The notes under the pieces were generated by a model that was given only the letters and a program-made list of their open reading frames with translations, had not been told where the DNA came from and ran no database searches. A stretch of DNA of 64,000 nucleotides, from contig CAZQQI010000005.1 of NCBI GenBank assembly GCA_964595465.1, positions 9,562-73,561 on the forward strand, in the 5' to 3' direction. Position 1 is the stretch's first letter. Every line of letters begins with the position of its first letter. Both the position numbers and the translations under genes were made by a program. Below are positions 1 to 64,000 of the stretch, one piece after another. This stretch comes from an uncultured Planctomycetales bacterium (GTDB lineage Bacteria; Omnitrophota; Gorgyraeia; Zapsychrales; JANLHA01).

Positions 1-1
1 G

Positions 2-1102
2 ACCCTGGAGACGGTCGGCGGTGTTCCGTATCTTTCCCGTCTGGTGGACATGGTCCCGAGTTCCGCGAATGTGGCGTTTTATGCCAACATCGTCAAAGAG
101 AAAGGGATCCTCCGCAGTCTGATTAAAAATTCGACCCAGATCATAAACCATTGCTATGAAAGCGGATCGACCATTGATGAGGTCGTGGACAGCGCGGAAA
201 AGCTGATCTTTGAGGTGGCGGATATCCGTCATCAGAGAAGCACGATCGATATCAAGGATCTGGTGAAAACGAGTATTGCCAAGATCGACCGTTTGTATCA
301 GCGTCAGGAGAAGGTGACCGGTATATCGAGCGGGTTTACGGATTTTGACCGGATGACCTCCGGTCTGCAGCCTTCAGATTTGATCATTCTGGCCGGCCGC
401 CCCTCCATGGGGAAAAGTGCTTTGGCCGGATCAATCCTGGAGCATGTTGCCATGGACCAGAATAAACCGGTGGCCTTTTTCAGCCTGGAGATGTCCAAGG
501 AACAGCTGGTTCAGCGTATGCTGTGTTCCCAGGCAAGGATCGATGCCAATAAAGTCCGTACCGGATTTCTTTCGGGATCGGATTGGCCTCTTTTGACCAA
601 GGCCGCCGGGAAACTGTCCGCCTCGAAGATCTTTATTGATGACACACCGGCCTTGTCAGCCCTGGAACTCAGGGCCAAGGCGCGCCGTCTTAAGACCCAG
701 CACGAAATTGAATTGATCGTGATCGATTATATTCAGCTGATGCGGGGCTCGGCACGGGCGGAAAGCCGTCAGCAGGAGATCTCGGAAATATCCCGTTCCA
801 TCAAGGCTCTGGCCAGGGAACTGGGTGTGCCGATCATCGCCTTGAGCCAGTTGTCACGCGCGGTAGAATCGCGCCCAGATCACCGTCCGCAGCTTTCGGA
901 TCTGCGGGAATCCGGTGCCATTGAACAGGACGCCGACGTGGTGGTACTGCTTATGAGGGAAGAATATTACAATCCGACGGAAGAGAACGCCGGCAAGGCT
1001 GAAGTGATTCTCGCAAAACAGCGGAACGGGCCTGTCGGAAGTATTAAGTTGGCTTTTATCAAGGAGTTTGTGCGCTTTGAAAATCTTGCACATGTTGATT
1101 GA
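2..1102 (+). CDS. dnaB: Replicative DNA helicase DnaB, C-terminal ~365 aa; the 5' end lies upstream of the window
   Basis: The reading frame is open from the window start (frame 2). Walker A GRPSMGKS and Walker B LIVIDYIQLM are present, and the RecA-like C-terminal domain is collinear with E. coli DnaB. The ORF track starts at an internal Met (44). Confidence 0.9.
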   Translation, partial: TLETVGGVPYLSRLVDMVPSSANVAFYANIVKEKGILRSLIKNSTQIINHCYESGSTIDEVVDSAEKLIFEVADIRHQRSTIDIKDLVKTSIAKIDRLYQRQEKVTGISSGFTDFDRMTSGLQPSDLIILAGRPSMGKSALAGSILEHVAMDQNKPVAFFSLEMSKEQLVQRMLCSQARIDANKVRTGFLSGSDWPLLTKAAGKLSASKIFIDDTPALSALELRAKARRLKTQHEIELIVIDYIQLMRGSARAESRQQEISEISRSIKALARELGVPIIALSQLSRAVESRPDHRPQLSDLRESGAIEQDADVVVLLMREEYYNPTEENAGKAEVILAKQRNGPVGSIKLAFIKEFVRFENLAHVD

Positions 1103-1127
1103 CAGCGATTTTAAATGTCCCTATAAT
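1099..1127 (+). promoter_or_regulatory. Consensus sigma70-type promoter TTGACA-17-TATAAT overlapping the dnaB stop codon and driving bamA
   Basis: TTGACA at 1099-1104, a 17-bp spacer and TATAAT at 1122-1127 are read directly. The predicted TSS is about 1134, only 2-3 nt before the bamA ATG, which implies a near-leaderless mRNA. Confidence 0.5.
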
Positions 1128-1136
1128 TACCCCATC

Positions 1137-3467
1137 ATGCTGAAACGTACACTTGCCAGTTTTTTAGCCGTCATGATGGTCTTCACTACATCTCTGACTT
1201 GGGCCCAGCAGCCCGGGAACGCCCTGATATCAGAGGCGCCGCAGGAAGCGGAGAAGGACGTGACCGCTGTCGAGGTTAAAGGGAATGAGAGTATCAGCCT
1301 GTCCAAGATTTTGTCCCGGATCAAAACCCGCGTGGGCCAGGATTATCAGAAAACTGTGATCTCTGATGACCTGAAACGTTTGTATAATACCGGATATTTT
1401 TCTGATGTCCGTGTTGACCGTCAGCCTCATGAAGGCGGGTTTAAGGTTATCTTTTATGTCGAAGAGAAACCGGTCGTCGATGAGATCACCTTTTCAGACA
1501 TCCGCTACTATAAGCCGGCCTATCTCAAACGCCAGATCCGCACTCAAGAAGGAAAATTTTTCGATCAGAAGATCCTGCGGGACGACATCAGCCTGATCGA
1601 AGAACTTTATGAGAAGAAAGGGCTGACCCTGGCGAATGTCCGTGCTGAGCAGACCCGCGACGAGGTGACCAATAAAGTGGATCTGCATTTTGTGATCAAA
1701 GAAGGACAGCGGGTCCGCGTTCGGCGGATCATTTTTCACGGCAATGAGACCTTCCGCGATAAGCGTCTGATGAAGGTGATCAAGACACGTCCGGACGGCT
1801 GGTTTAATTCCGGTTATCTCAAAGAACAGGTCCTGGAAGAAGACATCCAGCGGATCAAGGGCTTTTATGAAAAAGACGGGTTCATTGACGTCAAGGTCCG
1901 CCATGAATACGAGGATTTTAATAAAGAACATATTAATGTTCATATCTATATTGAGCAAGGAAAGCAGTATTTTGTGGACAGTGTCCAGGTCACGGGCAAT
2001 GAGGTCTTTACCAATGACGAAATCATTTCCGTCATGGAACAGATTAAGACGGGAGAGGTTTTCAGTCCCGACCGTTTGAGTCTGGATATCGCTGAGATCC
2101 GTTCGATGTATTTCGACGAAGGCTACATTTTCGCCCAGGTCCGTGACTCTGTGGCTCTGAACAGTGAAACTGGCCGTGTGGCTGTGCGTCTGGATATCAT
2201 GGAAGGGGAATTGGCCTACGTAAACAAGATCAAGATCCAGGGCAACACCCGCACACGGGATATCGTGATCCGGCGGGAACTGCGGCTTTATCCCGGGGAT
2301 CGCTTTGACGGTGAGAAACTCCGCCGCAGTAAAGAGCGTCTGCAGAATCTGGGATATTTTCAGAATGTCGCCTACGATACAGAACAGACATCCCGCGGCA
2401 ATTATAAAAATCTGGTCGTCAACGTCGAGGAGGCTAAGACCGGATCGTTTAATTTCGGCGGCGGATACAGCACGGTGGATAGTGTTGTGGGGTTCGTTGA
2501 GATCGAACAGAAAAATTTTGATTTTACCAATTGGCCGACGTTTACCGGAGGCGGGCAGAATCTGACCTTCCGGGCTGAGACCGGTTCCACCCGGAATAAT
2601 TTTCGTCTGAGCTTTACCGAACCGTGGCTGTTTGACTATCCGGTGTCCGGGGGGTTTGACCTCTATATGACCGAACGGGACCGGGAACGCGATGTCGGGT
2701 ACGCCTTTGATGAGTCACGTAAAGGGGGGCGTCTCCGGTTCGGCAAGCAGATCTCGGAATACGTGACCGGCGGTTTGGCTTACCGCTATGAAAATATTGA
2801 GATCGATAATTTTGATGATGATGTTTCCGCGGATCTGCTCAAAGAAGAAGGCGAGAACAACCTCAGTGAGCTCGGGTTTTCTCTGGCCCGGGATACCCGG
2901 GACAGTGTTTTTAATCCCACGAGCGGTTTGTATTTGAGCGGAAATATCGATATCGCCGGCGGTCCTATGCTGGGGGATAAAGATTATTACCGGGTCACGA
3001 CCAAGACCAGTTATAATATCCCTCTTAAGTGGAAATCGGTGCTGGAGCTTCGTTTGCGGACCGGGGTTATGGATAACTACGGGGATTCGGATCAGGTGCC
3101 GATATATGAACGGTTCTATGCCGGCGGCGCCCGCACGATCCGCGGATATGACGAGCGCAAAGTCGGACCGCTGGATTCGGCTACGGATGATCCCATCGGC
3201 GGGGAGAGCCTGCTGGTCGGGAATGTGGAATGGACGATTCCTGTTTTGAAGTTTATGAAAGCCGCTGCGTTCTATGACATTGGTAACGTCTGGAGTGATA
3301 TGAAAGATTTTGCCACCCAGGATCTAAAATCGGGTGTGGGGATGGGCTTGCGGTTCAAGACGCCGATCGGGCCGATTAATCTGGACTACGGATATCCACT
3401 GGATAATGAACCCGGGGAGGAATCCAAGTCCGGCAAGTTTTATTTCAGCGTCAGCCGGGGGTTTTAA
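1137..3467 (+). CDS. bamA: Outer membrane protein assembly factor BamA (POTRA repeats plus C-terminal beta-barrel)
   Basis: 777 aa. It has a signal peptide MLKRTLASFLAVMMVFTTSLTWAQQ, repeated POTRA-like segments, a C-terminal barrel ending in the aromatic motif ...FYFSVSRGF, and the conserved bamA-skp-lpxD neighbourhood. The start was moved from ORF-track 1068 to the in-frame ATG at 1137, after the dnaB stop. Confidence 0.9.
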   Translation: MLKRTLASFLAVMMVFTTSLTWAQQPGNALISEAPQEAEKDVTAVEVKGNESISLSKILSRIKTRVGQDYQKTVISDDLKRLYNTGYFSDVRVDRQPHEGGFKVIFYVEEKPVVDEITFSDIRYYKPAYLKRQIRTQEGKFFDQKILRDDISLIEELYEKKGLTLANVRAEQTRDEVTNKVDLHFVIKEGQRVRVRRIIFHGNETFRDKRLMKVIKTRPDGWFNSGYLKEQVLEEDIQRIKGFYEKDGFIDVKVRHEYEDFNKEHINVHIYIEQGKQYFVDSVQVTGNEVFTNDEIISVMEQIKTGEVFSPDRLSLDIAEIRSMYFDEGYIFAQVRDSVALNSETGRVAVRLDIMEGELAYVNKIKIQGNTRTRDIVIRRELRLYPGDRFDGEKLRRSKERLQNLGYFQNVAYDTEQTSRGNYKNLVVNVEEAKTGSFNFGGGYSTVDSVVGFVEIEQKNFDFTNWPTFTGGGQNLTFRAETGSTRNNFRLSFTEPWLFDYPVSGGFDLYMTERDRERDVGYAFDESRKGGRLRFGKQISEYVTGGLAYRYENIEIDNFDDDVSADLLKEEGENNLSELGFSLARDTRDSVFNPTSGLYLSGNIDIAGGPMLGDKDYYRVTTKTSYNIPLKWKSVLELRLRTGVMDNYGDSDQVPIYERFYAGGARTIRGYDERKVGPLDSATDDPIGGESLLVGNVEWTIPVLKFMKAAAFYDIGNVWSDMKDFATQDLKSGVGMGLRFKTPIGPINLDYGYPLDNEPGEESKSGKFYFSVSRGF

Positions 3468-3521
3468 AAAGGATAACAATAGCAGCCGGAAACGTGAACG
3501 ACCAGCTAAAGGAGGGATGAT

Positions 3522-4037
3522 ATGAATAAAAAGAAATTATGGATTTCGATTTTTGTATGCGCGCTTATGCTTGCCGGTGCGACGGCCGCCTCGGCTCAGT
3601 CCGCTAAGAAAATGGGCTATCTGGATCTCAGCAGGATTTTTGATAATTATGAAAAAACCAAGGCCTATGATGATGTCCTGGAAAAACAGCATGCCTCATA
3701 TGAAGAAGAACTGAACAAGCGGGTCGAGGCTATTCAGGAAAAACAGGCACGGCTGGCGGTCCTGACAGATGAAGAAAAGGCCAAGCTGCAGCAGGAGATC
3801 GACGAACAGACCACGGCTCTGCGTCAGTGGGACGAGGACCAGCGTAGTGAGCTGATGAAAAAACGTGATGAGAGAATTCGTGAAATTCTGCTGGAGGTCG
3901 AACAGATTGTCAGTGATTATGCCCAACAGGAAGGCTATGATCTGATCCTCAATGACCGTGTTCTGATCTACGGGGCTGACGGCTTTGACATCACGGACAA
4001 GGTTCTGCAGAAGCTGAATGAAATGTATAAAAAATAA
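3522..4037 (+). CDS. skp: Periplasmic chaperone Skp/OmpH
   Basis: 171 aa with a signal peptide, a coiled-coil-rich OmpH-like sequence, an SD AAAGGAGGG 6 nt upstream, and a position between bamA and lpxD. Confidence 0.8.
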   Translation: MNKKKLWISIFVCALMLAGATAASAQSAKKMGYLDLSRIFDNYEKTKAYDDVLEKQHASYEEELNKRVEAIQEKQARLAVLTDEEKAKLQQEIDEQTTALRQWDEDQRSELMKKRDERIREILLEVEQIVSDYAQQEGYDLILNDRVLIYGADGFDITDKVLQKLNEMYKK

Positions 4038-4052
4038 TCTGATGATATGATA

Positions 4053-4080
4053 ACGGCCATGGTTTTCTGAACATGGCCGT
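4053..4080 (+). terminator. Hairpin (ACGGCCATG / CATGGCCGT) followed by a GT-rich tract after skp; a weak terminator candidate
   Basis: A 9-bp inverted repeat with a 10-nt loop is read directly. The downstream U tract is poor (GUUGUUGUAUAUU). Confidence 0.3.
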
Positions 4081-4108
4081 GTTGTTGTATATTCCGGTAA
4101 GGGGTTTG

Positions 4109-5149
4109 ATGAGAAAGACAGTTAATGAGATCGCGGAATTTATCGGCGGAGAACTGGTTGGGTCAGGGCAGGGAGAGGTGTCTGGTTTTGCCGGGCTGAA
4201 AGAGGCCTCGCCCCGGGATGTTTCTTTTTTGGCTAATCCGAAATATTCCCCCCTGCTGAAAGAGACCCGTGCGGCAGCTGTTATTGTGGGGAAAGATGTT
4301 GCCGCAGAGGGTCTAACGCTGATCCGTGTGCCGGATCCGTCCCGCGCGTTTTCCAGGGCCCTTGAGCTTTATGTCGAAGAATGCCCCGGCGGATTTTCAG
4401 GTATTCATTCCAGCGCAGTGATCGCTGATGACGTGTCCTTAGCTGATGATGTGACAGTCGGTCCGCACGCTGTGATTGATGCCGGCGTGAAGATCGCCGC
4501 GGGAAGCCGTATCGGCGCCGGATGTTTTATCGGCAGCGGAAGCCGGATCGGCGCCGGCTGCAGGATTTATCCTCAGGTTTCTATTCTGACCCGGACGCGC
4601 ATCGGTGAGTCTGTGGTTATCCACAGCGGCACTGTTATCGGGTCCGACGGATTCGGGTTCGCGACAGACGAAAAAGGGATTCATCATAAGATCCCGCAGA
4701 TCGGATATGTCGAAATCCAGGATCATGTTGAGATCGGCTCCAATGTCAGTATTGACCGGGCCCGCTTTGACAAAACCGTGATCGGCGAAGGGACCAAGAT
4801 CGACAACCTGGTTCAGATCGCGCATAATGTCCGTATCGGCAAGGGGTGCCTGATCGTTTCTCAGGTCGGGATTTCTGGAAGCACGGTTATCGAAGATTAT
4901 GTTGTTCTGGGAGGGCAGGTCGGCGTTGCCGGTCATTTGACGGTTGGACAGGGCACGCGGATAGCGGCCCAGTCCGGGGTTGCGCAGTCTGTTCCGGAAA
5001 AATCGGTTCTCTTCGGTTCTCCTGCACAGCCGCATATGCAGGCCAAACGCGCGAATGCCTATGTTAATAAATTGCCGGATTATATCAAACAGATCCGGGA
5101 TCTGAAAGCCAGGGTCGTTGAACTGGAAAGGAAATCCGGTCAGCTGTAA
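4109..5149 (+). CDS. lpxD: UDP-3-O-acylglucosamine N-acyltransferase LpxD
   Basis: Hexapeptide-repeat left-handed beta-helix protein, collinear with E. coli LpxD (N-terminal [16 protein letters not shown]..., ...ANPKY...). The start was set at the internal ATG 4109 (the ORF track starts at 4073). Confidence 0.85.
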
Positions 5150-5150
5150 T

Positions 5151-6002
5151 ATGCAAGATGTCCAACAGACAATCGCACAGCCTGCGTCATTTCAAGGTGT
5201 TGGGTTACATAGCGGAGAAGCCGTCCGGGTGGTTTTGAAGCCTGCGGATGAGAATAGCGGTATCCGATTTCGACGCGTTGACTTGCCGGATTCGCCGGAT
5301 ATCCATCTCGGTCCGGCTTTGCTGCAGCGTCAGAACGGCGTCAGCCGCTGTACGATGCTCGGTGAGGGGGGCGCCTCAGTCCAGACCGTTGAACATCTCC
5401 TGGCTTCTTTCCATTGTCTGGGAATCGATAATATTTTGGTAGAGATGGACGGGCAGGAGGTGCCGGGGATGGACGGGAGCGCGCTTCCTGTTGTTGAGAC
5501 CCTTTTAACCGCCGGGATAAGGGGGCAAAACAGCCAGCGGGAGGTCTTGGAGATCCGTGAGGATATTTGTCTGGAGCAGAACGGAATGTCGATCTCGGCC
5601 AGTCCGGCTGATGATCTGCATATATCTTATATTCTGGATTATCCGCATCCCCTGATGCAGTCAGAAACAGCTTTTTCGGTTACCCGCGAGACCTTTATTA
5701 AGGAGATCGCCCCCTCCAGAACATTTTGCCTGCGGTCGGAGGCCGATGCCTTGCGGGCGGCCGGTTTGGGAAAAGGCGCCAGTACAGCCAATACTCTGGT
5801 TATGGAAGACGACGGGCCGTTGGAGAATTCTCTGCGGTTTCCGGATGAATGCGCCCGGCATAAAGTGCTTGATCTTATCGGAGATCTGTTTGTTCTGGGC
5901 CGCCCGGTCCGGGGCCGGATTACCGCTGTGCGCAGCGGACACAAAATGAATTGGCAATTTGTCAAACACATATGGGGGGAATGGTATGAGCGCAAAGTTT
6001 AG
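5151..6002 (+). CDS. lpxC: UDP-3-O-acyl-N-acetylglucosamine deacetylase LpxC
   Basis: The N-terminus MQDVQQTIAQPASFQGVGLHSGEAV matches LpxC (E. coli [24 protein letters not shown]), and zinc-ligand His/Asp regions are conserved. The ATG is 1 nt after the lpxD stop. Confidence 0.85.
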   Translation: MQDVQQTIAQPASFQGVGLHSGEAVRVVLKPADENSGIRFRRVDLPDSPDIHLGPALLQRQNGVSRCTMLGEGGASVQTVEHLLASFHCLGIDNILVEMDGQEVPGMDGSALPVVETLLTAGIRGQNSQREVLEIREDICLEQNGMSISASPADDLHISYILDYPHPLMQSETAFSVTRETFIKEIAPSRTFCLRSEADALRAAGLGKGASTANTLVMEDDGPLENSLRFPDECARHKVLDLIGDLFVLGRPVRGRITAVRSGHKMNWQFVKHIWGEWYERKV

Positions 6003-6033
6003 ATCCACGGCGAACAGCGCCGGTTACACGTCT

Positions 6034-6471
6034 ATGGATGTGCAGCAGATCATGGAGGTGATCCCTCATCGTTATCCTTTTTTGTTGGTCGATCGGATCA
6101 CGGAATTGGAAGCCGGCAAACGTGCTGTGGGGATCAAGAATGTGACTGCCAACGAAAATTTCTTTACGGGGCATTTTCCTCAGCGTCCCATTATGCCCGG
6201 TGTTCTGATGGTCGAGGCCATGGCTCAGGTCAGCGGCCTGCTTTTGAAAAGCATTGATCATCACGCGGATCATGTCGGCCTGTTCATGTCGATCAATAAT
6301 GTCAAGTTCCGCCGACCGGTCGTCCCCGGTGATCAGTTGGTCATGGAGGTTGAGGTGACCCGCGACCGTTCGCGCATGTCCGGTACTCATGGCGTGGCCA
6401 GGGTGGACGGGGATGTCGCCTGCGAAGGGGACCTGACATTTTCATTTATGGAATCTAAATTTTTAGATTAA
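6034..6471 (+). CDS. fabZ: 3-hydroxyacyl-ACP dehydratase FabZ (copy in the lpx cluster)
   Basis: The hot-dog fold motifs IPHRYPFLLVDRI...GHFP...PGVLMVEAMAQ are present. A start at ATG 6034 gives 145 aa, matching Bacillus and E. coli FabZ N-termini (the ORF track starts at 5959). Confidence 0.85.
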   Translation: MDVQQIMEVIPHRYPFLLVDRITELEAGKRAVGIKNVTANENFFTGHFPQRPIMPGVLMVEAMAQVSGLLLKSIDHHADHVGLFMSINNVKFRRPVVPGDQLVMEVEVTRDRSRMSGTHGVARVDGDVACEGDLTFSFMESKFLD

Positions 6472-6496
6472 TCTGTCAAAATTGAAGTGAGAGCAT

Positions 6497-7309
6497 ATGT
6501 CAACGTTAGAGACAAAGATTCATCCGACAGCGGTCATTGATCCTCAAGCCCAAATTGCTGATGGGGTTGAGATCGGGCCGTTTTGTGTGGTCGGTCCGCG
6601 GGTCGTTTTAGGCTCCGGTGTCAGCCTGGCCAGTCATTGCCATGTTGCCGGCAAGACCACGATCGGTGAGAGGACGCGTCTGTTTCCCGGCGCGGTCGTC
6701 GGGACAGATCCTCAGGATAAGAAATTCCGCTCGGGTGAGAATGTTTCTCTGGATATCGGAAAAAACAATATTATCCGTGAATATGTGATGATCAATCCCG
6801 GAACGGAAAAAGGCGGCGGGCGGACCGTGATCGGTGACGGGAATCTGTTCATGGCCTATTCACATGTGGCGCATGATTGCCGCATCGGCAGCAAATGTGT
6901 TTTTGCCAACGTGGCCACGATAGCCGGTCATGTCACGGTGGAAGACAGCGCGATCGTCGGCGGACTGACCGGGGTTCATCAATTTGTCCGTATCGGACGT
7001 ATGGCCATGGTGGGGGGATGTTCCCGGGTCAGCCAGGATGTTGTGCCGTTTGCTATGTGTTCCGGGGCGGAGACCGCTGTACGCAGTGTAAATGTCGTCG
7101 GACTCCGGCGCAAAGGATATTCTTCGGACCAGGCGCGCCTTTTAAAACGCGCTTTTAAGATCTTGTTTTTTTCCGGATTGAACCGCGCCAGCGCCCTGGA
7201 GCAGATCGAGAAAGAGATAGAATCGGATGAAACCATAACCGCTCTGGTCGATTTTGTCCGTACGAGTCAGCGCGGCATTATGGGGGCGGTCACTCCACAG
7301 TATGAATGA
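6497..7309 (+). CDS. lpxA: UDP-N-acetylglucosamine O-acyltransferase LpxA
   Basis: 270 aa, a hexapeptide-repeat protein collinear with E. coli LpxA (IHPTAVIDP...GPFCVVGP...AHDC.IG). Confidence 0.9.
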   Translation: MSTLETKIHPTAVIDPQAQIADGVEIGPFCVVGPRVVLGSGVSLASHCHVAGKTTIGERTRLFPGAVVGTDPQDKKFRSGENVSLDIGKNNIIREYVMINPGTEKGGGRTVIGDGNLFMAYSHVAHDCRIGSKCVFANVATIAGHVTVEDSAIVGGLTGVHQFVRIGRMAMVGGCSRVSQDVVPFAMCSGAETAVRSVNVVGLRRKGYSSDQARLLKRAFKILFFSGLNRASALEQIEKEIESDETITALVDFVRTSQRGIMGAVTPQYE

Positions 7310-8114
7310 TCTCAAAACCATAGGTCTGATCGCCGGCAACGGCAAGTTTCCGTTTCTTCTGGCCCGCGCGGCCCGGAAACAGGGTATCCGTGTGGCGGCG
7401 GCTGCGGTAAAAGGCGACACGTCTTTTTTGCTGAGGGCTTGTGTGGATAAGATCCGCTGGTTCCGGGTCAGCGAATTGCGCGAAGCGTTCGAATATTTCC
7501 GTCAAAACGGTGTCAGCAAGGTGATCATGGCCGGTCAGGTCAGTCAGCGCAATCTTTTTGATCCCCGCGTTCAGTCTGATCCCCAGCTGAAAGAGTTTTT
7601 TTCCGCTCTGCAGGACCGCAAGGCCGACACGATCTTCTCGGCTGTTGTGGATTTTCTTGCTGAACATGGCCTGCAGGTGCTGGATTCCACGCTTTTACTA
7701 GAAGCGTTTTTAGCGCCGCGGGGAACATTGACCCGCCGGGGGCCGACTCCGGAACACATTTCGGATATAGAGTTCGGCAGGACGATCGCCAAGGCAATGG
7801 GAGGTCTGGATGTGGGGCAGACCGTTGTCGTTAAGGAAAAAGCGATCGTAGCCATTGAAGCCATGGAAGGGACCGACCGCTGTATTCTGCGGGGAGGACG
7901 TATCGCCCGTGAGGGTGCCGTTGTGGTCAAGACCAGCAAGCCGCAGCAGGACACCCGCTTTGATGTGCCGGTGTTCGGGCCGCGTACGATCCGCAATATG
8001 ATCCGTTCACGCTGCGCCTGCCTGGGAGTGGAGGCGGGAAAAACGTTGGTTATCGACCGGCAAAAATGCGTTAAAATAGCGGATAAAGCCGGCATGACCA
8101 TTGTGTGTTTTTAG
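7302..8114 (+). CDS. lpxI: UDP-2,3-diacylglucosamine hydrolase LpxI (DUF1009 family)
   Basis: The N-terminus MNDLKTIGLIAGNGKFPF resembles LpxI/DUF1009, and the gene sits immediately after lpxA, as lpxI does in LpxH-lacking lineages. The start was moved to ATG 7302. Confidence 0.6.
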   Translation: MNDLKTIGLIAGNGKFPFLLARAARKQGIRVAAAAVKGDTSFLLRACVDKIRWFRVSELREAFEYFRQNGVSKVIMAGQVSQRNLFDPRVQSDPQLKEFFSALQDRKADTIFSAVVDFLAEHGLQVLDSTLLLEAFLAPRGTLTRRGPTPEHISDIEFGRTIAKAMGGLDVGQTVVVKEKAIVAIEAMEGTDRCILRGGRIAREGAVVVKTSKPQQDTRFDVPVFGPRTIRNMIRSRCACLGVEAGKTLVIDRQKCVKIADKAGMTIVCF

Positions 8115-8168
8115 GAAATCCTGCATTTTCGTCCGGAATTCCCGCCTTTTTTGCGTATCCGCTAATAC

Positions 8169-8197
8169 TTGACTTATATATAAAGAAATAGTATAAT
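8169..8197 (+). promoter_or_regulatory. rpsO promoter TTGACT-17-TATAAT
   Basis: TTGACT at 8169-8174, a 17-bp spacer and TATAAT at 8192-8197 are read directly. A purine-rich ~75-nt leader follows. Confidence 0.6.
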
Positions 8198-8275
8198 AGC
8201 CAAACTTTTCAAAAGTGAAATCGACAAAGAATCGTCAAAGAAGACGAAGAAAAAAAGAAAGAGGAGAGAGACACA

Positions 8276-8545
8276 TTGACACTTGCAAAAGAAAATAAAA
8301 CCAACGTCATTGATGATTTCAAAGTACACGCCAAGGATACCGGTTCACCCGAGGTTCAGGTAGCCGTGCTGTCCGCGCGCATCAATGAGCTCGCCGAACA
8401 CCTGAAGGTTCATCGTAAGGACTTCCACTCACGCCGTGGTCTTTTGATGATGATCGGTAAGCGCCGCCGTTTATTGAGTTATTTAAAGCGGACTAAGCCC
8501 GAGAAGTACGAAGAGACCATTAAGAAACTGAATCTCCGCAAATAA
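8276..8545 (+). CDS. rpsO: 30S ribosomal protein S15 (TTG start)
   Basis: 89 aa with the S15 signature ...[16 protein letters not shown]...[11 protein letters not shown]...RRRLL.YL. An SD AGAGGAGAGAG lies upstream. Confidence 0.9.
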
Positions 8546-8582
8546 TTGCGAATATTAGAATTTTAATCGAGAGGAAAAGGCT

Positions 8583-10685
8583 ATGAGTGTAGAAAATGTA
8601 AATGTCCAGTATGGACCAGAAGCAATGAAGATCGAGACCGGAAAATTGGCCAAGCAGGCCAACGGTTCGGTCATGGTGACCTACGGCGGGACCGCTGTTT
8701 TGGTGACCGCCTGTATGAGTAAAAGCCCGCGGGAGGGTGTGAGTTTTTTCCCGCTGATGGTGGAATATCAGGAAAAGACCTATTCTGCCGGACAAATTCC
8801 CGGCGGATTTTTTAAACGCGAAGGACGTCCCACCCAGAAAGAGATCCTGACCGCCCGTGTGATCGACCGGCCGATCCGCCCCTTGTTCCCGGAAGGGATG
8901 TTCAACGAGGTGCAGGTTGTGGCTACGGTTTTGAGCAGTGACGGACAGTATGATCCCGATATCCTGGCCCTGAACGGCGCGTCAGCTGCCCTGCAGATCT
9001 CGGATATTCCGTTCAGCGGACCGATCTCCGGAGCCCGTGTGGCAGTTGTCGACGGGGAGAACGTTCTCAACCCTACCTATGAACAGCGCGAAGCCGCCGA
9101 GCTTGAGTTTGTGGTCGCTGCCGGCCGTGACGGTTTGGTCATGATCGAAGGGGAGGCGAAAGAGGCGCCGGAAGAAAAGATCTTGGCTGCCCTGGCGTTT
9201 GCCCAGGAGCAGTTAGGCGCGGTTTTGGACGCCCAGGATGATCTGCTGAAAAAATGCGGTAAAGAAAAGGCCGATATCAGCACCCGTCCCCCGAACGATC
9301 AGCTGCTGGCCAAGGTTAAGGAACTGGCTGCTGATAAGATGGCCAAGCTGTACGCGATCGAGGATAAAATCGAACGGCAGAATGCCGGGCATCAGTTGAA
9401 AGAAGAATTGACCGCGGACCTGTCCGTTTATGACAGCTGCAAACGGGATGAAGAGGAGGAGATCACCTCCGGTGCTGTTCTGAAATTTCTTGATCAGATC
9501 GAATATGAGGAAGTCCGCCGCCGGATCTTTGAAGAAGGACGGCGTGCTGACGGACGCGGTTTGACCGATGTGCGTGAGATCACCTGTGAAGCCGGTGTTC
9601 TGCCGCGCACGCACGGTTCCAGCCTGTTCACCCGCGGTCAGACGCAGAGTCTGGCGACTGTGACTCTGGGGACCAAGCGTGACGAACAGCTGATTGAATC
9701 TCTGGAAGGCACCAGTTATAAGAACTTCATGCTGCATTATAATTTCCCTCCGTTCAGTGTCGGGGAAGTCAAGTTTATGCGCGGACCGTCCCGCCGGGAT
9801 ATCGGTCACGGAACGCTGGCGTCTAAGGCTATCAAAGCCCTTTTGCCGGCGAAGGAAGATTTTCCGTATACGGTTCGTGTTGTTTCCGAGATTCTGGAAT
9901 CCAACGGTTCATCCAGTATGGCGACGGTCTCCGCTGCTTCCATGGCTCTTATGGATGCCGGTGTGCCCATCTCCGCGCCTGTCGCCGGGATCTCTATCGG
10001 CCTGGTCACCCAGGAGGGTAAAGATCCGGTGCTTTTGACCGATATTATGGGTCTGGAAGACCATTTCGGAGATATGGATTTCAAGGTCGCGGGTACGGAA
10101 AAAGGTGTCACTGCGATCCAGATGGATATCAAGATTCAGAACGTCAGCCTGGACCTTCTGCGCGATGCCATAGCGCAGGCGCGCGAGGCCAGAAACGGCA
10201 TCCTGGCCAAGATGAAGGGCGCGATCGAAGCGCCGCGTGAACAGATGTCCGAATTCGCGCCCAAGATCGTTTCACTGAAAGTTCCCGAGGATAAGATCGG
10301 CGGGATCATCGGACCGGGAGGCAAGACGATCAAGAAGATCATCGAGACATACGGTTGTGAATCGATCGATATTGACGACGACGGAACTGTGGTGATTTTC
10401 GCGATGTCGCAGTCCGCGGCCGAAGATGCCCATAAGTATATTGCCGGGTTTACGGAAGAACCGGAAGTCGGCAAGGTTTATGACGGCCGTGTAGTCCGCA
10501 TCATGAATTTCGGTGCATTCGTCGAATTTTTGCCCGGGCGTGAAGGGCTGGTCCATGTTTCAGAACTCTCCGATGAGTATGTGGAGAATTGTGAAGATGT
10601 GGTCAGTGAAGGCGACGAATTCAAGGTCAAATTGATCGGCATCGACAAAATGAAACGCTTCAACTTAAGCAAAAAACAAGCTTAA
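8583..10685 (+). CDS. pnp: Polyribonucleotide nucleotidyltransferase (PNPase)
   Basis: 700 aa with two RNase PH domains plus KH and S1 domains and the conserved rpsO-pnp linkage. Confidence 0.95.
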   Translation: MSVENVNVQYGPEAMKIETGKLAKQANGSVMVTYGGTAVLVTACMSKSPREGVSFFPLMVEYQEKTYSAGQIPGGFFKREGRPTQKEILTARVIDRPIRPLFPEGMFNEVQVVATVLSSDGQYDPDILALNGASAALQISDIPFSGPISGARVAVVDGENVLNPTYEQREAAELEFVVAAGRDGLVMIEGEAKEAPEEKILAALAFAQEQLGAVLDAQDDLLKKCGKEKADISTRPPNDQLLAKVKELAADKMAKLYAIEDKIERQNAGHQLKEELTADLSVYDSCKRDEEEEITSGAVLKFLDQIEYEEVRRRIFEEGRRADGRGLTDVREITCEAGVLPRTHGSSLFTRGQTQSLATVTLGTKRDEQLIESLEGTSYKNFMLHYNFPPFSVGEVKFMRGPSRRDIGHGTLASKAIKALLPAKEDFPYTVRVVSEILESNGSSSMATVSAASMALMDAGVPISAPVAGISIGLVTQEGKDPVLLTDIMGLEDHFGDMDFKVAGTEKGVTAIQMDIKIQNVSLDLLRDAIAQAREARNGILAKMKGAIEAPREQMSEFAPKIVSLKVPEDKIGGIIGPGGKTIKKIIETYGCESIDIDDDGTVVIFAMSQSAAEDAHKYIAGFTEEPEVGKVYDGRVVRIMNFGAFVEFLPGREGLVHVSELSDEYVENCEDVVSEGDEFKVKLIGIDKMKRFNLSKKQA

Positions 10686-10692
10686 GGACTAG

Positions 10693-10755
10693 AAAGACCC
10701 CGGGTTCAGTGTTAGTATACTTATTAAAGTATTAATACTATATCCGGGGTCTTTT
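10693..10755 (+). terminator. Large hairpin after pnp (AAAGACCCCGG ... CCGGGGTCTTT) followed by a T tract; the AT-rich loop contains the perfect palindrome AGTATTAATACT
   Basis: An 11-bp GC-rich stem is read directly. The ~40-nt loop holds a 12-bp palindrome at 10728-10739. Confidence 0.55.
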
Positions 10756-10775
10756 AACGTCTGCAGCATGTTATT

Positions 10776-13007
10776 ATGAAAAAAGTCTATCGGGATGAAA
10801 TTCAGGGTTTGATTATTTTTTCACTCGGGTTGATCCTCCTGGTCAGCCTGATCTCTTTTGTTCCCCAAGACCTTCCCTGGTACACATCTCAGCCCAATGT
10901 CCCGGCGCAGAACCTGGTTCGCGTGGTCGGCGCCTACCTGGCCGGAGGGTCTCTGTTTATTTTCGGCTACGGATCCTATGTTTTGGCTGTCTTTCTGCTG
11001 TTCTGGAGTTGGAACAAGTTTTCCGGCCGAGACATCGAATTTACTTTCCCCAAATTTTTATCGTCTCTGGTCCTTTTTTGTTCTGTTAGTACATTGCTGA
11101 GCATGATCGGTCCGCAGGCCGACGCTCTCCGCTTTGAACGGTCCGGTCTGGTGGGTTTTCTTTCGGCGGATTTTTTGATCCGCTATCTGGGATGGATCGG
11201 CGCCTTTATCATTCTGGCCACACTGTGTTCCCTGACTCTGGTCCTGACCGGCGAATTTCTGGTTTCTTTCTTTTTACTGAAAATGGGTGAGGTGTTCAAA
11301 GACCTCGCTGTCAGCCTGCAGGAACATATGGCGCAGTGGCGCGAGACTTTGGTCCGCCGCCGCAGTTCTGCTGCCAAATCCCGCCGGGTTCCGGTTTCCC
11401 GGCGCAAAGCTGCAGCAGCCCATGACGAGGAGGAAGAGGAAGAAGACGAAGAATATGAAGATGATGAGTATGAAGACGAGGAGTACGAAGAGGAGGACGA
11501 GGAAGAAGAACAGGAACCGGTTAAGCCGAATATCCGCATCGCCAATGTCGACGAAACGCCCCGTACGAAACCGGTCGAGCCCAAGGTCATCGGAGAATAT
11601 CATATGCCCCGGCTGGATCTGCTGGATGACGCGCCGGAATTCAATCCGGGGAAGGTCCAGAACGATCTGCAGAGCGGCGCCCAGACCCTGGAAAGCACCA
11701 TGAAGAGTTTTAACGTCAATGTCCGTGTGGCGGACATTGAACGGGGTCCGGTCATCACCCGTTATGAACTGGAACCGGCCCCGGGGGTCAAGGTCCACAA
11801 GATCACCAATTTATCCGATGATATCGCCCTGGCCATGAAGGTGGCGGCGGTTCGCATTGTGGCTCCGATCCCGGGGAAAAACCGTGTCGGTATCGAGGTC
11901 CCTAACAGTGCTAAGGCCGCAGTATTCTTAAAAGAGCTATTGGCGACGGACCGTTTTCAGCAGGCGAAATCTAAATTGACCCTGGCTTTGGGCAAGGATA
12001 TTTCCGGCAGTCCTTTGATCGCGGATCTGGCTGAAATGCCCCATTTGCTGATCGCCGGGACGACCGGATCGGGTAAGACGGTTTGTGTGAATACGATCAT
12101 TATGTCCATGCTCTATAACGCATCGCCCGATGAGCTGAAGTTCTTAATGGTCGACCCCAAGATGGTGGAGTTGACCCCGTATAACGATATCCCGCACATG
12201 CTCTGTCCGGCCGTGACCGATGCCAAAAAGGTCTCTTCGGCTTTGAACTGGGTGGTCAGTGAGATGGAGCACCGTTATCAGCTGCTGTCCAAAGAGCGTG
12301 TCCGCAATATCAAAAGCTACCGCGCCAAGGGACTGGAGATGCCCTACATTGTGGTCATCGTCGATGAGCTGGCGGACCTGATGCAGGTTTCGGCCAAGAC
12401 CATAGAGAGTGCCATTACCCGCCTGGCGCAGCTGTCGCGTGCGGTCGGGATCCATCTGATCCTGGCCACACAGCGTCCGTCTGTGGATGTGATCACCGGG
12501 GTCATTAAAGCCAATTTTCCGGCACGTGTTTCATTTAAAGTTGCCTCCAAGACCGATTCCCGTACTGTGCTGGACATGAACGGCGCTGAGACCCTGCTGG
12601 GTAAAGGAGATCTGCTCTTTATTCAGCCCGGCGACGCCAAGCCGACCCGCGGCCAGTGCAGTTTTGTCTCGGACCAGGAAGTCTTCCGTGTGATCGATTT
12701 TATTAAGCAGCAGCAGTCGCCGGATTATGATGAGACCATTTTACAGAAAAAAGGCGGAACAGCCGGAGGCGCGGACCAGAGCGATGAGCTTTATGACGAT
12801 GCTGTGAAGCTGGTGATCGAGACCAATCAGGCGTCGGTCTCGATCCTGCAGAGACGGATGCGTTTGGGCTATACCCGGGCTGCCCGGCTGATCGATATGA
12901 TGGAACAGAATGGAGTCGTCGGTCCGTATGTGGGAAGTAAGCCGCGTGATATTCTGGTGGACCGCGAACAGTGGCTGTTGGAAAATATGGAAGAACAGAG
13001 TGAATAA
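10776..13007 (+). CDS. ftsK: DNA translocase FtsK
   Basis: 743 aa with N-terminal TM helices, a linker carrying an acidic E/D/Y-rich low-complexity insert, a C-terminal RecA-like motor (GTTGSGKT Walker A) and a gamma domain. Confidence 0.9.
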   Translation: MKKVYRDEIQGLIIFSLGLILLVSLISFVPQDLPWYTSQPNVPAQNLVRVVGAYLAGGSLFIFGYGSYVLAVFLLFWSWNKFSGRDIEFTFPKFLSSLVLFCSVSTLLSMIGPQADALRFERSGLVGFLSADFLIRYLGWIGAFIILATLCSLTLVLTGEFLVSFFLLKMGEVFKDLAVSLQEHMAQWRETLVRRRSSAAKSRRVPVSRRKAAAAHDEEEEEEDEEYEDDEYEDEEYEEEDEEEEQEPVKPNIRIANVDETPRTKPVEPKVIGEYHMPRLDLLDDAPEFNPGKVQNDLQSGAQTLESTMKSFNVNVRVADIERGPVITRYELEPAPGVKVHKITNLSDDIALAMKVAAVRIVAPIPGKNRVGIEVPNSAKAAVFLKELLATDRFQQAKSKLTLALGKDISGSPLIADLAEMPHLLIAGTTGSGKTVCVNTIIMSMLYNASPDELKFLMVDPKMVELTPYNDIPHMLCPAVTDAKKVSSALNWVVSEMEHRYQLLSKERVRNIKSYRAKGLEMPYIVVIVDELADLMQVSAKTIESAITRLAQLSRAVGIHLILATQRPSVDVITGVIKANFPARVSFKVASKTDSRTVLDMNGAETLLGKGDLLFIQPGDAKPTRGQCSFVSDQEVFRVIDFIKQQQSPDYDETILQKKGGTAGGADQSDELYDDAVKLVIETNQASVSILQRRMRLGYTRAARLIDMMEQNGVVGPYVGSKPRDILVDREQWLLENMEEQSE

Positions 13008-13060
13008 TGTCTGCTGCGTCCGGGTGGCACCCCGGCCGCGCGATCAAAAGGATAATAGGC

Positions 13061-13933
13061 ATGCCTGATTATGACGGGACATCAAATAAGCCGGTGGGAG
13101 AGGTTCTGAAAGAGGCCCGCGAATCCAAAGGGATCAGCCTGACCACTGTTCATGAGATGACCAAGATCCCCATGGATGTGCTTAAGGCCATCGAGGAAGG
13201 TTACACGGTCCGCACCATTTCTCCATTTTATCTTAAAGGGTTTATCAAGATGTACGCCCAGTACTTGGAGATCAATGTCGATCATCTTCTGCAGAAAGAA
13301 CCCCGTGTGGTTCAAAGCGAGAAAAAAGAAACTCTGCCAAAGAAAAAACCTTTCGTAAAGAAATATGAGCGCGAGGTCAATGACGTCTTTTGGACCAAGC
13401 AGCGTCAGCGGCAGGCGGTGCAGATCGCTGCCGGGGTGATCGGCTTTTTGATCCTGGTCAAGATGGTGGGGTGCCTGATGCGGGGGGATCCGGACCAGCC
13501 GGCACGCGAGGCCGGACGGCAGACCCGAACAGCCTCGATGGTCCGGCCGGATGTTGAGCAGCCGAAGCCTTTGCCGAAACCAAAACCCAAGCCCCGCCCC
13601 GGACAGCAGGCGGAAACACGATCCACGGAAAACGCGCCAGCCGCTAAGCCTCAGCAGGAAAAGAAAACGGTCGAAGGCGTCAATCTGACCATCCGGGCGA
13701 AACGGCGGGGTTGGCTTCAGGTTAAGGTTGACGGCGTGGTTGTCCTTGAGACCACTGTCGAGGAGGGCGCTGTGGAGGCCTGGCATGCTGATGAGTCTAT
13801 TGTGATCTCCGGCAAAACTATTCATGCTTTGGAATATGAACTCAACGGCCGCCATCTGGGTTCTCTGGGGCGCGCTGACCGCTCGGCCCGCCGGGTCGTG
13901 GTCACCGAGGACGGCCTGCAGGTTAAGGATTAG
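13061..13933 (+). CDS. rodZ: RodZ-like cytoskeleton protein (N-terminal XRE helix-turn-helix, TM, Pro/Lys-rich linker, C-terminal DUF4115-like domain)
   Basis: The domain order HTH then a single TM then a PKPLPKPKPKPRPG linker matches RodZ. The start was set at ATG 13061 (the ORF track starts at 13007). Confidence 0.6.
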   Translation: MPDYDGTSNKPVGEVLKEARESKGISLTTVHEMTKIPMDVLKAIEEGYTVRTISPFYLKGFIKMYAQYLEINVDHLLQKEPRVVQSEKKETLPKKKPFVKKYEREVNDVFWTKQRQRQAVQIAAGVIGFLILVKMVGCLMRGDPDQPAREAGRQTRTASMVRPDVEQPKPLPKPKPKPRPGQQAETRSTENAPAAKPQQEKKTVEGVNLTIRAKRRGWLQVKVDGVVVLETTVEEGAVEAWHADESIVISGKTIHALEYELNGRHLGSLGRADRSARRVVVTEDGLQVKD

Positions 13934-13967
13934 GGGCTCTGATTTTTGGGTGCCAGTCCCGGCATGG

Positions 13968-13997
13968 TCCATGGTGATAAACCATGGGCTGTTTTGT
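13968..13997 (+). terminator. Hairpin CCATGGT-GATAA-ACCATGG followed by GCUGUUUUGUU; a terminator candidate after rodZ
   Basis: A 7-bp stem, 5-nt loop and U-rich tail are read directly. Confidence 0.45.
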
Positions 13998-14023
13998 TAA
14001 GGGCCAGCCAGGGATTTGGAAGG

Positions 14024-14202
14024 TGTGTTGACAATGTATCGATCATATTGTTTTTTTCGGAGCGTTCGTTCTGCCCCGGCGAGGCAGAACCTCACTCAAC
14101 GAAAATCCTTCGCTCTCATCACCCTGATGCGTGATGATCCATGCCCGCTGCGGATTTTCGAAGTCCTCTAAAATACAATATGATCTCTCATAATTGTCAA
14201 CA
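14024..14202. repeat. 179-bp structured intergenic element bounded by ~28-bp imperfect inverted repeats (GTGTTGACAAT..GATCATATTGT), enclosing nested hairpins
   Basis: Arm 1 is at 14024-14050 and arm 2 at 14174-14202 as its reverse complement, with an ~80% match. Inside are hairpin GTTCTGCC/GGCAGAAC (14066-14089), stem CGAAAATCC/GGATTTTCG (14098-14159) and CATCAC/GTGATG. The element could be a MITE-like element or a structured RNA. Confidence 0.4.
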
Positions 14203-14267
14203 CATTCAGCATGCCGTTCGAACGGAATCGGTTGCGGTTTTATGGATATCTTTTATGGGTCGCTGTT

Positions 14268-15524
14268 ATGTCAAAAATTTGCTTGATCAATTTAGGCTGT
14301 GTGCGCAATCTCTCTGATGCTGAGACGATTTTGGGACGATTTCGTCAGGGCGGCCATGTGATCGTTCCTCTGGATGAGGCCGAAACCCTGATCATCAATA
14401 CCTGCGGATTTATTGAAGATGCTAAGCAGGAGTCGGTCGACGCTATTCTGGAGGCTGTTGAACTGAAAAAGGAAGGAAAGGTCCGAAACATTGTTGTGGC
14501 CGGATGCCTCAGCCAGCGCTATGCTGATGACCTGCGCGGAGAGTTTCCGGAAGTGGACGCGTTTATTGGTGTTCAGCAGTTGGTCCGCGACGCGGCTCTG
14601 CCTCAGTTCCGTTTGACCCCGGAGCACATGGCCTACCTTAAGATTTGTGAGAGCTGTTTTAATCATTGCGCGTTTTGCGCGATCCCCCGGATCAAGGGGA
14701 AATTTGCCTCGCGCGGACGGGAGGCGGTTCTGCGTGAAGCTGCAGACGCGGATCAGCAGGGGGTTAAGGAGCTGAATATTATCGGCCAGGATACCACGGC
14801 TTACGGGCTGGATCTTTACCGGGAAAAGGCTCTGGCCGGATTGCTCAAGGATATTTCCGGCACGGTGAAGAATATCCGCTGGCTCCGCCTGCTGTATACA
14901 TTTCCCCGCCATATCACTGACGATCTGCTGGATGTCATGGCCGGTGAAGAGCGGATCTGCCGGTACCTGGATGTGCCGTTACAGCATGTGAGCGGCCGTA
15001 TTTTAAAAAATATGAACCGTCAGATGACCGCTGAACAGACCCGGTCTTTGATCACCCGGGTTCGTGATAAGATCCCTCAGGTGCGGATTCGCACGGCGTT
15101 TATCACCGGTCTGCCTGGTGAGACAGAAGAGGATTTTGACGAGCTGGTGGATTTTGTCCGCTGGGCCCGCATAGACCGGGTCGGTGTGTTCGCCTATTCT
15201 GCGGAAGAAGGCACGCCGGCGTTCGCCATGCCGGACCAGGTCCCTCAGGATATCCGTGAACAGCGGCGGGACCGGCTGATGGCTGTTCAGCAGGAGATCG
15301 CTTTGGAACTGAATCAGGGCATGATCGGCCGTGAGCTGGAGGTTTTGATAGAGGGGTATGATGCGGACCGGTCTGTGGCCTACGGCCGCAGTGAATATGA
15401 CGCGCCGGATGTCGATGGTCTGGTGTATGTCCGCGGCGGACAGGAATGCCGCCCCGGTGATATGATCAAGGTCCGGATTTCTGAGGCCCTTGAATATGAT
15501 CTGATCGGAGAAAAACATGAATAA
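14268..15524 (+). CDS. rimO: Ribosomal protein S12 methylthiotransferase RimO (radical SAM, MiaB family)
   Basis: The sequence is collinear with E. coli RimO from MSKICLINLGC. CxxxCxxC radical-SAM cysteines and a TRAM domain are present. The start was moved to ATG 14268. Confidence 0.85.
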   Translation: MSKICLINLGCVRNLSDAETILGRFRQGGHVIVPLDEAETLIINTCGFIEDAKQESVDAILEAVELKKEGKVRNIVVAGCLSQRYADDLRGEFPEVDAFIGVQQLVRDAALPQFRLTPEHMAYLKICESCFNHCAFCAIPRIKGKFASRGREAVLREAADADQQGVKELNIIGQDTTAYGLDLYREKALAGLLKDISGTVKNIRWLRLLYTFPRHITDDLLDVMAGEERICRYLDVPLQHVSGRILKNMNRQMTAEQTRSLITRVRDKIPQVRIRTAFITGLPGETEEDFDELVDFVRWARIDRVGVFAYSAEEGTPAFAMPDQVPQDIREQRRDRLMAVQQEIALELNQGMIGRELEVLIEGYDADRSVAYGRSEYDAPDVDGLVYVRGGQECRPGDMIKVRISEALEYDLIGEKHE

Positions 15525-16098
15525 GCATATTCCCAATATTCTGACCGGAGCAAGGATCCTGATGGCCGCGGTGTTTCTGCTGCTGTTCCGGGATTTTATT
15601 GTGTGGGCGTTCGCGGTCTTTCTGCTGGCGTCTGTGACGGATTATTGGGACGGATATCTGGCCCGCCGGTTTCAGCTGGTCAGTAATTTTGGTAAGATCA
15701 TGGATCCCATCGCCGACAAAATGCTGATCTTTGCCGCGTTCGGCTGGCTGGCTGCGATCGGGCTGGCGGCCTGGTGGATCTTTTGGGTTATTGTTGTCCG
15801 TGAGACGGCTGTGACTGTGTTCCGTTTCTGGGCAAAGTCCAGAGGAAGGGTAGTGGCCGCGGCTTCCGCCGGAAAGATCAAGACGGTCCTGCAGATCATG
15901 ACCGTGATCGTGATGATGCTGTTTCTGATCGTGTCCGAGTATAACGGATGGCAATATATCGGCGGGGCTCCGGCCGCGGACGCGGGGTATGCGATTATTC
16001 AGGTTTTGTTGATCTTGACCGTACTCCTTACGGTCTATTCCGGGCTGGATGTGTTTTGGACAAACCGTGCATTATGGAAAGGACATTCTCATGGATAA
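15517..16098 (+). CDS. pgsA: CDP-diacylglycerol--glycerol-3-phosphate 3-phosphatidyltransferase
   Basis: The CDP-alcohol phosphotransferase motif D.WDG.LAR......G...DP.ADK is present. The gene overlaps rimO by 8 nt. Confidence 0.85.
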   Translation: MNKHIPNILTGARILMAAVFLLLFRDFIVWAFAVFLLASVTDYWDGYLARRFQLVSNFGKIMDPIADKMLIFAAFGWLAAIGLAAWWIFWVIVVRETAVTVFRFWAKSRGRVVAAASAGKIKTVLQIMTVIVMMLFLIVSEYNGWQYIGGAPAADAGYAIIQVLLILTVLLTVYSGLDVFWTNRALWKGHSHG

Positions 16099-16540
16099 AC
16101 GCTGGGCAGAACGCTGGGCAACTTTTTTTCATATCGGAAATTTTCCTGTCGGGCCGGGCACCGCGGCGAGTTTTGTCGGGGCCCTGCTGGCGGTCGCGCT
16201 TTCCGGCGCGCCGGTGCTATATGTGCTGACTTTTTTCATTGTGGTGTGGATGGGCTACCGTTCCAGCGGTGTGATGGAAGAGATCACTGGAGAAAAAGAT
16301 CCGGGCCGTGTGGTGATCGATGAGGTCGCCGGGATCATGATCGCATTTTTCCTTCTGCCTGTCAGCTGGCCGGTTTTCTGGACCGCGTTTTTCCTGTTTC
16401 GCGCCTTTGATATGTTCAAGATCTATCCCGGCAAAGTCTTTGAGCTGAAAGGCGGCGCGCACGGGATCATGATGGACGATATTATTGCGGGGATTTATAC
16501 CAATGTGATCATGCATATTGTCTTGTGGATGGTGGGATAA
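16091..16540 (+). CDS. pgpA: Phosphatidylglycerophosphatase A
   Basis: PgpA family features are present (GPGTAASFVGAL..., a small polytopic membrane protein). The gene overlaps pgsA by 8 nt and the start was moved to ATG 16091. Confidence 0.75.
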   Translation: MDKRWAERWATFFHIGNFPVGPGTAASFVGALLAVALSGAPVLYVLTFFIVVWMGYRSSGVMEEITGEKDPGRVVIDEVAGIMIAFFLLPVSWPVFWTAFFLFRAFDMFKIYPGKVFELKGGAHGIMMDDIIAGIYTNVIMHIVLWMVG

Positions 16541-16664
16541 GAAAGGAGATGCTTATGTTCCGAACGAGTAATCCAGCGTTGAGGTAGGACGCCTGGCAGG
16601 ACGCGTCTTATGCCCAGGATGGGGTCATGACCCTGCAGGGGACTGTGAACAAGGGGGGATCGCT

Positions 16665-17333
16665 TTGCTGGCACTGGTGTTATTGTCGGCCTCCTGGATC
16701 TGGGGAAAGGTCTTGCCGGCGATGAGTCAGCCGCAGTGGGGTTCGCCGCAGGCGTCAAGCCTGCCGGGGAATATCGGGGCCTATATGACTGGCGGAGCCA
16801 TTGTGGGGTTTATATTGGCCATGGTAACAATCTTCAAAAAACAATGGTCCGGAGTCACGGCTCCTTTGTATGCTCTTTGCCAAGGTCTTTTTTTAGGCGG
16901 GATTTCAGCGGTCTTTGAGGCTCAGTATCCCGGCATCGTAATGCAGGCGGTAGCGTTAACCTTCGGCACAGCCTTCTGCATGTTCCTGGTTTATAAGTCC
17001 GGACTGGTTAAGGTCAATCAGAAATTCATTATGGGTATTGCGGCGGCTACCGGCGCGATCTTTCTGGTGTATATGGTCAGCTTTATTGTGAGTTTTTTTG
17101 GCCGGGGACTGCCGTTTATCCAGAGCGCGGGGCCGATCGGTATCGGGTTCAGTCTGCTGGTCTGCGGGATCGCGGCGCTGAATCTGATCCTGGATTTTTG
17201 GGTAATCGAGCAGGGGGCCCGGCAGGGCGCGCCGAAATATATGGAATGGTACGGGGCGTTCGCCTTAATGGTGACTTTGATCTGGCTGTATCTGGAGATC
17301 CTGCGGCTGTTGTCAAAGATGAATAGAAGATAG
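16665..17333 (+). CDS. Polytopic membrane protein, possibly BI-1/YccA (TMBIM) family (TTG start)
   Basis: 222 aa with about 7 predicted TM helices and a C-terminal ...KYMEWYGAFALMVTLIWLYLEILRLL reminiscent of the Bax-inhibitor/YccA family. The first canonical in-frame start is TTG 16665. A 10-12-aa uORF with a perfect SD (16549/16555-16587) and a perfect 12-bp palindrome GGGTCATGACCC (16622-16633) precede it. Confidence 0.5.
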   Translation: MLALVLLSASWIWGKVLPAMSQPQWGSPQASSLPGNIGAYMTGGAIVGFILAMVTIFKKQWSGVTAPLYALCQGLFLGGISAVFEAQYPGIVMQAVALTFGTAFCMFLVYKSGLVKVNQKFIMGIAAATGAIFLVYMVSFIVSFFGRGLPFIQSAGPIGIGFSLLVCGIAALNLILDFWVIEQGARQGAPKYMEWYGAFALMVTLIWLYLEILRLLSKMNRR

Positions 17334-17349
17334 CGTTTTTATGATCGAT

Positions 17350-17466
17350 CCAGAGGTGATGACAATTCGCATTGCTCATGCAGCCTCGCTGCGCAGTTTT
17401 TTCTAAATAATATTTCGGTAAACTGTTTTGCTTCGGAACGCGCTTGCTGAATGAACATCACTCTGG
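17350..17466 (+). repeat. Copy A of a ~110-nt repeated structured element (candidate sRNA or REP/ERIC-like intergenic repeat)
   Basis: About 80% identical over ~105 nt to 25871-25981 in the same orientation. The conserved core is ACAATTCGCA.TGCTCA...CCTCGCTGCGCAG...TTTGCTTCGGAAC.GCGCTTGCTGAATG. The terminal stem CCAGAG(G)TGATG / CATCACTCTGG differs from copy B but stays complementary. Confidence 0.6.
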
Positions 17467-17503
17467 ATCCCTGTCATTGCGGCCTGTTATTCAGGCCGCT
17501 TTT

Positions 17504-18085
17504 TTATGGCTGGGTGAGTTCAGCAGAGGAAAGGGGGCTGTAGACCGCCCCATCGGCCGTGAGGGTGCTCTGATAAAAGACGACATATTTGACCGGCACC
17601 GTCAGCGGGGGGAGGGAAATGTCGTTGAGAACTGCTCGAACAGAGACGGACTCGGACGGTGTTTTGCAACGGCCCAGGGTCAGATGCGGGGCGAAGGGGC
17701 GCCGCTCTTTAGGGATACCGCCGCGGGCCAGTCCGTTATTCAGGGTGTTAAAGAGTTCATTCAGCGGATCTGATGACTGCGAGCTTCCCACCCAGAGGAC
17801 GCGGGCGTTGTCCGGTGACGGGAAAGCACCCAGCTTGTCAAAGGTTAGAGAAAGGGCGGGGAGGCCTTTCAGAATAACGGGGAGGTCCCGGCGGATTTGT
17901 TTGACACGCTTGGCTGAGCGGTCGCCGAGAAAACGCAGTGTCAGATGGATCGTGCCGGGTTTGACCGGACGGAAAAGGACGCCGCGCGAAAAAAGGGTCT
18001 GCTGAAATTCAGCAAGCGCTGTTTGAACGTCAGCGGGAAGAGGGACGGCGATAAAACAGCGGATCGTGTGATGACGGGTGCTCAT
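17504..18085 (-). CDS. thpR: RNA 2',3'-cyclic phosphodiesterase (2H phosphoesterase, LigT/ThpR)
   Basis: Two H-x-T-x motifs (IHLTLRFLG and PHLTLGR) are present in a 193-aa protein. Confidence 0.8.
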   Translation of the reverse strand: MSTRHHTIRCFIAVPLPADVQTALAEFQQTLFSRGVLFRPVKPGTIHLTLRFLGDRSAKRVKQIRRDLPVILKGLPALSLTFDKLGAFPSPDNARVLWVGSSQSSDPLNELFNTLNNGLARGGIPKERRPFAPHLTLGRCKTPSESVSVRAVLNDISLPPLTVPVKYVVFYQSTLTADGAVYSPLSSAELTQP

Positions 18086-18088
18086 GGG

Positions 18089-18553
18089 TCAGACCAGAAA
18101 TTCCAGCAGGGCTTCCAGGGTATATTCTGTGGCCTGGCGGCGGATCTGTTCCCGGGTGCCTTTAAATTCAAAATGCAGGCAGAATGTCTCGAGTTCGGTA
18201 TTGAACGCGACGAATACGGTGCCAATGGGTTTATGTTTGCTCCCCCCGGTGGGACCGGCGATGCCGGTAATGCCGATGCCGTAATGAGAATTGTGGATTT
18301 CGCGGACCCGGCGGGCCATAGCCACGGCCACGTCTTCGGACACCGCGCCTTTTCGATTGATAATATCTTCGGGCACACCCAGGACACGGGATTTGGCCGC
18401 GTTGCTGTAGGTCACCACCCCGCCGGCGAAGATCTGGGATGAGCCTGAGACATCGGTAATCCGTTCAGCCAGCATGCCGCCGGTGCAGGATTCAGCGGTA
18501 GCTAAGGTCAGTTTTTTCTGGCAGAATGTTTCTAAGAGGATTTTTTCAATCAT
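18089..18553 (-). CDS. pncC: CinA C-terminal domain protein (NMN amidohydrolase PncC-like)
   Basis: 154 aa with the CinA C-terminal domain signature ...LATAESCTGG.LA...T.V.GSS...GG.V.YSN..K...LGV. Confidence 0.8.
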   Translation of the reverse strand: MIEKILLETFCQKKLTLATAESCTGGMLAERITDVSGSSQIFAGGVVTYSNAAKSRVLGVPEDIINRKGAVSEDVAVAMARRVREIHNSHYGIGITGIAGPTGGSKHKPIGTVFVAFNTELETFCLHFEFKGTREQIRRQATEYTLEALLEFLV

Positions 18554-18674
18554 AGTAATGACATTATAACGGAAAACGTCTGCTGTGTGAAGCGGTTGCT
18601 TGATGCGCTGTCCCGGCCGGTCTGCGCTTTCAGCCTGCTGGTTTTGTTTAAGCAGACTTTACTCATTGCGGCGC

Positions 18675-18703
18675 TTGACTTTTTGGTCCTGATAATCTAT
18701 ATT
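18675..18703 (+). promoter_or_regulatory. rib operon promoter TTGACT-17-TATATT
   Basis: TTGACT at 18675-18680, a 17-bp spacer and TATATT at 18698-18703 are read directly. The TSS is about 18710, immediately before the riboswitch. Confidence 0.55.
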
Positions 18704-18711
18704 AATGAACA

Positions 18712-18860
18712 ATACTTTCGGGATCGGGTGCAATTCCCGGCTGGTAGTGACCCGGGGTCCATAAGATCCAGGGAAGCCTGCGAGCCTCTCCGGTATACGG
18801 CGGGGCTGATCAAGTGAAAATCTTGAGCCAATAGTGAGAGCCTAGATGGGAGAAAGTAGC
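18712..18860 (+). promoter_or_regulatory. FMN riboswitch (RFN element) aptamer
   Basis: The region matches the RFN consensus: CTTTCGGGATCGGGTGCAATTCCCGGCTGGTAGTGACCCGGGG...AGCC...GATGGGAGAAAG aligns with the B. subtilis/E. coli TTCGGGGCAGGGTGAAATTCCCGACCGGCGGTAGTAAAGC...GATGGGAGAAG. It lies upstream of ribBA. Confidence 0.9.
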
Positions 18861-18913
18861 CGACAAAATGTTTAACCGTGTCCGCGCTGTGGCGGACCGG
18901 GTCTGGCTAGAGT

Positions 18914-18948
18914 CTTCTCCTCCGAAAGTGTGTCGGAGGATTTTTTTT
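18914..18948 (+). terminator. Riboswitch expression-platform terminator (TCCTCCGA-AAGTGTG-TCGGAGGA followed by T8)
   Basis: An 8-bp stem plus TTTTTTTT is read directly, 44 nt upstream of the ribBA ATG. Confidence 0.8.
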
Positions 18949-18991
18949 GGATCAAACCAGCTATTAACAGTAACGAAAAAGAGAGACCAAC

Positions 18992-20209
18992 ATGTTCAGT
19001 CCCATCGAAGAGATTCTGGAAGAGTTGAAACAAGGCCGCATGATCGTTGTTATGGATGACGAAGGCCGTGAGAATGAAGGCGACCTGCTGATCGCTGCCG
19101 AACACGTCACACCTGATTCTATCAATTTTATGGCCCGTTACGCGCGGGGCTTGATCTGTGTGCCGATGGAGGCTGACCGCCTGAATGATCTGGGACTGCA
19201 TCCCATGAAAGATAACATTTTAAGTCATCAGCAGCATTGCATGAGCAACACCGGCTGGGCGATCTCTGTGGATGCGGCAAAAGGCATTACCACCGGCATC
19301 TCTGCGTATGACCGGTATTATACCGTTAAGGTCCTGATCGACGAAAAGACCCGTCCGAGTGATCTGGAAACCCCGGGACATCTGTTTCCTTTACAGGCCC
19401 GCCGCGGCGGAACTCTGGTCCGTGCGGGACATACCGAGGCTTCGGTCGATCTGATGAAGGCCGCCGGGTTATATCCCGCCGGTGTGATCTGTGAGATTAT
19501 GAATGACGACGGAACGATGGCGCGTACCGATGATGTTCAGACATTCGCCAAGACCCATAATCTTAAGATCTGTTCAATCGCCTCGCTGATCGAATACCGC
19601 CGTAAGAACGAGCATATGGTCCGCCGGGTGGTTGAAGTCAATATCCCGACCGAGTTCGGGGATTTCACCATGCTCGGTTATGAGACCAATCTCGATGACA
19701 TGATTCATCTGGCCCTGGTCAAGGGCGATGTTGATACCACGGTTCCGGAATTGGTCCGTGTTCAGTCCGAATGTCTGACCGGTGATGTGTTCGGGTCTCT
19801 GCGCTGTGACTGCCGGCATCAGCTTGAAGCTTCAATGAAGACGATCAGTGACGAAGGCCGTGGAGTTCTGCTGTACATGCGTCAGGAAGGCCGGGGGATC
19901 GGTCTGTTGAACAAGCTTAAGGCCTACACCCTGCAGGATGACGGCATGGACACCGTTGAGGCCAATGAGGCTTTAGGATTCGGCGCGGATTTAAGAGATT
20001 ACGGCATCGGCGCGCAGATTTTGGCGGATCTCGGCGTCAAGCAGATCCGTTTGCTGACCAATAATCCGCGCAAGATCGTAGGCCTGGAGGGTTACGGCCT
20101 GGAGATTTCCGAGAGGGTTCCTCTGCATGTTGAACCGACCACGCATAATCAGAACTACCTGCAGACCAAGAAAGAAAAACTGGGCCATCTGCTGGATTTT
20201 TTAAAATAA
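18992..20209 (+). CDS. ribBA: Bifunctional 3,4-dihydroxy-2-butanone-4-phosphate synthase / GTP cyclohydrolase II
   Basis: 405 aa with an N-terminal DHBP synthase domain (RENEGDL) and a C-terminal GTP cyclohydrolase II domain carrying the zinc cysteines CLTGD...C.C. Confidence 0.95.
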
Positions 20210-20227
20210 ATTTGTTTGGAGACGGTT

Positions 20228-20683
20228 ATGGTCAAGCAGCAGACAACAGGGCAGTCCGCGGGCACCTACGTGATCGCGGTCTCCCGGTTTAATGAGTTTA
20301 TTACCCGCCGCCTGCTCGACGGCTGTGTGGCGGAGCTGAGCAAAAAACGGATTCCCAAAAAAAATATTAAAGTGGTCTGGGTCCCCGGCGCCTTTGAACT
20401 GCCGCAGACGGCTCAGCACTGGGCGCGCAAGCGTTCGGTCGCTGCGGTGATCGCCATCGGCTGTGTGATTCGGGGAGAGACCTATCATTTTGAACTTGTC
20501 GCCGAAAACACGGCGCGCGGATTGATGCGTGTCGGCCTGGATACCCGCAAGCCGGTCATTTTCGGCGTGATCACCACCGAGACCGTGGAGCAGGCCTACA
20601 AGCGTTCTGGAGACGGGGACGAACATAAGGGGCAGGAGGCAGCCCAGGCGGCGCTGGACATGGTCCGCGTCCTTAGCGCTTAG
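20228..20683 (+). CDS. ribH: 6,7-dimethyl-8-ribityllumazine synthase
   Basis: Collinear with E. coli RibH (...ARFNEFI...VWVPGAFELP...). The start was moved to ATG 20228 and has a GGAGACGG SD. Confidence 0.9.
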   Translation: MVKQQTTGQSAGTYVIAVSRFNEFITRRLLDGCVAELSKKRIPKKNIKVVWVPGAFELPQTAQHWARKRSVAAVIAIGCVIRGETYHFELVAENTARGLMRVGLDTRKPVIFGVITTETVEQAYKRSGDGDEHKGQEAAQAALDMVRVLSA

Positions 20684-20705
20684 CAAATTATCAGGAGACT
20701 CGATC

Positions 20706-21125
20706 ATGCGTAAACGTACACTTGCCCGGGAATATTCTCTGCACGTCTTGTATCAGCAGGACATTACCCGCATGGAGATTCAGATTCTGTTGGATCAGCT
20801 GTGGGAGAGAGAGGATGGCGGAGACACGGAAATTACCGAGTTCACCCGGCGTCTTGTCCTGGGTGTTCAGCAGAATGTGGCGTCGCTTGATGAAAAGATC
20901 TCTCAATATGCCACCAACTGGCAGTTAAAGCGTATGGCGATCATTGACCGCAATATTCTGCGTCTGGGTCTGTACGAACTGCTGTACGCCGAAGATATCC
21001 CACCCAAAGTTTCGATCAATGAAGCCGTTGAACTGGCCAAAAAATTCGGCGACCTGGAATCCAGTAAATTCGTCAACGGCATTCTCGATAAAATTCATAA
21101 GACCGAGATCGCGCAGTCATCGTGA
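20706..21125 (+). CDS. nusB: Transcription antitermination factor NusB
   Basis: 139 aa with NusB family features and the typical ribH-nusB linkage. Confidence 0.85.
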   Translation: MRKRTLAREYSLHVLYQQDITRMEIQILLDQLWEREDGGDTEITEFTRRLVLGVQQNVASLDEKISQYATNWQLKRMAIIDRNILRLGLYELLYAEDIPPKVSINEAVELAKKFGDLESSKFVNGILDKIHKTEIAQSS

Positions 21126-21973
21126 TTCAGCAACGCACCGCGGACCTTCATATTCATTCTTGTTTTTCGGACGGCACGGACACGCCTGAAGAGATTGTGG
21201 CCCTGGCCGCGGCCAAACAGCTGTCCGCTGTTGCCATTACGGATCATGATGCCATCGAAGGCCTCTCCGAGGCGAAGGCCGCCGGTGAGCGTCATCAGGT
21301 GGAGGTCCTGGCCGGGATCGAACTTTCCGCAGAAGCTCAAAAGCGTGAGATCCATATTCTGGGCTACGCTTTTGATCCGCAAAACCAGCAACTGCTGGGG
21401 CACCTTAACCGTTTCCGTGAGATCCGTCGGGAGCGGGGGCGGGAGATGATCAAGAAATTACGCGCCCTGGGATTAAGCCGGCTGGACTTTGACGAAATGG
21501 AACAGCAGCTCGGCGCGGATCAGGCCTTAGGCCGGCCGCATGTCGCGGCCATGCTGGTGGAAAAAGGATATGTCAAGACTACGGCTGAGGCCTTTGAACG
21601 TTTTATCGGAGAAGGCGGCGAAGGGTATGTTCCGAAATTCAAACAGTCGCCGCGGGAGGCCATCCGCGTGATCCGGGATGCCGGCGGGGTCGCGGTCATG
21701 GCCCATCCGATCGTGACCGCGCGGGATGAACTCATTCCGGGATTTGCCGCAGACGGACTGCAGGGGCTGGAGGTCTATTACCCGCGCAGTTCTCCGGCGG
21801 TGATCCGCTATTATGAACAGCTGGCGGACAAGTATGATCTGATCAGGACCGGCGGGTCCGATGCTCATGGCCGTTTTCGTAAGTACAGTCCCATCGGTAT
21901 GGTTCGTGTGGATTATCAGGCCGTGGAGCAGATCAAGCAGGCAGCGGAATACTCCGGCAGGAGGGAGTTATGA
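21122..21973 (+). CDS. PHP-domain metal-dependent phosphoesterase (TrpH/YciV-like), GTG start overlapping the nusB stop
   Basis: The PHP motif LHIHSCFSDGTDTPEEIV...AITDHD is present. The gene is embedded between nusB and ribD with 4-nt overlaps on both sides, so it is translationally coupled within the rib operon. Confidence 0.8.
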   Translation: MIQQRTADLHIHSCFSDGTDTPEEIVALAAAKQLSAVAITDHDAIEGLSEAKAAGERHQVEVLAGIELSAEAQKREIHILGYAFDPQNQQLLGHLNRFREIRRERGREMIKKLRALGLSRLDFDEMEQQLGADQALGRPHVAAMLVEKGYVKTTAEAFERFIGEGGEGYVPKFKQSPREAIRVIRDAGGVAVMAHPIVTARDELIPGFAADGLQGLEVYYPRSSPAVIRYYEQLADKYDLIRTGGSDAHGRFRKYSPIGMVRVDYQAVEQIKQAAEYSGRREL

Positions 21974-23088
21974 GTCGGGAGCAAGATATTCATTACATGC
22001 AGAGGGCCCTGCAATTAGCGCAAAAAGGCCGGGGTCTAACGTCGCCCAATCCCATGGTCGGCTGTGTGATCGTGAACGATCACCGTATTATTGCCGAGGG
22101 CTGGCATCGCCGCTGCGGCGGGGCGCATGCCGAGGCGGCCGCCCTCGAACTGGCCAAAGACGCCGCCCGCAATGCCGTAATGTACGTGACCCTGGAGCCC
22201 TGCTGTCATGAAGGCCGGACCCCGCCGTGTGTTGACCGGGTGATCGCAAGCGGTGTGCGCCGGGTCGTATTGGGGTCCTGGGATCCGAACCCGCTTATCT
22301 CCGGGCGCTCCATCCGCAAACTGCGCCGCGCCGGGATCACTGTGACCACCGGCGTTCTGCGCGGTCAGGCACAGGCCCTTAATACTGCGTTTAACAAATA
22401 TATTGTGACCCGGACGCCTTACGTCACGATCAAGTGCGCCCAGAGCCTCGACGGCAAGATCGCCACAGCCTCAGGTCATTCCCAATGGATTACCAGTCAG
22501 TCCATGCGCCGGGAGACCCGCCGGATGCGCGCGCGTTATGACGCCATCCTGGTCGGAGTCAATACTGTGATCAAAGATGATCCGGTCTTGAACCCTGTTC
22601 CCCGCAAGACGCCCTGGACCAAGGTCGTCGTCGACAGCCGTCTGCGGATCAGCCCGCGGGCGAAGATCTTTCAGAATTCGCGCGTCATCGTGGCGGCCGT
22701 TAAAGGCGTGTCAGCACGGAAGATCCGCCGTGTTGAGCGCGCGGGCGCAGAAGTTGTTCTGACACCGGTGCGGCGTAACCGGGTGGATCTAAAATGGCTG
22801 ATGCGCTATCTGGGTGAGCGTGAGATCACTGATCTGCTGATCGAAGGCGGCGGCCAGGTCATCGGCAGTGCCCTGCGTGATCGCGTTGTCGATGAGGCAA
22901 TGTTTGTGATCGCTCCCAAGATCATCGGGGAGGCCTCGGCCCTGGACCCGGTCGTGGGCCTGCGCACTGCTGACGTCAACCGCACGATCACCCTAGCAAC
23001 GAAAAATATTATTTCGCGAGGCGGGGATATTCTGATATCCGGAATGATACGCTACGCCAAAGATAAGGACATGAAGGAAAGGAGCTGA
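21970..23088 (+). CDS. ribD: Bifunctional diaminohydroxyphosphoribosylaminopyrimidine deaminase / 5-amino-6-(5-phosphoribosylamino)uracil reductase
   Basis: An N-terminal CMP/dCMP-type deaminase zinc motif (HAE...PCxxC-like: HAEAAAL...LEPCCH) and a C-terminal reductase domain are present. Confidence 0.9.
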   Translation: MSREQDIHYMQRALQLAQKGRGLTSPNPMVGCVIVNDHRIIAEGWHRRCGGAHAEAAALELAKDAARNAVMYVTLEPCCHEGRTPPCVDRVIASGVRRVVLGSWDPNPLISGRSIRKLRRAGITVTTGVLRGQAQALNTAFNKYIVTRTPYVTIKCAQSLDGKIATASGHSQWITSQSMRRETRRMRARYDAILVGVNTVIKDDPVLNPVPRKTPWTKVVVDSRLRISPRAKIFQNSRVIVAAVKGVSARKIRRVERAGAEVVLTPVRRNRVDLKWLMRYLGEREITDLLIEGGGQVIGSALRDRVVDEAMFVIAPKIIGEASALDPVVGLRTADVNRTITLATKNIISRGGDILISGMIRYAKDKDMKERS

Positions 23089-23089
23089 A

Positions 23090-23692
23090 ATGTTTTCAGG
23101 AATTGTTGAAGAGGTGGGGACGGTCAAGGCTATCGACCGCAAAAAGAATCTGATCACTATGGATATCAAAGCTGACCGTGTCCTGCGCGGGGCCAAGCTC
23201 GGTGACAGCATTTCGGTCAACGGCGTGTGCCTGACCATTACGCGTTTGAATAAAAGGGTGGCCCGTTTTGACCTGATGAAAGAGACCCTGGACTCCACCA
23301 CTCTGGGCTGTGTTAAGTCCGGTTCGGCCGTCAACCTCGAACGCGCGCTCAAGGTCAGCGACCGCATCGGCGGCCATTTTGTCTCCGGGCATGTTGACGG
23401 TATGGGGGTGCTCAAGAAAAAGGTCACCATGGAGAATTATGTGGAGTGGCAGATCGCGGCTGACCGCAAAATTTTAAAATATCTTGCTCCCAAGGCCTCT
23501 GTCACCGTCGACGGTGTCAGCCTGACCATCGGGTGGGTCAAGAAGTCGCGCAAGCTGTTCTCGATTTACTTGATCCCGCATACCCTGGAGGTCACTACCT
23601 TCGGCCGTAAGCGCGTCAATCAGAAATTGAATCTGGAAACGGACATTTTGGCCAAATATATTATCCACGCGCGGGATTATTCTGAGGTCTAA
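23090..23692 (+). CDS. ribE: Riboflavin synthase alpha chain
   Basis: Tandem lumazine-binding repeats (MFSGIVEEVG...GDSISVNGVCLT ... VSLTIG), 200 aa. Confidence 0.9.
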   Translation: MFSGIVEEVGTVKAIDRKKNLITMDIKADRVLRGAKLGDSISVNGVCLTITRLNKRVARFDLMKETLDSTTLGCVKSGSAVNLERALKVSDRIGGHFVSGHVDGMGVLKKKVTMENYVEWQIAADRKILKYLAPKASVTVDGVSLTIGWVKKSRKLFSIYLIPHTLEVTTFGRKRVNQKLNLETDILAKYIIHARDYSEV

Positions 23693-23706
23693 AGTTCGGA
23701 TAAAGC

Positions 23707-23735
23707 TTGGTCAGGGGTAAGATTTTCTTTATAAT
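23707..23735 (+). promoter_or_regulatory. Promoter TTGGTC-17-TATAAT upstream of the KS-like/fabG/fabZ2 operon
   Basis: TTGGTC at 23707-23712, a 17-bp spacer and TATAAT at 23730-23735 are read directly. Confidence 0.5.
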
Positions 23736-23805
23736 ACAGGAAGTAAAATCCTGCGTTAGAATTGAGATTTGTGTTTCGGACCGTGTGTCGATTTAAAGGA
23801 ATATT

Positions 23806-25041
23806 ATGAATAAGCGCATCGCTATCACAGGGTTAGGGGTCCTCGCCGGCAACGGCAAGGGCCGGGAAGAGTTTTGGCAAAGCCTGAAAGACGGGCGGCC
23901 GGGCTACCGTCCCATTACCTTGTTCGAAACCGACGAATTCAACGTCAATATCGCCGGAGAGATCCCGGAATTCGATGCCAAGGAATACATGGGCAAGAAG
24001 GGTCTGCGGACTCTGGACCGCAGTACCCGCATTCTGGTTTCAGCCAGTAAGCTGGCCATGGCCGAAAGCGGATACGGGATCACCGAAGAGAATACGGAAA
24101 TGACCGGCGTTTCGGTCGGCACCACCCTGGGCAGCCTCAAGAGCATTGCCGAATTCGACGAGATCACCCTGCGTGAAGGCCCGCGCTATGTTAACCCGTC
24201 TCATTTTCCTAATACCGTGATCAATTCTCCGGCCAGCCAGGTATCAATCTGGAATGATATCAAAGGTTTCTGCAATACCCTGGCCAGCGGGTTTACCACC
24301 AGCATTGACGCCATGCAGTACGCCGCGGATTTCATCGAATGGGACCGCGCCGAAATGGTCCTGGCCGGCGGGGTTGAGGAGCTCTGTCTGCAGACCTTTT
24401 ACGGGTTTCATGCCCTGCAGTTTATCTCCGGCTCTATAAATGGGGACGAGTTTATCAATTGCCCGTTCGACCGCCGGCGCAACGGCGTCACCTTCGGCGA
24501 AGGCGCCATGCTGATGGTCATGGAGGATTTTCAAAACGCGCGGGACCGCGGTGCCGACATCATGGCCGAGGTCGGCGGGTTCGGTTATGAATTCGACCCT
24601 TACCGTCTGCATAAATACAACCCCAAAGGCACCGGGATGAAGAACGCCATGCGCAAGGCCCTGGACGCAGCCGGGCTGACCATTGCAGACATTGACTGCA
24701 TTTTTGCTAACGCCAATTCCGCGCAAAACGCAGACCGCATTGAGGCGGCCGCGATTAAAGAGGTGTTCGGCGCTCAGGCAAAAAACGTTCCGGTGACAGC
24801 TACCAAATCTATGACCGGCGAATGCTACAGTGTCTCCGGGGCGTTGGCCGTGGCAGCGGCCCTGGGTGCGGTCCGGGAGGGGTTTATCCCTCCGACGATC
24901 AATTATCAGGAGCCGGACCCGGACTGCGATCTGAATATTATCGCCGACACAGTCAGTGATGCGGATTTAAAGAATGTTTTGATCAACAATTTTTCCCCCA
25001 GCGGGGCGAATGCCTGCATGGTCCTGCGGGCGGTTTCATAA
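23806..25041 (+). CDS. Beta-ketoacyl-ACP synthase (FabF/FabB) homologue with all three catalytic residues substituted; likely non-catalytic
   Basis: 411 aa, collinear with E. coli FabF over its full length. An ungapped alignment of the active-site segment places Phe where the nucleophilic Cys163 sits (KGFCNTLASGFTTS vs RGPSISIATACTSG). HGTST becomes ANANSA (His303 to Asn) and KSMTGH becomes KSMTGE (His340 to Glu). Lys335 is retained. Confidence 0.75.
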   Translation: MNKRIAITGLGVLAGNGKGREEFWQSLKDGRPGYRPITLFETDEFNVNIAGEIPEFDAKEYMGKKGLRTLDRSTRILVSASKLAMAESGYGITEENTEMTGVSVGTTLGSLKSIAEFDEITLREGPRYVNPSHFPNTVINSPASQVSIWNDIKGFCNTLASGFTTSIDAMQYAADFIEWDRAEMVLAGGVEELCLQTFYGFHALQFISGSINGDEFINCPFDRRRNGVTFGEGAMLMVMEDFQNARDRGADIMAEVGGFGYEFDPYRLHKYNPKGTGMKNAMRKALDAAGLTIADIDCIFANANSAQNADRIEAAAIKEVFGAQAKNVPVTATKSMTGECYSVSGALAVAAALGAVREGFIPPTINYQEPDPDCDLNIIADTVSDADLKNVLINNFSPSGANACMVLRAVS

Positions 25042-25089
25042 GTCGGGACAGACCCTGCTTATCTTCCACGGATTTTAAGGAGCAGTGTT

Positions 25090-25839
25090 ATGGCTGAATT
25101 CGAAGGAAAAGTTGCTTTAGTCACCGGAGGCTCGCGCGGTATCGGCAAGGCCATTGTGCGGATGCTTGCCCGGCAAGGCGCGTCCGTCGCGTTCAATTAT
25201 GTCCGCAGTCAGGGGCCGGCAGAAGAATTAGCCGCTGAGATCCGGGACAGCGGCGGGACGTGTTTGGTCCATCAGGTAGACGTGCAGGATTTCGACGCGG
25301 TCAAGGCCTGGACCGGCGAGGTCCAGCAGGAACTCGGCGGCCTGGATTTTGTCGTCAATAACGCCGGGATCACGGCCGACCGGCCGCTGATGATGATGAC
25401 TCCGGACGATTGGCATCGTGTGATCAATACCAATCTGACCGGCATGTTCCACACCACCCGCGCCTGTATCGTGCCTCTGCTCAAACAAAAGAGGGGGAAC
25501 GTGGTCAATATCTCTTCGGTCAGCGGTGTTATCGGCCTGCCGGGGCAGACCAATTATTCCGCGGCCAAAGGCGGCATGAACGCGTTCACCAAGGCCCTGG
25601 CACGGGAGACCGCGGCTTACGGCCTGCATGTCAACGCGGTCGCGCCCGGTTTTATCGAAACCGACATGATCCGCGACATGGACGAGGCCGCCCGGGAGAA
25701 GATCCTCAGCGAGATCCCTTTGTCGCGCCTGGGGTCGGCTGATGAGGTCGCCTCCTCTGTGCGTTTCCTCTTAAGTGAAGAATCGCATTACATTACCGGC
25801 CAGGTCCTGCAGATCGACGGCGGCCTGGCGATCCGTTAA
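25090..25839 (+). CDS. fabG: 3-oxoacyl-ACP reductase FabG (SDR family)
   Basis: The TGGSRGIG Rossmann motif, the catalytic YSAAKGG (YxxxK) and the NNAGI motif are present. Confidence 0.9.
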   Translation: MAEFEGKVALVTGGSRGIGKAIVRMLARQGASVAFNYVRSQGPAEELAAEIRDSGGTCLVHQVDVQDFDAVKAWTGEVQQELGGLDFVVNNAGITADRPLMMMTPDDWHRVINTNLTGMFHTTRACIVPLLKQKRGNVVNISSVSGVIGLPGQTNYSAAKGGMNAFTKALARETAAYGLHVNAVAPGFIETDMIRDMDEAAREKILSEIPLSRLGSADEVASSVRFLLSEESHYITGQVLQIDGGLAIR

Positions 25840-25870
25840 ATGAATAGTCAATCGAAAGATTTTTTTTATG

Positions 25871-25981
25871 AAGGGAGAACAATTCGCAATGCTCAGACAA
25901 CCTCGCTGCGCAGCTTATCTTAATAAACGATTTTTGTAACCTGCTTTGCTTCGGAACTGCGCTTGCTGAATGGTTCTCCTC
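25871..25981 (+). repeat. Copy B of the ~110-nt repeated structured element, in the fabG-fabZ2 intergenic region
   Basis: See copy A. The terminal stem GGGAGAAC / GTTCTCC replaces the GTGATG / CATCAC of copy A, a compensatory change. A conserved mini-ORF ML.QPRCA.. runs across the core. The ORF-track extension 25963-26022 of fabZ2 overlaps this element and is probably an artefact. Confidence 0.6.
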
Positions 25982-26022
25982 TCATTTCAACTTTAAACGA
26001 ATATTTATCCGTGAATGATCCG

Positions 26023-26472
26023 ATGCCTTTAACACTTCCTCTAACCAATCAGGACATCCGCGGGATCATCCCGCATCGCTATCCATTCCTGCTGATCGAC
26101 CGGGTGACCGGGCTCGTCCCTGGCGAGACGCTCACGGCAGTCAAGAATGTCAGCGTCAACGAACAGTATTTTACCGGACATTTCCCGGACGAAAAGATCA
26201 TGCCCGGGGTGTTGATCATTGAGGCCATGGCTCAGGCCGGCTGTGTTTTTTTCTATTATTCTCAAAAAGACCCCGGTCCGGCCTTGATGTATTATTTGGG
26301 CAAAGTAACGGCGCGCTTTCTTCAGCCTGTGCGTCCCGGCGATCAGCTGATGATCCGGGTCGAGGCCGTGCGCATGATGGCCAATGGCGCTATCCTCAAG
26401 GCGGAGGCCTCGGTCGACGGCGTCCGCGTGTCTGCTGTTGAATTCACCTTAAGTATCCGTCCTGCCTTATGA
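26023..26472 (+). CDS. Second 3-hydroxyacyl-ACP dehydratase (FabZ paralogue)
   Basis: The hot-dog motifs IPHRYPFLLIDRV...GHFP...PGVLIIEAMAQ are present. The start was set at ATG 26023 (MPLTLPL...). Confidence 0.8.
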   Translation: MPLTLPLTNQDIRGIIPHRYPFLLIDRVTGLVPGETLTAVKNVSVNEQYFTGHFPDEKIMPGVLIIEAMAQAGCVFFYYSQKDPGPALMYYLGKVTARFLQPVRPGDQLMIRVEAVRMMANGAILKAEASVDGVRVSAVEFTLSIRPAL

Positions 26473-27749
26473 CAGCGCAAGACCACTGCAGATCGTCTGC
26501 TCAGAACAGAGCCGCGGACTATGACGTTATTGTTGTCGGCGCCGGCGCGGCCGGTATGATGGCTGCCATCCGCGCCGCGCAGATCGGCGCGCGGGTTCTT
26601 TTGCTGGAAAAAGGCCCTCGTCTTGGGCGCAAGGTCCGCATCACGGGTAAGGGCCGCTGTAATGTCACCAATGCCTGCGCGCGTGAAGAATTCATTAAAC
26701 GTTTTTTTCACAACGGAGATTTTCTGCGCGACGCGTTCAAGGCCTTTTCCAACCGGGACCTCATGCATTTTTTCGAGCAGCAGGGGGTGGCGCTGAAGGT
26801 CGAACGTCAGCAGAGGGTGTTCCCTCAAAGCGGACGCGCCGCCGATGTGGCTGCGGCATTGGAGACTGCGCTGGCAAAAAACAGCGTCGAGGTGCGTACC
26901 AACATAGCGGTCCGTGATGTTCTGGTTGACGGCAGAGTGCGGGGTGTGGTCCTGGACGGAGGAGAACATATCTTTGCGTCCGCTGTGATGATCGCGACAG
27001 GTGGACTGAGTTATCCGGAAACCGGTTCCACGGGAGACGGCTTGCTCATGGCCCGCAAGAGCGGTCACCGTATAACTCCTACCGGACCGGCCTTAACGTC
27101 ATTAGAGACCCGGCAGAAATATGTTAAGGAGTGGGAAGGGCTGACGCTCAAAAATATTCGTCTGATATTTGTTCACGGGCGTAAGCGGCAGGAGAGCGGA
27201 ATGGGCGAGCTGCTCTTTACCGCCCGCGGGGTTTCCGGTCCGTTGGTGGTCAGCGCCAGCGGCCAGGCCGGAGAGTGGCTGGAGCGCGGGCAAGCGGTCA
27301 GGCTCGAGATAGATCTTAAGCCCGCCCTGAGCGCTGATGATCTGGACGCACGCGTCCTGCGCGACATTGACGCCGCACCCCGACAGCGCATGAAAAATTT
27401 CTGCAGAGGGCTTCTGCCGCAGCGTATGATCGCGCGGTTCTTAAAGGAAGCCGGCGTTGATACGGACCTGCCGGCCAATCAGCTGACCGCTCATCAGCGC
27501 AGGAATGTCATTTGTAAGCTGAAAGGTTTGAGTTTCGATATAAAAAGTGTCGCTCCGCTGAAAACCGCCATGGTCACCCGCGGAGGAATAAGCGTGAGGG
27601 ATGTTGATCCCCGGACTATGCAGTCGCGCCGCGTCCCGGGGCTTTATTTCGCCGGCGAGGTTCTGGATGTGGACGGCGACACCGGCGGGTTTAACCTGCA
27701 GGCCGCGTTCTCGACCGGATTCCTGGCCGGACAATCCGCCGTGGGATAA
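26469..27749 (+). CDS. HI0933-family FAD-dependent oxidoreductase (flavoprotein)
   Basis: The N-terminal dinucleotide-binding motif DVIVVGAGAAGMMAAIRAAQIGARVLLLEKG is present. The protein is 426 aa, consistent with the HI0933/YhiN-like family, and overlaps the fabZ2 stop by 4 nt. Confidence 0.7.
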   Translation: MTAQDHCRSSAQNRAADYDVIVVGAGAAGMMAAIRAAQIGARVLLLEKGPRLGRKVRITGKGRCNVTNACAREEFIKRFFHNGDFLRDAFKAFSNRDLMHFFEQQGVALKVERQQRVFPQSGRAADVAAALETALAKNSVEVRTNIAVRDVLVDGRVRGVVLDGGEHIFASAVMIATGGLSYPETGSTGDGLLMARKSGHRITPTGPALTSLETRQKYVKEWEGLTLKNIRLIFVHGRKRQESGMGELLFTARGVSGPLVVSASGQAGEWLERGQAVRLEIDLKPALSADDLDARVLRDIDAAPRQRMKNFCRGLLPQRMIARFLKEAGVDTDLPANQLTAHQRRNVICKLKGLSFDIKSVAPLKTAMVTRGGISVRDVDPRTMQSRRVPGLYFAGEVLDVDGDTGGFNLQAAFSTGFLAGQSAVG

Positions 27750-27815
27750 AGGTGACGGGCACTTTTATTTTATCCCTCATCTCTAATTCTGAAAATAAAA
27801 GTGTCCGTCACCTTT
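27748..27815. terminator. Very long hairpin (24-bp stem with one G-U pair, 21-nt loop) overlapping the flavoprotein stop codon; a terminator candidate, possibly bidirectional
   Basis: AAAGGTGACGGGCACTTTTATTTT (27748-27771) pairs with AAAATAAAAGTGTCCGTCACCTTT (27792-27815), and TTTATATT follows. Confidence 0.6.
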
Positions 27816-27837
27816 ATATTACTAAAGAAAGGTCCCT

Positions 27838-28185
27838 ATGACCGAACAACGCCAATACCCCCGCTTTCGTGTCAAGCTTCCGGTCACGATCGAATACGAC
27901 CGGGACGACGCATTTCAGCGCCTGACTTCGACGCTGGATGTCAGCGCCAGCGGAATCTGCGTGGTTTCGCCCGATCCTTTTGAGAAAGGCCAGTGCGTTC
28001 GGCTGATCATGCAGACCGACAAAGACCGTATCATCAGCCTGCCCGCCCATGTGATCTGGCAGCGCGAACGCCGCCTCAAAACCCGCACCGATTACCGGGT
28101 CGCCTTCAAACTCGTGGACATTATGGATGCTGAAGAGGTCGCCTTTGTCCGCACCATCAACCGCCAGCTGTATTCCTGCGAATAA
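27838..28185 (+). CDS. PilZ-domain protein (putative c-di-GMP receptor)
   Basis: PilZ motifs RQYPRFRV (RxxxR) and DVSASGI (D-x-S-x-x-G) are present in a 115-aa protein. Confidence 0.7.
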   Translation: MTEQRQYPRFRVKLPVTIEYDRDDAFQRLTSTLDVSASGICVVSPDPFEKGQCVRLIMQTDKDRIISLPAHVIWQRERRLKTRTDYRVAFKLVDIMDAEEVAFVRTINRQLYSCE

Positions 28186-28364
28186 TTGCATCTCGCATCT
28201 AGCATCTCGCAGCTTGAACTTGGCAGCTATCCACCATTCTCTATTTACGATTTACTATTTTCCAGACCCGAATACTAGCTGCTAAATGCGGGGAGCTAAC
28301 TGCAGGCTGCTATTTATCCCCTTTATCCTTGTCTTTGTCCAAAATTTTGTTAAGATACTGCCGT

Positions 28365-28388
28365 TCACAATTGTCTCACAATCTTCAC
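28365..28388 (+). promoter_or_regulatory. Direct repeats TCACAAT-N4-TCACAAT with 11-bp period, upstream of the Na/Pi cotransporter gene; a Pho-box-like candidate operator
   Basis: TCACAATTGTC TCACAATCTTC is read at 28365-28386. An 11-bp direct-repeat periodicity is the known architecture of OmpR/PhoB-family sites, and the downstream gene is a PhoU-domain Na/Pi cotransporter. The repeat sequence itself is not the E. coli CTGTCAT consensus. Confidence 0.3.
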
Positions 28389-28419
28389 GCAGTGTTCAAC
28401 ATCAAGGAAAGGATCGGCA

Positions 28420-30120
28420 GTGAGCGGAAACTTTATTTTTCTGATGATGGGCGGTCTCGGATTTTTCTTTTTCGGCATGCGCACCATGTCCGAAGGGCTG
28501 AAACAGGTTGCCGGAGAAAGGCTTAAGAACTTTCTGCACATGGTTACCAAGGTCCCTATTGTGGGCGTCGCTGTCGGCACTCTGGTGACCCTGCTGATCC
28601 AGTCTTCCAGCGCTACCACGGTCATGGTCGTCGGATTTGTCAGCGCCGGCCTGCTGGCGCTCAAACAGGCCATCAGCGTGATCATCGGTGCCAATATCGG
28701 GACCACCTTTACCGCCTGGCTGGTCTCGTCCATGTCCGTCCTTAAAGTTACCCAATATGCTCTGCCCGCCGTGGGAGTCGGATTTCTGCTGATGACTTTC
28801 GGCAGGGGCCGCAGGATGAAGTTTTGGGGTGAGGTCCTGTTGGGCTTTGGCATGCTCTTTGTCGGTCTGGGGTTAATGAAAGACGCCTTTGACCCTTTGA
28901 AAGACAGCCAGCAGCTTAAAGATGTCCTGGTCATGTTCGCTCATAACCCTATTTTAGGGATCCTGGTCGGGGCAGTATTCACTGTGCTGCTGCAGAGTTC
29001 TTCGGCCACCATTGCTATTGTGCAGGTTCTGGCGTTCAAAGGGCTGATCCCGTTTTCTGCCGCTATTCCGGTCATCCTCGGGGAAAACATCGGGACCACG
29101 ATCACCGCCCAGATGGCGGCCGCCGGGTCCAATGTCACCGCCCGCCGCGCCGCGATGTCGCATACTCTATTTAATGTGATCGGTGTGTCCTACATGTTGA
29201 TTTTTGTGTATTTCGGCTGGTATGAACGGCTGGTGGATTTTATCGTCCCCGGTAAGATTACCCTCACCAATGTTATGTTTCATATCGCGGTCGCGCATTC
29301 TGTATTTAATGTTTTCAACGCCCTGGTTTTTCTGCCGTTTATCGGCTGGCTGGAAACGGCTAGTGTTTTTCTCGTGCGCCAGCGTAAAGGGGAGGAAGAA
29401 CTCAAGCCCCAGTATCTCGACAAACATCTGCTGGAGACCCCGGCTGTGGCACTGGAGCAGGTGCGAAATGAAACCCTGTATATGCTCAGCGTGGCCAAAA
29501 AATCTGTGACCGCCGCGGTCCGGGGCTTTCTGCACAGCAATGAAGCCCTGCTGACCAAGGCTGTGAAATATGAAAATGCCACGGATAACCTGCAGTCTGA
29601 GATCACACAGTATGTGATTGATCTTTCCCAGCAGGAGCTGGCGCCGGAAGAATCCCAGGAGATCCCCGTTCTCCTGCATAATGTTAATGATGCCGAACGG
29701 ATCGGGGACCATGCCCGCAATATCGCCGAGATCGCCCGCAACAGGATCGATGAAAAGATCGTTTTTTCGGACACGGCCATCGTTGAGCTGAAAGATATGT
29801 GGGCACAACTGCAGGCCCTCCTCGACGGCACCGCGCGTGTCTTTCAGGGTCAGGATGCCCGCGGCGCGGAAAAACTCCTTGAGGTGGAAAACCGTATCAA
29901 TGCACTGCAGATCCGGTTAAAAGAGACCCATATTGAACGGCTCAACTGCGGGGCCTGTGATCTGAAAGCCAATTTTATTTTTTTGGATTTCATCGACAAC
30001 ATGGAAAAGATCGGCGATCACTTGACGAATATTGTGCAAAGTGTTATAGGTAAGATGCAGTGGCGCGTTTATCAAAAAGCCGATCCTTCGGCCCAGCCGG
30101 CCCAGGAATCGGCGAGCTGA
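28420..30120 (+). CDS. Na+/phosphate cotransporter (NptA family) with C-terminal PhoU-like domains; GTG start
   Basis: 566 aa with duplicated QSSSAT transporter motifs in the N-terminal half and PhoU-like helical repeats (...ERIGDHARNIAE..., ...EKIGDHLTNIVQ) in the C-terminal half. An SD AGGAAAGGA lies 7 nt upstream. Confidence 0.8.
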   Translation: MSGNFIFLMMGGLGFFFFGMRTMSEGLKQVAGERLKNFLHMVTKVPIVGVAVGTLVTLLIQSSSATTVMVVGFVSAGLLALKQAISVIIGANIGTTFTAWLVSSMSVLKVTQYALPAVGVGFLLMTFGRGRRMKFWGEVLLGFGMLFVGLGLMKDAFDPLKDSQQLKDVLVMFAHNPILGILVGAVFTVLLQSSSATIAIVQVLAFKGLIPFSAAIPVILGENIGTTITAQMAAAGSNVTARRAAMSHTLFNVIGVSYMLIFVYFGWYERLVDFIVPGKITLTNVMFHIAVAHSVFNVFNALVFLPFIGWLETASVFLVRQRKGEEELKPQYLDKHLLETPAVALEQVRNETLYMLSVAKKSVTAAVRGFLHSNEALLTKAVKYENATDNLQSEITQYVIDLSQQELAPEESQEIPVLLHNVNDAERIGDHARNIAEIARNRIDEKIVFSDTAIVELKDMWAQLQALLDGTARVFQGQDARGAEKLLEVENRINALQIRLKETHIERLNCGACDLKANFIFLDFIDNMEKIGDHLTNIVQSVIGKMQWRVYQKADPSAQPAQESAS

Positions 30121-30133
30121 CCATGGAGCGGAT

Positions 30134-30511
30134 ATGTCCGGAAAGATCATTTTGGCGGTCGACGATGACCCGACGACCCTGAAGCTGTTGAACGCCCGTT
30201 TTCGTGAAGACGGTCATGATATCCGCACCGCAGAGACCGCCGGTGACGCGATCCGCCAGGCTAAGGAGTGCCCTCCGGATATTGTCATCATGGACCTCCT
30301 CTTGCCGGATATGCCCGGCGAAGAGGCCGTAGTTGAACTTCTTCAGATGTTTCCTTCCCGTGAAATGACTATCATTTTTCTCTCCGGGATCCTTTTGGCT
30401 GAAGACGGCGAAGGGGTCGAATCCCAGCAGGTCCGCGTCAAAGATGAATTTTATCCGGCAGTGGGCAAGCCCGTCAATTTTGAGCGCTTGATGTCCGTTC
30501 TGAATATTTAA
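30134..30511 (+). CDS. Stand-alone response-regulator receiver domain protein
   Basis: The REC motifs ILAVDDD, the phospho-acceptor ...IVIMDLLLPD and a conserved Lys region are present, in 125 aa with no output domain. Confidence 0.8.
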   Translation: MSGKIILAVDDDPTTLKLLNARFREDGHDIRTAETAGDAIRQAKECPPDIVIMDLLLPDMPGEEAVVELLQMFPSREMTIIFLSGILLAEDGEGVESQQVRVKDEFYPAVGKPVNFERLMSVLNI

Positions 30512-30526
30512 TGTGAGGGAGGATCT

Positions 30527-31102
30527 ATGAGCTGTCAGGATCTGATCAAAGGGCGGCGCAGTGTCCGCAAATTCAAAGATACTTTGGTGAAAGATGAGGA
30601 GGTCGTCCAGCTTCTGGACGCCGCCCGCTGGGCTCCTTCCTGGATGAATACCCAGTGCTGGGAGTTCATTGTGGTCCGTGACGAAGACCTGATCCGTCAG
30701 GTCGTAGAGACCTTCAGCCCGGCCAATCCGTCACGTCCTTGTGCCGGCGAGGCTTCTGTCCTGCTGGTCGCGGCCGCCCGCCGGGATGCCGCGGGGATGG
30801 GGAAAGACGGGAGACCGTCAACCGAAATCCAGAATTGGTTTATGTTCGATCTGGGCGCGGCCGTGCAGAATATCAGTTTGGCCGCGTATGATATGGGCCT
30901 GGCCACGGTCGTTGTCGGTTCGCTTGACCATGCCCGCTGTGCGGAACTTTTGAAGGTTCCCGCTGATGTTCAGGTTGCCGCCGTTCTTCCGGTCGGCCGT
31001 CCCGCGCAGACTCCGGCTCCGAAACCGCGCAAGGATCTCGATGAGTTCGTCTCGGTCGATCATTACGGAAAGCGCTGGGCTTTAGGGGGAGAGGAAAAAT
31101 AA
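30527..31102 (+). CDS. Nitroreductase-family NAD(P)H-flavin oxidoreductase
   Basis: The N-terminal RRSVRKF motif typical of the nitroreductase family is present in a 191-aa protein. Confidence 0.8.
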   Translation: MSCQDLIKGRRSVRKFKDTLVKDEEVVQLLDAARWAPSWMNTQCWEFIVVRDEDLIRQVVETFSPANPSRPCAGEASVLLVAAARRDAAGMGKDGRPSTEIQNWFMFDLGAAVQNISLAAYDMGLATVVVGSLDHARCAELLKVPADVQVAAVLPVGRPAQTPAPKPRKDLDEFVSVDHYGKRWALGGEEK

Positions 31103-31103
31103 A

Positions 31104-31790
31104 ATGCCGCAGACATACGAATATACTATGGGCCGTGAGCTGGATCTCGCCGCTGAGCAGCAGAAAACCCTTAACACCCCCTGTCTGGAGGCGCATGTCA
31201 TTCACAAGGCCATGTTCTGGATGATGGACGTGCTTTATGGGAAAGAGGTCAGCTGGCCCAAGGTCAAGGTTCTGGAGATCCTGGCCCGCTACCCGTACTG
31301 GGCCTGGGAAGACGGGGGATACAACGGTCTCAGCCGTCTTTATGCGCGCACTACAGAGCCGGCCGAAGCAGATGTTGAGAATTTTCGTAATTATATTTCA
31401 TTGGGCCGCGACAGCCAGGATAATGAAGAACTGCACATGCTGATCGCCGAAGACATCATTGCGCAGAAAGGCATAAACCTGGGCTGGTTCCGGCATTGGC
31501 TTCTGCCCCGGCTGATGGGGACGGGATACGCGATCCTCACCAAGATCATTTTTCACCTCAGTCCGTCATTGTCGTTCTATATGAACGCCGCTTTCGAATC
31601 GCATGCCGAACATGAATATATGTCCCTGGCCGCCGATCATCCGGAGTGGGAAGATGTCCCCGTCGATTCCAAGTACTTCAAGTACTATCCCCGCCAGAGC
31701 AGTCTTAACAATCTTATCCGCCGCATCGCGCTCGACGAGCGTGACCACATGTACCATTCCCTGGAAGAATACGAAAAGCTTAAACACTGA
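31104..31790 (+). CDS. Alternative-oxidase (AOX/PTOX) family di-iron carboxylate protein
   Basis: Four helix motifs match the AOX iron ligands: LEILA (LET.A), NEELHML (NERMHL), AFESHAEHEY (LEEEA.H.Y) and ALDERDHMYH (RADEAHHR). The ATG is 1 nt after the nitroreductase stop. Confidence 0.65.
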   Translation: MPQTYEYTMGRELDLAAEQQKTLNTPCLEAHVIHKAMFWMMDVLYGKEVSWPKVKVLEILARYPYWAWEDGGYNGLSRLYARTTEPAEADVENFRNYISLGRDSQDNEELHMLIAEDIIAQKGINLGWFRHWLLPRLMGTGYAILTKIIFHLSPSLSFYMNAAFESHAEHEYMSLAADHPEWEDVPVDSKYFKYYPRQSSLNNLIRRIALDERDHMYHSLEEYEKLKH

Positions 31791-31797
31791 CCCGAAA

Positions 31798-31818
31798 AAA
31801 ATAGCAAACCGCTATTTT
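31798..31818. terminator. Bidirectional terminator hairpin (AAAATAGC-AAACC-GCTATTTT) between convergent AOX-like and anti-sigma genes
   Basis: An 8-bp stem flanked by an A run and a T run is read directly. Confidence 0.5.
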
Positions 31819-31852
31819 CCCTTCATCATGTGCTGTTTACTATCCGCTGATT

Positions 31853-32137
31853 TTATTTCGAATCACGTCCGGTGAGTTTGTCTTTGATACGTTGGCAGGC
31901 TTTTTCCGAAAGGCAGCAATCGGAAGGGGGTTCGTGACTGCAGACAGCCTCCATGTAATGCTTCAGTGTTTCGCGCAGGCTTTTGAGCTGTTTACTGCAG
32001 TACACGCAGGTTCTGCAGACCGCAAGGTGAGCGGTCAGCATGGCCTTTTCTTTCGCGGAAAGTTCTTCTTCCATACTCTTGGACATCAAAACAGTGGCGA
32101 TCTTGCAGGAGATATGATCTTTGTCCGTGCCGGTCAT
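31853..32137 (-). CDS. Zinc-binding anti-sigma factor (ZAS family, RsrA/ChrR-like), cytoplasmic and Cys-rich
   Basis: The HxxxCxxC motif HLAVCRTC is present. The protein is 94 aa with 9 Cys, and its gene overlaps the upstream ECF sigma gene by 4 nt. Confidence 0.7.
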   Translation of the reverse strand: MTGTDKDHISCKIATVLMSKSMEEELSAKEKAMLTAHLAVCRTCVYCSKQLKSLRETLKHYMEAVCSHEPPSDCCLSEKACQRIKDKLTGRDSK

Positions 32138-32727
32138 TGTTCTCCTTTACGTTCAAACCAATTCTCTTCGATACATCCCCGCATCTGCAGACGGGCGCGG
32201 TGCATCATGACCCAGAGGTTGGTCGGTGTAATGTTTAAAATCTGACAAATTTCCTTCGTTTCCATGTGGTCCAGTTCTCTCATAGAGAACGCCTCGGCTG
32301 TGCGCGAAGGCAGTTTCTGAATGCACTTTTCCAGCACTTCCCAGAATTCGTGGTTTTCGCTGAGTTCGCGGGGGTTAGCCTCCCAGTCGGAGGGATATTT
32401 GTTGGGATGGCCGACCTGGTCGAAAAAGGAATCCACGGTCATGGATTCTTTGCGGCTCTGCAGACTGGAAACCGGTGTCTCACGGTATTTCTTGCGGAAA
32501 TAATCAATGATCTTATGTTTCAAAATTCCGATCATCCAGGTCCGCTCGGTGGATCGTCCGGCGAATTTATCTCTGGCCTTGAACGCGGCCAGAAATGTCT
32601 CCTGAACAAGGTTTTCAGCTTCATTGGGATTGCGCAGACGTCCCAGGGCAAAACGATAGAGGTAGTTGCCGTATTTATCGACCCACTCCGCCGGGTCGGA
32701 TAATTTGCGTGATGTGGTATCCGTCAT
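32134..32727 (-). CDS. ECF-type RNA polymerase sigma-70 factor
   Basis: Sigma-70 region 2 (...LVQETFLAAFKARDKF...) and region 4 HTH (...ICQILNITPTNLWVMMHRARLQMR) are present in a 197-aa protein. Confidence 0.85.
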   Translation of the reverse strand: MTDTTSRKLSDPAEWVDKYGNYLYRFALGRLRNPNEAENLVQETFLAAFKARDKFAGRSTERTWMIGILKHKIIDYFRKKYRETPVSSLQSRKESMTVDSFFDQVGHPNKYPSDWEANPRELSENHEFWEVLEKCIQKLPSRTAEAFSMRELDHMETKEICQILNITPTNLWVMMHRARLQMRGCIEENWFERKGEQ

Positions 32728-33134
32728 AGCAGGATTACTTTATCAAGGATTTGGAGAATGCGCAAGCAGGAATTCCCTGTAAGCCTTGGCATTTTTATTC
32801 GACTAAATAACACTCAACAGCGCATCAAAAAACCTCTCCCAGAAGGTCAAGGCCTGCTCGCTTGCGGGCGGGTCTTGTTTTAAAAAGGGAAATAACAAAA
32901 AATGGGGAAAGCATGAAAAGAATTCACTTTTTTTGTGATGTTGTTCATAAAAATCCGGAAAATCGGGAGGAATTACAGCATACCCGGCATTTATTCGTCT
33001 TTGTGGTCCGCGGCGAACAGGCTGAACAGGAGGAAAATGGTGATGCTCCGGATAAAAATCAGCGTTTTAAATCGCCGGGCCCGTATTTTAAGGGGAAACC
33101 TCGAGGGAATTTTTAGCGGAGAAAGGGGGAGATG

Positions 33135-33218
33135 ATGAACAATTATCTGGATTTTATCCGGTCCTGGTCTGACGAAGACGAGGCAGAAGAGTGTCTTCCC
33201 TGTCTCTGCGCTGACTAG
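33135..33218 (+). CDS. Candidate 27-aa Cys-rich acidic peptide MNNYLDFIRSWSDEDEAEECLPCLCAD with a strong SD; too short for the ORF track
   Basis: AAAGGGGGAG sits immediately upstream of the tandem ATG ATG at 33132/33135, with a TAG stop at 33216-33218 followed directly by a terminator-like structure. No homology is claimed. Confidence 0.3.
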   Translation: MNNYLDFIRSWSDEDEAEECLPCLCAD

Positions 33219-33223
33219 ATAAC

Positions 33224-33319
33224 CCGGCTGCCGGTTTTCCTGTTTCCGCAAGGATACAGGTCTGGCCAAACAGGAAATCTCCCTTTGTTTCCTGTTCAAG
33301 CCGGCAGCCGGTTTGTTTT
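33224..33319 (+). terminator. Attenuator-like structure: outer stem CCGGCTGCCGG/CCGGCAGCCGG plus T tract, enclosing the mutually exclusive pairings TTCCTGTTT : AAACAGGAA : TTTCCTGTT
   Basis: The inverted and direct repeats are read directly. The 3' arm is followed by TTTGTTTT. A second 10-bp hairpin GGGGCAGCGG/CCGCTGCCCC (33327-33356) abuts the tRNA promoter -35. Confidence 0.4.
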
Positions 33320-33357
33320 ATCTCATGGGGCAGCGGTTTTTTTCGGCCGCTGCCCCA

Positions 33358-33386
33358 TTGACGTTACATGCCTTCAATGCTACAAT
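33358..33386 (+). promoter_or_regulatory. tRNA-Pro promoter TTGACG-17-TACAAT
   Basis: TTGACG at 33358-33363, a 17-bp spacer and TACAAT at 33381-33386 are read directly, about 38 nt upstream of the tRNA 5' end. Confidence 0.6.
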
Positions 33387-33424
33387 ATGCGTTCATTACG
33401 CTTATTAATAGTATTAATATAAAT

Positions 33425-33502
33425 CGGGAAGTAGCGCAGCTCGGCTAGCGCGCAACGTTCGGGACGTTGAGGTCGAGGGTTCAAATCCCTCCTTCCCGAC
33501 CA
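33425..33502 (+). tRNA. tRNA-Pro (anticodon CGG), CCA encoded
   Basis: The cloverleaf was folded by hand: acceptor CGGGAAG/CTTCCCG, D stem GCGC, anticodon stem CAACG/CGTTG with loop TTCGGGA (anticodon CGG, G37), T stem GAGGG/CCCTC with TTCAAAT, and discriminator A followed by CCA. C1:G72 plus A73 is typical of bacterial tRNA-Pro. Confidence 0.9.
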
Positions 33503-33634
33503 TTTTTTAGGTTCGATTCCTAGAATGCACCCATTTCTTCATTCCATTCTTCGTGACTTTCCAGAGAAATTTCCTCTGTTCCCATGGCGGGATATGTTCT
33601 TATATCATCCTAACTTACGTGAAAGGAGCGTGAT

Positions 33635-34405
33635 ATGGCCGATGTGATCGATTACCGTATTTTCGGGGATGACATGCAGATGGTCGAGATCGAACTTGAT
33701 CCGGGAGAGGGCGTCCGCGCCGAGGCCGGAGCCATGATGTACATGGAGGCTGACCTGACAATGCAGACCTCCGCCCACGGCGGGCTGTTCGGGGGATTCA
33801 AGCGCATGTTCACCGGGGAAAGTTTTTTTATTACCACGTTCCTCAACCAGGGTGGTGTTAAGCGGCATGTGGCTTTCGGCGCACCTTATCCGGGTAAGGT
33901 TGTCCCGCTTGATCTGCAGCAGCTCGGCGGACAGTTTTTATGCCAGAAAGACGCCTTTCTCTGCGCGGCGCGCGGTACGGATATTGAGGTCGCGTTTACC
34001 AAGCGTTTCGGCGCCGGGCTATTCGGCGGAGAAGGGTTTATTCTTCAGCGGCTCAACGGTGACGGCCTGACTTTTATTCATGCCGGCGGAACAGTGATCC
34101 GCAAAGAACTGCAGGCCGGGGAAACCCTGCGTGTCGATACCGGCTGTCTCGTGGCCCTGGCCCCGACCGTGGATTATGATATTCAGTTCGTGGGAGGCTT
34201 CAAGAATGCTTTATTCAGCGGGGAGGGATTGTTTTTTGCCAAGCTCACCGGCCCGGGTCTGGTCTACCTGCAGACCCTGCCGTTTTCCCGTTTGGCCGAC
34301 AGGGTGATTGCCGCCGCGGGATATCGTCAGCAGGGAGAACAGCGCTCCGGAGCCGCCGGCATTGCCGGGGATATTATCGGCGGATTGATTCAGGGGGATC
34401 GGTAA
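33635..34405 (+). CDS. AIM24/DUF124 (TIGR00266) family protein
   Basis: 256 aa with the N-terminal ...[32 protein letters not shown]... pattern typical of the DUF124/AIM24 family. A good SD GAAAGGAG is present. Confidence 0.6.
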
Positions 34406-34462
34406 GGTCACCACGTCGCAAGATCACATGGAGACCTTATGATCTCGAACGAAAGAAGGACT

Positions 34463-37253
<2,791 letters not shown>

Positions 37254-37270
<17 letters not shown>

Positions 37271-38150
37271 TCATGTCGAATCTTTTTTGAATTATCTGGC
37301 TGTGGAACGGGGCCTGGCGGATAATACGCTGTCGGCGTACCGGCGTGATCTTAAAAAATATGCGGCTTTTTTAAACGAACAGGGTTGTCCCGGTCCGGAA
37401 TCAGCCAGCCGGGATCAGGTGACCGATTATATTTATGCCCTCAAACGGGAGGGGCGTGAGGTAACCACGATTTGCCGCAATTTGGCGGCTGTAAAGGGGT
37501 TTCACCGATTTTTGGTCCGCGAAGAAGTTGCCCGCGAAGATCCTACAGCTCTGGTCGAGACACCGCGTTTATGGCAGAGGGTCCCGGACGTGCTGTCCGA
37601 AAGGGAAGTTGAGTCTATGATCCGCGCTGCCAGAGGGCATGATATTCAGACCGTGCGCAACCGCGCCATTCTGGAATTATTTTATGCCTCGGGGATGCGG
37701 GTTTCAGAATTGGCGGATTTGCTTCTGGAAAATGTGCACGCGGATGCCGGGTATGTCCGGTGTACGGGAAAAGGACAAAAAGAAAGGATCGTGCCTGTCG
37801 GACGGGAAGCGGTCGCCGCGGTCGAGGAATATGTCGGCAGTGCCCGCCCGGCACTGGCCAAAGGCTCGTCCTGCCGTCAGGTGTTCATCAGCCGGTTGGG
37901 ACGCCGTTTAAGCCGGCAGAGCCTGTGGAAGATCATTAAAAAGTATGTCCGTCTGGCCGGGATCCGCAAGACGATCAAGCCGCATACCTTGAGGCATTCC
38001 TTCGCGACCCATTTGCTGGCCCGCGGAGCGGACCTGCGCTCGGTCCAGGAAATGCTGGGGCACGCGGATATCTCGACCACACAGATTTATACCCATGTGG
38101 ACCACGAGCGTCTGCGTCAGGTTCATAAGAAATTTCATCCCCGGGGGTGA
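37254..38150 (+). CDS. xerD: Tyrosine recombinase XerD
   Basis: Collinear with E. coli XerD, including the C-terminus ...[31 protein letters not shown] (E. coli XerD [31 protein letters not shown]) and the RHxxR...Y catalytic residues. Confidence 0.85.
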
Positions 38151-38154
38151 TCGC

Positions 38155-39180
38155 GTGGCAGTGGATTTCAAACAATTACCTGGTCCTTTACGGAAAAGGG
38201 TCCGTGATATTGCCGGGTTCTGTAAGACCCGCGATATCGATCTGTATTTGGTCGGGGGCTGTGTCCGCGATCTTTTACTCGGGCGGCAGACGTTCGATAT
38301 TGATGTGGTCTGCCCGGCGCCGGCCGTCTCTGCGGCCCGGGAGTTCGCGGCCCGGGAACACCTGGATGTCACAACACATGACCGCTTCGGTACAGCGACC
38401 CTTTTTTATCATGACGGAACGTATATCGACTGGGTGACGGCGCGTAAGGAACGTTATGACCGGCCCGGCGCACTGCCGGAGGTTGAGCCGTCATCGCTTG
38501 AGGAGGACCTGTTCCGGCGGGATTTCACGCTCAATGCCGTCGCCGCATCTTTAGCTCCGGGAGCCGAGGGCGAACTTGTGGATCCGTATGACGGGCAGAA
38601 GGATTTGCGTGCCGGTGTTCTGCGTGTTCTGCATGGAGAGAGTTTTCGCGACGATCCGACCCGGATTCTGCGCGGGGTCCGTTTCGCTCAGCGTTTTGAT
38701 TTTAATTTCTCCCCTGAGACCCGGGAACTGGCGGTGTGCGCTCTGGCTGAAGGCGTTTGGAGAACGGTCTCCGGGCCGCGCTATTTTCAGGAATGCCTGC
38801 GGTTCTGCAGTGAGCCTTCGCCGTTATCCTGTTTTCGCGGTCTGGCCCGGCTGGCTGCGGGCGGAATGCTTCCTGATGGGGAACAGGTCGACTTGAACAT
38901 GATGGCGGCATTGGAAAGATCTCTTTCATCCGACGGGGCCTGGCAGGCCGTCCCGGCTGAGGTGCGCGTCCGGCAATTTGCGCTTACGTTTTTTCTGGGG
39001 ATGACAGAGGATGTCCGGCAGAAATATCTGCTGGAATTCCAGGCGGGGCGGGATCTGAAACGGCTCATCACGCAGGCGGAACAATGCCTTGATGGTGATC
39101 CGGGCGGGCTGACAGAACGCACGCTCTCCTGTGATCCTGCTGTATATGATCTGATCGCGCATGTCGTAAAGAATGACTGA
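38155..39180 (+). CDS. tRNA nucleotidyltransferase / poly(A) polymerase family protein (CCA-adding enzyme-like), GTG start
   Basis: The Pol-beta-type NT head domain ...LYLVGGCVRDLLLG...DIDVV... and the RNA-binding ...RRDFTLNA... are present. No HD domain is evident. The start is set at GTG 38155, after the xerD stop. Confidence 0.65.
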   Translation: MAVDFKQLPGPLRKRVRDIAGFCKTRDIDLYLVGGCVRDLLLGRQTFDIDVVCPAPAVSAAREFAAREHLDVTTHDRFGTATLFYHDGTYIDWVTARKERYDRPGALPEVEPSSLEEDLFRRDFTLNAVAASLAPGAEGELVDPYDGQKDLRAGVLRVLHGESFRDDPTRILRGVRFAQRFDFNFSPETRELAVCALAEGVWRTVSGPRYFQECLRFCSEPSPLSCFRGLARLAAGGMLPDGEQVDLNMMAALERSLSSDGAWQAVPAEVRVRQFALTFFLGMTEDVRQKYLLEFQAGRDLKRLITQAEQCLDGDPGGLTERTLSCDPAVYDLIAHVVKND

Positions 39181-39195
39181 ATTGGGAGGTTTATT

Positions 39196-39594
39196 ATGGG
39201 ACGTATGGAGAGGATCAATCAATTGATCAAAATAGAGATCGGCAATATTATTCAAAAGGATCTGGCCGATCCCCGTCTGCAGTTTGTTTCGGTGACTAAG
39301 GTCCGGGTCACGCCTGATCTTCAGGAAGCCAGGGTGGGCTTTAGTGTGCTGGGCGGACGGGAAAGAGTCGCTGAGGCGGAGGCCGTGCTGCAGCGGGTGG
39401 CGGGCATAGTGCGCCGTCTGATCAGCCAGCGGGTGACCCTGCGGCATACACCGCGCGTCGAGTTCGTCTATGACCCGTCCATTGAATACAGCAGCCGTGT
39501 CGAGGAGGTCCTGGACGACATCCAGAGAGCAGAGCAAGGCGGGTCCCCGGATTCGCCGGCGGATGATGAGGAGGTGCGGGATGAATCCGTTTAA
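39196..39594 (+). CDS. rbfA: Ribosome-binding factor A
   Basis: RbfA family, with ...RINQLIKIEIGNIIQ..DP and a KH-like fold sequence. An SD GGGAGG is present. Confidence 0.85.
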   Translation: MGRMERINQLIKIEIGNIIQKDLADPRLQFVSVTKVRVTPDLQEARVGFSVLGGRERVAEAEAVLQRVAGIVRRLISQRVTLRHTPRVEFVYDPSIEYSSRVEEVLDDIQRAEQGGSPDSPADDEEVRDESV

Positions 39595-40555
39595 AGATGT
39601 TTTAAACGTGATCCGCGACAATGACCGTTTTCTGCTTTCCACGCACGTCAATCCCGATCCTGACGCCCTGACGTCACAGCTGGTCCTGGCAGAATATCTG
39701 CGCCGTAAAGGCAAGAGGGTCGCTATGATCAACGCCGAGTCCGTTCCGGCGCGGTTTGAGTTCCTTCCCGGATCGTCAAAGATCAAGCCCCTTGGTGACC
39801 GCGTGCGTCTGGCCTATGATGCCGCTATTGTAACGGACTGCGGGGATAAAACCCGCGTGGGAGAGGTTGGACGTCTTTTGCGTCCGGGCCGGCCGCTGGT
39901 CAATATTGACCATCATGTCACAAATACTGCTTTTGGAGATGTGAATTGTGTTTTGCCCGTTTCGTCGAGCGCGGAGATCATCTTTGAACTCCTGCAGGCG
40001 GAGAAGATGCCGCTGGATCAGCAGACGGCATATTTGTTGTACATCGGGATCATGACCGATACCGGGTCGTTCCGCTATGAGAATTCTTCAGCGCGGACGC
40101 ATGAGATCGTAGCGCAGTTAATGCGGTTCGGCATCTCGCCTCCGCAGATCTATAAAAAGATCTATGAAACGATTCCTGTCAATGATTTGAAATATTTCAC
40201 CAAATTGGTCAGTGATTTTGAGCCCTTGTATGACGGACGCGTGGTCTGTGTGGAGCTTTCCCGGAATGTGGTTAAGAAGTTTTCCGCGGAGTTTGATCTG
40301 CGCGATAAGATCTTCCGGTATTTACGGGCTATTAAAGGCGTTGAGGTGCTGGTCATTTTGACCGAGCAGGACGCGAAGACGACCCGGGTCAATTTCCGTT
40401 CTTTGGGAAGGGCGGACGTGGCGCGCATCGCCAGCCGTTTTGACGGCGGCGGGCACAGTCAGGCCAGCGGAAGCCAGCTTTCCTGCGATATGCCCTCCGC
40501 GCGCAGAAAGGTCCTGCGTGCCGTGAAGAAAGCACTTGAAGCTGACGTATCATGA
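39581..40555 (+). CDS. nrnA: DHH-family phosphoesterase (NrnA-like oligoribonuclease / pAp phosphatase)
   Basis: The DHH motifs ...THVNPDPDA... and ...DHH... plus a DHHA1 C-terminal region (GGGH) are present. The start is set at ATG 39581, overlapping rbfA by 14 nt (the ORF track starts at 39470). Confidence 0.75.
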   Translation: MNPFKDVLNVIRDNDRFLLSTHVNPDPDALTSQLVLAEYLRRKGKRVAMINAESVPARFEFLPGSSKIKPLGDRVRLAYDAAIVTDCGDKTRVGEVGRLLRPGRPLVNIDHHVTNTAFGDVNCVLPVSSSAEIIFELLQAEKMPLDQQTAYLLYIGIMTDTGSFRYENSSARTHEIVAQLMRFGISPPQIYKKIYETIPVNDLKYFTKLVSDFEPLYDGRVVCVELSRNVVKKFSAEFDLRDKIFRYLRAIKGVEVLVILTEQDAKTTRVNFRSLGRADVARIASRFDGGGHSQASGSQLSCDMPSARRKVLRAVKKALEADVS

Positions 40556-40824
40556 CGCGTGATCAATGATGTCCGCTCATAGCTGTCTAAGTTAGGATTC
40601 CCTTCCCCTTGCGGGAGGGTTAGGGAGGGGGATCTCGTCAAGCAAAACCCCCGCCCGGCCTTCCCCTTAAAGGGGAGGAGCGATAGCGTATTTCATGTCT
40701 CTGACAATTTTTCTCGACGGATAATGATGCCTAATGGGAGCACACGTGATGTCCGTTATAGATTTTTAAAGACCGGCAGACATTAAAATGATCGTTATAA
40801 CATGTATATGTATGAGGAGTTGAT

Positions 40825-41520
40825 ATGGTCTACAAGCAGCAAAAAGGACAGGATGTTTTAGAAGGGATCCTCGTCGTGAATAAGCCCGCGGGCATGACGT
40901 CGCATGATGTGGTCGACCGTGTCCGCCGCCGGCTGGGGATGCGCCGTGTCGGTCACGCCGGCACACTGGATCCGCTGGCGACCGGCGTCCTGATCATTCT
41001 GGTCGGCAGATCAACGAAATTGTTCAACCGGTTTATGGATTTTGATAAAGCCTACCGTGCGACCCTGCGTCTTGGGCTGACCACAACCACCGCCGATATT
41101 CAGGGCGAGGTCCTGCAGGAAAAAGACTTTTCCGGCGTCAATGAGGACGCGTTACGGGATGCCTTCAGCGGATTCGTTGGGGATATTGAACAGATCCCGC
41201 CGATGGTCTCTGCCGTTAAGGTGAAGGGCCGGCGTCTTTATGAACTGGCCCGGAAGGGGATCGAGGTTGAGCGCAAGCCCCGCAGGATCCATATCGAACG
41301 TATTGATCTGAAATCGTTCTCTGCTCCAGACGCGGAATTTTTTCTTGAGTGTTCTAAAGGGACCTATGTCCGCAAACTCGCCGAGGATGTCGGGGAGGTG
41401 GTCGGCTGCGGGGCCTGTGTGACACAGATCGAGCGGACCCGTGTGGGGCCGTATATCCTTGACCAGGCCGTAGAGCTGGACCAAATCCGCGAAGAAGATC
41501 TCAGGCCGTTTTCAGAGTGA
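40825..41520 (+). CDS. truB: tRNA pseudouridine-55 synthase TruB (catalytic domain only, no PUA domain)
   Basis: The catalytic motif GHAGTLDPLATGVL is present. The protein is 231 aa, versus about 314 for E. coli TruB, so the C-terminal PUA domain is absent. Confidence 0.85.
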   Translation: MVYKQQKGQDVLEGILVVNKPAGMTSHDVVDRVRRRLGMRRVGHAGTLDPLATGVLIILVGRSTKLFNRFMDFDKAYRATLRLGLTTTTADIQGEVLQEKDFSGVNEDALRDAFSGFVGDIEQIPPMVSAVKVKGRRLYELARKGIEVERKPRRIHIERIDLKSFSAPDAEFFLECSKGTYVRKLAEDVGEVVGCGACVTQIERTRVGPYILDQAVELDQIREEDLRPFSE

Positions 41521-41644
41521 ATGATCAGGATCTGCAATATGATCGATGCGTTCTCAATACATATCACGAACAATGCAATTTTGTTTGATTTTTAAATTTA
41601 CTGTTTGATCGCTGATCAGTTTCATTGATAAATTAGGATGACGC

Positions 41645-42589
41645 ATGGACCTTATCCACGGCATTTCGGCATGCCGCCATACTTACCAGAATGTGGTTTT
41701 AGCCATCGGGGTTTTTGACGGCCTGCATCATGGGCACCGCCGTCTGATCGAGAAGACCCGGGAGAGGGCCGGGACGATCGGCGGGACAAGCATGGTGATG
41801 ACGTTTGACCCTCACCCGGTCAATGTCCTGCACCCCGACCGCGCTGTTCCCCTGATCGCCTCATTGCCTTACCGTTTGAAATTGCTTGAGGAGACCGGTG
41901 TGGACGTCTGTTGTTTGATCCGCTTTAACCGGCGTTTTGCCCGTCTTCTTCCAGAAGATTTTATCCGCCGGTATCTGGTCGATTGCCTGCAGGTGTCCGA
42001 GGTTGTCGTCGGGGAAGATTTTCGTTTCGGACGGAACCGCGCTGGTAACGCCCGATCCTTAAAAGAGGCCGGACAGGAATGCGGCTTCCGTGTTCACACG
42101 GTGAAGATCCGCCGGGATACGGACCGGGAAAAACAGGTCAGCAGCAGCCGCATCCGCCGCCTGATCGCCCGGGGAGATGTCTGCGAAGCGGCGCGTCTGC
42201 TGGACCGTCCCGTTGCAGTGATGGGACAGGTCATATCCGGTGACCGGCGGGGGAGGAGACTGGGATATCCCACGGCCAATCTTGATACCCGCATGACCGG
42301 AGCGGTTCCTAACGGGGTCTTTTGTGTACGTATTCATGTCGGCCGCGGAACATATTACGGCATCGCCAACGTGGGCCGCCGCCCTTCGTTTAAAAAAGAT
42401 CAGGCTCCGGCTGTGGAAGTCCATATCTTCGACCTGCGCCGCGACCTTTACGGCAAAACTGTGATCGTGGAGTTTTTGAAAAAGATCCGCGATGAGCAGA
42501 AATTTTCTTCTTCTGACCAGCTGGTGGAGCGTTTGAGGCAGGATGAGCAGTATGCCCGCGGCTGGTTCCTTCGTCACTCTCAAACGTAA
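41645..42589 (+). CDS. ribF: Bifunctional riboflavin kinase / FMN adenylyltransferase
   Basis: An N-terminal FAD synthetase domain (...IGVFDGLHHGHR...) and a C-terminal riboflavin kinase domain are present in a 314-aa protein. Confidence 0.9.
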   Translation: MDLIHGISACRHTYQNVVLAIGVFDGLHHGHRRLIEKTRERAGTIGGTSMVMTFDPHPVNVLHPDRAVPLIASLPYRLKLLEETGVDVCCLIRFNRRFARLLPEDFIRRYLVDCLQVSEVVVGEDFRFGRNRAGNARSLKEAGQECGFRVHTVKIRRDTDREKQVSSSRIRRLIARGDVCEAARLLDRPVAVMGQVISGDRRGRRLGYPTANLDTRMTGAVPNGVFCVRIHVGRGTYYGIANVGRRPSFKKDQAPAVEVHIFDLRRDLYGKTVIVEFLKKIRDEQKFSSSDQLVERLRQDEQYARGWFLRHSQT

Positions 42590-42718
42590 TATTTTTTCCC
42601 GAAGAGATTCTTTTTTGATTCTTTATAAATAATCCCGCCATACGTCTGCCATATGTAGCCCTTAAGAGGGTTTTTTCCTCAACATGTTGTATACCAATGA
42701 AATAGAGCTGATTTGCTA

Positions 42719-42747
42719 TTGACAGGCGCAGACTTATTTAATATACT
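42719..42747 (+). promoter_or_regulatory. mraZ (Pmra) promoter TTGACA-17-TATACT
   Basis: TTGACA at 42719-42724, a 17-bp spacer and TATACT at 42742-42747 are read directly. Confidence 0.6.
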
Positions 42748-42757
42748 TGAAAGCGTA

Positions 42758-42783
42758 GTGGAGGAAAGTGGAGTAAAGTGGAA
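42758..42783 (+). promoter_or_regulatory. MraZ operator: three direct repeats GTGGAG / GTGGAG / GTGGAA at 10-bp periodicity just downstream of the -10
   Basis: The repeats at 42758, 42768 and 42778 are read directly. In E. coli, MraZ binds three TGGGN-type direct repeats at 10-bp spacing in its own promoter. Confidence 0.6.
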
Positions 42784-42803
42784 CAAATACCTGGAAGGCC
42801 GTT

Positions 42804-43241
42804 ATGTTCTACGGGGAATTTCAACATAGCATTGATCCCAAAGGCCGTCTGATCCTGCCCGCCCGCATTCGTGACGTCAGCCGTGAATACGGCATCGACC
42901 GTTTTTTTCTCACCCGCGGACTGGATAAATGTATTTTTATGTTCAGTGAAGAAGAGTGGCGCCTTCAGGAAAAGAAATTTAAAAACCTTTCCTTCACGAA
43001 ACGGGAAACGCGCAGTTTCAATCGTTTATTCTTTTCCGGTGCCGTCGGCATCAATCCAGACAAGCAGGGGCGCTTCGTGATCCCGCAATATTTAAAAACC
43101 TATGCGGGGATCGAACAGAAGACCATCGTGATCGGGGTATCCAACAGGATCGAGATCTGGAGCCAGGATGTGTGGCAGAATTTTTATGATGAGAGCAGCG
43201 CGTCGTTTGAAAAGATCGCCGAGAATATGATTGATCTCTAG
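42804..43241 (+). CDS. mraZ: Transcriptional regulator MraZ
   Basis: Two tandem MraZ/SpoVT-AbrB-like halves carry the conserved DxxxR motifs (SIDPKGRLILPARIRD and INPDKQGRFVIPQYLK). This is the first gene of the dcw cluster. Confidence 0.9.
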   Translation: MFYGEFQHSIDPKGRLILPARIRDVSREYGIDRFFLTRGLDKCIFMFSEEEWRLQEKKFKNLSFTKRETRSFNRLFFSGAVGINPDKQGRFVIPQYLKTYAGIEQKTIVIGVSNRIEIWSQDVWQNFYDESSASFEKIAENMIDL

Positions 43242-43251
43242 CGGGGAAAGT

Positions 43252-44184
43252 ATGGGTGTATCCATGGTGGCGGACAATATGAACGAGCATAAACAGCATA
43301 TCCCGGTTATGGACCGTACCGTTCAGCACATGCTGGATTTAAAAGAAGGGGATATTGTCCTCGACGGAACTCTTGGCATGGGCGGGCATGCGTCTTCATC
43401 AGCGCAGCGGATCGGATCCTCCGGCCGTCTGATCGGACTGGACCGCGACCGTCAGGCCCTGGAGATCGCGGCAGAGAATTTAGCGGTGTGTCCTTGCCGT
43501 AAAGATCTCCGTCATTCTGATTTCCGTTATCTCGATGAGGTTCTGGATGAACTGCATATTCCCGCTGTTGATGCGATCCTGCTGGATCTGGGTGTTTCCA
43601 GCGTTCAATTGGACGACGCTGCCCGCGGATTTTCCTTCCGGGAGAACGGCCCGCTGGATATGCGCATGGACCGCGAACATTTTATATCCGCCTACGACCT
43701 GGTCAATTCTCTTTCCGAACGCGAGCTTTCGACTATCCTGCAGAAATACGGGGAAGAGCGCTTTCATGACCGTATCGCGCATTTCGTTATCGAGCAGCGT
43801 TCTCGCCATCCTATCGAGACGACCCGGGAATTGGGCGAACTGGTCGCGCGGGCAATACCGGGACGCGGCCGCCGCTACAAGATCCACCCGGCGACAAGGA
43901 CATTTCAGGCCCTGCGTATCGCGGTCAACAGGGAGCTGGAGAGTTTGGATATCGCTTTGGAAAAAGGGCTGCAGCGTCTTAAAACCCGGGGGAGGATGTG
44001 TGTCATCGCGTTTCATTCTCTGGAAGACCGTATTGTTAAACACACTTTCCGGAAATGGGCTAAAGAGGGCCAGGTCCAATTGCTGACCAAAAAACCTCTG
44101 CGCCCGGATGATCAGGAGATCAGTGAAAATAAAAGGGCACGCAGCGCGCGGGTGCGCTGTATTGAACGCAAGGCCTCATTCTAA
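43252..44184 (+). CDS. rsmH: 16S rRNA (cytosine1402-N4)-methyltransferase RsmH (MraW)
   Basis: The SAM motifs ...VLDGTLGMGGH... and ...DLGVSS.Q... are present. The start is set at ATG 43252, which has a GGGGAAAG SD. Confidence 0.85.
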   Translation: MGVSMVADNMNEHKQHIPVMDRTVQHMLDLKEGDIVLDGTLGMGGHASSSAQRIGSSGRLIGLDRDRQALEIAAENLAVCPCRKDLRHSDFRYLDEVLDELHIPAVDAILLDLGVSSVQLDDAARGFSFRENGPLDMRMDREHFISAYDLVNSLSERELSTILQKYGEERFHDRIAHFVIEQRSRHPIETTRELGELVARAIPGRGRRYKIHPATRTFQALRIAVNRELESLDIALEKGLQRLKTRGRMCVIAFHSLEDRIVKHTFRKWAKEGQVQLLTKKPLRPDDQEISENKRARSARVRCIERKASF

Positions 44185-44199
44185 AAGGGAAGGCGGCTT

Positions 44200-44610
44200 A
44201 TGAAACTCGGCAAATTTATCCAGTGTATGTTTGTGGTTACAGTCGTCGCCTTGATCTATCTGCATATGCAGCTGAAGATCTTTTCCCTGGCCTACGAAGG
44301 CAAAGAGAGGGAGCAGCAGCTCAGCCGTCTTAAAGAAGATCAGACCATGGTCTCGTATAATATCCTGGAGCTAAAGTCCGCCAGTCATCTGGGGAGTAAG
44401 ATCTTTACTGAGGATGGCGTTCTGCGGTTTTGCGACCGCAAAAGCATTGTTCAGGTCGCGGCAGCCGATTCCGGCAGTACCGGTGCGGCATACGGACAGA
44501 AACGCAAACCCGGACTGATCGCGCGGTTTCTTTCCCTGCAGAAACAGGCGGAAGCCGAGGCCACGGAACACAAATCCGGCAAGCCCTGGCAGAGTGCTTT
44601 TCGGCGGTAA
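44200..44610 (+). CDS. ftsL: Cell division protein FtsL-like (single TM plus coiled coil)
   Basis: An N-terminal TM helix and a heptad-rich region are present. The gene sits at the conserved position between rsmH and ftsI. At 136 aa it is longer than a typical FtsL. Confidence 0.55.
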   Translation: MKLGKFIQCMFVVTVVALIYLHMQLKIFSLAYEGKEREQQLSRLKEDQTMVSYNILELKSASHLGSKIFTEDGVLRFCDRKSIVQVAAADSGSTGAAYGQKRKPGLIARFLSLQKQAEAEATEHKSGKPWQSAFRR

Positions 44611-44658
44611 ACCCGTTTTTCCATTTAACATCAATCACGCGCTGTCCACCGGATAGCC

Positions 44659-46371
44659 TTGCAGACCTGCAGACAAAGAGATCGCTACGTGTATATCCGC
44701 AAATATACCGGCCGTTTCGTTGCCGTTTTTCTTTCCTTAATTATCCTCCTTTTATTTTTTACGGGCCGTTTGGTTTATATCCAGGTTTTCCGTTCGTCTT
44801 ATCTTGCCAAGCTGGCAGAGCGCCAGCATAATCAGTCGATCAAAATTGAGCCGGTCCGGGGCGTTATTTTGGACCGTAATCTCCGTCCCCTGGCCATGAA
44901 TGTGCCGGTCTATTCCCTCTACGCTAATCCCCGCCGCATGTCACCGGAGGCTAAAGAGCGGGCCGTGCGCAGTCTGCCGGAAGTCATGGACCTGAACCGG
45001 GATTTTATCCGAAGCCGTCTTGACCGGGATAAATTTTTTATCTGGATCGCGCGCAAACTTCCGTTAGACCAGGCCGAAGCGGTGCGGGCCCTGGAGATCC
45101 CCGGTTTAAGTTTTATCAAAGAAGCCCGGCGCTATTATCCCAATCAGCATCTTGCAGCGCACGTGCTGGGCTTTGCCGGTATGGATAACACCGGTCTTGA
45201 GGGGCTGGAACTGCAGTTCGATGATGTTCTGCGCGGCAGGGACGGCAGTGCCCTGGTCCTGAGAGACGCCCGTCAGCAGCAGCTCATGCTGGATCATGGA
45301 TTGATCCCCCCGCAGGACGGATTTTCTCTGGTCCTGACCCTGGATGAAACAATTCAGTATATTGCTGAAGAAGCCCTGGATAAAGCCTACCGCGAGAACA
45401 ACGCGAAATGGGCCAGTATTATTGTTATGAACCCTAATACTGGTGAGATCCTGGCCCTGGCCAACCGTCCGACTTATGATCTTAATGATTTTGGGGAGTC
45501 ATCGGTCGCCTCGCGGACCAACCGGGCCATCGCGCATGTCTATGAACCGGGATCCGTGTTCAAGATCGTCGCCGCCGCCGCAGCGTTAGAAGAAGACGCC
45601 TTCCATGAGGACGATGAGATCTTTTGCGAAAACGGACGCTACCGTGTCGGCAGCAGGATCCTGCATGATCATCACCCGCACGGCAAGCTCACGTTCAAGG
45701 AAGTGATCGAGCAGTCCAGCAATATCGGCACCACCAAGATCGCGCAGAAACTGGGACCGCAGATCTTCTATAAGTATGTCAAGCGGTTCAATTTCGGGGA
45801 ATTGACCGGCATTGATCTTCGCGGTGAAGTCGCCGGTATGCTCAAGCCGCCTTCCCGCTGGTCGAAAACCACGATCAGCGCGATGCCGATCGGACACGAA
45901 GTAGCGGCGACCCCGCTTCAGTTGGTCTGCGCGGTTTCGGCTGTGGCCAATGGCGGGACATATCTGCGGCCCTTTGTGGTAAAATATATCAAAGATAAAC
46001 ACGATGAATTGATCCGCTCCTTTGAACCCCGCGAGATCGACCGTGTGATCAGCCCGTCGACAGCAGAACGCGTCAAAAAGATCCTGCAGGGTGTTGTGGA
46101 CCGGGGCACCGGACGCCGCGCTCAGATCGCGGGGATCGGGATCGGAGGCAAGACCGGCACGTCGCAGAAGATCGTTGACGGGCGCTATTCTCATAGCAAA
46201 TATTACGCGTCATTTATCGGGTTCGCTCCGGTGGATCATCCCCGGATCGCGGCTGTGGTCATGTTTGATGAACCTCATCCGAACCACTACGGAGGGACGG
46301 TCGCGGCCCCGGCATTTCGGGAAATGCTTGCCGGAACACTGCAGTATCTGGAAGCAAAAGGAGCCTTTTAA
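44659..46371 (+). CDS. ftsI: Peptidoglycan D,D-transpeptidase FtsI (PBP3)
   Basis: A TM anchor, a dimerisation domain and the transpeptidase motifs SVFK (SxxK), SSN and KTGT are present. Confidence 0.9.
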   Translation: MQTCRQRDRYVYIRKYTGRFVAVFLSLIILLLFFTGRLVYIQVFRSSYLAKLAERQHNQSIKIEPVRGVILDRNLRPLAMNVPVYSLYANPRRMSPEAKERAVRSLPEVMDLNRDFIRSRLDRDKFFIWIARKLPLDQAEAVRALEIPGLSFIKEARRYYPNQHLAAHVLGFAGMDNTGLEGLELQFDDVLRGRDGSALVLRDARQQQLMLDHGLIPPQDGFSLVLTLDETIQYIAEEALDKAYRENNAKWASIIVMNPNTGEILALANRPTYDLNDFGESSVASRTNRAIAHVYEPGSVFKIVAAAAALEEDAFHEDDEIFCENGRYRVGSRILHDHHPHGKLTFKEVIEQSSNIGTTKIAQKLGPQIFYKYVKRFNFGELTGIDLRGEVAGMLKPPSRWSKTTISAMPIGHEVAATPLQLVCAVSAVANGGTYLRPFVVKYIKDKHDELIRSFEPREIDRVISPSTAERVKKILQGVVDRGTGRRAQIAGIGIGGKTGTSQKIVDGRYSHSKYYASFIGFAPVDHPRIAAVVMFDEPHPNHYGGTVAAPAFREMLAGTLQYLEAKGAF

Positions 46372-46373
46372 CC

Positions 46374-47843
46374 ATGCCGCAGCTGAAGACAATTTGCCCG
46401 GAAGATATTGCTGTCCCGCCTGGACTCGCCGGACATGAAATCCGCAATGTGAGGACCGATTCGCGCCGGGTGGAAGACGGAGATTTGTTGATGTGCCCGG
46501 AGACTAGCCGTGAAAACGCTGCGCAGTATGTGCGCGATGCTTTCCATAATGGGGCGGCCGTTGTTGTCTGTGAAGAAGGGGTGTTTCCGGCAGATGCCTG
46601 TCCGCAAAAGGTCCTCATGGTGCGGGGAATTGCGGCCCGTGTGCCGGAATTTCTGTCCCGTGCCTATCCCCTCGCTCGCAAGATCAAGCTGACCGGTATA
46701 ACCGGCACCAACGGTAAGACCACGATCACCTATTTGCTGGAAAGCATTTGGTCCGCATGCGGGTTTCATCCCGGCGTGATCGGGACCGTTGCCTACCGAT
46801 ACGGAGATCAGATTCTTCCGGCAAAAAATACTACCCCGGGTATCGCGGATAACTATTGTCTACTCGCCGCTATGGCCCGGGCGGGGGTGACCCATTGCGC
46901 GATGGAAGTCTCTTCGCATGCTTTGGATCAGGGACGCGTGCGCGGTCTGAATTTCGACCATGCCGTCTTTACCAATTTGACCCGGGATCATTTGGATTAT
47001 CATGCCGGCCAGGAGGCGTATTTTGCGGCCAAAGCGCGTTTATTTAATGGGGAGGCAGAGATCGGACGCGCGGTGATCAATGTCGATGATGCGTCTGCCG
47101 GGCGTCTGATCGAATTGACGTCTGCGCAAGTCACGCGTTACGGCATTGACGGTCCCGCGGATATTGCGGCGCATGATCTGTGTCTGGACGCTGAAGGTCT
47201 CAGGTTTACACTGGCTGTGGGGAAGGAAAAAATTTTATTATCATCTGCCCTGGCCGGACGTCATAATGTGTATAATATTCTTGCGGCCGCGGCCGTGTGC
47301 TGTCATCAGGGAATTGATCTGAAAGATATTGCCCGGGGCATTGCCGCCCGGAAAATTATCCCTGGACGGCTGGAGAGGGTGGGACATCGTCCTGACCAGC
47401 CCGCGGTCTTTGTGGATTACGCGCATACAGATGATGCCCTGCGGAATGTTCTGCGCAGCCTCAAAGCCCTGCAGCCGGGACGTCTGATCGTGGTTTTTGG
47501 CTGCGGCGGAGACCGCGATCGGGGAAAACGTTCGCGCATGGCGCGGGCCGCCGAACAGTATGCCCAGGATGTTATTGTGACTAATGATAATCCCCGCAGT
47601 GAGGACCCCGATCAGATCCTGGCTGATATTGAGTCCGGTTTTCAGCAAAAGCAGTATGTCATGATCAAGGACCGGGGGGAAGCGATCGGCCGGGCCATTG
47701 ACCAGGCCGGACCCCGTGATATTGTTCTCATTGCCGGAAAAGGTCATGAAGATTATCAGACCTTTGCCGACCGGACGATTCATTTTGATGACCGTGAGGT
47801 CGCCGCGGAATGCTTAAACCGGAAAAGAAAACAGGCTCTATGA
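46374..47843 (+). CDS. murE: UDP-N-acetylmuramoyl-L-alanyl-D-glutamate--2,6-diaminopimelate ligase
   Basis: The Mur ligase P-loop GITGTNGKTT is present and the gene sits between ftsI and murF. The DNPR motif (DNPRSEDP) is consistent with meso-DAP specificity. Confidence 0.9.
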   Translation: MPQLKTICPEDIAVPPGLAGHEIRNVRTDSRRVEDGDLLMCPETSRENAAQYVRDAFHNGAAVVVCEEGVFPADACPQKVLMVRGIAARVPEFLSRAYPLARKIKLTGITGTNGKTTITYLLESIWSACGFHPGVIGTVAYRYGDQILPAKNTTPGIADNYCLLAAMARAGVTHCAMEVSSHALDQGRVRGLNFDHAVFTNLTRDHLDYHAGQEAYFAAKARLFNGEAEIGRAVINVDDASAGRLIELTSAQVTRYGIDGPADIAAHDLCLDAEGLRFTLAVGKEKILLSSALAGRHNVYNILAAAAVCCHQGIDLKDIARGIAARKIIPGRLERVGHRPDQPAVFVDYAHTDDALRNVLRSLKALQPGRLIVVFGCGGDRDRGKRSRMARAAEQYAQDVIVTNDNPRSEDPDQILADIESGFQQKQYVMIKDRGEAIGRAIDQAGPRDIVLIAGKGHEDYQTFADRTIHFDDREVAAECLNRKRKQAL

Positions 47844-48111
47844 ACGTTTTCGTGGGTAAAGCAAAGGATAATGTGATATTTTGTATTTAATCGTTTCTGC
47901 TGGAATGGCGGTAAAAAAGATTGGGAGGGACGCGCAGAGCGAGTTCCGAACCGAACGATTTATGATAAAAACGTTCGGGGAGGCTGTTTGAGCGAACGCG
48001 TCCTTTCCAATCTTCATGAGCCATTCGGCTGCAAAATGGTACATAAAAGCAATATCGTATGCGTCATACCCATTGATTTTTTCAAAGAGCCGGAAAACAT
48101 AAGGGATCGTT

Positions 48112-49485
48112 GTGACCTGGACACCTGAACTTATCGCGGAGGCCTTAGACGTTTCGATCCGGCAGGAAGGAACCCGCGGATTATCACGCCGGGTGGTGAT
48201 CGATTCCCGGGTGATCGAGCCGGGAGACATTTTTTTCGCGATACGCGGTGTTCGGCAGGACGGGCATCAATTTATCAGCAAAGCCGTGAGGGCCGGGGCG
48301 GGAGCTGTGGTGCTTGAGCGGGAGAACCGGGATGTTCCCGCCGACGTGCATGTTTTTAAAGTGCGGGACTCCACCCGTGCCTTGGGTCAAATGGCCGCAT
48401 ATCACCGCCGCCGGTTTTCTGTTCCCGTGATCGCGGTGACCGGGTCCGCGGGCAAGACCGCTGTTAAAGATATGGCCGCCCACGTTCTGTCTGGAAAATA
48501 TCGTATTTTAAAGACAGAGCGTTCGCTGAATAATCACTGGGGCCTGCCCCTGACCTTGCTGAACCTCTCGCCGTCACATCAGGCCGTGGTGGTGGAGCTG
48601 GGGATCAACCGTCCGGGAGAAATGGAATATCTGGCTGCTATGGCCCGGCCGGATATTGCGGTGTTTACCAATATCGGCGCGTCCCACTTGGCCGGGCTTA
48701 AGAGTCTGAAAGGTGTTCTGCGGGAAAAAGCGGTTTTGCTGAAGCATTTAAGTCCGGGCGGTTTGGTTATCTTTAATGATGACGACGCGCTGCTGAGAAC
48801 ATTGCGTGTGCGGGGCGGAAAAGACGTACGGTATTCCCTTGAGCATCGTGCTGATATTTTTGCCCTGGACCTGATCTGCGGCCGGTCGGGCATGCGGTTC
48901 CTTTTGAACGGACGGTATCCTGTGCGTTTGAAGACCCCGGTCCGCGCCATGGTCGCTAACGCCCTGGCCGCGGCCGCCTGCGGCAGAGCGCTCGGTATGA
49001 CCTGGCAGGATATTGTCCGCCGTCTGGAAAGTTTCCGCCCATGCGTTCAGCGGCAGTGTCTTGTAAAGACTGCCGGGATGACAATCATTGATGATACCTA
49101 CAATGCGAACCCGTTGTCTTATGCCAGCGCGGCGGAAACCTTGCGGGATATTAAAACTCAGGGGAAAAAGATCGCGGTTTGCGGAGATATGCTGGAATTG
49201 GGACGCCGGGCACCTGTTCAGCATCGCAAGGTCGGTAAAATTTTAGCCCGCGCGCAAGCTGATCTTGTGGTGTGTTTTGGCCCTCAAGGCCTTTATATAA
49301 AGGAAGGGTATGAGCAGGCGCGGGGCCCCGGGCGGACGGTGTGCTATACGCGTCTCGGCCCGCTTAATAGATTTTTAGCCGCGCAGGCCGGCTCCGGCGA
49401 TACGATTTTGATCAAGGGGTCGCGGGGTATGCGCATGGAACGCGTGGTGGACTATCTCCGTCGGCGGAGCAGGGGCGGGGAATAA
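48112..49485 (+). CDS. murF: UDP-N-acetylmuramoyl-tripeptide--D-alanyl-D-alanine ligase (GTG start)
   Basis: The Mur ligase P-loop GSAGKTA is present, the protein is 457 aa, and the gene sits between murE and mraY. Confidence 0.85.
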   Translation: MTWTPELIAEALDVSIRQEGTRGLSRRVVIDSRVIEPGDIFFAIRGVRQDGHQFISKAVRAGAGAVVLERENRDVPADVHVFKVRDSTRALGQMAAYHRRRFSVPVIAVTGSAGKTAVKDMAAHVLSGKYRILKTERSLNNHWGLPLTLLNLSPSHQAVVVELGINRPGEMEYLAAMARPDIAVFTNIGASHLAGLKSLKGVLREKAVLLKHLSPGGLVIFNDDDALLRTLRVRGGKDVRYSLEHRADIFALDLICGRSGMRFLLNGRYPVRLKTPVRAMVANALAAAACGRALGMTWQDIVRRLESFRPCVQRQCLVKTAGMTIIDDTYNANPLSYASAAETLRDIKTQGKKIAVCGDMLELGRRAPVQHRKVGKILARAQADLVVCFGPQGLYIKEGYEQARGPGRTVCYTRLGPLNRFLAAQAGSGDTILIKGSRGMRMERVVDYLRRRSRGGE

Positions 49486-49538
49486 ATAATGTGCCCTGGT
49501 CAGAATGGGCGTTGTGCTGACATGAACAAGGGAGAACC

Positions 49539-50624
49539 ATGTTTTATTATCTTTCAGAACTCAAAGATGTTTTCTTTGGATTCAATGTTTTCAAATACAT
49601 TACCTTCCGCGCGGCCATGGCGGCTGTGACAACCTTTCTGCTGTGCGTGTTTCTGGGGTCTCCTCTGACCCGCTGGCTCAAAAAAAAGCGTATCCGGGAA
49701 TTTGCCAAGCGAAGGGACTGCCCTGATCTGGACCGCTTCGCTGAGACCAAAGACGGCATACCCACTATGGGAGGTCTGCTGATGGCCGGAAGCATTTTGA
49801 TCTCAGTGTCTCTCTGGGCCGACCTGTCCAACCGCTATATTCTGCTGACCATGCTGACCTGTCTGTATCTGGCGGTATTAGGATTTATCGATGATTATGT
49901 CAAGTTGAAAAAGGACGGCCACAGCGGTCTAAAAATGAAAACGAAATTTTGCTGGCAGATCTTGTTAGCGTTTTTTATCGGTTCATATATCTATTTTGAT
50001 CCGGCGACATCCACGGTCCTGGATGTGCCTTTTTTTAAAGACATTCTGCTGCCGATAGGGTATTTTTATCTTCCGCTGGTGGCCTTGATCATATTGGGCA
50101 CGACCAACGCGGTCAATTTGACTGACGGTCTGGACGGGTTGGCGGTAGGCTGTATTCTGATCGTGAGCTTAAGCCTGGCTGTTTTGAGCTATCTGACGGG
50201 TCATGTCCAGTTCAGCCAGTACCTTTTAATTCCTTACATTGCCAGGGCGGCGGAAATGACGGTATTCTGTTCGGCTATGGTCGGTGCCAGTCTGGGGTTT
50301 TTGTGGTTCAATTGCTGCCCGGCCACGATCTTTATGGGAGATACCGGAGCGCTGTCCATGGGGGGCTGTCTGGCGGTGATCGCGGTACTGATTAAAAAAG
50401 AGCTTCTGCTGGTTCTGATAGGCGGGATTTTTGTTATGGAGGCATTATCCGTTATTCTGCAGGTCGCCTCATTTAAAATGTTCCGCAGGCGGATATTCAA
50501 GGTTTCGCCGGTGCATCATCATTTCCAGATGTCAGGCTGGGACGAACCCAAGATCGTGGTCCGTTTCTGGATCATTAATATTATTTTAGCGGTTATCGCG
50601 CTTATTACGCTGAAGATCAGATGA
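49539..50624 (+). CDS. mraY: Phospho-N-acetylmuramoyl-pentapeptide transferase
   Basis: A 10-TM protein with the conserved ...KDGIPTMGG... and ...NAVNLTDGLDGLA... motifs. Confidence 0.95.
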   Translation: MFYYLSELKDVFFGFNVFKYITFRAAMAAVTTFLLCVFLGSPLTRWLKKKRIREFAKRRDCPDLDRFAETKDGIPTMGGLLMAGSILISVSLWADLSNRYILLTMLTCLYLAVLGFIDDYVKLKKDGHSGLKMKTKFCWQILLAFFIGSYIYFDPATSTVLDVPFFKDILLPIGYFYLPLVALIILGTTNAVNLTDGLDGLAVGCILIVSLSLAVLSYLTGHVQFSQYLLIPYIARAAEMTVFCSAMVGASLGFLWFNCCPATIFMGDTGALSMGGCLAVIAVLIKKELLLVLIGGIFVMEALSVILQVASFKMFRRRIFKVSPVHHHFQMSGWDEPKIVVRFWIINIILAVIALITLKIR

Positions 50625-51889
50625 GAGATGTCCAGGGAAAAAATGTGATCGTGATCGGAGCCGGACGCAGCGGCCGCGCGGCGGCCCGTCTCGCGGCGGA
50701 TCTGGGGGCTGATGTTCTGGTATCGGAATCCCGGGGGCGAGAAAATGTTCCGGCTGAATTTCAGCAGTGGTGCGATGAGGGAGGTGCCGGTGCGGAATAC
50801 GGCAGGCATTCCCGGGATAAGATCTGCGCGGGCGACCTGATCATTGTCAGCCCGGGTGTGCGCCGTGATGCCGAACCGTTGGTTTGGGCGAGGGAGGCCG
50901 GGATCCCGGTCATAGGAGAAATGGAATTCGCGTTCAGCCGCTGTCCGGCCAGGGTTATCGCGGTCACCGGCAGCAACGGTAAGACCACGGTCACCACGCT
51001 GATCGGACGCGCCTTAGAACAGGCTGGAGAAAAGGTCTGCGTTTGCGGAAATATCGGTTTTCCTTTGAGCGAATATATTCATCAGCTTACACCGGAACAT
51101 ATTGTGGTCCTGGAAGTCAGTTCGTTTCAGCTGGAGACTGTCGAGACGTTTCGCCCCTGGATCGGCCTCTGTTTGAATATCACACAGAATCATCTCGACC
51201 GCCATGCCGATATGGCCGAGTACACGTCTTTGAAACAGCGCCTTTTTCAGAATCAGACCGCCGGAGACATTGCGATCCTGAATGACCGGGACCCTGTGGT
51301 CAGGGAATTTGCGGAAAATTGTCGGGCAGAGGTTGTTTTTTTTAATACTCCGGAACAGCGTGACCGTACGGGTTGGGATCATCCCAATTATCTTGCTGCC
51401 GCTGCGGCTGTTGAGGGAGCCGGTCTGGATCTGTCTATCTGCCGGCAGGTCTTTGAGGACTTTGCCGGTCTTGAGCACCGCCTGGAAGATGTGCGTGAGC
51501 TGAATGGGGTGACATATATTAATGATTCGAAATCCACGACCCTCGAGGCGTCACGCTGGGCCCTGGAACGTCAGGACCGCCCTGTGGTCTGGATCTGCGG
51601 GGGCAGGGATAAAGGGCTGGATTATTCGTCTTTGACCGGGGATGCTGTTGAAAACGTCACCTTGATGATCATTTTCGGTGAAGCCCGGGAAAAGATCCGC
51701 CAGGCCTTTTTGGATGAGGTGGATGTTCGTCTGGCGGATGATCTTGAACAGGCCGTGAATATCGCCCGGATGTGTGCGCATCCCGGGCAGTGTGTCCTGT
51801 TAAGCCCGATGTGCGCGAGTTTTGATATGTTCGAAAACTATGAACACCGCGGACGGGAATTTAAACGATTGGTCAGTGAATTGGAATGA
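50621..51889 (+). CDS. murD: UDP-N-acetylmuramoylalanine--D-glutamate ligase
   Basis: An N-terminal Rossmann-like segment (GKNVIVIGAGRSG) and the P-loop GSNGKTT are present. Confidence 0.9.
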   Translation: MRDVQGKNVIVIGAGRSGRAAARLAADLGADVLVSESRGRENVPAEFQQWCDEGGAGAEYGRHSRDKICAGDLIIVSPGVRRDAEPLVWAREAGIPVIGEMEFAFSRCPARVIAVTGSNGKTTVTTLIGRALEQAGEKVCVCGNIGFPLSEYIHQLTPEHIVVLEVSSFQLETVETFRPWIGLCLNITQNHLDRHADMAEYTSLKQRLFQNQTAGDIAILNDRDPVVREFAENCRAEVVFFNTPEQRDRTGWDHPNYLAAAAAVEGAGLDLSICRQVFEDFAGLEHRLEDVRELNGVTYINDSKSTTLEASRWALERQDRPVVWICGGRDKGLDYSSLTGDAVENVTLMIIFGEAREKIRQAFLDEVDVRLADDLEQAVNIARMCAHPGQCVLLSPMCASFDMFENYEHRGREFKRLVSELE

Positions 51890-52980
51890 GAAGTATCCGG
51901 ATCTCAATTACGATGATCGTCTTTGCCCTGATCTTTATCGGCATTCTGATGATCTATAGTGCCAGCGGCATTTACGCTTTGGAAGAGCTCGGGGACAGCC
52001 TGTATTATCTGAAGCGGCATGTGGTGTTTGTGCTGGTCGGGATCATGGCGGCGTTGGCCGTGATGGCTGTTGATTACCGCGATCTTCAGCGTTGGGCCAA
52101 ACCGCTGCTGCTGTTTAATGTGCTTCTTTTGGTGCTGGTCCTGCTTCCCGGTCTGGGCCGTTCGGGGGGAGGGGCTCAGCGATGGTTCCATATCGGGCCG
52201 TTGTATTTTCAGCCGACCGAGCTGATGAAGATCACCATGATCATTTATACCGCGGATTTTTTGTCCCGCAAACAGAATCGGGTTATGCATATCCGTGATG
52301 TCTTCGCACCGGCGATGATCGTTCTGGGCGTGGTGAGCGGGCTGATCATTAAACAGCCTGATCTGGGAAGTGTAGTCCTGATCGGTTTGGTCGTTCTGAT
52401 TATGCTTTTTGTCGCGGGGGTCCGCTGGCAGCATTTCAGTTTGCTGGCAGCGCTGTTTTTGCCGATGTTTTATTTCTTTGTCTACCGGGTGCCTTATCGC
52501 TGGCTCAGGATCGTGACCTTTGTCGATCCGTGGAAAGATCCGACCGGTGCGGGGTTTCAGCTGACTCAGTCGCAGATCGCCTTCGGCAGCGGGGGGCTTG
52601 TCGGTGTGGGGCTGGGACAAAGCGTGCAGAAACTGTTTTATCTGCCCGCGGCGCACACAGACTTTATCCTTTCGATCATCGGTGAGGAATTCGGCTTTAT
52701 CGGCGCATTTTTTGTGATCCTCTTGTTTATTATGTTGATTTGGCAGGGCGCGCGTATTGCTAAACGGACCCAGGATCCTTTCGGGTACTTTTTAAGTCTC
52801 GGTATCGTGGCCATGCTGGGTATTCAGGCGGTGGTCAATATCGGAGTGACGATCGGAGCTCTGCCGACAAAAGGATTGCCCCTGCCCTTTATCAGTTATG
52901 GAGGGTCGGCCCTGGTGACCAATATGATGATGGTTGGACTTTTATTGAATGTTTCCCGTATCAGTGATATTGAGGTATAG
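51886..52980 (+). CDS. ftsW: Peptidoglycan glycosyltransferase FtsW (SEDS family)
   Basis: A 10-TM SEDS protein whose gene overlaps murD by 4 nt. Confidence 0.9.
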   Translation: MRSIRISITMIVFALIFIGILMIYSASGIYALEELGDSLYYLKRHVVFVLVGIMAALAVMAVDYRDLQRWAKPLLLFNVLLLVLVLLPGLGRSGGGAQRWFHIGPLYFQPTELMKITMIIYTADFLSRKQNRVMHIRDVFAPAMIVLGVVSGLIIKQPDLGSVVLIGLVVLIMLFVAGVRWQHFSLLAALFLPMFYFFVYRVPYRWLRIVTFVDPWKDPTGAGFQLTQSQIAFGSGGLVGVGLGQSVQKLFYLPAAHTDFILSIIGEEFGFIGAFFVILLFIMLIWQGARIAKRTQDPFGYFLSLGIVAMLGIQAVVNIGVTIGALPTKGLPLPFISYGGSALVTNMMMVGLLLNVSRISDIEV

Positions 52981-52982
52981 AA

Positions 52983-54059
52983 ATGAAGATCATGATCGCG
53001 ACAGGTTCCAGCGGAGGACACATGGTGCCGGCTCTGGCTCTGGCGGATGTTTTGCGTTCGCGGGGGCACGAAGTTGTGCTTGCCGGTGCCTTTGACCGTT
53101 TGCCCGGTATGGTGGCGGACCTGAATATGCCGGTTTATCATATTCAGGCGTCTCCTTTGCAAGGGAAATCTTTAACAACCATATTCAAACTCTCTGCAAG
53201 TATGTTACAATCAGTACAGAAAGCGGGACGGCTCATTGCAGAACAGAATCCTGCGGCTGTGATCGGCTTCGGCGGATACGCGGCTTTCGCTGTTGTAATG
53301 AGCGCGGCCCTGAGGCGGCTGCCGGTCATGATCCATGAACAAAATGTGCGTCCCGGACGGGCGAACCGTCTGCTGATGCCCTGGGTCCGGCGCATCGCTG
53401 TGAGCTTTGAAGAAACCCGCAGATTTTGTCCCCGCAGAAAATGCTGCGTGACCGGATATCCTTTGCGCCGTTATCCGCGTATATCACAGGAAGATGCCCG
53501 CCGCCGGATGGGGCTGGCGGAAGACGCGTCGACCGTTTTGGTCTGTGGAGGAAGTCAGGGCAGCCGGGCGGTTAACCGGATCATGACGTCCGCCTGCAAT
53601 GAGTTGGTGAAAAAAAGTCCTGCTGTTCAGTTTATTCATATTGCCGGAGAGCAGGATCGCGAATTGGTCGAAACCGCGTACCGCAAATCCGGGGTGCGGG
53701 CCAGGGTTTACAGTTTTTGTGATGATATGGCCGGGGCGTATTGCGCCGCGGACGCGGTCGTGATCCGCGCCGGTGCCGGGGCCCTGCATGAGGCGGTGTA
53801 TTTTGACCGGCCGGCTGTGGTGATCCCATATCCGTATGCCCGCGGTCATCAGATGGAAAACGCTTTGGCATTGCGCAAACGGTTCTCCGGTCTGACAGTG
53901 ATCCCCGAAGAGCGGGCTGCGGCCGATTCTGTGGCGGAGGCTTTGCAGGCGGCTCTGCGCAGAGAAAAGACTGTCGAGGACCGGGAAGATTTCATGCGGG
54001 CGGCAGACAGGCTGGCCGCGGAGGTTGAGCGTCTGGCGGAAGTGAAGCATGGACATTAA
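52983..54059 (+). CDS. murG: UDP-N-acetylglucosamine--N-acetylmuramyl-(pentapeptide) pyrophosphoryl-undecaprenol N-acetylglucosamine transferase
   Basis: GT28 family features are present (ATGSSGGHMVPALALA..., a C-terminal GGSQG motif). Confidence 0.9.
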   Translation: MKIMIATGSSGGHMVPALALADVLRSRGHEVVLAGAFDRLPGMVADLNMPVYHIQASPLQGKSLTTIFKLSASMLQSVQKAGRLIAEQNPAAVIGFGGYAAFAVVMSAALRRLPVMIHEQNVRPGRANRLLMPWVRRIAVSFEETRRFCPRRKCCVTGYPLRRYPRISQEDARRRMGLAEDASTVLVCGGSQGSRAVNRIMTSACNELVKKSPAVQFIHIAGEQDRELVETAYRKSGVRARVYSFCDDMAGAYCAADAVVIRAGAGALHEAVYFDRPAVVIPYPYARGHQMENALALRKRFSGLTVIPEERAAADSVAEALQAALRREKTVEDREDFMRAADRLAAEVERLAEVKHGH

Positions 54060-54852
54060 GAAAAATATAATTTTGCTGATGTTCGTTATGTGGACGGTTA
54101 TGGGTCTGCAGGCAGGAGAGGTCTATTCGGAAGAGGATGAGTGGCAGGAATCCCGTTCATCGCATTTTTATGTGTATTATAAGAATGCTCCCGAGGATTT
54201 TGTGGACACCGTGCAGGAGGCAGCAGAGGAGTATTATCAGGAGATCACCGACAATCTGGGATTTACCCGTCACCGCGGATGGTCGTTTGATGACCGGGCC
54301 AAGATCTACATTTACAGCGATAAACAGGATTATATCGAATCTGCCCGCCAGGCGCATTGGTCGAGCGCGTCGGTGATGTCGCGCAGTAAGGTCATCCGGA
54401 CCTATCCTTCGGCCTACGGTTTTTTTGACACCACCCTCCCGCATGAATTGGGGCATATCATTTTTCGGGAATTTATTGGTATGAAGGCCCGGATCCCCTT
54501 GTGGCTGGAAGAAGGTGTCGCCATGTATCAGGAAAAGGCCAAGCGGTGGGGGGTCAATAATGATGTCCGCGCCGCGCTGGAGGATCAGACATTTATTCCG
54601 GTTCCAGAGCTGAACCATGTTCGCCTGACGTCGGGAACAGATCGTTCCACAGTGGATCTGTTTTACGCGGAAGCGGCCAGCCTGGTCTATTATCTGATCA
54701 CAGAATTCGGCCAGCATCGTTTTGTGCGCTTTTGCCGCAAACTGGAACGGGGAACGCCGTTCCTGACGGCATTGACACGGACCTATATCCGTTTTGATGA
54801 TCTTGAAGATCTCAACCGTTCCTGGGTGAACTATTTGAAGGATGGCAATTGA
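54049..54852 (+). CDS. Secreted HExxH zinc-metallopeptidase-like protein (peptidase MA clan, Peptidase_MA_2-like) inserted between murG and murC
   Basis: A signal peptide is present. HELGHIIF (HExxH) is followed by ...LWLEEGVAMYQE (a third ligand Glu in an EEG context), the thermolysin-like arrangement. The gene overlaps the murG end by 11 nt and the murC start by 4 nt. Confidence 0.6.
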   Translation: MDIKKNIILLMFVMWTVMGLQAGEVYSEEDEWQESRSSHFYVYYKNAPEDFVDTVQEAAEEYYQEITDNLGFTRHRGWSFDDRAKIYIYSDKQDYIESARQAHWSSASVMSRSKVIRTYPSAYGFFDTTLPHELGHIIFREFIGMKARIPLWLEEGVAMYQEKAKRWGVNNDVRAALEDQTFIPVPELNHVRLTSGTDRSTVDLFYAEAASLVYYLITEFGQHRFVRFCRKLERGTPFLTALTRTYIRFDDLEDLNRSWVNYLKDGN

Positions 54853-56237
54853 TGGCTCAGCGTCATGTACATCTTTTGGGAATAGGCGGTATCGGTGTCG
54901 GAACAGTGGCGTCTTTGCTGCTGTCCCGGGGGGACCGCGTGACCGGTTCTGATATTCAGGAAAACGCCATGATCCGTGATCTGCGTGCCCGCGGAGCGGA
55001 GATCGTGATCGGGCATCGCGCCGAAAATGTGTCCTCACCGGATTGTGTGGTGTATTCTTCCGCGGTCAAACCGGATAATCCTGAACTGATCGCCGCCCGT
55101 GAGAGGGGGTGCCGGGTGATGCGGCGGGCTGAAATGCTGGCCGCGCTGATGGCAGGATATGAAGCGGTAACAGTAGCCGGCGCCCACGGTAAAACCACCA
55201 CCACCGGATTGGCCATTCATTTACTTGAACGGGCCGGAGTATCCCCGGCGTCCGCCCTGGGGGGTGTCCCCGTAGGCGGCGGGTACGATGCGGCATTGGG
55301 AACGGGACGCTATTTTGTTGCTGAAGTTGATGAAAGCGACGGTACACTCTTATATTTCCGCCCGGACATTTCTATTGTGACCAACATTGACCGGGAGCAT
55401 TTAGATTTTTATCGGGGGTGGGATCACCTCTGCGAAATCTACGGCCAGTATTTGTCACAGACCTCTCAGGACGGCCTGGCCATTCTTTATGGGGATGATG
55501 AACATCTCCGTGAGGCGGCGCGGCAAGCGCGCTGCCGGATTGTGTTTTACGGGGAAAGGGGCGATTCGGATATCCGTCTGCTTAACGCGGAGCAGACATC
55601 GTCCGGTCTCAGGATCCATGCTGTGACCCGGCGCGGAGAATGGCGTGATGTCCGTGTCGGCCTTTACGGCAGGCATAATGCCTTGAACGCTTTGGCGGTC
55701 ATAGCTCTGGCCGAACAGCTCGATCTTCCCAAGGCGGTCGTCCTGCGCGCCCTTGCGTGTTTTTCCGGTGTCAGCCGGCGTTTTGAGATGAAAGCCCGCG
55801 CCAAGGGTCTCACCGTGGTAGATGATTACGCGCATCACCCCACGGAAATCCGTTCAACTGTCGGGACAGCCCGGGATTGCGGCGCACGGCGGGTGATTGC
55901 TGTTTTTCAGCCGCACCGCTATTCTCGTTTTCAGAGCCTGTGGGATGATTTTTTATGTTGTTTCGACCAGGCGGACGAGATTATTGTTACGGATGTTTAC
56001 GCGGCTAATGAAATGCCTAACGGCACGGCATCCTCCGAAGCCTTTTGTCAGGCTATGAGGGTCCGCAGCGTTAAACCGGTGCATTATATTTTTAAAGATG
56101 ATATTGCCGATTTTCTGGAGGACCGTGTTGACGAAGGAGATTATGTGTTGTTTCTGGGTGCGGGAGATATCACCCGGGTCGCTGCCGACTTTGCCGGGCG
56201 GGTGACAGCCGCGGAAATATCAAACAAGGTTCAGTAG
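54849..56237 (+). CDS. murC: UDP-N-acetylmuramate--L-alanine ligase
   Basis: The N-terminus HLLGIGGIGVGTVA and the P-loop GAHGKTTTT are present in a 462-aa protein. Confidence 0.9.
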   Translation: MMAQRHVHLLGIGGIGVGTVASLLLSRGDRVTGSDIQENAMIRDLRARGAEIVIGHRAENVSSPDCVVYSSAVKPDNPELIAARERGCRVMRRAEMLAALMAGYEAVTVAGAHGKTTTTGLAIHLLERAGVSPASALGGVPVGGGYDAALGTGRYFVAEVDESDGTLLYFRPDISIVTNIDREHLDFYRGWDHLCEIYGQYLSQTSQDGLAILYGDDEHLREAARQARCRIVFYGERGDSDIRLLNAEQTSSGLRIHAVTRRGEWRDVRVGLYGRHNALNALAVIALAEQLDLPKAVVLRALACFSGVSRRFEMKARAKGLTVVDDYAHHPTEIRSTVGTARDCGARRVIAVFQPHRYSRFQSLWDDFLCCFDQADEIIVTDVYAANEMPNGTASSEAFCQAMRVRSVKPVHYIFKDDIADFLEDRVDEGDYVLFLGAGDITRVAADFAGRVTAAEISNKVQ

Positions 56238-56245
56238 GGGGAGAT

Positions 56246-57193
56246 GTGGGGAATCAGCGAATTGGTGTTCTTATGGGAGGGTGCTCTTCCGAACGGGAGA
56301 TCTCGTTAAAGTCAGGACAGGCGGTGGCCTCGGCGCTGTGTTCTGCGGGATATCAGGTTGAGCCTTTGGTATTAGAATCTGAAGACGGCGCCGTAAATCA
56401 GAAGTTTATATCTGCGGCAGCTGTTGATGCTGTGTTTATCGCCCTTCACGGCCGGTATGGGGAAGACGGCGGGATTCAGCAGGTCTTGACTGAAATGGAT
56501 CTGCCCTATACGGGAAGCGACGCCGCCGCCAGCCGGCTGGCAATGGATAAAGTCGGAACTCAGGGCTGTCTGCAGGAAGCGGGATTGCCGGTGCCGGCCT
56601 ATGACATTGTGAACCGGACTGGACCTGAAAAGGCCGTGGAGATCTTCCGCCGTCTGGGCGGCAGGGTGGTCGTCAAGCCTCCGGCTGAAGGGTCCAGTAT
56701 CGGTGTGCATAGCGTCAGCAATACCGCAGACCTCAGCCGGGCCGTGACTGATGCATTGCAGTACGGCAGCCGGGTACTGATCGAAAAATTCATTGCCGGC
56801 AGGGAATTGACCGTCGGGATCCTTGATGACCGTGCTTTGCCGGTCATCGAGATCTGTCCCCGGGGAGGGTTTTTTGATTTTCGCAGTAAATATCAGAAAG
56901 GCTGCACAGAATATCATGTGCCGGCCGATTTGCCTGAAGAGACTGCTGGCCGGGCGCGCGATGCCGCGCTGACTGCCTTTCAGGTGCTGGGCTGCCGGGA
57001 CATGGCCCGTGTCGATATGATGCTTGACCAGCAGGATAATCTTTATCTTTTGGAAGTGAATACCATTCCCGGGTTTACGGAAACCAGCCTTTTGCCCATG
57101 GCAGCTGCGGAGGCGGGAATCGGGTTTCCGCGGTTATGTTCAGACCTCATCGCAAGTGCATTGCAGAGACAAAAATCAGAGAGAGGAGATTGA
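56246..57193 (+). CDS. ddl: D-alanine--D-alanine ligase
   Basis: The ATP-grasp motifs ...GVLMGGCSSEREISL... and ...EVNTIPGFT... are present. Confidence 0.9.
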   Translation: MGNQRIGVLMGGCSSEREISLKSGQAVASALCSAGYQVEPLVLESEDGAVNQKFISAAAVDAVFIALHGRYGEDGGIQQVLTEMDLPYTGSDAAASRLAMDKVGTQGCLQEAGLPVPAYDIVNRTGPEKAVEIFRRLGGRVVVKPPAEGSSIGVHSVSNTADLSRAVTDALQYGSRVLIEKFIAGRELTVGILDDRALPVIEICPRGGFFDFRSKYQKGCTEYHVPADLPEETAGRARDAALTAFQVLGCRDMARVDMMLDQQDNLYLLEVNTIPGFTETSLLPMAAAEAGIGFPRLCSDLIASALQRQKSERGD

Positions 57194-57196
57194 GGT

Positions 57197-57952
57197 ATGG
57201 CAAGGAGGAAGAAGAAAAATGCCAAACTTGTAAAGGGGCTGAAATTCTTTATTATCGGCGTGTTTATTCTTTTCGCCGCCTATATGGGTGTCCGCCTGGT
57301 TTTGAAATTTTTCCGCACATCGTCGTTGTTTCAGGTTGAAGAGATCGTTCGGGAACCTGACCTGCAGTTCGTTCAGTCTTCGTATCTGGACCGTCTGGCA
57401 GGACGGAATATCTTTTCGGTGAATTTGTCCCGGGTGCAGAAACGGGTTCAGCAGCAGTACCCCCAGGTTCATGAATTGAGGGTGATCCGCCGTCTGCCGG
57501 ACAGGATCGCGGTCACCGCGGAAAAGAGAGAGCCGTTTGTTCTAGCCGTACTGACCGACGGCGATGCCATATTGGACCGCGAAGGGGTGCTTCTGGGAGA
57601 GGCGTCCGCGTTTGATCTGGATACCCCGCGCATTTTAGGGGTTGCCGACGCGGGGCGTATGAGCGTGGGGAAAAGCCTGGCCAGCAGGCAGGTCTCGGCG
57701 GGGATGAAAATTTTGCGGGCTTTTGACTCTGATGCGTATCTTTCTGCGGACCGCATCCGGTTTGTCGATGTTTCGAACTTATCCAAGATCCAGGTTCGCC
57801 TTGAGACCGGCGGAGATGTTTACCTTGACCAGTATAAGATCCCGCATAAAGTTAATGTTTTGGGTCTGCTGGTCTCTCAGGCCGTTGTTGACCTGGGTGC
57901 TGTGGAGTATGTGGATTTGAGATTTAAAGAACCCGTTATCCGGAAGCGCTGA
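57197..57952 (+). CDS. ftsQ: Cell division protein FtsQ/DivIB
   Basis: A single N-terminal TM plus a POTRA-containing periplasmic domain, at the position between ddl and ftsA. Confidence 0.75.
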   Translation: MARRKKKNAKLVKGLKFFIIGVFILFAAYMGVRLVLKFFRTSSLFQVEEIVREPDLQFVQSSYLDRLAGRNIFSVNLSRVQKRVQQQYPQVHELRVIRRLPDRIAVTAEKREPFVLAVLTDGDAILDREGVLLGEASAFDLDTPRILGVADAGRMSVGKSLASRQVSAGMKILRAFDSDAYLSADRIRFVDVSNLSKIQVRLETGGDVYLDQYKIPHKVNVLGLLVSQAVVDLGAVEYVDLRFKEPVIRKR

Positions 57953-59187
57953 TGTTTAGACGGATTATTGGAGAAAAATATTTCTGCGGCCTGGATGTCG
58001 GCTCACGGACGATTAAAGCAAGTCTGATGGAGGCGCGGGAATCCCGTCAGCTGGCTGTTGTTGGGATATTTGAAACCCGTACAGCAGGGTTTAATGGTTC
58101 GTCGGTTACAGATCTCGGAGACTTCGCCCGCTCGGTCAATGATGCTGTCTCAGGGCTGAGCAAAAAAAGCCGGGTCAAGATCTCTCAGGTCTATCTCGGT
58201 ATAGGCGGGGAACTGGTACAGCGCCGGATTGGGAAGGCGGTCATCCCCTTGTTGGACCGTGGCAGTAAGGTCATTGCCCGGCGGGATGCCGAGCGGATCC
58301 GCAAACAGGCCCGTCTCCTGGGGGTAAAGGTTGAAGAGGTCGTGATCCAGGATTTCCCCCAGGTCTATCGTGTCGATGATGTCAATATCGCGCAGAATCC
58401 TGTTGGTCTGTACGGACGCAAACTGGAAGTTGAGACCTTTTTACTGACAGTGAATAATACGGTTTTAAAGAACATGACCAAAGCCGTGAACCGGGCTGGC
58501 TATGATGTGGCCGATGTCTTTTCTACCGCGTTCTCGACAGCCGGGATGGCTTGTGGGGAATATGATCAACGGCAGGGCTGTGTTCTGATCGATATGGGTT
58601 CGGCGGTGACCGAGGTGCTGATCTTTAAAGGCGCGCAGCTCCGGGGTTACGAACAGCTGCCTTTCGGCGGCGCCCATTTTACCAGGGTAATCAGCGATGC
58701 GCTGAATGTGTCCCTGGATCTGGCAGAGGAGATCAAAGAGGCCTATGCGTCATTAGACCCCGGCGCTTATCGCGATAATGAAGAGATCCTGATCAAGCGT
58801 GAAGACGGCTATCTTCCTGTCCGGAAATCCTTGATTATCGAGTCGATCTCACCGCTGGCGGCAGCCTTGTGCAACGAAGTCCGTGATGTCCTGCACCGCT
58901 CCGGTCTGCGTGAGCACCTAAATGCTGGTGTTTTTCTCACGGGCGGAGGGGCGCTGATGTCCGGGTTGGCTGAGCGGATCGAAGAGGCGGCAGGGCTGAA
59001 CACCCGGACAGCTCAGCCTCAGATCGCGGTCAAACACCTTCCCAACGCGCCGAAATTTTTGCCCGCTCTTGGTTTAGCGCGCACCGGTTTTAATCATAGT
59101 GCCGGGGTTGGACGGATGAAGAGCGGGGGCAGTGTTTACCGCCGCGGATTGGAGAAAATAAAGGAGCTTTATCAGGAGTATTTTTGA
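57952..59187 (+). CDS. ftsA: Cell division protein FtsA
   Basis: Actin-like ATPase with SHS2 insert (...GLDVGSRTIKA..., ...GGGA...). It is the last dcw gene here, and no ftsZ follows. Confidence 0.9.
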   Translation: MFRRIIGEKYFCGLDVGSRTIKASLMEARESRQLAVVGIFETRTAGFNGSSVTDLGDFARSVNDAVSGLSKKSRVKISQVYLGIGGELVQRRIGKAVIPLLDRGSKVIARRDAERIRKQARLLGVKVEEVVIQDFPQVYRVDDVNIAQNPVGLYGRKLEVETFLLTVNNTVLKNMTKAVNRAGYDVADVFSTAFSTAGMACGEYDQRQGCVLIDMGSAVTEVLIFKGAQLRGYEQLPFGGAHFTRVISDALNVSLDLAEEIKEAYASLDPGAYRDNEEILIKREDGYLPVRKSLIIESISPLAAALCNEVRDVLHRSGLREHLNAGVFLTGGGALMSGLAERIEEAAGLNTRTAQPQIAVKHLPNAPKFLPALGLARTGFNHSAGVGRMKSGGSVYRRGLEKIKELYQEYF

Positions 59188-59206
59188 TCGGGGGAAAGGC
59201 ATCGTC

Positions 59207-59554
59207 TTAACGGCGGTTCTGGCTGTTGCGCAGGGTCGCGTAATGGATGTCTTTGAGGATGTAGCGGATGCGGTTCATGGTATTGAACATGAACAGCATC
59301 CAGAAAGAATTCAGCAGCATCAGAAAAATAATCACGAGTAGAGATACGGAGTTCTGATGCAGGATATGCTGGATCAGGCTGTCCGGCGCCAGCTGTGAGC
59401 CCAGATCGATCGTGTTGATCGCGTTAACGAAAAGCACAAAAAAGACCACGATCAAAACCACCTGGAAAAAGAAAAAGTAGAAATGCCGCATCATCCAGCG
59501 GGCGCAGCGGTTATCCCACCGGCGGATCGTATTCATCACATCATCAAATCTCAT
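59207..59554 (-). CDS. Small membrane protein of unknown function, convergent with ftsA
   Basis: 115 aa with two strongly hydrophobic segments (FYFFFFQVVLIVVFFVLFV and LLVIIFLMLLNSFWMLFMF). Local GC is lower than in the flanks. No family was recognised. Confidence 0.4.
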   Translation of the reverse strand: MRFDDVMNTIRRWDNRCARWMMRHFYFFFFQVVLIVVFFVLFVNAINTIDLGSQLAPDSLIQHILHQNSVSLLVIIFLMLLNSFWMLFMFNTMNRIRYILKDIHYATLRNSQNRR

Positions 59555-59571
59555 TCTGTCTCCAGTCTTTC

Positions 59572-59600
59572 TTCAAAGTTTCTTGACAGTATACTATAAT
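59572..59600 (+). promoter_or_regulatory. Candidate promoter TTCAAA-17-TATAAT for the MORN-repeat gene, with an overlapping TTGACA
   Basis: TTCAAA at 59572-59577 and TATAAT at 59595-59600 are read directly. A TTGACA at 59583 is too close to that -10 to be the -35 element. Confidence 0.35.
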
Positions 59601-59708
59601 CCTTTTTTCGTTTATGCAATACTTTTTATGTTCGTTTATGAGCGGTTTGCTAAAAGCTGTTTTCATCGGGTATACTTTCCTCGTAAGGTGGTCAGAACGG
59701 AGGAAATC

Positions 59709-60188
59709 ATGAAGAAGAGTGTCTTGTTGTGTTCATTATATCTGATCTGCTTTTTGGTTCTGCCGGTTTCCGTCCGGGCCTACGGTGTCGTCGGTGAGGG
59801 GTTTTGTGAAGTGTACGTTCAGCAGGACGGGCTTTATATGGCGGCTCTGGAACAAACCGTGGGAACAGAGCGGGATGGTCTCTCAGCGTATTTTTATCAG
59901 GACGGTGACGTCCGTCAAGTCAGTCAATTCTCCCGCGGTGTGAGGCACGGGCTCAAGCGCCGCTTTTGGAAAAACGGAGAACTTCGCCAGGCTGTTTCTT
60001 ATCAGGACGGGCTTCTCCATGGCGCCATGATCGCGTTTTCCCGTTCAGGAGATATCCTTTCCTTTATTCCTTACCGGCAGGGCCGCCCTCATGGAGTTGC
60101 CCGGTTTTTCAGCGAAGACCTCCTCCGGAGTTATCAAACTCGTTTTGAAAACGGTGTGCCGTCCGCCAGCGATATTCATCAGAAGTAA
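59709..60188 (+). CDS. Secreted MORN-variant repeat protein (YwqK-like family)
   Basis: A signal peptide MKKSVLLCSLYLICFLVLPVSVRA is followed by repeats of the YxxG......G pattern (YFYQDGDVRQVSQFSRGVRHGLKRRFWKNGELRQAVSYQDGLLHG). The start is ATG 59709 with a GGAGGAAA SD. Confidence 0.6.
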   Translation: MKKSVLLCSLYLICFLVLPVSVRAYGVVGEGFCEVYVQQDGLYMAALEQTVGTERDGLSAYFYQDGDVRQVSQFSRGVRHGLKRRFWKNGELRQAVSYQDGLLHGAMIAFSRSGDILSFIPYRQGRPHGVARFFSEDLLRSYQTRFENGVPSASDIHQK

Positions 60189-60283
60189 AGATCTTCCTCA
60201 AAACTCTCCATTCACAAATTCCTGTTCTCTGCTACAATAATACCGCACGTCATGGATTGGTTTATTATCAGAGGAGGGGGAAA

Positions 60284-61030
60284 GTGTTCTGCCACGCGCA
60301 TGAAAAACGTTTGGCTTCGGCGCAATGCACTCTCTGCGGTAAGGCATTATGTCCGGATTGCGAAAATATCGTCAGGGGTGAAGTGCTGTGTGATTCCTGT
60401 GTCGTTCCCGACCGTTCCCCGTCCCGCAAGGGCCGCGTTCTCAAACGGAATCCTTTCTTAGCTGCGCTTTTAAGTATCATTCCCGGGCTGGGACAGGTTT
60501 ACAATGGGGAGCCGTTCAAGGCCCTGTTCATTTTTATTACCTGCTGGATGATCGTGCCCTGGTTTTATGGAATGTACGATGCCTATGCTTCGGCCTGCCG
60601 GATCAATGAAGGGCGTATTGATGCAGAACCACGCCCGACGCTGTTGGCAGGATGCCTGCTGGTTATTATTTTGATGGCCGGCATTTGGCTGGGTGCCGGG
60701 ATGACAGCGAAACAGTTGATCTATGACCATTTTTTGATTCCCCGGGCCAAAGCGGAAGAGCAGGCGGCGCAGGAGATCCTTTTGCGTATCGGCAAGGCGC
60801 TTCAGCTGTACCGTTCGCAGTACGGGCAGTATCCTGATGATATCAAGCATCTTTATTTTGCCGATCCTCCGTATTTAAAAAAATTGTACTGCGGACAGTC
60901 ATACGGGGCGTACGGTTTCGTCTGCAATCTTTCTGAAGGCGGATATGAATTGCGGGCGATACCGGATATCTCACAGCTGAACGCGTTTGCTTTGAATAAT
61001 GATGGGGAATTGCTGGTCTATGAACCGTGA
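60284..61030 (+). CDS. Membrane protein with N-terminal zinc-ribbon (2x CxxC), two TM helices and a C-terminal GspG-type pseudopilin-like domain; GTG start
   Basis: C-x2-C...C-x2-C...C-x2-C are present in the first 40 aa. The C-terminal segment RAKAEEQAAQEILLRIGKALQLYRSQYGQYPDD matches the T2SS GspG / type IV pilin-like motif (compare PulG KEKADRQKVVSDLVALEGALDMYKLDNSRYPTTEQ). There is no prepilin leader (no G/FTLIE). An SD AGGAGGGGG lies 4 nt before GTG 60284. Confidence 0.5.
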   Translation: MFCHAHEKRLASAQCTLCGKALCPDCENIVRGEVLCDSCVVPDRSPSRKGRVLKRNPFLAALLSIIPGLGQVYNGEPFKALFIFITCWMIVPWFYGMYDAYASACRINEGRIDAEPRPTLLAGCLLVIILMAGIWLGAGMTAKQLIYDHFLIPRAKAEEQAAQEILLRIGKALQLYRSQYGQYPDDIKHLYFADPPYLKKLYCGQSYGAYGFVCNLSEGGYELRAIPDISQLNAFALNNDGELLVYEP

Positions 61031-61112
61031 TCTGATGATATGTGTGTGCGGGGTAAAGAGGGTGGAAAAGACTGTACGATTATGAATTTATATGAGATGT
61101 AAGGAGATGATG

Positions 61113-61583
61113 ATGTTATTATATCTTATCCGGCATGGAGAATATATGCCCGCGTCCGTCGACCATCGTGAGCCGCTGAGTCCCCAGGGACGTAAAGATA
61201 TTCATGCTGTCGCCCGGCTGATCGGTGAGAGTGGTCCCGAGGCTGCGCAGGCTGTTTGGCATAGTCCCAAAAACCGCGCCCTGCAGTCTGCGAAGATCAT
61301 TCAGGATGTCCTCTTGACTCCCGGAGGTATTCAGGCGCGTGATGATGTCTCCCCGAATGCGGATCCTCAGGCCTGTATCAAAGCGATAGACCGCAGTCGG
61401 CAAACTTTGATCATTGTCAGTCATTTACCCTTCATTCCTCAGCTTTTGTGGCAGCTGATGCCGGATGATGTTCATGAGGGAGGCTTCCGTTTTCCTGCCG
61501 GCTCTCTGGCGGTTGTTCGGTGTGACGGCGACGGGAAGTGGCGGCTGGAAGAAATCCTGACACCGGAAACTTATCGAGTATAA
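61113..61583 (+). CDS. sixA: Phosphohistidine phosphatase SixA (histidine phosphatase superfamily)
   Basis: The RHG motif LYLIRHGE is at the N-terminus and the protein is about 157 aa. The start is chosen at the third ATG, 6 nt after the AAGGAG SD (alternatives are 61107 and 61110). Confidence 0.7.
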   Translation: MLLYLIRHGEYMPASVDHREPLSPQGRKDIHAVARLIGESGPEAAQAVWHSPKNRALQSAKIIQDVLLTPGGIQARDDVSPNADPQACIKAIDRSRQTLIIVSHLPFIPQLLWQLMPDDVHEGGFRFPAGSLAVVRCDGDGKWRLEEILTPETYRV

Positions 61584-62923
61584 TGGCAGAGAATTCCCAA
61601 GGCGTTTTATCTGTTTCGCAATTCAACGATCTCGTCAAGCAGGTTCTGCGTGCCGGTTTTCCCGGCGCGGTCTGGATCTGCGGAGAACTGCAGGGCTTTG
61701 ACCGCTCCCGCCATAAGCGTCATGTTTTTTTTGATCTATGCGAGAAAGATCCCGATACCCGGGATATTACGGCGCGGATAGGGGCGGTGATCTTTCAGAA
61801 CCGCCGCCCGGTTATTGAGAAGATCCTGCATGACAGCGGTGACCCGTTCGAACTCAAGGACGGACTGGAAGTCAAGTTTCTTTGCCGGGTCGATTTTTAC
61901 GGCCCTCACGGAGCCCTGCGCCTGGTGGTCGAGAAGATCGATCCGGTCCACACCCTCGGGCGTATCGCTCAGGAAAAACAGCGCCTGGTCGCGCAATTAA
62001 AGCAGGAGGGCCTGCTGGAAAAGAACAAGGCGTGTTCATTGAGTCAGCTGCCTTTGCGTATTGGATTGATCACATCTGTGGGGTCGGCTGCCTATAATGA
62101 TTTTCTGGAAGAACTTCGCTCTGCGGAAATCTCGTTTCAGGTTTTTGTGCATAACGCTCTCATGCAGGGCCGGGGGGCGGAGGCCGGTGTCTGCCGTGCC
62201 CTGGGTGCCCTCAGGGATATTGACGGTCTGGATGCCGTGGTTATCACCCGCGGGGGAGGCTCTATTGCCGATTTGGGCTGCTTTGATTCCCGCTGTATCG
62301 CTGAAGCCATCGCCCAGTATCCTCTTCCGGTTTTGAGCGGTATCGGTCATGAGATCGATCTGACAGTGACCGATCTGGCTGCCTATACTTATCAGAAAAC
62401 TCCGACCGCGATCGCTGCCTTACTGGTCCGGCGGGTTCTGGAGAGCCGGCAGGCTATGGACGAAGTCTCTGAGCTGATGGCCCGTTCCGCAAGAGACTTT
62501 GTGATCTATCGTCAGGAACGGTTGAAGACAGCGGCCCTGGAATTTCGTGATCTGGTCCGCGGGTTCCTGACGTCACATGAACATGACGTGCTCAGGTGTG
62601 CCGAACGGCTGAAATATGACCCTTCGCGCCAGCTGGAACAGGCCGGCAGGGATATCGGTGAACGCGGTGACTATCTGGTTGAACAGAGCCGGGAGTTTCT
62701 GGCAAGGCGGCTGAGGGAAGCCGGCCATGTTGAAGACCTGATCAAGGTCGCTGATCCCCGCAGGACCCTTCAAAGAGGGTTCAGCCTGACCCGCGATAAT
62801 ACCGGCCGGCTTATCAGATCGGTAGAAGATGTTTCCCGGGGTGCTGAACTCCGCACTGAATTGGCGGACGGGCAGGTGATCTCGGAAGTGACGGATAGAG
62901 AGGAAAGGAGCAGTAATGGCTGA
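61583..62923 (+). CDS. xseA: Exodeoxyribonuclease VII large subunit
   Basis: An OB fold is followed by the catalytic domain (...RGGGS.EDL..F...) and a coiled-coil C-terminus. The start is set at ATG 61583 (MAENSQGVLSVSQFNDLVK...), overlapping the sixA stop in a TAATG arrangement. Confidence 0.85.
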   Translation: MAENSQGVLSVSQFNDLVKQVLRAGFPGAVWICGELQGFDRSRHKRHVFFDLCEKDPDTRDITARIGAVIFQNRRPVIEKILHDSGDPFELKDGLEVKFLCRVDFYGPHGALRLVVEKIDPVHTLGRIAQEKQRLVAQLKQEGLLEKNKACSLSQLPLRIGLITSVGSAAYNDFLEELRSAEISFQVFVHNALMQGRGAEAGVCRALGALRDIDGLDAVVITRGGGSIADLGCFDSRCIAEAIAQYPLPVLSGIGHEIDLTVTDLAAYTYQKTPTAIAALLVRRVLESRQAMDEVSELMARSARDFVIYRQERLKTAALEFRDLVRGFLTSHEHDVLRCAERLKYDPSRQLEQAGRDIGERGDYLVEQSREFLARRLREAGHVEDLIKVADPRRTLQRGFSLTRDNTGRLIRSVEDVSRGAELRTELADGQVISEVTDREERSSNG

Positions 62924-63128
62924 AAAGTCTTATGCCCGGGCGATGGCCCGTTTGCAGGAAATCATCGCGGATATTGAACGCGAAGAGATCGATGTCGATG
63001 AATTAGGCCGCAGGGTGAAAGAGGCGGCTGGTCTGGTGCGGACCTGCCGCGATAAGATCCGCAAAGCTGACCTGGAAGTCCGCAATGTGGTGGATGAGTT
63101 AAGCCGGCTTGATTCCGAACAAGGATGA
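62916..63128 (+). CDS. xseB: Exodeoxyribonuclease VII small subunit
   Basis: A 70-aa helical protein whose gene overlaps xseA by 8 nt. Confidence 0.85.
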   Translation: MAEKSYARAMARLQEIIADIEREEIDVDELGRRVKEAAGLVRTCRDKIRKADLEVRNVVDELSRLDSEQG

Positions 63129-63186
63129 CCGTGTTTTATGGTTTCCTGCCTGAGGGTGTGGTATACTTTCAGGGGAGAAGGAGATC

Positions 63187-63555
63187 ATGCCGAAAAAGAT
63201 CCTGATTATCGACGATGACCCTGTTTTGGTCCGTTGTTTGGAAGAGCAATTGACCAGACAGGGCTATTCTGTGGTGGTGGCCTATGACGGCATGTCCGGC
63301 CTGCAGAAAGCCCGGGAGGAACTGCCGGATCTGATCACTCTGGATGTCATGATGCCGGTCCTCAACGGATATTCCGTGTGCGCCTTTCTCAAACTTGACA
63401 GTGAGATGAGCGCTATTCCGGTTCTCATGATCACCGCCCGCTGTGAAGAGAATGACGATAATTTCCAGGATGATGTCGCTCCTCAGGCCTATCTGACCAA
63501 GCCTTTTAAAATAGAGGATGTCCTTCAGCATGTTTCGACTCTGATCGGAGTTTGA
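63187..63555 (+). CDS. Stand-alone response-regulator receiver domain protein
   Basis: The REC motifs ILIIDDD, ...LITLDVMMP... and ...LTKP are present. The protein is 122 aa with no output domain. Confidence 0.8.
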   Translation: MPKKILIIDDDPVLVRCLEEQLTRQGYSVVVAYDGMSGLQKAREELPDLITLDVMMPVLNGYSVCAFLKLDSEMSAIPVLMITARCEENDDNFQDDVAPQAYLTKPFKIEDVLQHVSTLIGV

Positions 63556-63583
63556 AGACAGCTGAATATCCCCGCCTTTTTGT

Positions 63584-63612
63584 TTGACTTTGACCTGCCT
63601 TTTCGCTATGTT
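63584..63612 (+). promoter_or_regulatory. Candidate promoter TTGACT-17-TATGTT for the last gene
   Basis: The promoter elements are read directly. Confidence 0.3.
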
Positions 63613-63657
63613 AATGAACATATTGCAACGCATACCTTAAATCCGCAGAAATTACTA

Positions 63658-64000
63658 TGAAACAGATAACTGTCCTGCTTGTTTTTTTGGCCGCGGCGCT
63701 GGCCCTGTATGTCTTCGCGCTTCCCGGGGAATTCGTGTTTGATGATTATAAGGTCCTGGTGCAGAACCAGTTTATCCGCACTGTTTTTCCGTTGTCGTTT
63801 TTATGGAAATTCGATCCCACCCGGTTCTTGACCAATCTGACTTTTGCCGTGAACTACCAGGTGTCCGGATTAGCCCCTTGGGTTTTCCGTCTGATCAATG
63901 TCATCCTTCACGCTTTAAGCGCTTATGTTTTCTTTGCCGTCTGCCGTAGATTCCTCGCCCGGAAGCTGGTCGCGGACGAGCGGAAACGTCTTTGGCTTCC
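63658..64000 (+). CDS. N-terminal fragment of a polytopic membrane protein, possibly TMTC/PMT-like (DUF1736) TPR glycosyltransferase-like protein; it continues beyond the window
   Basis: The reading frame is open to the window end. A TM start is followed by ...FVFDDYKVLVQNQFI..., which resembles the N-terminus of DUF1736/TMTC-family proteins. It is absent from the ORF track because it has no stop. Confidence 0.4.

Follow-up and report, generated by a model that had tools for sequence, protein, structure and literature searches.

The 64,000-nucleotide stretch of DNA analysed here (the window) matches contig JBKHBP010000006.1 (91.7 kb) of assembly GCA_046542295.1, a Candidatus Omnitrophota MAG, an assignment made through an exact protein match and the NCBI name of its MurE protein. 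Together with 6.5 kb of upstream sequence (L009) and 9.6 kb of downstream sequence (L011) it makes up the ~80 kb that were searched (window-equivalent positions -6478 to +73555), and comparison was also made with five Logan contigs of SRR11308339, which come from this organism and match the MAG contig at 99.97-100% identity. Four related hairpin elements, which we call copies A to D, lie in this region, all of them between genes (Table 1). Copy A is in the 3' UTR of a Bax1-I/YccA-like gene, 17 nt past its stop codon and upstream of the terminator of that gene, and copy B is 32 nt past the stop codon of an adh_short/KR (FabG-like) gene, in a 183-nt spacer before a FabZ/ApeI-like gene; both distances agree with the 15-35 nt downstream of a plus-strand stop codon, after the YccA-like gene and fabG, that the original prediction had given. 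Copy C sits between murE and murF. Copy D lies ~2 kb past the end of the window, ~100 nt 3' of a tRNA-Arg(TCG) gene and directly upstream of gcvT. Relative to the plus-strand genes around them, the cores of A and B face one way and those of C and D the other.

Table 1. Positions of the repeat copies and associated features, in window coordinates except for copy D.
Feature	Position	Strand	Basis
Copy A, whole hairpin with its copy-specific outer stem GATCCAGAGGTGATG / CATCACTCTGGATC	17347..17469	+	sequence, folds, gene context
Copy A core, the stretch homologous to B, ACAATTCGCA ... TGCTGAATG, with both loop motifs inside	17362..17453	+	alignment, BLAST, profile
Intrinsic-terminator-like hairpin and T-run (GCGGCCTG TTATT CAGGCCGC TTTTTT), belonging to the host gene and not to the repeat	17479..17507	+	3' of copy A
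Copy B, whole hairpin with outer stem TGAAGGGAGAAC / GTTCTCCTCTCA	25868..25984	+	sequence, folds, gene context
Copy B core, the stretch homologous to A	25879..25972	+	alignment, BLAST, profile
Probable target-site duplication of C, left, GAAAACA	47827..47833		flank comparison
Copy C, long form, 258-bp rod-like palindrome with terminal inverted repeats GGCTCTATGAA / TTCAAAGAGCC	47834..48091	-	alignment with D, fold
Copy C central hairpin, family core, GCTCAAACAGCCTC and TTCGGAACTCGCT on the minus strand	47917..48014	-	nhmmer, fold, motif match
Probable target-site duplication of C, right, GAAAACA, one base past the right terminal repeat	48093..48099		flank comparison
Copy D, 258 bp, outside the window	L011 12827-13084 (record positions 15904-16161)		profile search

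The element had been described as occurring twice in the window (17350-17466 and 25871-25981), in the same orientation and with about 80% identity, and both copies were located: self-BLAST of the ~80 kb aligns 17362-17453 with 25879-25972 at 83.2% identity over 95 columns (E = 6.6e-18), with which a MAFFT alignment of the two is concordant. A pattern made from the 35-nt 5' block matches at the A and B sites only, where 0 matches were expected (100 shuffles), and the 3' block is identical at 27 of 27 positions. This homology stops sharply, at ACAATTC and at GAATG, and is near random a few bases past both ends; beyond these points each copy has a near-perfect inverted repeat of its own, the outer flank pairs amounting to 11-14 bp of near-perfect complement. 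The outer arms of A are CCAGAG-G-TGATG / CATCACTCTGG, extendable to GATCC.../...GGATC, and the inverted repeat that encloses the copy is GATCCAGAG-G-TGATG / CATCACTCTGGATC; those of B are GGGAGAAC / GTTCTCC. Only an imperfect inner repeat, CAATTCGCA.TGC / GC.TGCTGAATG, is common to both copies; the outermost arms differ, with no common terminal repeat past the core ends. These arms had been held to be completely different and yet self-complementary. The complementarity is borne out, whereas "completely different" is too strong, given that the 5' arms are both purine-rich and are alike at ~8 of 13 positions, a resemblance not distinguishable from compositional chance. As had been proposed, the whole unit folds in each case into one long bulged hairpin (RNA z = -2.7 and -3.4, DNA z = -3.9 and -2.6 for A and B, respectively). 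Copy A also holds an internal terminator-like mini-hairpin with a T-run, which is absent from B, C and D. No clear target duplication was found in either copy: B is without a flanking direct repeat of at least 5 nt, and the GATCC on both sides of A (17347-17351 and 17466-17470) is palindromic and so ambiguous as a target duplication.

The earlier count of two holds for near-identical copies in the window, to which a third, diverged copy on the minus strand (47917-48014) and a fourth outside the window must be added. Copy C was first met as a weak minus-strand match (47939-47994, E = 0.084) in an nhmmer search with a profile of A and B; it is a 98-nt hairpin (z = -5.6 and -6.3) in which the two sequence motifs listed in Table 1 have the order and spacing seen in A and B. 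The window contains just three occurrences of the string GCTCANNCANCCTC, one each in A, B and C, and each has TTCGGAAC downstream of it in the corresponding position of the same strand. With a profile of A, B and C, the core of D was found at L011 12911-13011 (E = 4.4e-11), and C and D match each other in self-BLAST at E = 3.9e-27. A profile of all four copies returns each of them at E <= 1e-16 and nothing else at E < 1 in the 80 kb; a profile HMM was used rather than a covariance model, from which little would be gained with four sequences only. The density is thus 4 copies per ~80 kb, or ~1 per 20 kb, on the part of one contig that was counted, and further copies in the genome are inferred from contig breaks rather than counted. 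Two Logan contigs have their ends inside B, at 25914 and 25887, respectively, and breaks are also seen inside D and at a second repeat family (family E, 14030-14185), which is suggestive of k-mers common to further copies elsewhere in the sample; one further break (24684-24754) falls in repeat-free coding sequence, and the breaks are therefore suggestive evidence and not proof.

The family core spans ~75-95 nt and is marked by a 5' motif, GCTCAnnCArCCTC, and a 3' motif, yTCGGAACn(n)CGCT, conserved in all four copies. The two motifs are not complementary to one another and form an internal loop, for which invariant GC/GC and CC/GG pairs may act as a clamp. A script was used to tabulate the helix pairs; MAFFT found no common columns for the 3' arms of the A/B and C/D subfamilies. 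The basal 7-bp helix, just outside the loop, is canonical in four of the four copies, with two-sided changes at five of its seven positions; it reads ATTCGCA / TGC(T)GAAT in A and B, GGACGCG / CGCGTCC in C and GGGCTCG / CGAGCCC in D. The apical helix, which ends in an AT-rich loop, pairs GCAG.. with ..CTGC in A and B, and CCGAACG with CGTTCGG in C and D. Such a pattern, in which the helices change on both sides and the loops are invariant, is that of a nucleic-acid structure. What is unusual is that conserved, non-complementary loop motifs are combined with stems that have turned over fully, and that the core is found by itself as well as in the middle of a larger MITE. The suggestion that pairing had been preserved through sequence change is therefore upheld for the helices next to the core, which change on both sides and stay paired; the differing outer arms, which had been offered as the hallmark of selection, are weak evidence by themselves, since the complementarity of the arms of A and B, if these are not homologous, may come from insertion or palindrome growth and is not necessarily the product of compensatory evolution. 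For C and D, the consensus fold has 64 pairs, with 5 compensatory changes and 13 changes between GU and GC or AU, and when the single-sequence fold of one copy is tested on the other, 13 of the 31 changed pairs stay paired. The centre of the C/D rod is well kept; its outer part is eroding and is not strictly maintained.

C and D are homologous over their full length, each being exactly 258 bp, and are bounded by 11-bp terminal inverted repeats (TIRs) of the form GGCTCTWTGAA, which in D read TGCTCTATGAA / TCCAAAGAACC. The ends of ISL3-family elements begin GGCTCTT. Copy C folds as a single rod (-98.5 kcal/mol, plus strand), and the fold of D is about as stable (-100.3 kcal/mol). The flanks of C, GAAAACA and GAAAACA, agree at 7 of 7 positions, the right copy being offset by 1 nt, and those of D, CATTTTC and CATTTTT, agree at 6 of 7; these flanks are A/T-rich and of low complexity, which raises the chance of a 7-bp direct repeat, and C has an alternative 8-bp direct repeat, CCGGAAAA, that is not adjacent to the ends of the element. 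Deletion of C with one GAAAACA yields a 491-aa MurE that ends ...KRKHKGSL, with a TGA overlapping the GTG of murF (GTGA), and the predicted empty murE-murF junction would read ...AAAAGAAAACATAAGGGATCGTTGTGACC... Coupling through such an overlap of the murE stop with the murF start is typical of dcw operons. As the sequence now stands, copy C fills the murE-murF spacer and supplies the stop codon of murE together with the three codons before it. We also note that, over window positions 47827-48111, the last five murE codons are replaced (HKGSL to QAL) and that murE and murF are now 268 nt apart.

The four elements measure 117-123 nt (A and B) and 258 bp (C and D), have no conserved ORF, and fold with z between -2.4 and -6.3; A and B are without the arms and the terminal repeats of the 258-bp element. 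No transposase, and no parent IS with matching ends, was found in the Pfam lists of the ~80 kb examined. Bacterial MITEs are defined by TIRs, flanking direct repeats, the lack of a transposase gene, a long RNA stem-loop and co-transcription at gene 3' ends (PMC3184786), and it is because the TIRs, the probable target-site duplications (TSDs), the absence of a transposase gene, the long stem-loop and the gene-end site of C and D fit these published features that we read them as a MITE. It had been asked whether the core might match the terminal repeat of a known IS or MITE; the core is indeed embedded, in C and D, in an element with MITE-type TIRs and probable TSDs, though this element is not one that had been described before.

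Searches for relatives of the family gave little. At the gathering score, Rfam models match only an FMN riboswitch and tRNA in the window, and lenient scans of A, B and C returned sub-threshold snoRNA, miRNA and sRNA noise, the best being MIR393 at 20.1 bits against a threshold of 60 bits, in accordance with the earlier view that the element belongs to no named RNA family. A tRNA-derived origin was also considered and rejected, there being no tRNA-model match on the elements in the lenient scans. Copy B has no blastn match in 5,426 complete E. coli genomes or in PLSDB plasmids, and a 265-nt stretch spanning C has one 30-nt chance match only in plasmid, E. coli and phage-type collections. The core pattern is found nowhere in IMG/VR viral contigs, and in JGI metagenomes its relaxed form has a single match (L013), which lies inside a 766-aa ORF, forms no hairpin and is chance-like. 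A pattern for the 3' block specific to A and B, GCTTCGGAACN{0,1}GCGCTTGCTG, has 5 matches among GTDB species representatives, in unrelated MAGs and with little resemblance beyond the pattern, which is too subfamily-specific for the purpose. In the literature searched, the terminal-repeat string occurs only in primers. Six-frame peptides of A, B and C, used as protein queries against 5.8 billion sequences, gave no match at E <= 10.

On balance, we regard A and B as probable members of a lineage-specific, non-coding and hairpin-forming family of dispersed repeats, palindromic, non-autonomous and comparable to MITEs and ERIC, so that the original comparison with the intergenic hairpin repeats of the REP, ERIC and Correia kind finds support in the four intergenic copies. 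Most likely the family, though new, belongs to a common type of element and is neither a novel RNA gene nor a mini-protein, and it looks restricted to its lineage, as MITEs usually are. The long form (C and D) carries the core at the centre of a 258-bp palindrome with 11-bp TIRs and probable 7-bp TSDs; TIRs with a duplication of ~7 bp are the signature of cut-and-paste or copy-in insertion, presumably by a DDE-type transposase acting in trans from outside this contig. A and B would be short forms that have copy-specific inverted repeats on either side of this core. The copies would be co-transcribed with the flanking plus-strand genes and carried as passive passengers, in the form of long mRNA hairpins that could incidentally affect processing or stability, by analogy with ERIC, Correia and bcr1 elements. 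The loop motifs are most simply taken as a DNA-level recognition site kept by the element and not as a host function. As the outer arms of A and B differ in a way that a TIR-reading transposase would not tolerate, the short form may spread or arise in a manner unlike that of C and D: its arms may be diverged homologous paired stems, or the core may have been inserted into palindromes, or the palindromes may have grown outwards by template switching, three options that two copies cannot separate.

The family can be compared with several known systems. ERIC, or IRU, sequences (~127 bp) are likewise imperfect palindromes of ~100-130 nt, non-coding, restricted to transcribed intergenic regions and 3' UTRs, present in either orientation, able to form a long bulged mRNA hairpin and known in longer variants, and they have been classed as MITEs (PMC3184786). 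There is, however, no sequence similarity to ERIC (none in 5,426 E. coli genomes) and the phylum differs, and where ERIC copies are flanked by TA, C and D have duplications of ~7 bp and A and B have copy-specific inverted flanks. Correia elements (CREE/NEMIS, MITEs of ~104-157 bp) are also small, TIR-bounded palindromes at or in gene ends that are co-transcribed and come in short and long forms, but every Correia copy has the conserved 26-bp TIRs and a TA duplication, whereas in the present family only the long form, C and D, conserves the outermost arms, those of A being different from those of B. In the work of De Gregorio and Mazzone, the RNA hairpin of Correia is reportedly a possible RNase III substrate. 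The bcr1 repeat of the Bacillus cereus group (~155 bp) shares a dispersed, transcribed and intergenic distribution, short flanking direct repeats and compensatory changes, which in bcr1 are base-pair changes that keep a double-stranded RNA structure (PMC3184786). It differs in that its sequence and host are unrelated and that its flanking repeat is a constant 5 bp, as opposed to ~7 bp and site-specific here.

REP and REPIN sequences are hairpin-forming intergenic repeats as well. REPs are GC-rich palindromes of 20-40 nt with a GTAG-like head, arranged as inverted doublets, and in REPINs, which are mobilised by RAYT, the arms are said to evolve concertedly so that pairing is preserved. The elements described here contain no GTAG-type head, and neither a RAYT gene nor a Y1 transposase appears in the Pfam lists of the contig parts examined; moreover, REPINs conserve complementary arms around a variable spacer, while our family conserves non-complementary loop motifs and varies the arms. 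Finally, integron attC sites are imperfect palindromes of 60-140 nt that are read by structure, with few conserved stem bases and with conserved unpaired features. When the ends of the elements (GATCCAGAGG / CTCTGGATC, TGAAGGGAGAAC / GTTCTCCTCTCA and AAGAT... / ...ATCTT) were tested against the attC boxes, however, no R''/R' boxes (RYYYAAC / GTTRRRY) were present, and there is no cassette array or IntI; the neighbours are housekeeping operons and the sole tyrosine recombinase on the contig is an Xer-like gene in a housekeeping context.

Other readings have to be weighed against this one. If the hairpin were a selected, cis-acting RNA structure, that is, an mRNA processing, stability or protein-binding site whose stems are kept by compensatory substitution and whose spread is secondary, then loop motifs that are conserved beside stems that vary yet pair would be expected, as would the position of four of the four copies in transcribed spacers or 3' UTRs of plus-strand operons. 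The sense strand of C also folds much better than its complement (-98.5 versus -80.2 kcal/mol over 275 nt, and -47 versus -38.7 over the core) and contains 9 G.T against 1 A.C transition mismatches. We nevertheless hold this reading to be unlikely. The transcripts would show GCUCA..CCUC and UCGGAAC in A and B but the complements of these motifs in C and D, so a single RNA-binding partner cannot read both, and the earlier idea of a discrete sRNA or strand-specific RNA finds no support, given the same occurrence of the core in both orientations relative to plus-strand genes. On the plus strand, A, B and D lack the asymmetry of G.T over A.C (3:2, 2:2 and 7:8, respectively), which is positive for C only and was dropped as evidence of RNA selection. 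The lack of an Rfam match, the lack of the core pattern in the viral and JGI metagenome collections apart from the one chance-like match, and the transposon-type ends of C and D likewise speak against it. A peptide encoded by the element is very improbable, even though an ATG mini-ORF covers the same motif in A (MQPRCAVFSK) and B (MLRQPRCAAYLNKRFL) and an AGGGAG lies 10 nt upstream in B: the two peptides are 10 and 16 aa long with unrelated C-terminal halves, neither C nor D has a start codon in the equivalent stretch, which translates as TASPN... and not as anything like QPRCA, the AGGGAG is simply half of the outer stem of B, and the six-frame search and the two-sided changes in the helices around invariant loops, a pattern of nucleic-acid structure, offer it nothing. 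The mini-ORF that had been called conserved is thus not a feature of the family. We give no more credence to chance similarity or a one-off local duplication without a wider family, which would suit the presence of only two near-identical copies in the window and the want of a convincing homologue in database searches, but which is opposed by the E value of the A-B alignment, by the occurrence of C and D on the same contig with the same motifs and architecture, and by the breaks of independent Logan contigs in B and D.

A different kind of mobility is conceivable, although we doubt it, in which mobility or expansion belongs to the ~92-nt core itself, which either inserts preferentially in hairpin loops or palindrome centres or, through intrastrand template switching at a quasipalindrome that makes an inverted copy of one flank, grows a palindrome into the host DNA. 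There is precedent for such insertion preference in IS1397 and ISKpn1, which insert preferentially in REP palindromes. This reading would explain at once the copy-specific, near-perfect arms of A and B and the central position of the core in the 258-bp rod of the C/D MITE; it is consistent with a homology between A and B that passes from 27/27 in the 3' block to near random at both ends, where flanks complementary over 11-14 bp begin, and with the extra copy-specific outer complementarity that is also seen in the otherwise unrelated family E on the same contig. Against it, there are two short copies only, the 5' arms of A and B, at ~8 of 13 positions alike, may be diverged homologous stems, the palindrome of B is continuous from flank to core with no visible junction, and no target duplication occurs at the core boundaries. 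Empty sites are of no help here: the closest MurE among 5.8 billion proteins is 52% identical and the closest S41 peptidase 62%, and with relatives only ~50-60% identical in protein, orthologous intergenic sites are not comparable as filled and empty. A more specific form of the idea, which we consider rather improbable, is that the core is a structure-recognised module at the palindrome apex, brought there by hairpin-loop insertion or by outward growth through template switching, so that it would lie within a host palindrome in A and B and in the exact middle of an independent 258-bp MITE in C and D. If true, it would define a class of bacterial repeats that targets hairpin apices or extends itself, with the loop motifs as the recognition site of an enzyme, and it is only if apex insertion or palindrome growth is correct that a new mechanism would be involved.

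In the more ordinary reading, that of a dispersed MITE- or ERIC-like family, the elements are still of some use. The literature that we searched describes no small dispersed repeat in the Omnitrophota, an uncultivated and poorly sampled phylum, and the family could serve as a strain-typing marker and in the diagnosis of assembly breaks in these MAGs. It also represents a test case for palindromic repeats that stay paired while their stems turn over, and it calls for caution in annotation, as the element has rewritten the last codons of murE and split the coupling of murE and murF.

Several other structured sequences lie nearby. Family E, at 14030-14185 in the window and at 941-1094 in L009, is palindromic and ~155-170 nt long, and its two copies are 80% identical. 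The ends, ATCATATTGT / ACAATATGAT, are TIR-like; the inner hairpin shows two-sided change (GTTCTGCC..GGCAGAAC versus GGTCAGCC..GGCTGACC) and Logan contigs break at it. It has GAGCG..TTC.G and GCGAGGC.G in common with the core of A-D and may be distant kin. Also in L009, at 566-930 (window-equivalent ~-5913 to -5537), a 163-nt tandem repeat of ~2.3 copies with 99% identity starts within a tRNA gene (L009 518-589), in its 3' end, which is thereby repeated as well. Within the window, an inverted repeat of 26 nt, with 96% complementarity around a loop of 20 nt, runs from the stop codon of a FAD-dependent oxidoreductase gene, upstream of a PilZ gene (27746-27817), and could be a strong terminator or another palindromic element. 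Two hairpins at 33221-33358 precede the tRNA gene at 33425-33499, one with the arms AACCCGGCTGCCGGTTT / AAGCCGGCAGCCGGTTT 60 nt apart and one with a perfect 12-bp stem (33325-33358). The FMN riboswitch (85.1 bits) occupies 18710-18861, ahead of a fused ribBA, which is followed by ribH and nusB.

What the first reader, a model, noticed from the sequence alone, without database searches (positions are those of the whole stretch)
23806..27749. Operon led by a KS (FabF-like) homologue lacking all three catalytic residues, followed by fabG, a second fabZ and an HI0933 flavoprotein
The 411-aa KS homologue aligns without gaps to E. coli FabF across the active-site segment, yet has Phe at the Cys163 position (..IKGFCNTLASGFTTS.. 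vs ..LRGPSISIATACTSG..), Asn for His303 (ANANSA vs NAHGTS) and Glu for His340 (KSMTGE vs KSMTGH). That excludes both condensation and malonyl decarboxylation. It therefore resembles a chain-length-factor or scaffold-type KS partner, not a working FabF. It is co-transcribed from its own TTGGTC-17-TATAAT promoter with a canonical FabG, a catalytically intact second FabZ and an HI0933-family FAD oxidoreductase. The housekeeping fabZ is already in the lpx cluster. There is no ACP, no active KS and no AT in the operon, so this is either a degenerate KS acting as a heterodimer partner for a FabF encoded elsewhere, or a small specialised acyl-chain modification module (ketoreduction, dehydration and flavin-dependent reduction or oxidation). 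The repeat element (copy B) sits inside the operon between fabG and fabZ2.
Basis: partly seen in the sequence, partly recalled or inferred. Interest (0 to 1): 0.65.

Follow-up and report, generated by a model that had tools for sequence, protein, structure and literature searches.

The report
Orphan dead ketosynthase with reductase and dehydratase
This uncultured Omnitrophota bacterium keeps a catalytically dead copy of the fatty-acid chain-extending enzyme next to a reductase and a dehydratase; it belongs to a family recently shown in anammox bacteria to work only as the silent half of a two-protein enzyme, but its active partner is not nearby.

Summary
ORF 23806-25041 is a full-length KAS-II homologue with Phe, Asn and Glu in place of the Cys-His-His triad. 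It is followed by a FabG-type ketoreductase, a second intact FabZ and an HI0933 flavoprotein.

It is not an unclassified oddity. Its best solved relative (E 1e-111) is amxFabFmut of Brocadia fulgida, the dead subunit of a KS/chain-length-factor-like heterodimer (2026 preprint). In an NJ tree it falls inside that clade (200/200 bootstraps).

The window comes from a Candidatus Omnitrophota MAG. In related metagenome contigs, two of them Omnitrophota, the same family sits in full "ladderane-type" clusters: KSmut, KR, amxACP-like ACP, FabZ, active KS2, often KS3 and a desaturase-like flavoprotein. The window's lineage keeps only KSmut, KR and FabZ, fixed downstream of the riboflavin operon, with no ACP or active KS in about 73 kb.

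The dead KS is strongly conserved. Conservation is highest in the helix-loop-helix segment that lines the partner's acyl tunnel in the anammox enzyme.

Most likely it is still a silent heterodimer partner of an unlinked active KS. That partner was not found. HI0933 is a lineage-specific neighbour, and the promoter is only a consensus match.

Moderate interest: a new variant of a known kind.

The parts
23707..23735 (+). Sigma-70-like promoter match (TTGGTC-17-TATAAT, or TGGTCA-16-TATAAT) in the 113-nt ribE-KS gap
   Evidence: 10/12 match and the best in 23000-28500, but the number of such sites is not above shuffles. Sequence read. Not conserved as an arrangement: ribE and the KS gene overlap in L001.
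23806..25041 (+). Catalytically dead KAS-II paralogue (KSmut) of the amxFabFmut / CLF-like family. It has Phe163/Asn302/Lys334/Glu339 in place of Cys/His/Lys/His, and the invariant helix-loop-helix motif NPxxFPNTVIN at residues 130-140.
25090..25839 (+). FabG-family 3-ketoacyl-ACP reductase of the cluster type (TGGSRGIG cofactor motif, Ser-Tyr-Lys triad). An AAGGAG ribosome-binding site lies 8 nt upstream.
   Evidence: (TIGR01830 301 bits); 51-53% identical to cluster KRs against 43% to canonical FabGs.
25870..25972 (+). Copy B of a roughly 100-nt two-copy dispersed repeat (copy A at 17353-17452). It sits in the 183-nt fabG-fabZ2 gap, the slot occupied by the ACP gene in the sister full clusters.
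   Evidence: No Rfam match. No fold better than shuffles. No ACP remnant. Absent from loci of other genomes.
26023..26472 (+). Second FabZ-type 3-hydroxyacyl-ACP dehydratase with catalytic His and Glu present. The ORF opens at TTG 25963, but ATG 26023 is the likely start.
   Evidence: gene called as 149 aa in GCA_046542295.1; 41% identical to the lpx-cluster FabZ.
26469..27749 (+). HI0933 / aminoacetone-oxidase-family FAD protein. Its start overlaps the fabZ2 stop by 4 nt. It is a lineage-specific neighbour, not a conserved module member.
   Evidence: Absent after FabZ in L001, L006, L147 and the P0109 contig; two genes away in L003.
18710..23692 (+). Upstream context: FMN riboswitch (18710-18861) followed by ribBA-ribH-nusB-PHP-ribD-ribE. 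This block precedes the KSmut gene in five of the six rib-linked lineages examined; in the sixth (L004) ribE was not detected upstream.
   Evidence: RF00050, 85 bits.

Best explanation
**What it is.** The 411-aa protein is a non-catalytic paralogue of beta-ketoacyl-ACP synthase II. It belongs to the same family as anammox amxFabFmut. With its own ketoreductase and dehydratase, it is the surviving part of a 'ladderane-type' FAS-like gene cluster (KSmut, KR, amxACP-like ACP, FabZ, active KS2, often KS3 and a flavin desaturase-like protein). This Omnitrophota lineage has lost or relocated the ACP and KS2 genes.

**Proposed mechanism.**
- Shown for the anammox homologue and inferred here: KSmut folds as a normal thiolase-fold KS but cannot be acylated or decarboxylate malonyl-ACP.
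- It pairs with an active KS subunit. Its helix-loop-helix segment (Phe134, Thr137, Val138) forms part of the wall of the partner's acyl tunnel, and so stabilises the partner and sets chain-length preference.
- Inferred: the partner is an amxFabF2-like KS2 encoded elsewhere in the genome.
- Inferred: the adjacent KR and FabZ2 reduce and dehydrate the beta-ketoacyl product on an ACP that is also encoded elsewhere.
- HI0933 may supply a flavin-dependent reduction in this genome, but it is not part of the conserved module.
For: **Family assignment**
- The best PDB hit is 9S5H chain C at E 1.2e-111 and 377 bits, against 243 bits for the best FabF and 149 bits for the actinorhodin CLF.
- The preprint identifies that chain as amxFabFmut. 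It shows heterodimer-only activity, with Phe135/Thr138/Val139 lining the partner's tunnel.
- In the NJ tree, all dead KSs plus amxFabFmut form one clade (200/200). The rib-linked group is monophyletic (200/200). Its sister group is the cluster-type KSmut of L101, L115, L132 and L125 (140/200).

**Origin from a full cluster**
- In 80 metagenome loci, most active KS2 genes with enough flanking DNA have a dead KS (x-x-K-E/D) plus KR, ACP and FabZ beside them; exceptions include L097, L106 and L129. The sister loci have the order KSmut-KR-ACP-FabZ-KS2. That is the window's order minus ACP and KS2.
- KS2 best matches 9S5H_B (amxFabF2) at 489 bits. The cluster ACP best matches the anammox ACPs.
- The window's FabG is closer to the cluster KRs than to canonical FabGs.

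**Selection**
- KSmut is 62-67% identical across lineages in which the neighbouring RibE is 50-61% identical.
- Residues 101-140 are the most conserved stretch (0.84 against a mean of 0.65), and F134-P-N-T-V138 is invariant in 121 of 121 sequences.
- The motif is shared with amxFabFmut and the cluster-type KSmut, but not with FabF or KS2.

**Structure**
- The AlphaFold monomer is confident (pLDDT 87.8, TM 0.95 to B. subtilis FabF) except at residues 121-140.
- This parallels the disorder of that motif in the amxFabFmut homodimer crystal and its ordering in the heterodimer.
Against: - No active KS and no ACP were found in the 64-kb window or about 9 kb of flanks.
- None was found within 10 kb of the gene in L001, L147 or the P0109 contig, nor in the shorter flanks available for L003 and L006.
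- Two searches with KS2 queries listed 240 relatives. None lies on a contig whose length matches any contig carrying a rib-linked KSmut, including contigs of 1.2 Mb, 401 kb, 339 kb and 305 kb. This is weak negative evidence, because only the top 120 hits of each search are shown.
- Most KS2 genes seen with adequate flanks already have their own adjacent KSmut. A spare partner is therefore not obviously available.
- Heterodimer formation was not tested.
Confidence: 0.55

Rival explanations
1. KSmut pairs with the housekeeping FabF rather than with a dedicated amxFabF2-like KS. The mixed dimer would retune chain length, or provide FabH-independent initiation by malonyl-ACP decarboxylation, for bulk lipid or lipid A synthesis. 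KR and FabZ2 would then act on the ordinary AcpP.
For: - The dedicated ACP and KS2 genes are missing from the locus in all six rib-linked lineages examined.
- The module sits in a stable housekeeping synteny block: pgsA-pgpA, then rib, then KSmut-KR-FabZ, then ligA.
- The anammox heterodimer makes acetoacetyl-ACP from malonyl-ACP alone, which is an initiation-like activity.
Against: - No precedent was found for a dead KS of this family pairing with a canonical FabF.
- KSmut and KS2 are sister families, well separated from FabF (200/200). This suggests co-evolved interfaces.
- Whether this lineage has a canonical FabF at all is unknown. L120, which has both systems, keeps a dedicated KS2.
Confidence: 0.15
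2. KSmut no longer partners with any KS. It acts as a homodimeric, non-catalytic acyl-ACP-binding or scaffold protein for the adjacent KR and dehydratase. One possible role is channelling or buffering 3-keto/3-hydroxyacyl-ACP for lipid A or phospholipid synthesis.
For: - The co-retained set is KSmut plus FabZ (with KR in most lineages), without KS2 or ACP.
- Scalindua amxFabFmut does crystallise as a homodimer.
- The dead subunit still has a tunnel, which bound PEG in the crystal.
Against: - The most strongly conserved segment is precisely the helix-loop-helix that lines the partner's tunnel.
- That segment is disordered in the anammox homodimer, and homodimers are described there as electrostatically disfavoured.
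- The preprint's modelling does not predict preferential ACP binding at the mutant subunit's tunnel entrance.
- No activity of amxFabFmut alone was detected.
Confidence: 0.15
3. The gene is a decaying, functionless remnant of a lost cluster (a pseudogene in the making).
For: Loss of all three catalytic residues, and loss of the neighbouring ACP and KS2 genes.
Against: - The reading frame is intact and full length in more than 120 clusters at 60-74% identity, with 109 positions at least 97% conserved.
- The protein is more conserved than the adjacent riboflavin synthase.
- The fold is predicted with high confidence.
- The same substitutions occur in the functional anammox protein.
Confidence: 0.03
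4. The protein is an active condensing enzyme, and the alignment misplaces the catalytic residues.
For: None beyond overall FabF similarity of 31-35% identity.
Against: - Gap-free alignments from three methods agree on the positions.
- The flanking motifs (GxTTS, ANANS, KSMTGE) are in register with TACxxG, NAHGTS and KSMTGH.
- No Cys or Ser occupies the nucleophile position in any of the 121 sequences.
Confidence: 0.01

Closest known systems
amxFabFmut of anammox bacteria (Brocadia fulgida, PDB 9S5H/9S5I chain C; KustE3606 in the Kuenenia 'Cluster I'). It is the silent subunit of the amxFabF2/amxFabFmut KS/CLF-like heterodimer (bioRxiv 10.64898/2026.05.19.726425).
   Same: - E 1.2e-111 and about 45% identity over the full length.
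- Same clade, 200/200.
- Same triad replacement pattern: hydrophobic residue, then Asn, Lys, Glu.
- Same tunnel-lining motif, F-P-N-T-V.
- Same closest structural neighbour, B. subtilis FabF 4LS5.
   Different: - Phe rather than Val or Thr at the Cys position.
- No adjacent amxFabF2, amxACP, phytoene-desaturase homologue or B12-radical-SAM gene.
- Sits after a riboflavin operon, with a KR.
- The host is an Omnitrophota MAG with no evidence of ladderane lipids.
'Ladderane-type' FAS-like clusters of non-anammox bacteria (the antiSMASH 'ladderane' class; reported in Omnitrophota, Desulfobacterota and others, bioRxiv 10.1101/2022.12.20.521206). Seen here as KR-KSmut-ACP-FabZ-KS2-KS3-PDH-like in L066, L101, L115, L132 and about 70 other loci.
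   Same: - KSmut, KR and FabZ2 of the window are homologous to the corresponding cluster genes: 48-58%, 51-53% and 40-42% identity respectively.
- The gene order matches the sister clusters.
   Different: - The window's version lacks ACP, KS2, KS3 and the desaturase-like flavoprotein.
- It is fixed in a housekeeping synteny block.
- The product of the full clusters is itself unknown.
Type II polyketide synthase chain-length factor (KS-beta), for example actinorhodin ActI-ORF2 (PDB 1TQY chain B) and the ishigamide CLF Iga12 (named in the preprint).
   Same: A KS-fold protein without the catalytic Cys that works as the obligatory partner of an active KS and shapes its acyl tunnel.
   Different: - Much weaker similarity: 149 bits for 1TQY_B, less than to any FabF.
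- No Gln at the Cys position, so no KSQ-type decarboxylase role.
- Not translationally coupled to a KS-alpha.
- Apparently an independent, FabF-derived origin.
FabF (beta-ketoacyl-ACP synthase II, TIGR03150)
   Same: Same fold and length, 31-35% identity, TM 0.95 to B. subtilis FabF.
   Different: - Below the family cutoff (338 against 494 bits).
- Triad absent.
- A different helix-loop-helix motif.

Membership tests
amxFabFmut-like dead KS (silent subunit of KS/CLF-like FAS heterodimers) | Full-length KAS-II (thiolase) fold | tested here: met
   Pfam PF00109 and PF02801 are matched end to end. AlphaFold pLDDT is 87.8 and TM is 0.95 to 4LS5.
amxFabFmut-like dead KS (silent subunit of KS/CLF-like FAS heterodimers) | Cys-His-His triad replaced (non-nucleophile, then Asn/Ser/Ala/Cys, then Glu) with the Lys335 equivalent retained | tested here: met
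   The query has F163, N302, K334 and E339; 9S5H_C has V, N, K and E. The pattern is conserved in 121 of 121 close homologues.
amxFabFmut-like dead KS (silent subunit of KS/CLF-like FAS heterodimers) | Phylogenetic placement with amxFabFmut, apart from FabF and from the active KS2/amxFabF2 group | tested here: met
   NJ tree with 200 bootstraps: dead-KS clade including 9S5H_C 200/200; KS2 clade 200/200. NJ only; no ML tree was made.
amxFabFmut-like dead KS (silent subunit of KS/CLF-like FAS heterodimers) | Helix-loop-helix residues that line the partner's tunnel (Phe135, Thr138, Val139 in B. fulgida) | tested here: met
   F134, T137 and V138 are invariant. Their role is taken from the preprint.
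amxFabFmut-like dead KS (silent subunit of KS/CLF-like FAS heterodimers) | Active KS partner (amxFabF2-like) encoded next to it | tested here: not met
   No KS with a Cys-His-His triad in the window plus flanks, nor in the available flanks (up to 10 kb) of the gene in five relatives. It is present in most of the cluster-type loci.
amxFabFmut-like dead KS (silent subunit of KS/CLF-like FAS heterodimers) | Forms a heterodimer that is active only as a pair | not testable with these tools
   Needs multimer prediction or biochemistry, and the partner is unidentified.
amxFabFmut-like dead KS (silent subunit of KS/CLF-like FAS heterodimers) | Dedicated amxACP-like carrier protein in the cluster | tested here: not met
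   No ACP in the window at E<=1e-3 with E. coli ACP, and no convincing hit at E<=1 with five cluster ACPs (best E 0.002, judged spurious but not checked). No remnant in the 25840-26022 gap.
Type II PKS chain-length factor (KS-beta) | Gln (or another decarboxylation-competent residue) at the KS Cys position | tested here: not met
   Phe163.
Type II PKS chain-length factor (KS-beta) | Adjacent, usually translationally coupled KS-alpha gene | tested here: not met
Type II PKS chain-length factor (KS-beta) | Closer in sequence to known CLFs than to FabF | tested here: not met
   1TQY_B scores 149 bits against 243 bits for FabF.
FabF (TIGR03150 equivalog) | Score above the curated cutoff, and a Cys-His-His triad | tested here: not met
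   338 bits against a 493.75-bit cutoff. The triad is absent.
FabG (TIGR01830) for ORF 25090-25839 | Score above the cutoff; SDR cofactor and catalytic motifs | tested here: met
   301.3 bits against a 297.75-bit cutoff. It is, however, nearer to cluster-type KRs than to housekeeping FabGs.
FabZ (NF000582/TIGR01750) for ORF 26023-26472 | Score above the cutoff; catalytic His and Glu | tested here: met
   NF000582: 152.5 bits against a 113-bit cutoff. TIGR01750: 148.9 bits, just under its 155-bit cutoff. The His and Glu motifs were read.

The most novel reading that the evidence does not exclude
In this Omnitrophota lineage the dead KS has been emancipated from its dedicated KS2 and ACP. It would then work with the housekeeping machinery in one of two ways:
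- as a modifier subunit of the ordinary FabF, giving FabH-independent initiation or chain-length retuning; or
- as a non-catalytic acyl-ACP-docking scaffold that, with its KR and FabZ2 (and the HI0933 flavoprotein in some genomes), supplies 3-hydroxyacyl-ACP for lipid A.

Either would be a new role for a CLF-like protein in primary lipid metabolism.
Probability: 0.2. Interest if true: 0.7.

Novelty: new variant of a known kind. Interest (0 to 1): 0.42.

Why it matters
- **An orphan CLF-like protein.** Dead ketosynthases are usually understood only as partners of an adjacent active KS. Here a whole Omnitrophota clade conserves such a protein more strongly than its riboflavin synthase neighbour, while the dedicated KS and ACP genes are gone from the locus. 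If the partner proves to be unlinked, or to be the housekeeping FabF, the known range of KS/CLF-type regulation would extend into primary lipid metabolism.
- **Implications for the anammox cluster.** The anammox 'Cluster I' FAS components (ACP, FabFmut, FabF2) have clear homologues at about 45-50% identity in many non-anammox loci, including Omnitrophota. That bears on the claim that this cluster is specific to ladderane producers. It also offers non-anammox systems in which to study what these enzymes make.
- **Annotation.** These proteins are currently labelled 'beta-ketoacyl-ACP synthase family protein' or 'synthase II', and could be miscounted as evidence of a working FabF.

Tried and rejected
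1. **Exact look-ups.** Look-ups of the window's KS and of P0001 returned nothing. P0002 worked and identified GCA_046542295.1.
2. **Genome-contig scan.** The scan with the single protein used over-specific peptide patterns. It returned mostly ordinary FabFs at 30-35% identity and only four real relatives, L003-L006.
3. **Locating the active partner.**
No contig was shared. This is inconclusive, because only 120 hits are listed per search.
   - Walking out of the window with edge proteins added about 6.5 kb upstream and about 3 kb downstream. Neither stretch has a KS or ACP.
   - GC content was compared between an orphan KS2 contig from the same metagenome (L129, 41.1%) and L001 (42.3%). They are compatible, but this is not evidence.
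4. **ACP remnant.** I looked for a degraded ACP gene in the fabG-fabZ2 gap and found none.
5. **The repeat.** It was tested as a structured RNA. There is no Rfam hit at E<=1, no covariation with only two copies, and fold energies no better than shuffles.
6. **Interface charge.** Simple net-charge counts of the helix-loop-helix did not reproduce the positive surface the preprint reports even for the anammox protein, so I dropped the test.
7. **Fusion proteins.** The roughly 800-aa KS plus dead-KS fusions turned out to be only 27-34% identical to the query. They illustrate the pairing principle but are not close relatives.
8. **Literature.** The Omnitrophota genomics paper says nothing on lipid synthesis genes.
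9. **Fold search.** Foldseek against the PDB could not return 9S5H, presumably because its library stops at April 2026.

Full report

Yes. The + strand carries these ORFs:

| Coordinates | Length | Identity |
|---|---|---|
| 23806-25041 | 411 aa | KS homologue |
| 25090-25839 | 249 aa | FabG-type reductase |
| 25963/26023-26472 | 169/149 aa | FabZ |
| 26469-27749 | 426 aa | HI0933 flavoprotein |

- The KS homologue matches both Pfam ketoacyl-synthase domains end to end. It scores only 338 bits on the FabF equivalog model, whose cutoff is 493.75 bits.
- Gap-free alignments to B. subtilis and E. coli FabF put Phe163 at the nucleophilic Cys, Asn302 at the first His and Glu339 at the second His. 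The Lys335 equivalent is kept.
- FabG and FabZ2 carry their catalytic motifs.
- A tblastn screen finds no other KS, ACP, FabH or FabD in the 64 kb. It finds the first fabZ inside lpxD-lpxC-fabZ-lpxA-lpxI.
- Three details need correction. FabZ2 probably starts at ATG 26023. The promoter is a 10/12 consensus match in a region where such matches are not enriched. The intergenic repeat is genuine, with copies at 17353-17452 and 25870-25972.

**2. Source organism**

Window positions 13806-35041 are 99.986% identical to contig JBKHBP010000006.1 of GCA_046542295.1, a Candidatus Omnitrophota MAG.

**3. What the KS homologue is**

- Its best solved relative by a wide margin is PDB 9S5H chain C (E 1.2e-111, 377 bits). 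The best FabF scores 243 bits and the actinorhodin CLF 149 bits.
- A 2026 preprint identifies 9S5H/9S5I as the Brocadia fulgida amxFabF2/amxFabFmut heterodimer. It reports the following:
  - The mutant subunit lacks the triad (Val/Thr, Asn, Glu).
  - Neither subunit is active alone.
  - Together they decarboxylate and condense malonyl-ACP.
  - Phe135, Thr138 and Val139 of the mutant's helix-loop-helix line the active subunit's acyl tunnel and influence chain-length preference.
- The window protein has the same F-P-N-T-V motif at residues 134-138.
- A scan of 1.84 billion representative proteins shows a large family of KS homologues with an x-x-K-E pattern in place of C-H-K-H.
- An NJ tree (200 bootstraps) gives these results:
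  - All such dead KSs collected here group with amxFabFmut (200/200).
  - The dead-KS clade and the active 'KS2' clade together are set apart from the FabFs (200/200).
  - The window protein lies in a rib-linked subclade (200/200).

**4. Where the module comes from**

- A Candidatus Omnitrophota contig (L005) carries a dead KS immediately upstream of an active KS.
- A 1.26-Mb Omnitrophica contig (L066) carries KR-KSmut-ACP-FabZ-KS2-KS3 followed by a phytoene-desaturase-like protein.
- A metagenome scan with a KS2 alignment returned 80 loci. Most with adequate flanks have the same set of genes; L097, L106 and L129 are exceptions.
- KS2 best matches amxFabF2 (9S5H_B, 489 bits), and the cluster ACP best matches the anammox ACPs. 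These are therefore homologues of the anammox 'Cluster I' FAS core. They correspond to what antiSMASH labels 'ladderane' clusters in Omnitrophota and other non-anammox phyla.
- The sister group of the rib-linked KSmut (L101, L115, L132, L125; 53-58% identity; 140/200 support) has the order KSmut-KR-ACP-FabZ-KS2. The window has KSmut-KR-[183-nt gap with the repeat]-FabZ-[HI0933]. That is the same order with ACP and KS2 missing.
- The window's FabG is 51-53% identical to the cluster KRs. It is only 43% identical to E. coli FabG and to the canonical FabG of L120, a locus that has both systems.
- No trace of an ACP gene remains in the gap.

**5. Conservation of the reduced module**

- ribE-KSmut-KR-FabZ recurs in the same wider synteny (pgsA-pgpA, then rib, then the module, then acylphosphatase-ligA-xerC) in L001 (1.17-Mb contig), L006, L147 (401-kb contig, with mobile genes inserted before FabZ), the 142-kb P0109 contig, and L148.
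- L003 lacks the KR. L004 is cut just after the start of its KR gene, and ribE was not detected upstream of its KSmut.
- HI0933 follows FabZ only in the window's own genome and lies two genes away in L003. It is not a conserved member.
- The ribE-KS junction ranges from a 4-nt overlap (L001) to a 475-nt gap (L147). A dedicated promoter is therefore not a conserved feature, and co-transcription with the FMN-riboswitch-controlled rib operon is possible.

**6. Is the dead KS functional?**

- More than 120 sequence clusters at 60-74% identity keep the full length. In a 121-sequence alignment, 109 positions are at least 97% conserved.
- Between lineages KSmut is 62-67% identical, while the neighbouring riboflavin synthase is 50-61% identical.
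- The most conserved 40 residues are 101-140 (0.84 against a mean of 0.65). NPxxFPNTVIN is essentially invariant.
- The motif is shared with the cluster-type KSmut and amxFabFmut, but not with FabF (SPFFVPxxIxN) or KS2.
- AlphaFold predicts a confident KAS-II fold (pLDDT 87.8, pTM 0.91, TM 0.95 to 4LS5). Confidence collapses only at residues 121-140. This echoes the disorder of this motif in the amxFabFmut homodimer and its ordering in the heterodimer. The argument is suggestive, not proof.

**7. Mechanism and what remains open**

- The best-supported reading is that KSmut remains the silent, tunnel-shaping subunit of a KS heterodimer, and that KR and FabZ2 process the product.
- The weak point is the partner. 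No active KS or ACP lies in about 73 kb around the gene, nor in the available flanks of the gene (up to 10 kb) in five relatives.
- None of 240 listed KS2 relatives lies on a contig that also carries a rib-linked KSmut.
- I therefore give 0.55 to an unlinked, KS2-type partner, 0.15 to pairing with the housekeeping FabF, and 0.15 to a partner-independent scaffold role. Decay or hidden activity get almost nothing.
- A full-genome gene inventory would settle most of this in minutes, but these tools could not do it.

**8. Comparison and verdict**

- The protein passes every sequence-level test for the amxFabFmut-like family. It fails the two context tests (adjacent active KS, dedicated ACP).
- It fails the tests for type II PKS CLF (no Gln, no KS-alpha, weaker similarity than to FabF) and for FabF.
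- It is best filed as a new variant of a known kind: an orphaned CLF-like FAS subunit with its KR and DH.
- Interest is moderate, for three reasons. The family and its mechanism were just described. 'Ladderane-type' clusters in Omnitrophota are already noted in the literature. What is new is a conserved orphan arrangement, together with the breadth of non-anammox homologues of the supposedly ladderane-specific FAS core.

Noticed in passing
window 17353-17452 and 25870-25972: A two-copy dispersed repeat of about 100 nt (about 82% identical). Both copies are on the + strand, just downstream of a gene (a BaxI-like gene and fabG). Copy A is followed by a clean intrinsic terminator at about 17478-17505. 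There is no Rfam match, no fold better than shuffles, and no copy in loci from other genomes. Its function is unknown.
   Followed up: partly
L066 7348-14527; L101 7192-11206; L115, L132, L125 and about 70 other loci (L067-L146): Metagenome contigs, at least two of them labelled Omnitrophota/Omnitrophica (L005, L066), carry full clusters: KR, dead KS, ACP, FabZ, KS2, often KS3 and a phytoene-desaturase-like flavoprotein. KS2, the dead KS and the ACP best match anammox amxFabF2, amxFabFmut and amxACP in the PDB. The anammox 'Cluster I' FAS core is therefore not confined to ladderane producers.
   Followed up: partly
L137 3792-14184: Two complete or near-complete sets of the cluster lie in tandem: KSmut-KR-ACP-DH-KS2, then KSmut-FabZ-KS2-ACP-PDH-KS3. 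One genome can thus hold paralogous dead-KS/KS2 pairs.
   Followed up: no
L120 6819-21200: A 647-kb contig has the special cluster and, 5 kb downstream, a canonical fabH-fabD-fabG-acpP-fabF operon (ACP 76% identical to E. coli AcpP). In that organism the special cluster is additional to FAS II, not a replacement.
   Followed up: partly
L129 907-2127: An active KS2-type gene with no dead KS, ACP or FabZ within about 1 kb on either side. It comes from the same metagenome as the rib-linked locus L001 and has similar GC (41% against 42%). It may be an example of an unlinked partner, but the contig is only 3.8 kb.
   Followed up: partly
proteins P0123, P0126, P0128, P0130 and others (about 800 aa): Single polypeptides fuse an N-terminal active KS (C-H-K-H) to a C-terminal dead KS (x-x-K-E/D). 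Several carry the NPxxFPNTV motif. The named members come from a Moorella MAG ('chain length factor') and a Helarchaeota MAG. They are only 27-34% identical to the window protein.
   Followed up: partly
window 18710-18861 and 18992-23692: An FMN riboswitch (85 bits) precedes a rib operon that has nusB and a PHP-domain gene embedded between ribH and ribD. This unusual order is conserved in the related genomes.
   Followed up: no
window residues 121-140 of ORF 23806-25041 (nt about 24166-24225): The segment with the highest sequence conservation in the family is the only part of the AlphaFold monomer with pLDDT below 65. This is consistent with a segment that orders only on dimerisation.
   Followed up: partly
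window 43231-59187; repeat family D1 at 46701, 50966 and 55176: A division/cell-wall (dcw) gene cluster, inferred from the Mur ligase, D-Ala-D-Ala ligase and FtsA Pfam hits in L149; most of its ORFs were not individually annotated. The three-copy 30-nt 'repeat' encodes a TGTNGKTT-like nucleotide-binding loop, presumably of paralogous Mur ligases, and is not a mobile element.
   Followed up: no
window 27838-28185 and 28420-31102: Between FabZ2/HI0933 and the conserved downstream block (acylphosphatase, ligA), this genome carries extra genes: a PilZ-domain protein, a Na/Pi cotransporter-PhoU fusion, a response regulator and a nitroreductase. Relatives L001, L147 and the P0109 contig lack them at this position, so the spot is variable.
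   Followed up: no

Follow-up and report, generated by a model that had tools for sequence, protein, structure and literature searches.

In several described bacterial systems, namely SigR-RsrA of Streptomyces, SigE of Neisseria and RpoE2-HrsE of Haemophilus, an ECF sigma gene is followed by the gene for a short cytoplasmic ZAS anti-sigma factor, whose metal motif is defined as C/H-X23-26-H-X3-C-X2-C (PMC7907618). A published method for finding ECF promoters is to look for over-represented bipartite motifs upstream of the sigma gene or of divergent genes (PMC7776599). Two other kinds of system are relevant to the locus described here: (i) the trp, his, leu and pheST attenuators, in which a multi-hairpin structure with a U-tract adjoins a short ORF containing a cluster of identical codons; and (ii) intrinsic terminators, in which a GC-rich stem followed by a U-rich tract marks the end of a short transcription unit. 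The locus has points in common with each. From its sequence and that of its relatives, we consider it probable that it is a small ECF-driven transcription unit, made up of an ECF-type promoter, a conserved short gene (ORF-A), possibly a second one (ORF-B), and a Y-shaped terminator placed before the promoter of tRNA-Pro.

The locus occupies a 697-bp spacer (32728-33424) in the 64-kb window, by which we mean the whole stretch of DNA analyzed. Pfam, ARAGORN and Rfam confirmed an ECF sigma gene on one side and tRNA-Pro(CGG), at 33425-33502, on the other. A preliminary description of this DNA, whose listed sequence features were all found in the spacer, had called the block a non-coding, low-GC island. 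Its value of about 45% GC was accurate (45.2%), but its 58% for the flanks was too high, as the flanks have 51-55% GC and the window 53.8%. The homologous spacers of relatives are AT-rich too (28-42% GC), so the composition is that of ordinary intergenic DNA and there is no island. The neighboring genes encode AIM24, acylphosphatase, DNA ligase, the sigma and anti-sigma factors and an AOX-like protein, with a nitroreductase, a response regulator and a Na/Pi transporter as further neighbors. The features of the locus are as follows.

31853-32137, minus strand: gene for a predicted soluble 94-aa ZAS anti-sigma factor (Pfam zf-HC2, E 2.7e-6)
32134-32727, minus strand: ECF sigma gene (Pfam Sigma70_r2 and r4_2)
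32737-32765, minus strand: sigma70-type promoter of the ECF sigma gene, with its motif kept in relatives
32778-32806, plus strand: ECF-type promoter TGTAAG-N16-CGACTAA, a family-wide motif facing ORF-A and pointing away from sigma
32846-32884, plus strand: T1, a GC-rich hairpin GGCCTGCTCGC-TTGC-GGGCGGGTC followed by CTTGTTTTAA, found by the terminator scan in two registers
32913-33116, plus strand: ORF-A, 67 aa, MKRIHFFCDVVHKNPENREELQHTRHLFVFVVR followed by a disordered basic tail; a conserved family
33113-33214, plus strand: SL1, a long-range stem (MFE -40.2 kcal/mol, z -2.96)
33132/33135-33218, plus strand: ORF-B, an acidic Cys-rich micro-ORF of 28 aa, or 27 aa from the second ATG (MMNNYLDFIRSWSDEDEAEECLPCLCAD)
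33217-33320, plus strand: Y-shaped three-way junction stem and U-tract (TTTGTTTTA), from the fold and the terminator scan
33323-33361, plus strand: SL3, a perfect 12-bp inverted repeat with a T-rich loop (dG -28.4 kcal/mol, z -6.2)
33358-33386, plus strand: tRNA-Pro promoter TTGACG-17-(TG)n-TACAAT, from the promoter scan
33425-33502, plus strand: tRNA-Pro, anticodon CGG (ARAGORN; Rfam tRNA model, 64.7 bits)

The product of 31853-32137 carries the metal motif C11-X25-H37-X3-C41-X2-C44, and its gene lies directly downstream of sigma. By motif and gene position it is a predicted ZAS anti-sigma factor, and the pair is presumed to regulate the promoter at 32778. The sigma gene has a sigma70-type promoter of its own, in which 17 nt separate the -35 TTGCGC (32760-32765) from an extended -10, TGATAAAGT (32737-32745), and the distance from the -10 to the ATG is only 9 nt. 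In an alignment of six relatives, TTGCnn-17-(TG)nTAnAnT is kept upstream of sigma, and the consensus promoter scan flagged the sigma gene promoter in L116 and L003 as well. The concern that the block might simply be the 5'UTR of the sigma gene is excluded, since this promoter lies within ~40 nt of the start codon. At the other end of the spacer, the proposed TTGACG-17-TACAAT promoter for tRNA-Pro was confirmed at 33358-33386 and is kept in 8/8 relatives that have the tRNA (L002, L003, L039, L111, L114, L115, L116 and L118).

Back-to-back with the sigma gene promoter lies the sequence TGTAAG-N16-CGACTAA at 32778-32806, which has one exact match only within the 64-kb window and a predicted transcription start near 32812. 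Across 119 loci with sigma homologues, the motif occurs 32 times within 300 nt upstream of sigma, versus ~0.15-0.3 matches expected from the window-wide rate of 0.26 per 64 kb, and nearly all 32 copies have a 16-nt spacer. The motif is thus over-represented, bipartite and of fixed spacing, as a candidate ECF promoter should be, and its association with the sigma homologues suggests that this particular sigma reads it. Eighteen of the 32 copies, in distant phyla, are on the same strand as sigma, among them those of Nitrospira, Methylococcales and other distant homologues; this is the usual autoregulatory position. The remaining 14 are divergent, and 11 of these belong to the Omnitrophota clade, where the motif lies at -76 to -127. 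It is present in the window and in 7/7 distinct relatives' spacers with small ORFs (exact, save for one mismatch in L122), and missing or degenerate in 3/3 spacers without small ORFs (L039, L115 and L118).

The locus resembles ECF/ZAS modules in that sigma genes across the family are accompanied by a bipartite -35/-10 motif whose spacer is fixed at 16 nt. It differs from them in that the Omnitrophota motif faces away from sigma, toward tiny ORFs, while sigma has a sigma70-type promoter. The SigR consensus differs from the TGTAAG...CGAC motif found here. In other phyla the motif precedes DUF547, DoxX, YgaP-like, ArsM-like and disulfide-oxidoreductase genes, and also the gene for a secreted Cys-rich protein with GKCGE repeats; a thiol or metal theme is conceivable from these targets.

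The view of the block as non-coding had overlooked ORF-A (32913-33116), a 67-aa protein of a conserved family, listed at NCBI under a Candidatus Omnitrophota MAG as 'hypothetical protein'. When 1.84 billion representatives were searched with the single sequence, only ORF-A itself and one spurious match came back, and a word-index search returned nothing beyond ORF-A itself; homologues surfaced only through syntenic loci and a profile. At syntenic positions, tblastn gave E values of 8e-7 for L116 and 2.5e-5 for L111, and of 1e-14 for L111 versus L116. The profile search found 6 clusters among 5.8 billion proteins, with E from 1e-13 to 4e-29. Family members share the signature MK[KR]xxxxC[DE]F...RH[LIV]F[IV]F in the N-terminal ~33 aa, with M1, C8, R25, H26, F28 and F30 invariant, and lie between sigma and tRNA-Pro. 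The codon score of ORF-A is 0.255 per codon; real genes score 0.358 +/- 0.118, and the shadow-ORF 95th percentile is 0.069. The SD of ORF-A, GGGGA at 4-nt spacing, is the same in L003. AlphaFold2 predicts a beta-hairpin for residues 2-32 (pLDDT ~95); neither a sequence search of the PDB nor Foldseek turned up a meaningful match, because the model is a mere beta-hairpin. On the strength of the codon score, the tblastn and profile matches, the invariant residues and the AlphaFold2 model, we conclude that ORF-A is a real gene. A 102-aa ORF on the minus strand (32991-33299) was rejected, with a codon score of -0.16.

The order of elements around ORF-A recurs in relatives. In L116 and L120, the ECF promoter is followed after ~55 nt by ORF-A, then by a canonical hairpin with T8-9, and 6-12 nt further on by the -35 of the tRNA promoter. 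In L003, ORF-A is followed by a small ORF and a ~30-bp long-range stem with U7. The nearest relatives share 72-79% sigma identity, and the collections step straight from 100% to 79% without intermediates. Block DNA had no match among 109 other related loci; its sole match, L001, is an identical copy of the window in a Logan contig. The content of the block varies among relatives. Tiny-gene cassette members in the clade comprise a lipoprotein-like ORF, ORF-A and micro-ORFs. The preliminary description had suggested checking whether close relatives lack the block, and three do: the spacers of L039, L115 and L118 are 244-345 bp long, have no small ORFs, and are without both the block and an intact ECF motif. 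Taken as a whole, the spacer is best explained, with more confidence than doubt, as a lineage-variable one in which a small transcription unit is set between two conserved promoters.

The strong RNA structure reported for the block was borne out, with z scores far beyond chance (-7.7 for 33215-33325 and -7.5 for 33100-33365). The Y structure itself (~100 nt; dG -52.7 kcal/mol, z -7.69) has the same MFE and centroid fold, in which an outer stem of ~20 bp encloses inner hairpin 1, CCUGU.UCC-GCAA-GGA.ACAGG, and inner hairpin 2, AAACAGGAAA / UUUCCUGUUU. The terminator scan found a match at 33297-33315 followed by TTTT, and canonical terminators lie in the equivalent place in L116, L120 and L002. 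For 33100-33365, the plus strand folds better than the minus strand by 24 kcal/mol (-122.4 vs -98.1 kcal/mol), which agrees with the direction of the ECF-type promoter. The stem and U-tract point to an intrinsic terminator of the ORF-A/ORF-B transcript, at which the RNA would end. It differs from canonical terminators in that the stem encloses two inner hairpins, the U-tract is interrupted (UUUGUUUUA) and partly paired with an upstream GAUAA, and a second hairpin without a U-tail comes after it. Branched terminators are unusual. That second hairpin, SL3, had been described as a perfect 10-bp repeat; it is perfect, but has 12 bp (33325-33336 / 33347-33358), extends to 13-16 bp in the fold, adjoins the -35 of the tRNA promoter and has no U-tail on either strand. 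Neither the Y structure nor the hairpin block is conserved in the related loci, and in an Rfam search of the region at gathering and permissive thresholds, the tRNA alone reached its gathering score. We rejected a dispersed repeat or MITE, as the 64 kb hold no second CCGGCWGCCGG pair or AAACAGGAAA arrangement; one viral-contig match to the arm pattern lies in GC-rich coding DNA and is due to chance. A hammerhead-like three-way junction was rejected too, as its strands at the junction do not match this fold and Rfam reports no such family here.

ORF-B was found as first described, at 33135-33218 and with a very strong SD, GGGGGAG. It opens with ATGATG, 16-18 nt past the stop codon of ORF-A. Its codon score of 0.161 per codon exceeds the shadow-ORF 95th percentile of 0.069 and is coding-like, and ORF-B may be translated. 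ORF-B is below the length usable in protein databases, and it had no family match in Pfam, NCBIfam or PHROGs. No conservation of the peptide was demonstrable in relatives: the best resemblance is to a syntenic 27-aa ORF of L114 (MMEDYFESMKSCRDLQEMVSELFGEEL; shuffle p 0.019, uncorrected), which has the same GGGGAGG-ATGATG start, and resemblance to the small ORFs of L003 and L111 is not significant. The stem SL1, whose 5' side begins at the ORF-A stop codon, pairs the purine run that holds the ORF-B SD (GCGGAGAAAGGGGGAGAU) with the CLPCLC codons (GUCUUCCCUGUCUCUGC), and the pairing recurs in a 266-nt fold. A 16-18 nt gap and an SD buried in a stem are also seen in coupled small-protein pairs with a sequestered SD; the difference is that the partner, the putative gene ORF-B, is not conserved alongside ORF-A in relatives. 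With its acidic N-terminal part and C-terminal CxxCxC, ORF-B is also like Cys-rich micro-peptides such as RiPP precursors and mini-metallothioneins, but no maturase, transporter or metal gene adjoins it. We rejected a RiPP precursor, as the neighboring genes include no modifying enzyme of the radical SAM, YcaO, LanM or MNIO type. The fallback offered in the preliminary description, a small Cys-rich peptide gene with a complex terminator, comes near to our favored reading once the conserved ORF-A and the ECF-type promoter are added.

T1 lies in the predicted 5'UTR, 30 nt before ORF-A, with an A-run upstream. Its weak sbrA-like match in Rfam (E 0.05; 22.8 bits vs a gathering score of 45) is driven by the terminator hairpin. 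T1 stands between promoter and ORF-A, so expression of ORF-A here would need read-through; the promoter scan found no alternative promoter for ORF-A. T1 may be what is left of a small upstream gene since lost, because L111 and L122 have a lipoprotein-like ORF in that place.

We weighed four other explanations against the small transcription unit. The first description had proposed a leader-peptide transcription attenuator, in which a ribosome on the CLPCLC codons would pick between terminator and antiterminator and thereby control read-through downstream. An ORF of this size that has Cys at 3 of 6 codons and its stop 5 nt ahead of multiply pairable segments suits this proposal, and the repeats behind it are exact (TTTCCTGTTT at 33236-33245 with AAACAGGAAA at 33268-33277, AACAGGAAA with TTTCCTGTT at 33288-33296, and CCGGCTGCCGG with CCGGCAGCCGG). 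The pairings called mutually exclusive are not so, however: a fourth segment, GGATACAGG (~33253-33261), had been overlooked, and with it included the four CCTGT/ACAGG segments are all paired simultaneously within a single three-way junction, in both the MFE and the centroid fold. If the 5' arm is masked, as by a ribosome at the stop codon, the 3' arm still folds into CAAGCCGG-CAG-CCGGUUUG followed by UUUU, so there is a terminator in both states and no antiterminated one. The tRNA gene downstream has a conserved promoter of its own, so nothing there needs read-through. ORF-B lacks the CCG codon that would match tRNA-Pro(CGG) and has CCC as its one Pro codon, and the neighboring genes, as had already been remarked, include none of a Cys pathway. 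Neither peptide nor structure is kept in relatives, and ORF-B is the second cistron behind a conserved gene and no leader. The trp, his, leu and pheST attenuators differ on these same points of exclusive antiterminator, regulated downstream gene, codon logic, conservation and position of the ORF, and we regard attenuation at this locus as extremely improbable. Little more can be said for the other early proposal, that the block is what remains of a mobile element or island that had inserted beside a tRNA gene. The block is indeed missing in L039, L115 and L118, differs in content among relatives, is AT-richer than its flanks, and contains the Y element with its long terminal inverted repeats. 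Elements that integrate at tRNA genes, however, normally do so at the 3' end, and this block is placed upstream of the tRNA, flanked by two conserved promoters; no integrase or transposase adjoins it (the sole integrase-family gene, at ~37254-38150, looks XerC/D-like and is 4 kb off); and we found no tRNA-derived direct repeats, no phage match for the block and no second Y copy in 64 kb. A 20-nt, 75% match to the tRNA 5' end, at 32960-32979, falls inside conserved ORF-A codons and was taken as chance. Every homologous spacer is AT-rich, and across the clade both ORF-A and the ECF promoter have been conserved vertically at their exact position. An inserted element is accordingly very improbable.

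In a third explanation, ORF-B is untranslated. The segment 33113-33361, with SL1, Y and SL3, would then make up a long structured 3'UTR of ORF-A or else an sRNA, either derived from that 3'UTR or stand-alone, and the Cys-rich peptide would be a by-product of the SL1 pyrimidine strand. The three successive stem-loops (z -7.5) fit such an RNA, as does the exact pairing of the CLPCLC codons with the purine-rich 'SD'; ORF-B has no demonstrable homologue, and in L116 and L120 the terminator comes directly after ORF-A. Weighing on the other side are a codon score beyond the 95th percentile of chance ORFs, a very strong SD with ATGATG and a gap after ORF-A typical of coupled cistrons, and the marginally similar L114 ORF with its matching start; moreover, the region has no Rfam family match and its structures are not kept in relatives either. 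We consider this explanation unlikely, although it is the most serious of the four. Less likely again is that the ECF promoter yields mainly a ~70-nt RNA ending at T1 (32812-32884), with ORF-A and ORF-B expressed only via regulated read-through and with T1, not Y, as the control point. A terminator-like hairpin with a U-tract does stand 40-70 nt past the predicted start, the leader pyrimidine run CCUCUCCC is able to pair with the ORF-A SD, and L122 has a terminator at the same relative place, immediately ahead of ORF-A. Against this, the leader fold (32808-32916) has a z of just -1.96, and the leaders of L116, L120 and L114 are short and unstructured, so T1 is not a conserved feature.

In the favored reading, a small ECF-driven transcription unit, the promoter at 32778-32806 would fire when a triggering signal makes the soluble ZAS anti-sigma factor release sigma. 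Transcription of the plus strand would begin near 32812 and pass through a leader containing T1 into ORF-A, whose product would be the conserved 67-aa beta-hairpin protein, and then, 16-18 nt on, into ORF-B. The ORF-B SD would be sequestered by pairing with its own CLPCLC codons, so translation of ORF-B, if any, would require that ribosomes complete ORF-A first. Transcription would stop at the Y stem and U-tract (33217-33320), which would serve as both intrinsic terminator and stable 3' end, and the Y structure together with SL3 would insulate the constitutive tRNA-Pro promoter. A bolder version, which we put forward as speculation with low odds, is that ORF-B is a coupled CxxCxC micropeptide, co-induced with ORF-A by a thiol- or metal-responsive ECF/ZAS switch and acting as a thiol- or metal-binding effector or as feedback on the zinc-containing anti-sigma factor, the clade having rewired an autoregulatory promoter into a tiny-gene cassette.

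The main value of this analysis lies in a correction: the hairpins by the Cys-rich mini-ORF are best read as the end of a stress-sigma operon and not as a new attenuator. The locus is a fairly ordinary one and would not overturn current understanding. ORF-A represents a tiny, Omnitrophota-specific protein family that is always found between the sigma gene and tRNA-Pro. TGTAAG-N16-CGAC is a candidate promoter motif for an ECF family across many phyla, with a first outline of its targets, and the Omnitrophota loci offer an example of an ECF promoter that faces away from its sigma gene, into a fast-changing micro-gene cassette. Together they offer points that can be tested in work on small proteins and ECF factors in an uncultured phylum.

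The NCBI names carried by the sigma protein and ORF-A place the window in a Candidatus Omnitrophota MAG, and Logan run SRR11308339 holds a contig identical to it. The observation itself is real: all repeats, hairpins and promoter hexamers quoted in the preliminary description were found in the sequence. The spacer between the ECF sigma gene and tRNA-Pro is 697 bp long and is low in GC (45.2%), as claimed, but its flanks are at 51-55%, not the 58% given earlier, and the window at 53.8%; equivalent spacers of relatives are equally or more AT-rich (GC 28-42%). The block had also been called non-coding, which overlooked a 67-aa ORF, ORF-A. The locus holds the following features (window positions):

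31853-32137, minus: zf-HC2 anti-sigma gene (94 aa), after the sigma gene
32134-32727, minus: ECF sigma gene (Sigma70_r2 and r4_2)
32737-32745 and 32760-32765, minus: extended -10 (TGATAAAGT) and -35 (TTGCGC) of the sigma gene's sigma70-type promoter
32778-32806, plus: ECF-type motif, TGTAAG-N16-CGACTAA
32846-32884, plus: T1, a terminator-like hairpin with U-tract
32913-33116, plus: ORF-A
33113-33214, plus: SL1, a stem over ORF-B (z -3.0)
33135-33218, plus: ORF-B, a Cys-rich mini-ORF
33217-33318, plus: Y, a three-way junction
33323-33361: SL3, a second hairpin
33425-33502, plus: tRNA-Pro(CGG)

Convergent with the anti-sigma gene are genes for a 228-aa protein (31104-31790, plus), with a weak match to alternative oxidase (di-iron; E 4e-5), and for a nitroreductase-family protein (30527-31102, plus); the former keeps its position in two related loci, L003 and L111. 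An FMN riboswitch (RFN element) lies at 18710-18861 (plus; 85.1 bits, exceeding the gathering score).

We gathered 119 related loci (handles beginning with L) by scans seeded with the sigma protein and by contig look-ups. The nearest relatives share 72-79% sigma identity, with none between 79% and 100%, and retain the order sigma, spacer, tRNA-Pro, acylphosphatase, ligase. Their spacers range from 244 to 888 bp and differ in content:

Spacer length and small ORFs in the window and its relatives
L039: 244 bp; none
L115: 292 bp; none
L118: 345 bp; none
L114 (= L040): 459 bp; 27-aa ORF only
L116: 581 bp; ORF-A only
L002: 599 bp; 52-aa lipoprotein-like ORF
Window: 697 bp; ORF-A and ORF-B
L003 (= L041): 887 bp; ORF-A and a small ORF
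L111: 888 bp; lipoprotein-like ORF, ORF-A and an 18-aa ORF
L120: length not given, as the contig ends inside the tRNA promoter; ORF-A only

The DNA of the window block had no match in any relative, and the block is therefore lineage-variable, as had been suspected. The accompanying idea, that it is the remnant of an element inserted at the tRNA gene, fared less well: the block lies 5' of the tRNA, between two conserved promoters, and searches for an integrase, att-like repeats or phage similarity found none.

Alignment of the sigma-proximal spacer ends revealed two conserved elements, the sigma gene's own promoter and the ECF-type motif. The former ends only 9 nt before the ATG in the window, which probably leaves the sigma mRNA with little or no leader; in relatives, L039 for one, promoter and start are about 25 nt apart and an SD lies between them. 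The ECF motif occurs as a single exact copy in the 64-kb window, and 32 loci have it no more than 300 nt upstream of the sigma start (about 0.2 expected), with a 16-nt spacer in nearly all copies. Distant homologues (Nitrospira, Methylococcales and others) carry it on the sigma strand, the classic autoregulatory position used in ECF promoter discovery (PMC7776599), whereas the copies of the Omnitrophota clade are divergent from sigma, at -76 to -127. Every spacer with small ORFs has the motif (exact, apart from one mismatch in L122), and it is missing or degenerate in all three spacers without them. L116 and L120 have a simple order of motif, about 55 nt, ORF-A, and a canonical hairpin with T8-9, the tRNA -35 following within 6-12 nt of the terminator. 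From this association we infer that the block is transcribed as an ECF-dependent unit on the plus strand, and the plus strand's folding, better by 24 kcal/mol than that of the minus strand, fits this assignment.

An exact TGTAAG-N16-CGAC also recurs inside the sigma coding region, around +460, in about 25 loci, many of them distant homologues (e.g., L004 4466-4491 and L007 4463-4488), and with one mismatch in the window (32222-32247, minus). It sits about 100 nt ahead of the anti-sigma gene, and may be either an internal ECF promoter serving that gene or the result of conserved codons (EIC-K...).

Comparative evidence indicates that ORF-A is a genuine gene, small but conserved. The window ORF matched syntenic ORFs by tblastn in L116 (8e-7) and L111 (2.5e-5), which matched each other at 1e-14, and a profile run against 5.8 billion proteins returned six clusters (E 1e-13 to 4e-29); each is unnamed or "hypothetical", with every named one from Omnitrophota. 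Residues M1, C8, R25, H26, F28 and F30 are invariant, within MK[KR]xxxxC[DE]F...RH[LIV]F[IV]F. By codon score (0.255 per codon) it resembles a gene: the sigma gene reaches 0.235, and the 95th percentile of chance shadow ORFs is 0.069. AlphaFold2 predicts a 12+12-residue beta-hairpin (residues 2-32, pLDDT ~95) with a disordered tail; our searches returned no structural or family relative.

T1 is placed 30 nt ahead of ORF-A, inside the predicted 5'UTR. It may serve as an attenuation point, may end a short ECF-dependent RNA, or may be left over from a small upstream gene since lost; at that position L111 and L122 have a lipoprotein-like ORF, and in L122 ORF-A is preceded by a terminator. T1 is flanked by an A-run and is possibly bidirectional. 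The lipoprotein-like family (50-52 aa; L002 967-1125, minus; L111 2229-2381, minus; L122 140-292, plus) directly follows the ECF promoter in relatives and is absent from the window; common to its members are a signal peptide, a lipobox-like [FY]AC and an acidic tail of short length.

ORF-B begins 16-18 nt past the ORF-A stop codon, with GGGGGAG followed directly by ATGATG, and its codon score (0.161 per codon) exceeds the 95th percentile of chance ORFs. No homologue was demonstrable among the relatives' candidates: the best, the syntenic 27-aa ORF of L114 (MMEDYFESMKSCRDLQEMVSELFGEEL), has the same GGGGAGG-ATGATG start and a shuffle p of 0.019 before correction for multiple candidates, and the Cys-rich tail is not shared. 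We put the odds that ORF-B is translated at roughly even. In SL1 the purine-rich SD is paired with a pyrimidine strand that consists exactly of the CLPCLC codons, so ORF-B may owe its many Cys codons to RNA structure; or the stem may serve to couple translation of ORF-B to that of ORF-A. Tiny, unrelated ORFs, each with a strong SD, also follow ORF-A in L003 (26-37 aa; 3349-3462, minus) and L111 (18 aa; ~1930-1985, minus), and a micro-ORF in this position may be a recurring arrangement despite differing sequences.

The preliminary description favored a leader-peptide attenuator, in which a ribosome at the CLPCLC codons would choose between mutually exclusive pairings. The hairpin region does fold well past chance (z -7.7 and -7.5 in two folds). 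However, a fourth segment, GGATACAGG, joins the three originally noted in one three-way junction, Y, in which MFE and centroid agree (-52.7 kcal/mol vs -26.9 +/- 3.4 for shuffles). Its outer stem of about 20 bp pairs GAUAA.CCGGCUGCCGGUUU with AAGCCGGCAGCCGG.UUUGUUUUAUC, and encloses one hairpin closed by GCAA and another pairing AAACAGGAAA with UUUCCUGUUU. When we removed the 5' arm before refolding, mimicking a ribosome on the stop codon (33216-33218), the 3' arm folded on itself as CAAGCCGG-CAG-CCGGUUUG followed by UUUU, the same hairpin found by the terminator scan. A terminator thus exists in both ribosome states, with no antiterminator. Furthermore, TTGACG-17-TA(C/G)AAT with an upstream TG precedes tRNA-Pro in all eight relatives retaining the tRNA, so nothing downstream requires read-through; the sole proline codon of ORF-B is CCC, whereas tRNA-Pro(CGG) reads CCG; and the neighboring genes include no Cys-pathway gene. 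The attenuator reading is not supported. SL3 is perfect, as stated, but has 12 pairs rather than 10 bp; it is without a U-tail, touches the tRNA -35, and may be a backup block against read-through.

The anti-sigma carries C11-X25-H37-X3-C41-X2-C44, which fits the ZAS motif that PMC7907618 quotes for soluble anti-sigmas of oxidative stress. In other phyla (L016, L033, L007, L025, L073, L037 and L034), the ECF motif precedes genes for DUF547, DUF3179, DoxX, YgaP-like TM and ArsM-like methyltransferase proteins, a DedA/disulfide-oxidoreductase fusion, and a secreted Cys-rich protein with GKCGE repeats. In L117, an Omnitrophota relative without the tRNA (region 1-2423), two motifs (2398-2423 and 470-496, both minus) precede a divergent operon encoding a 109-aa protein, a CMD/AhpD-like protein, DedA (VTT) and a pyridine-nucleotide-disulfide oxidoreductase (Pyr_redox), which hints at a redox or thiol regulon. 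Given the genes behind the motif in other lineages, a thiol- or metal-stress signal for this ECF system is plausible.

Taken together, we lean toward an ECF target operon of small proteins that ends in an elaborate intrinsic terminator. The fallback offered earlier, a gene for a small peptide followed by a complex terminator, comes near this when extended by ORF-A and the ECF promoter. ECF target operons, small proteins and intrinsic terminators are each of an already known kind, and the block is a new instance; modest interest attaches to the outward-facing ECF promoter, the ORF-A family and a possible Cys-rich micropeptide.
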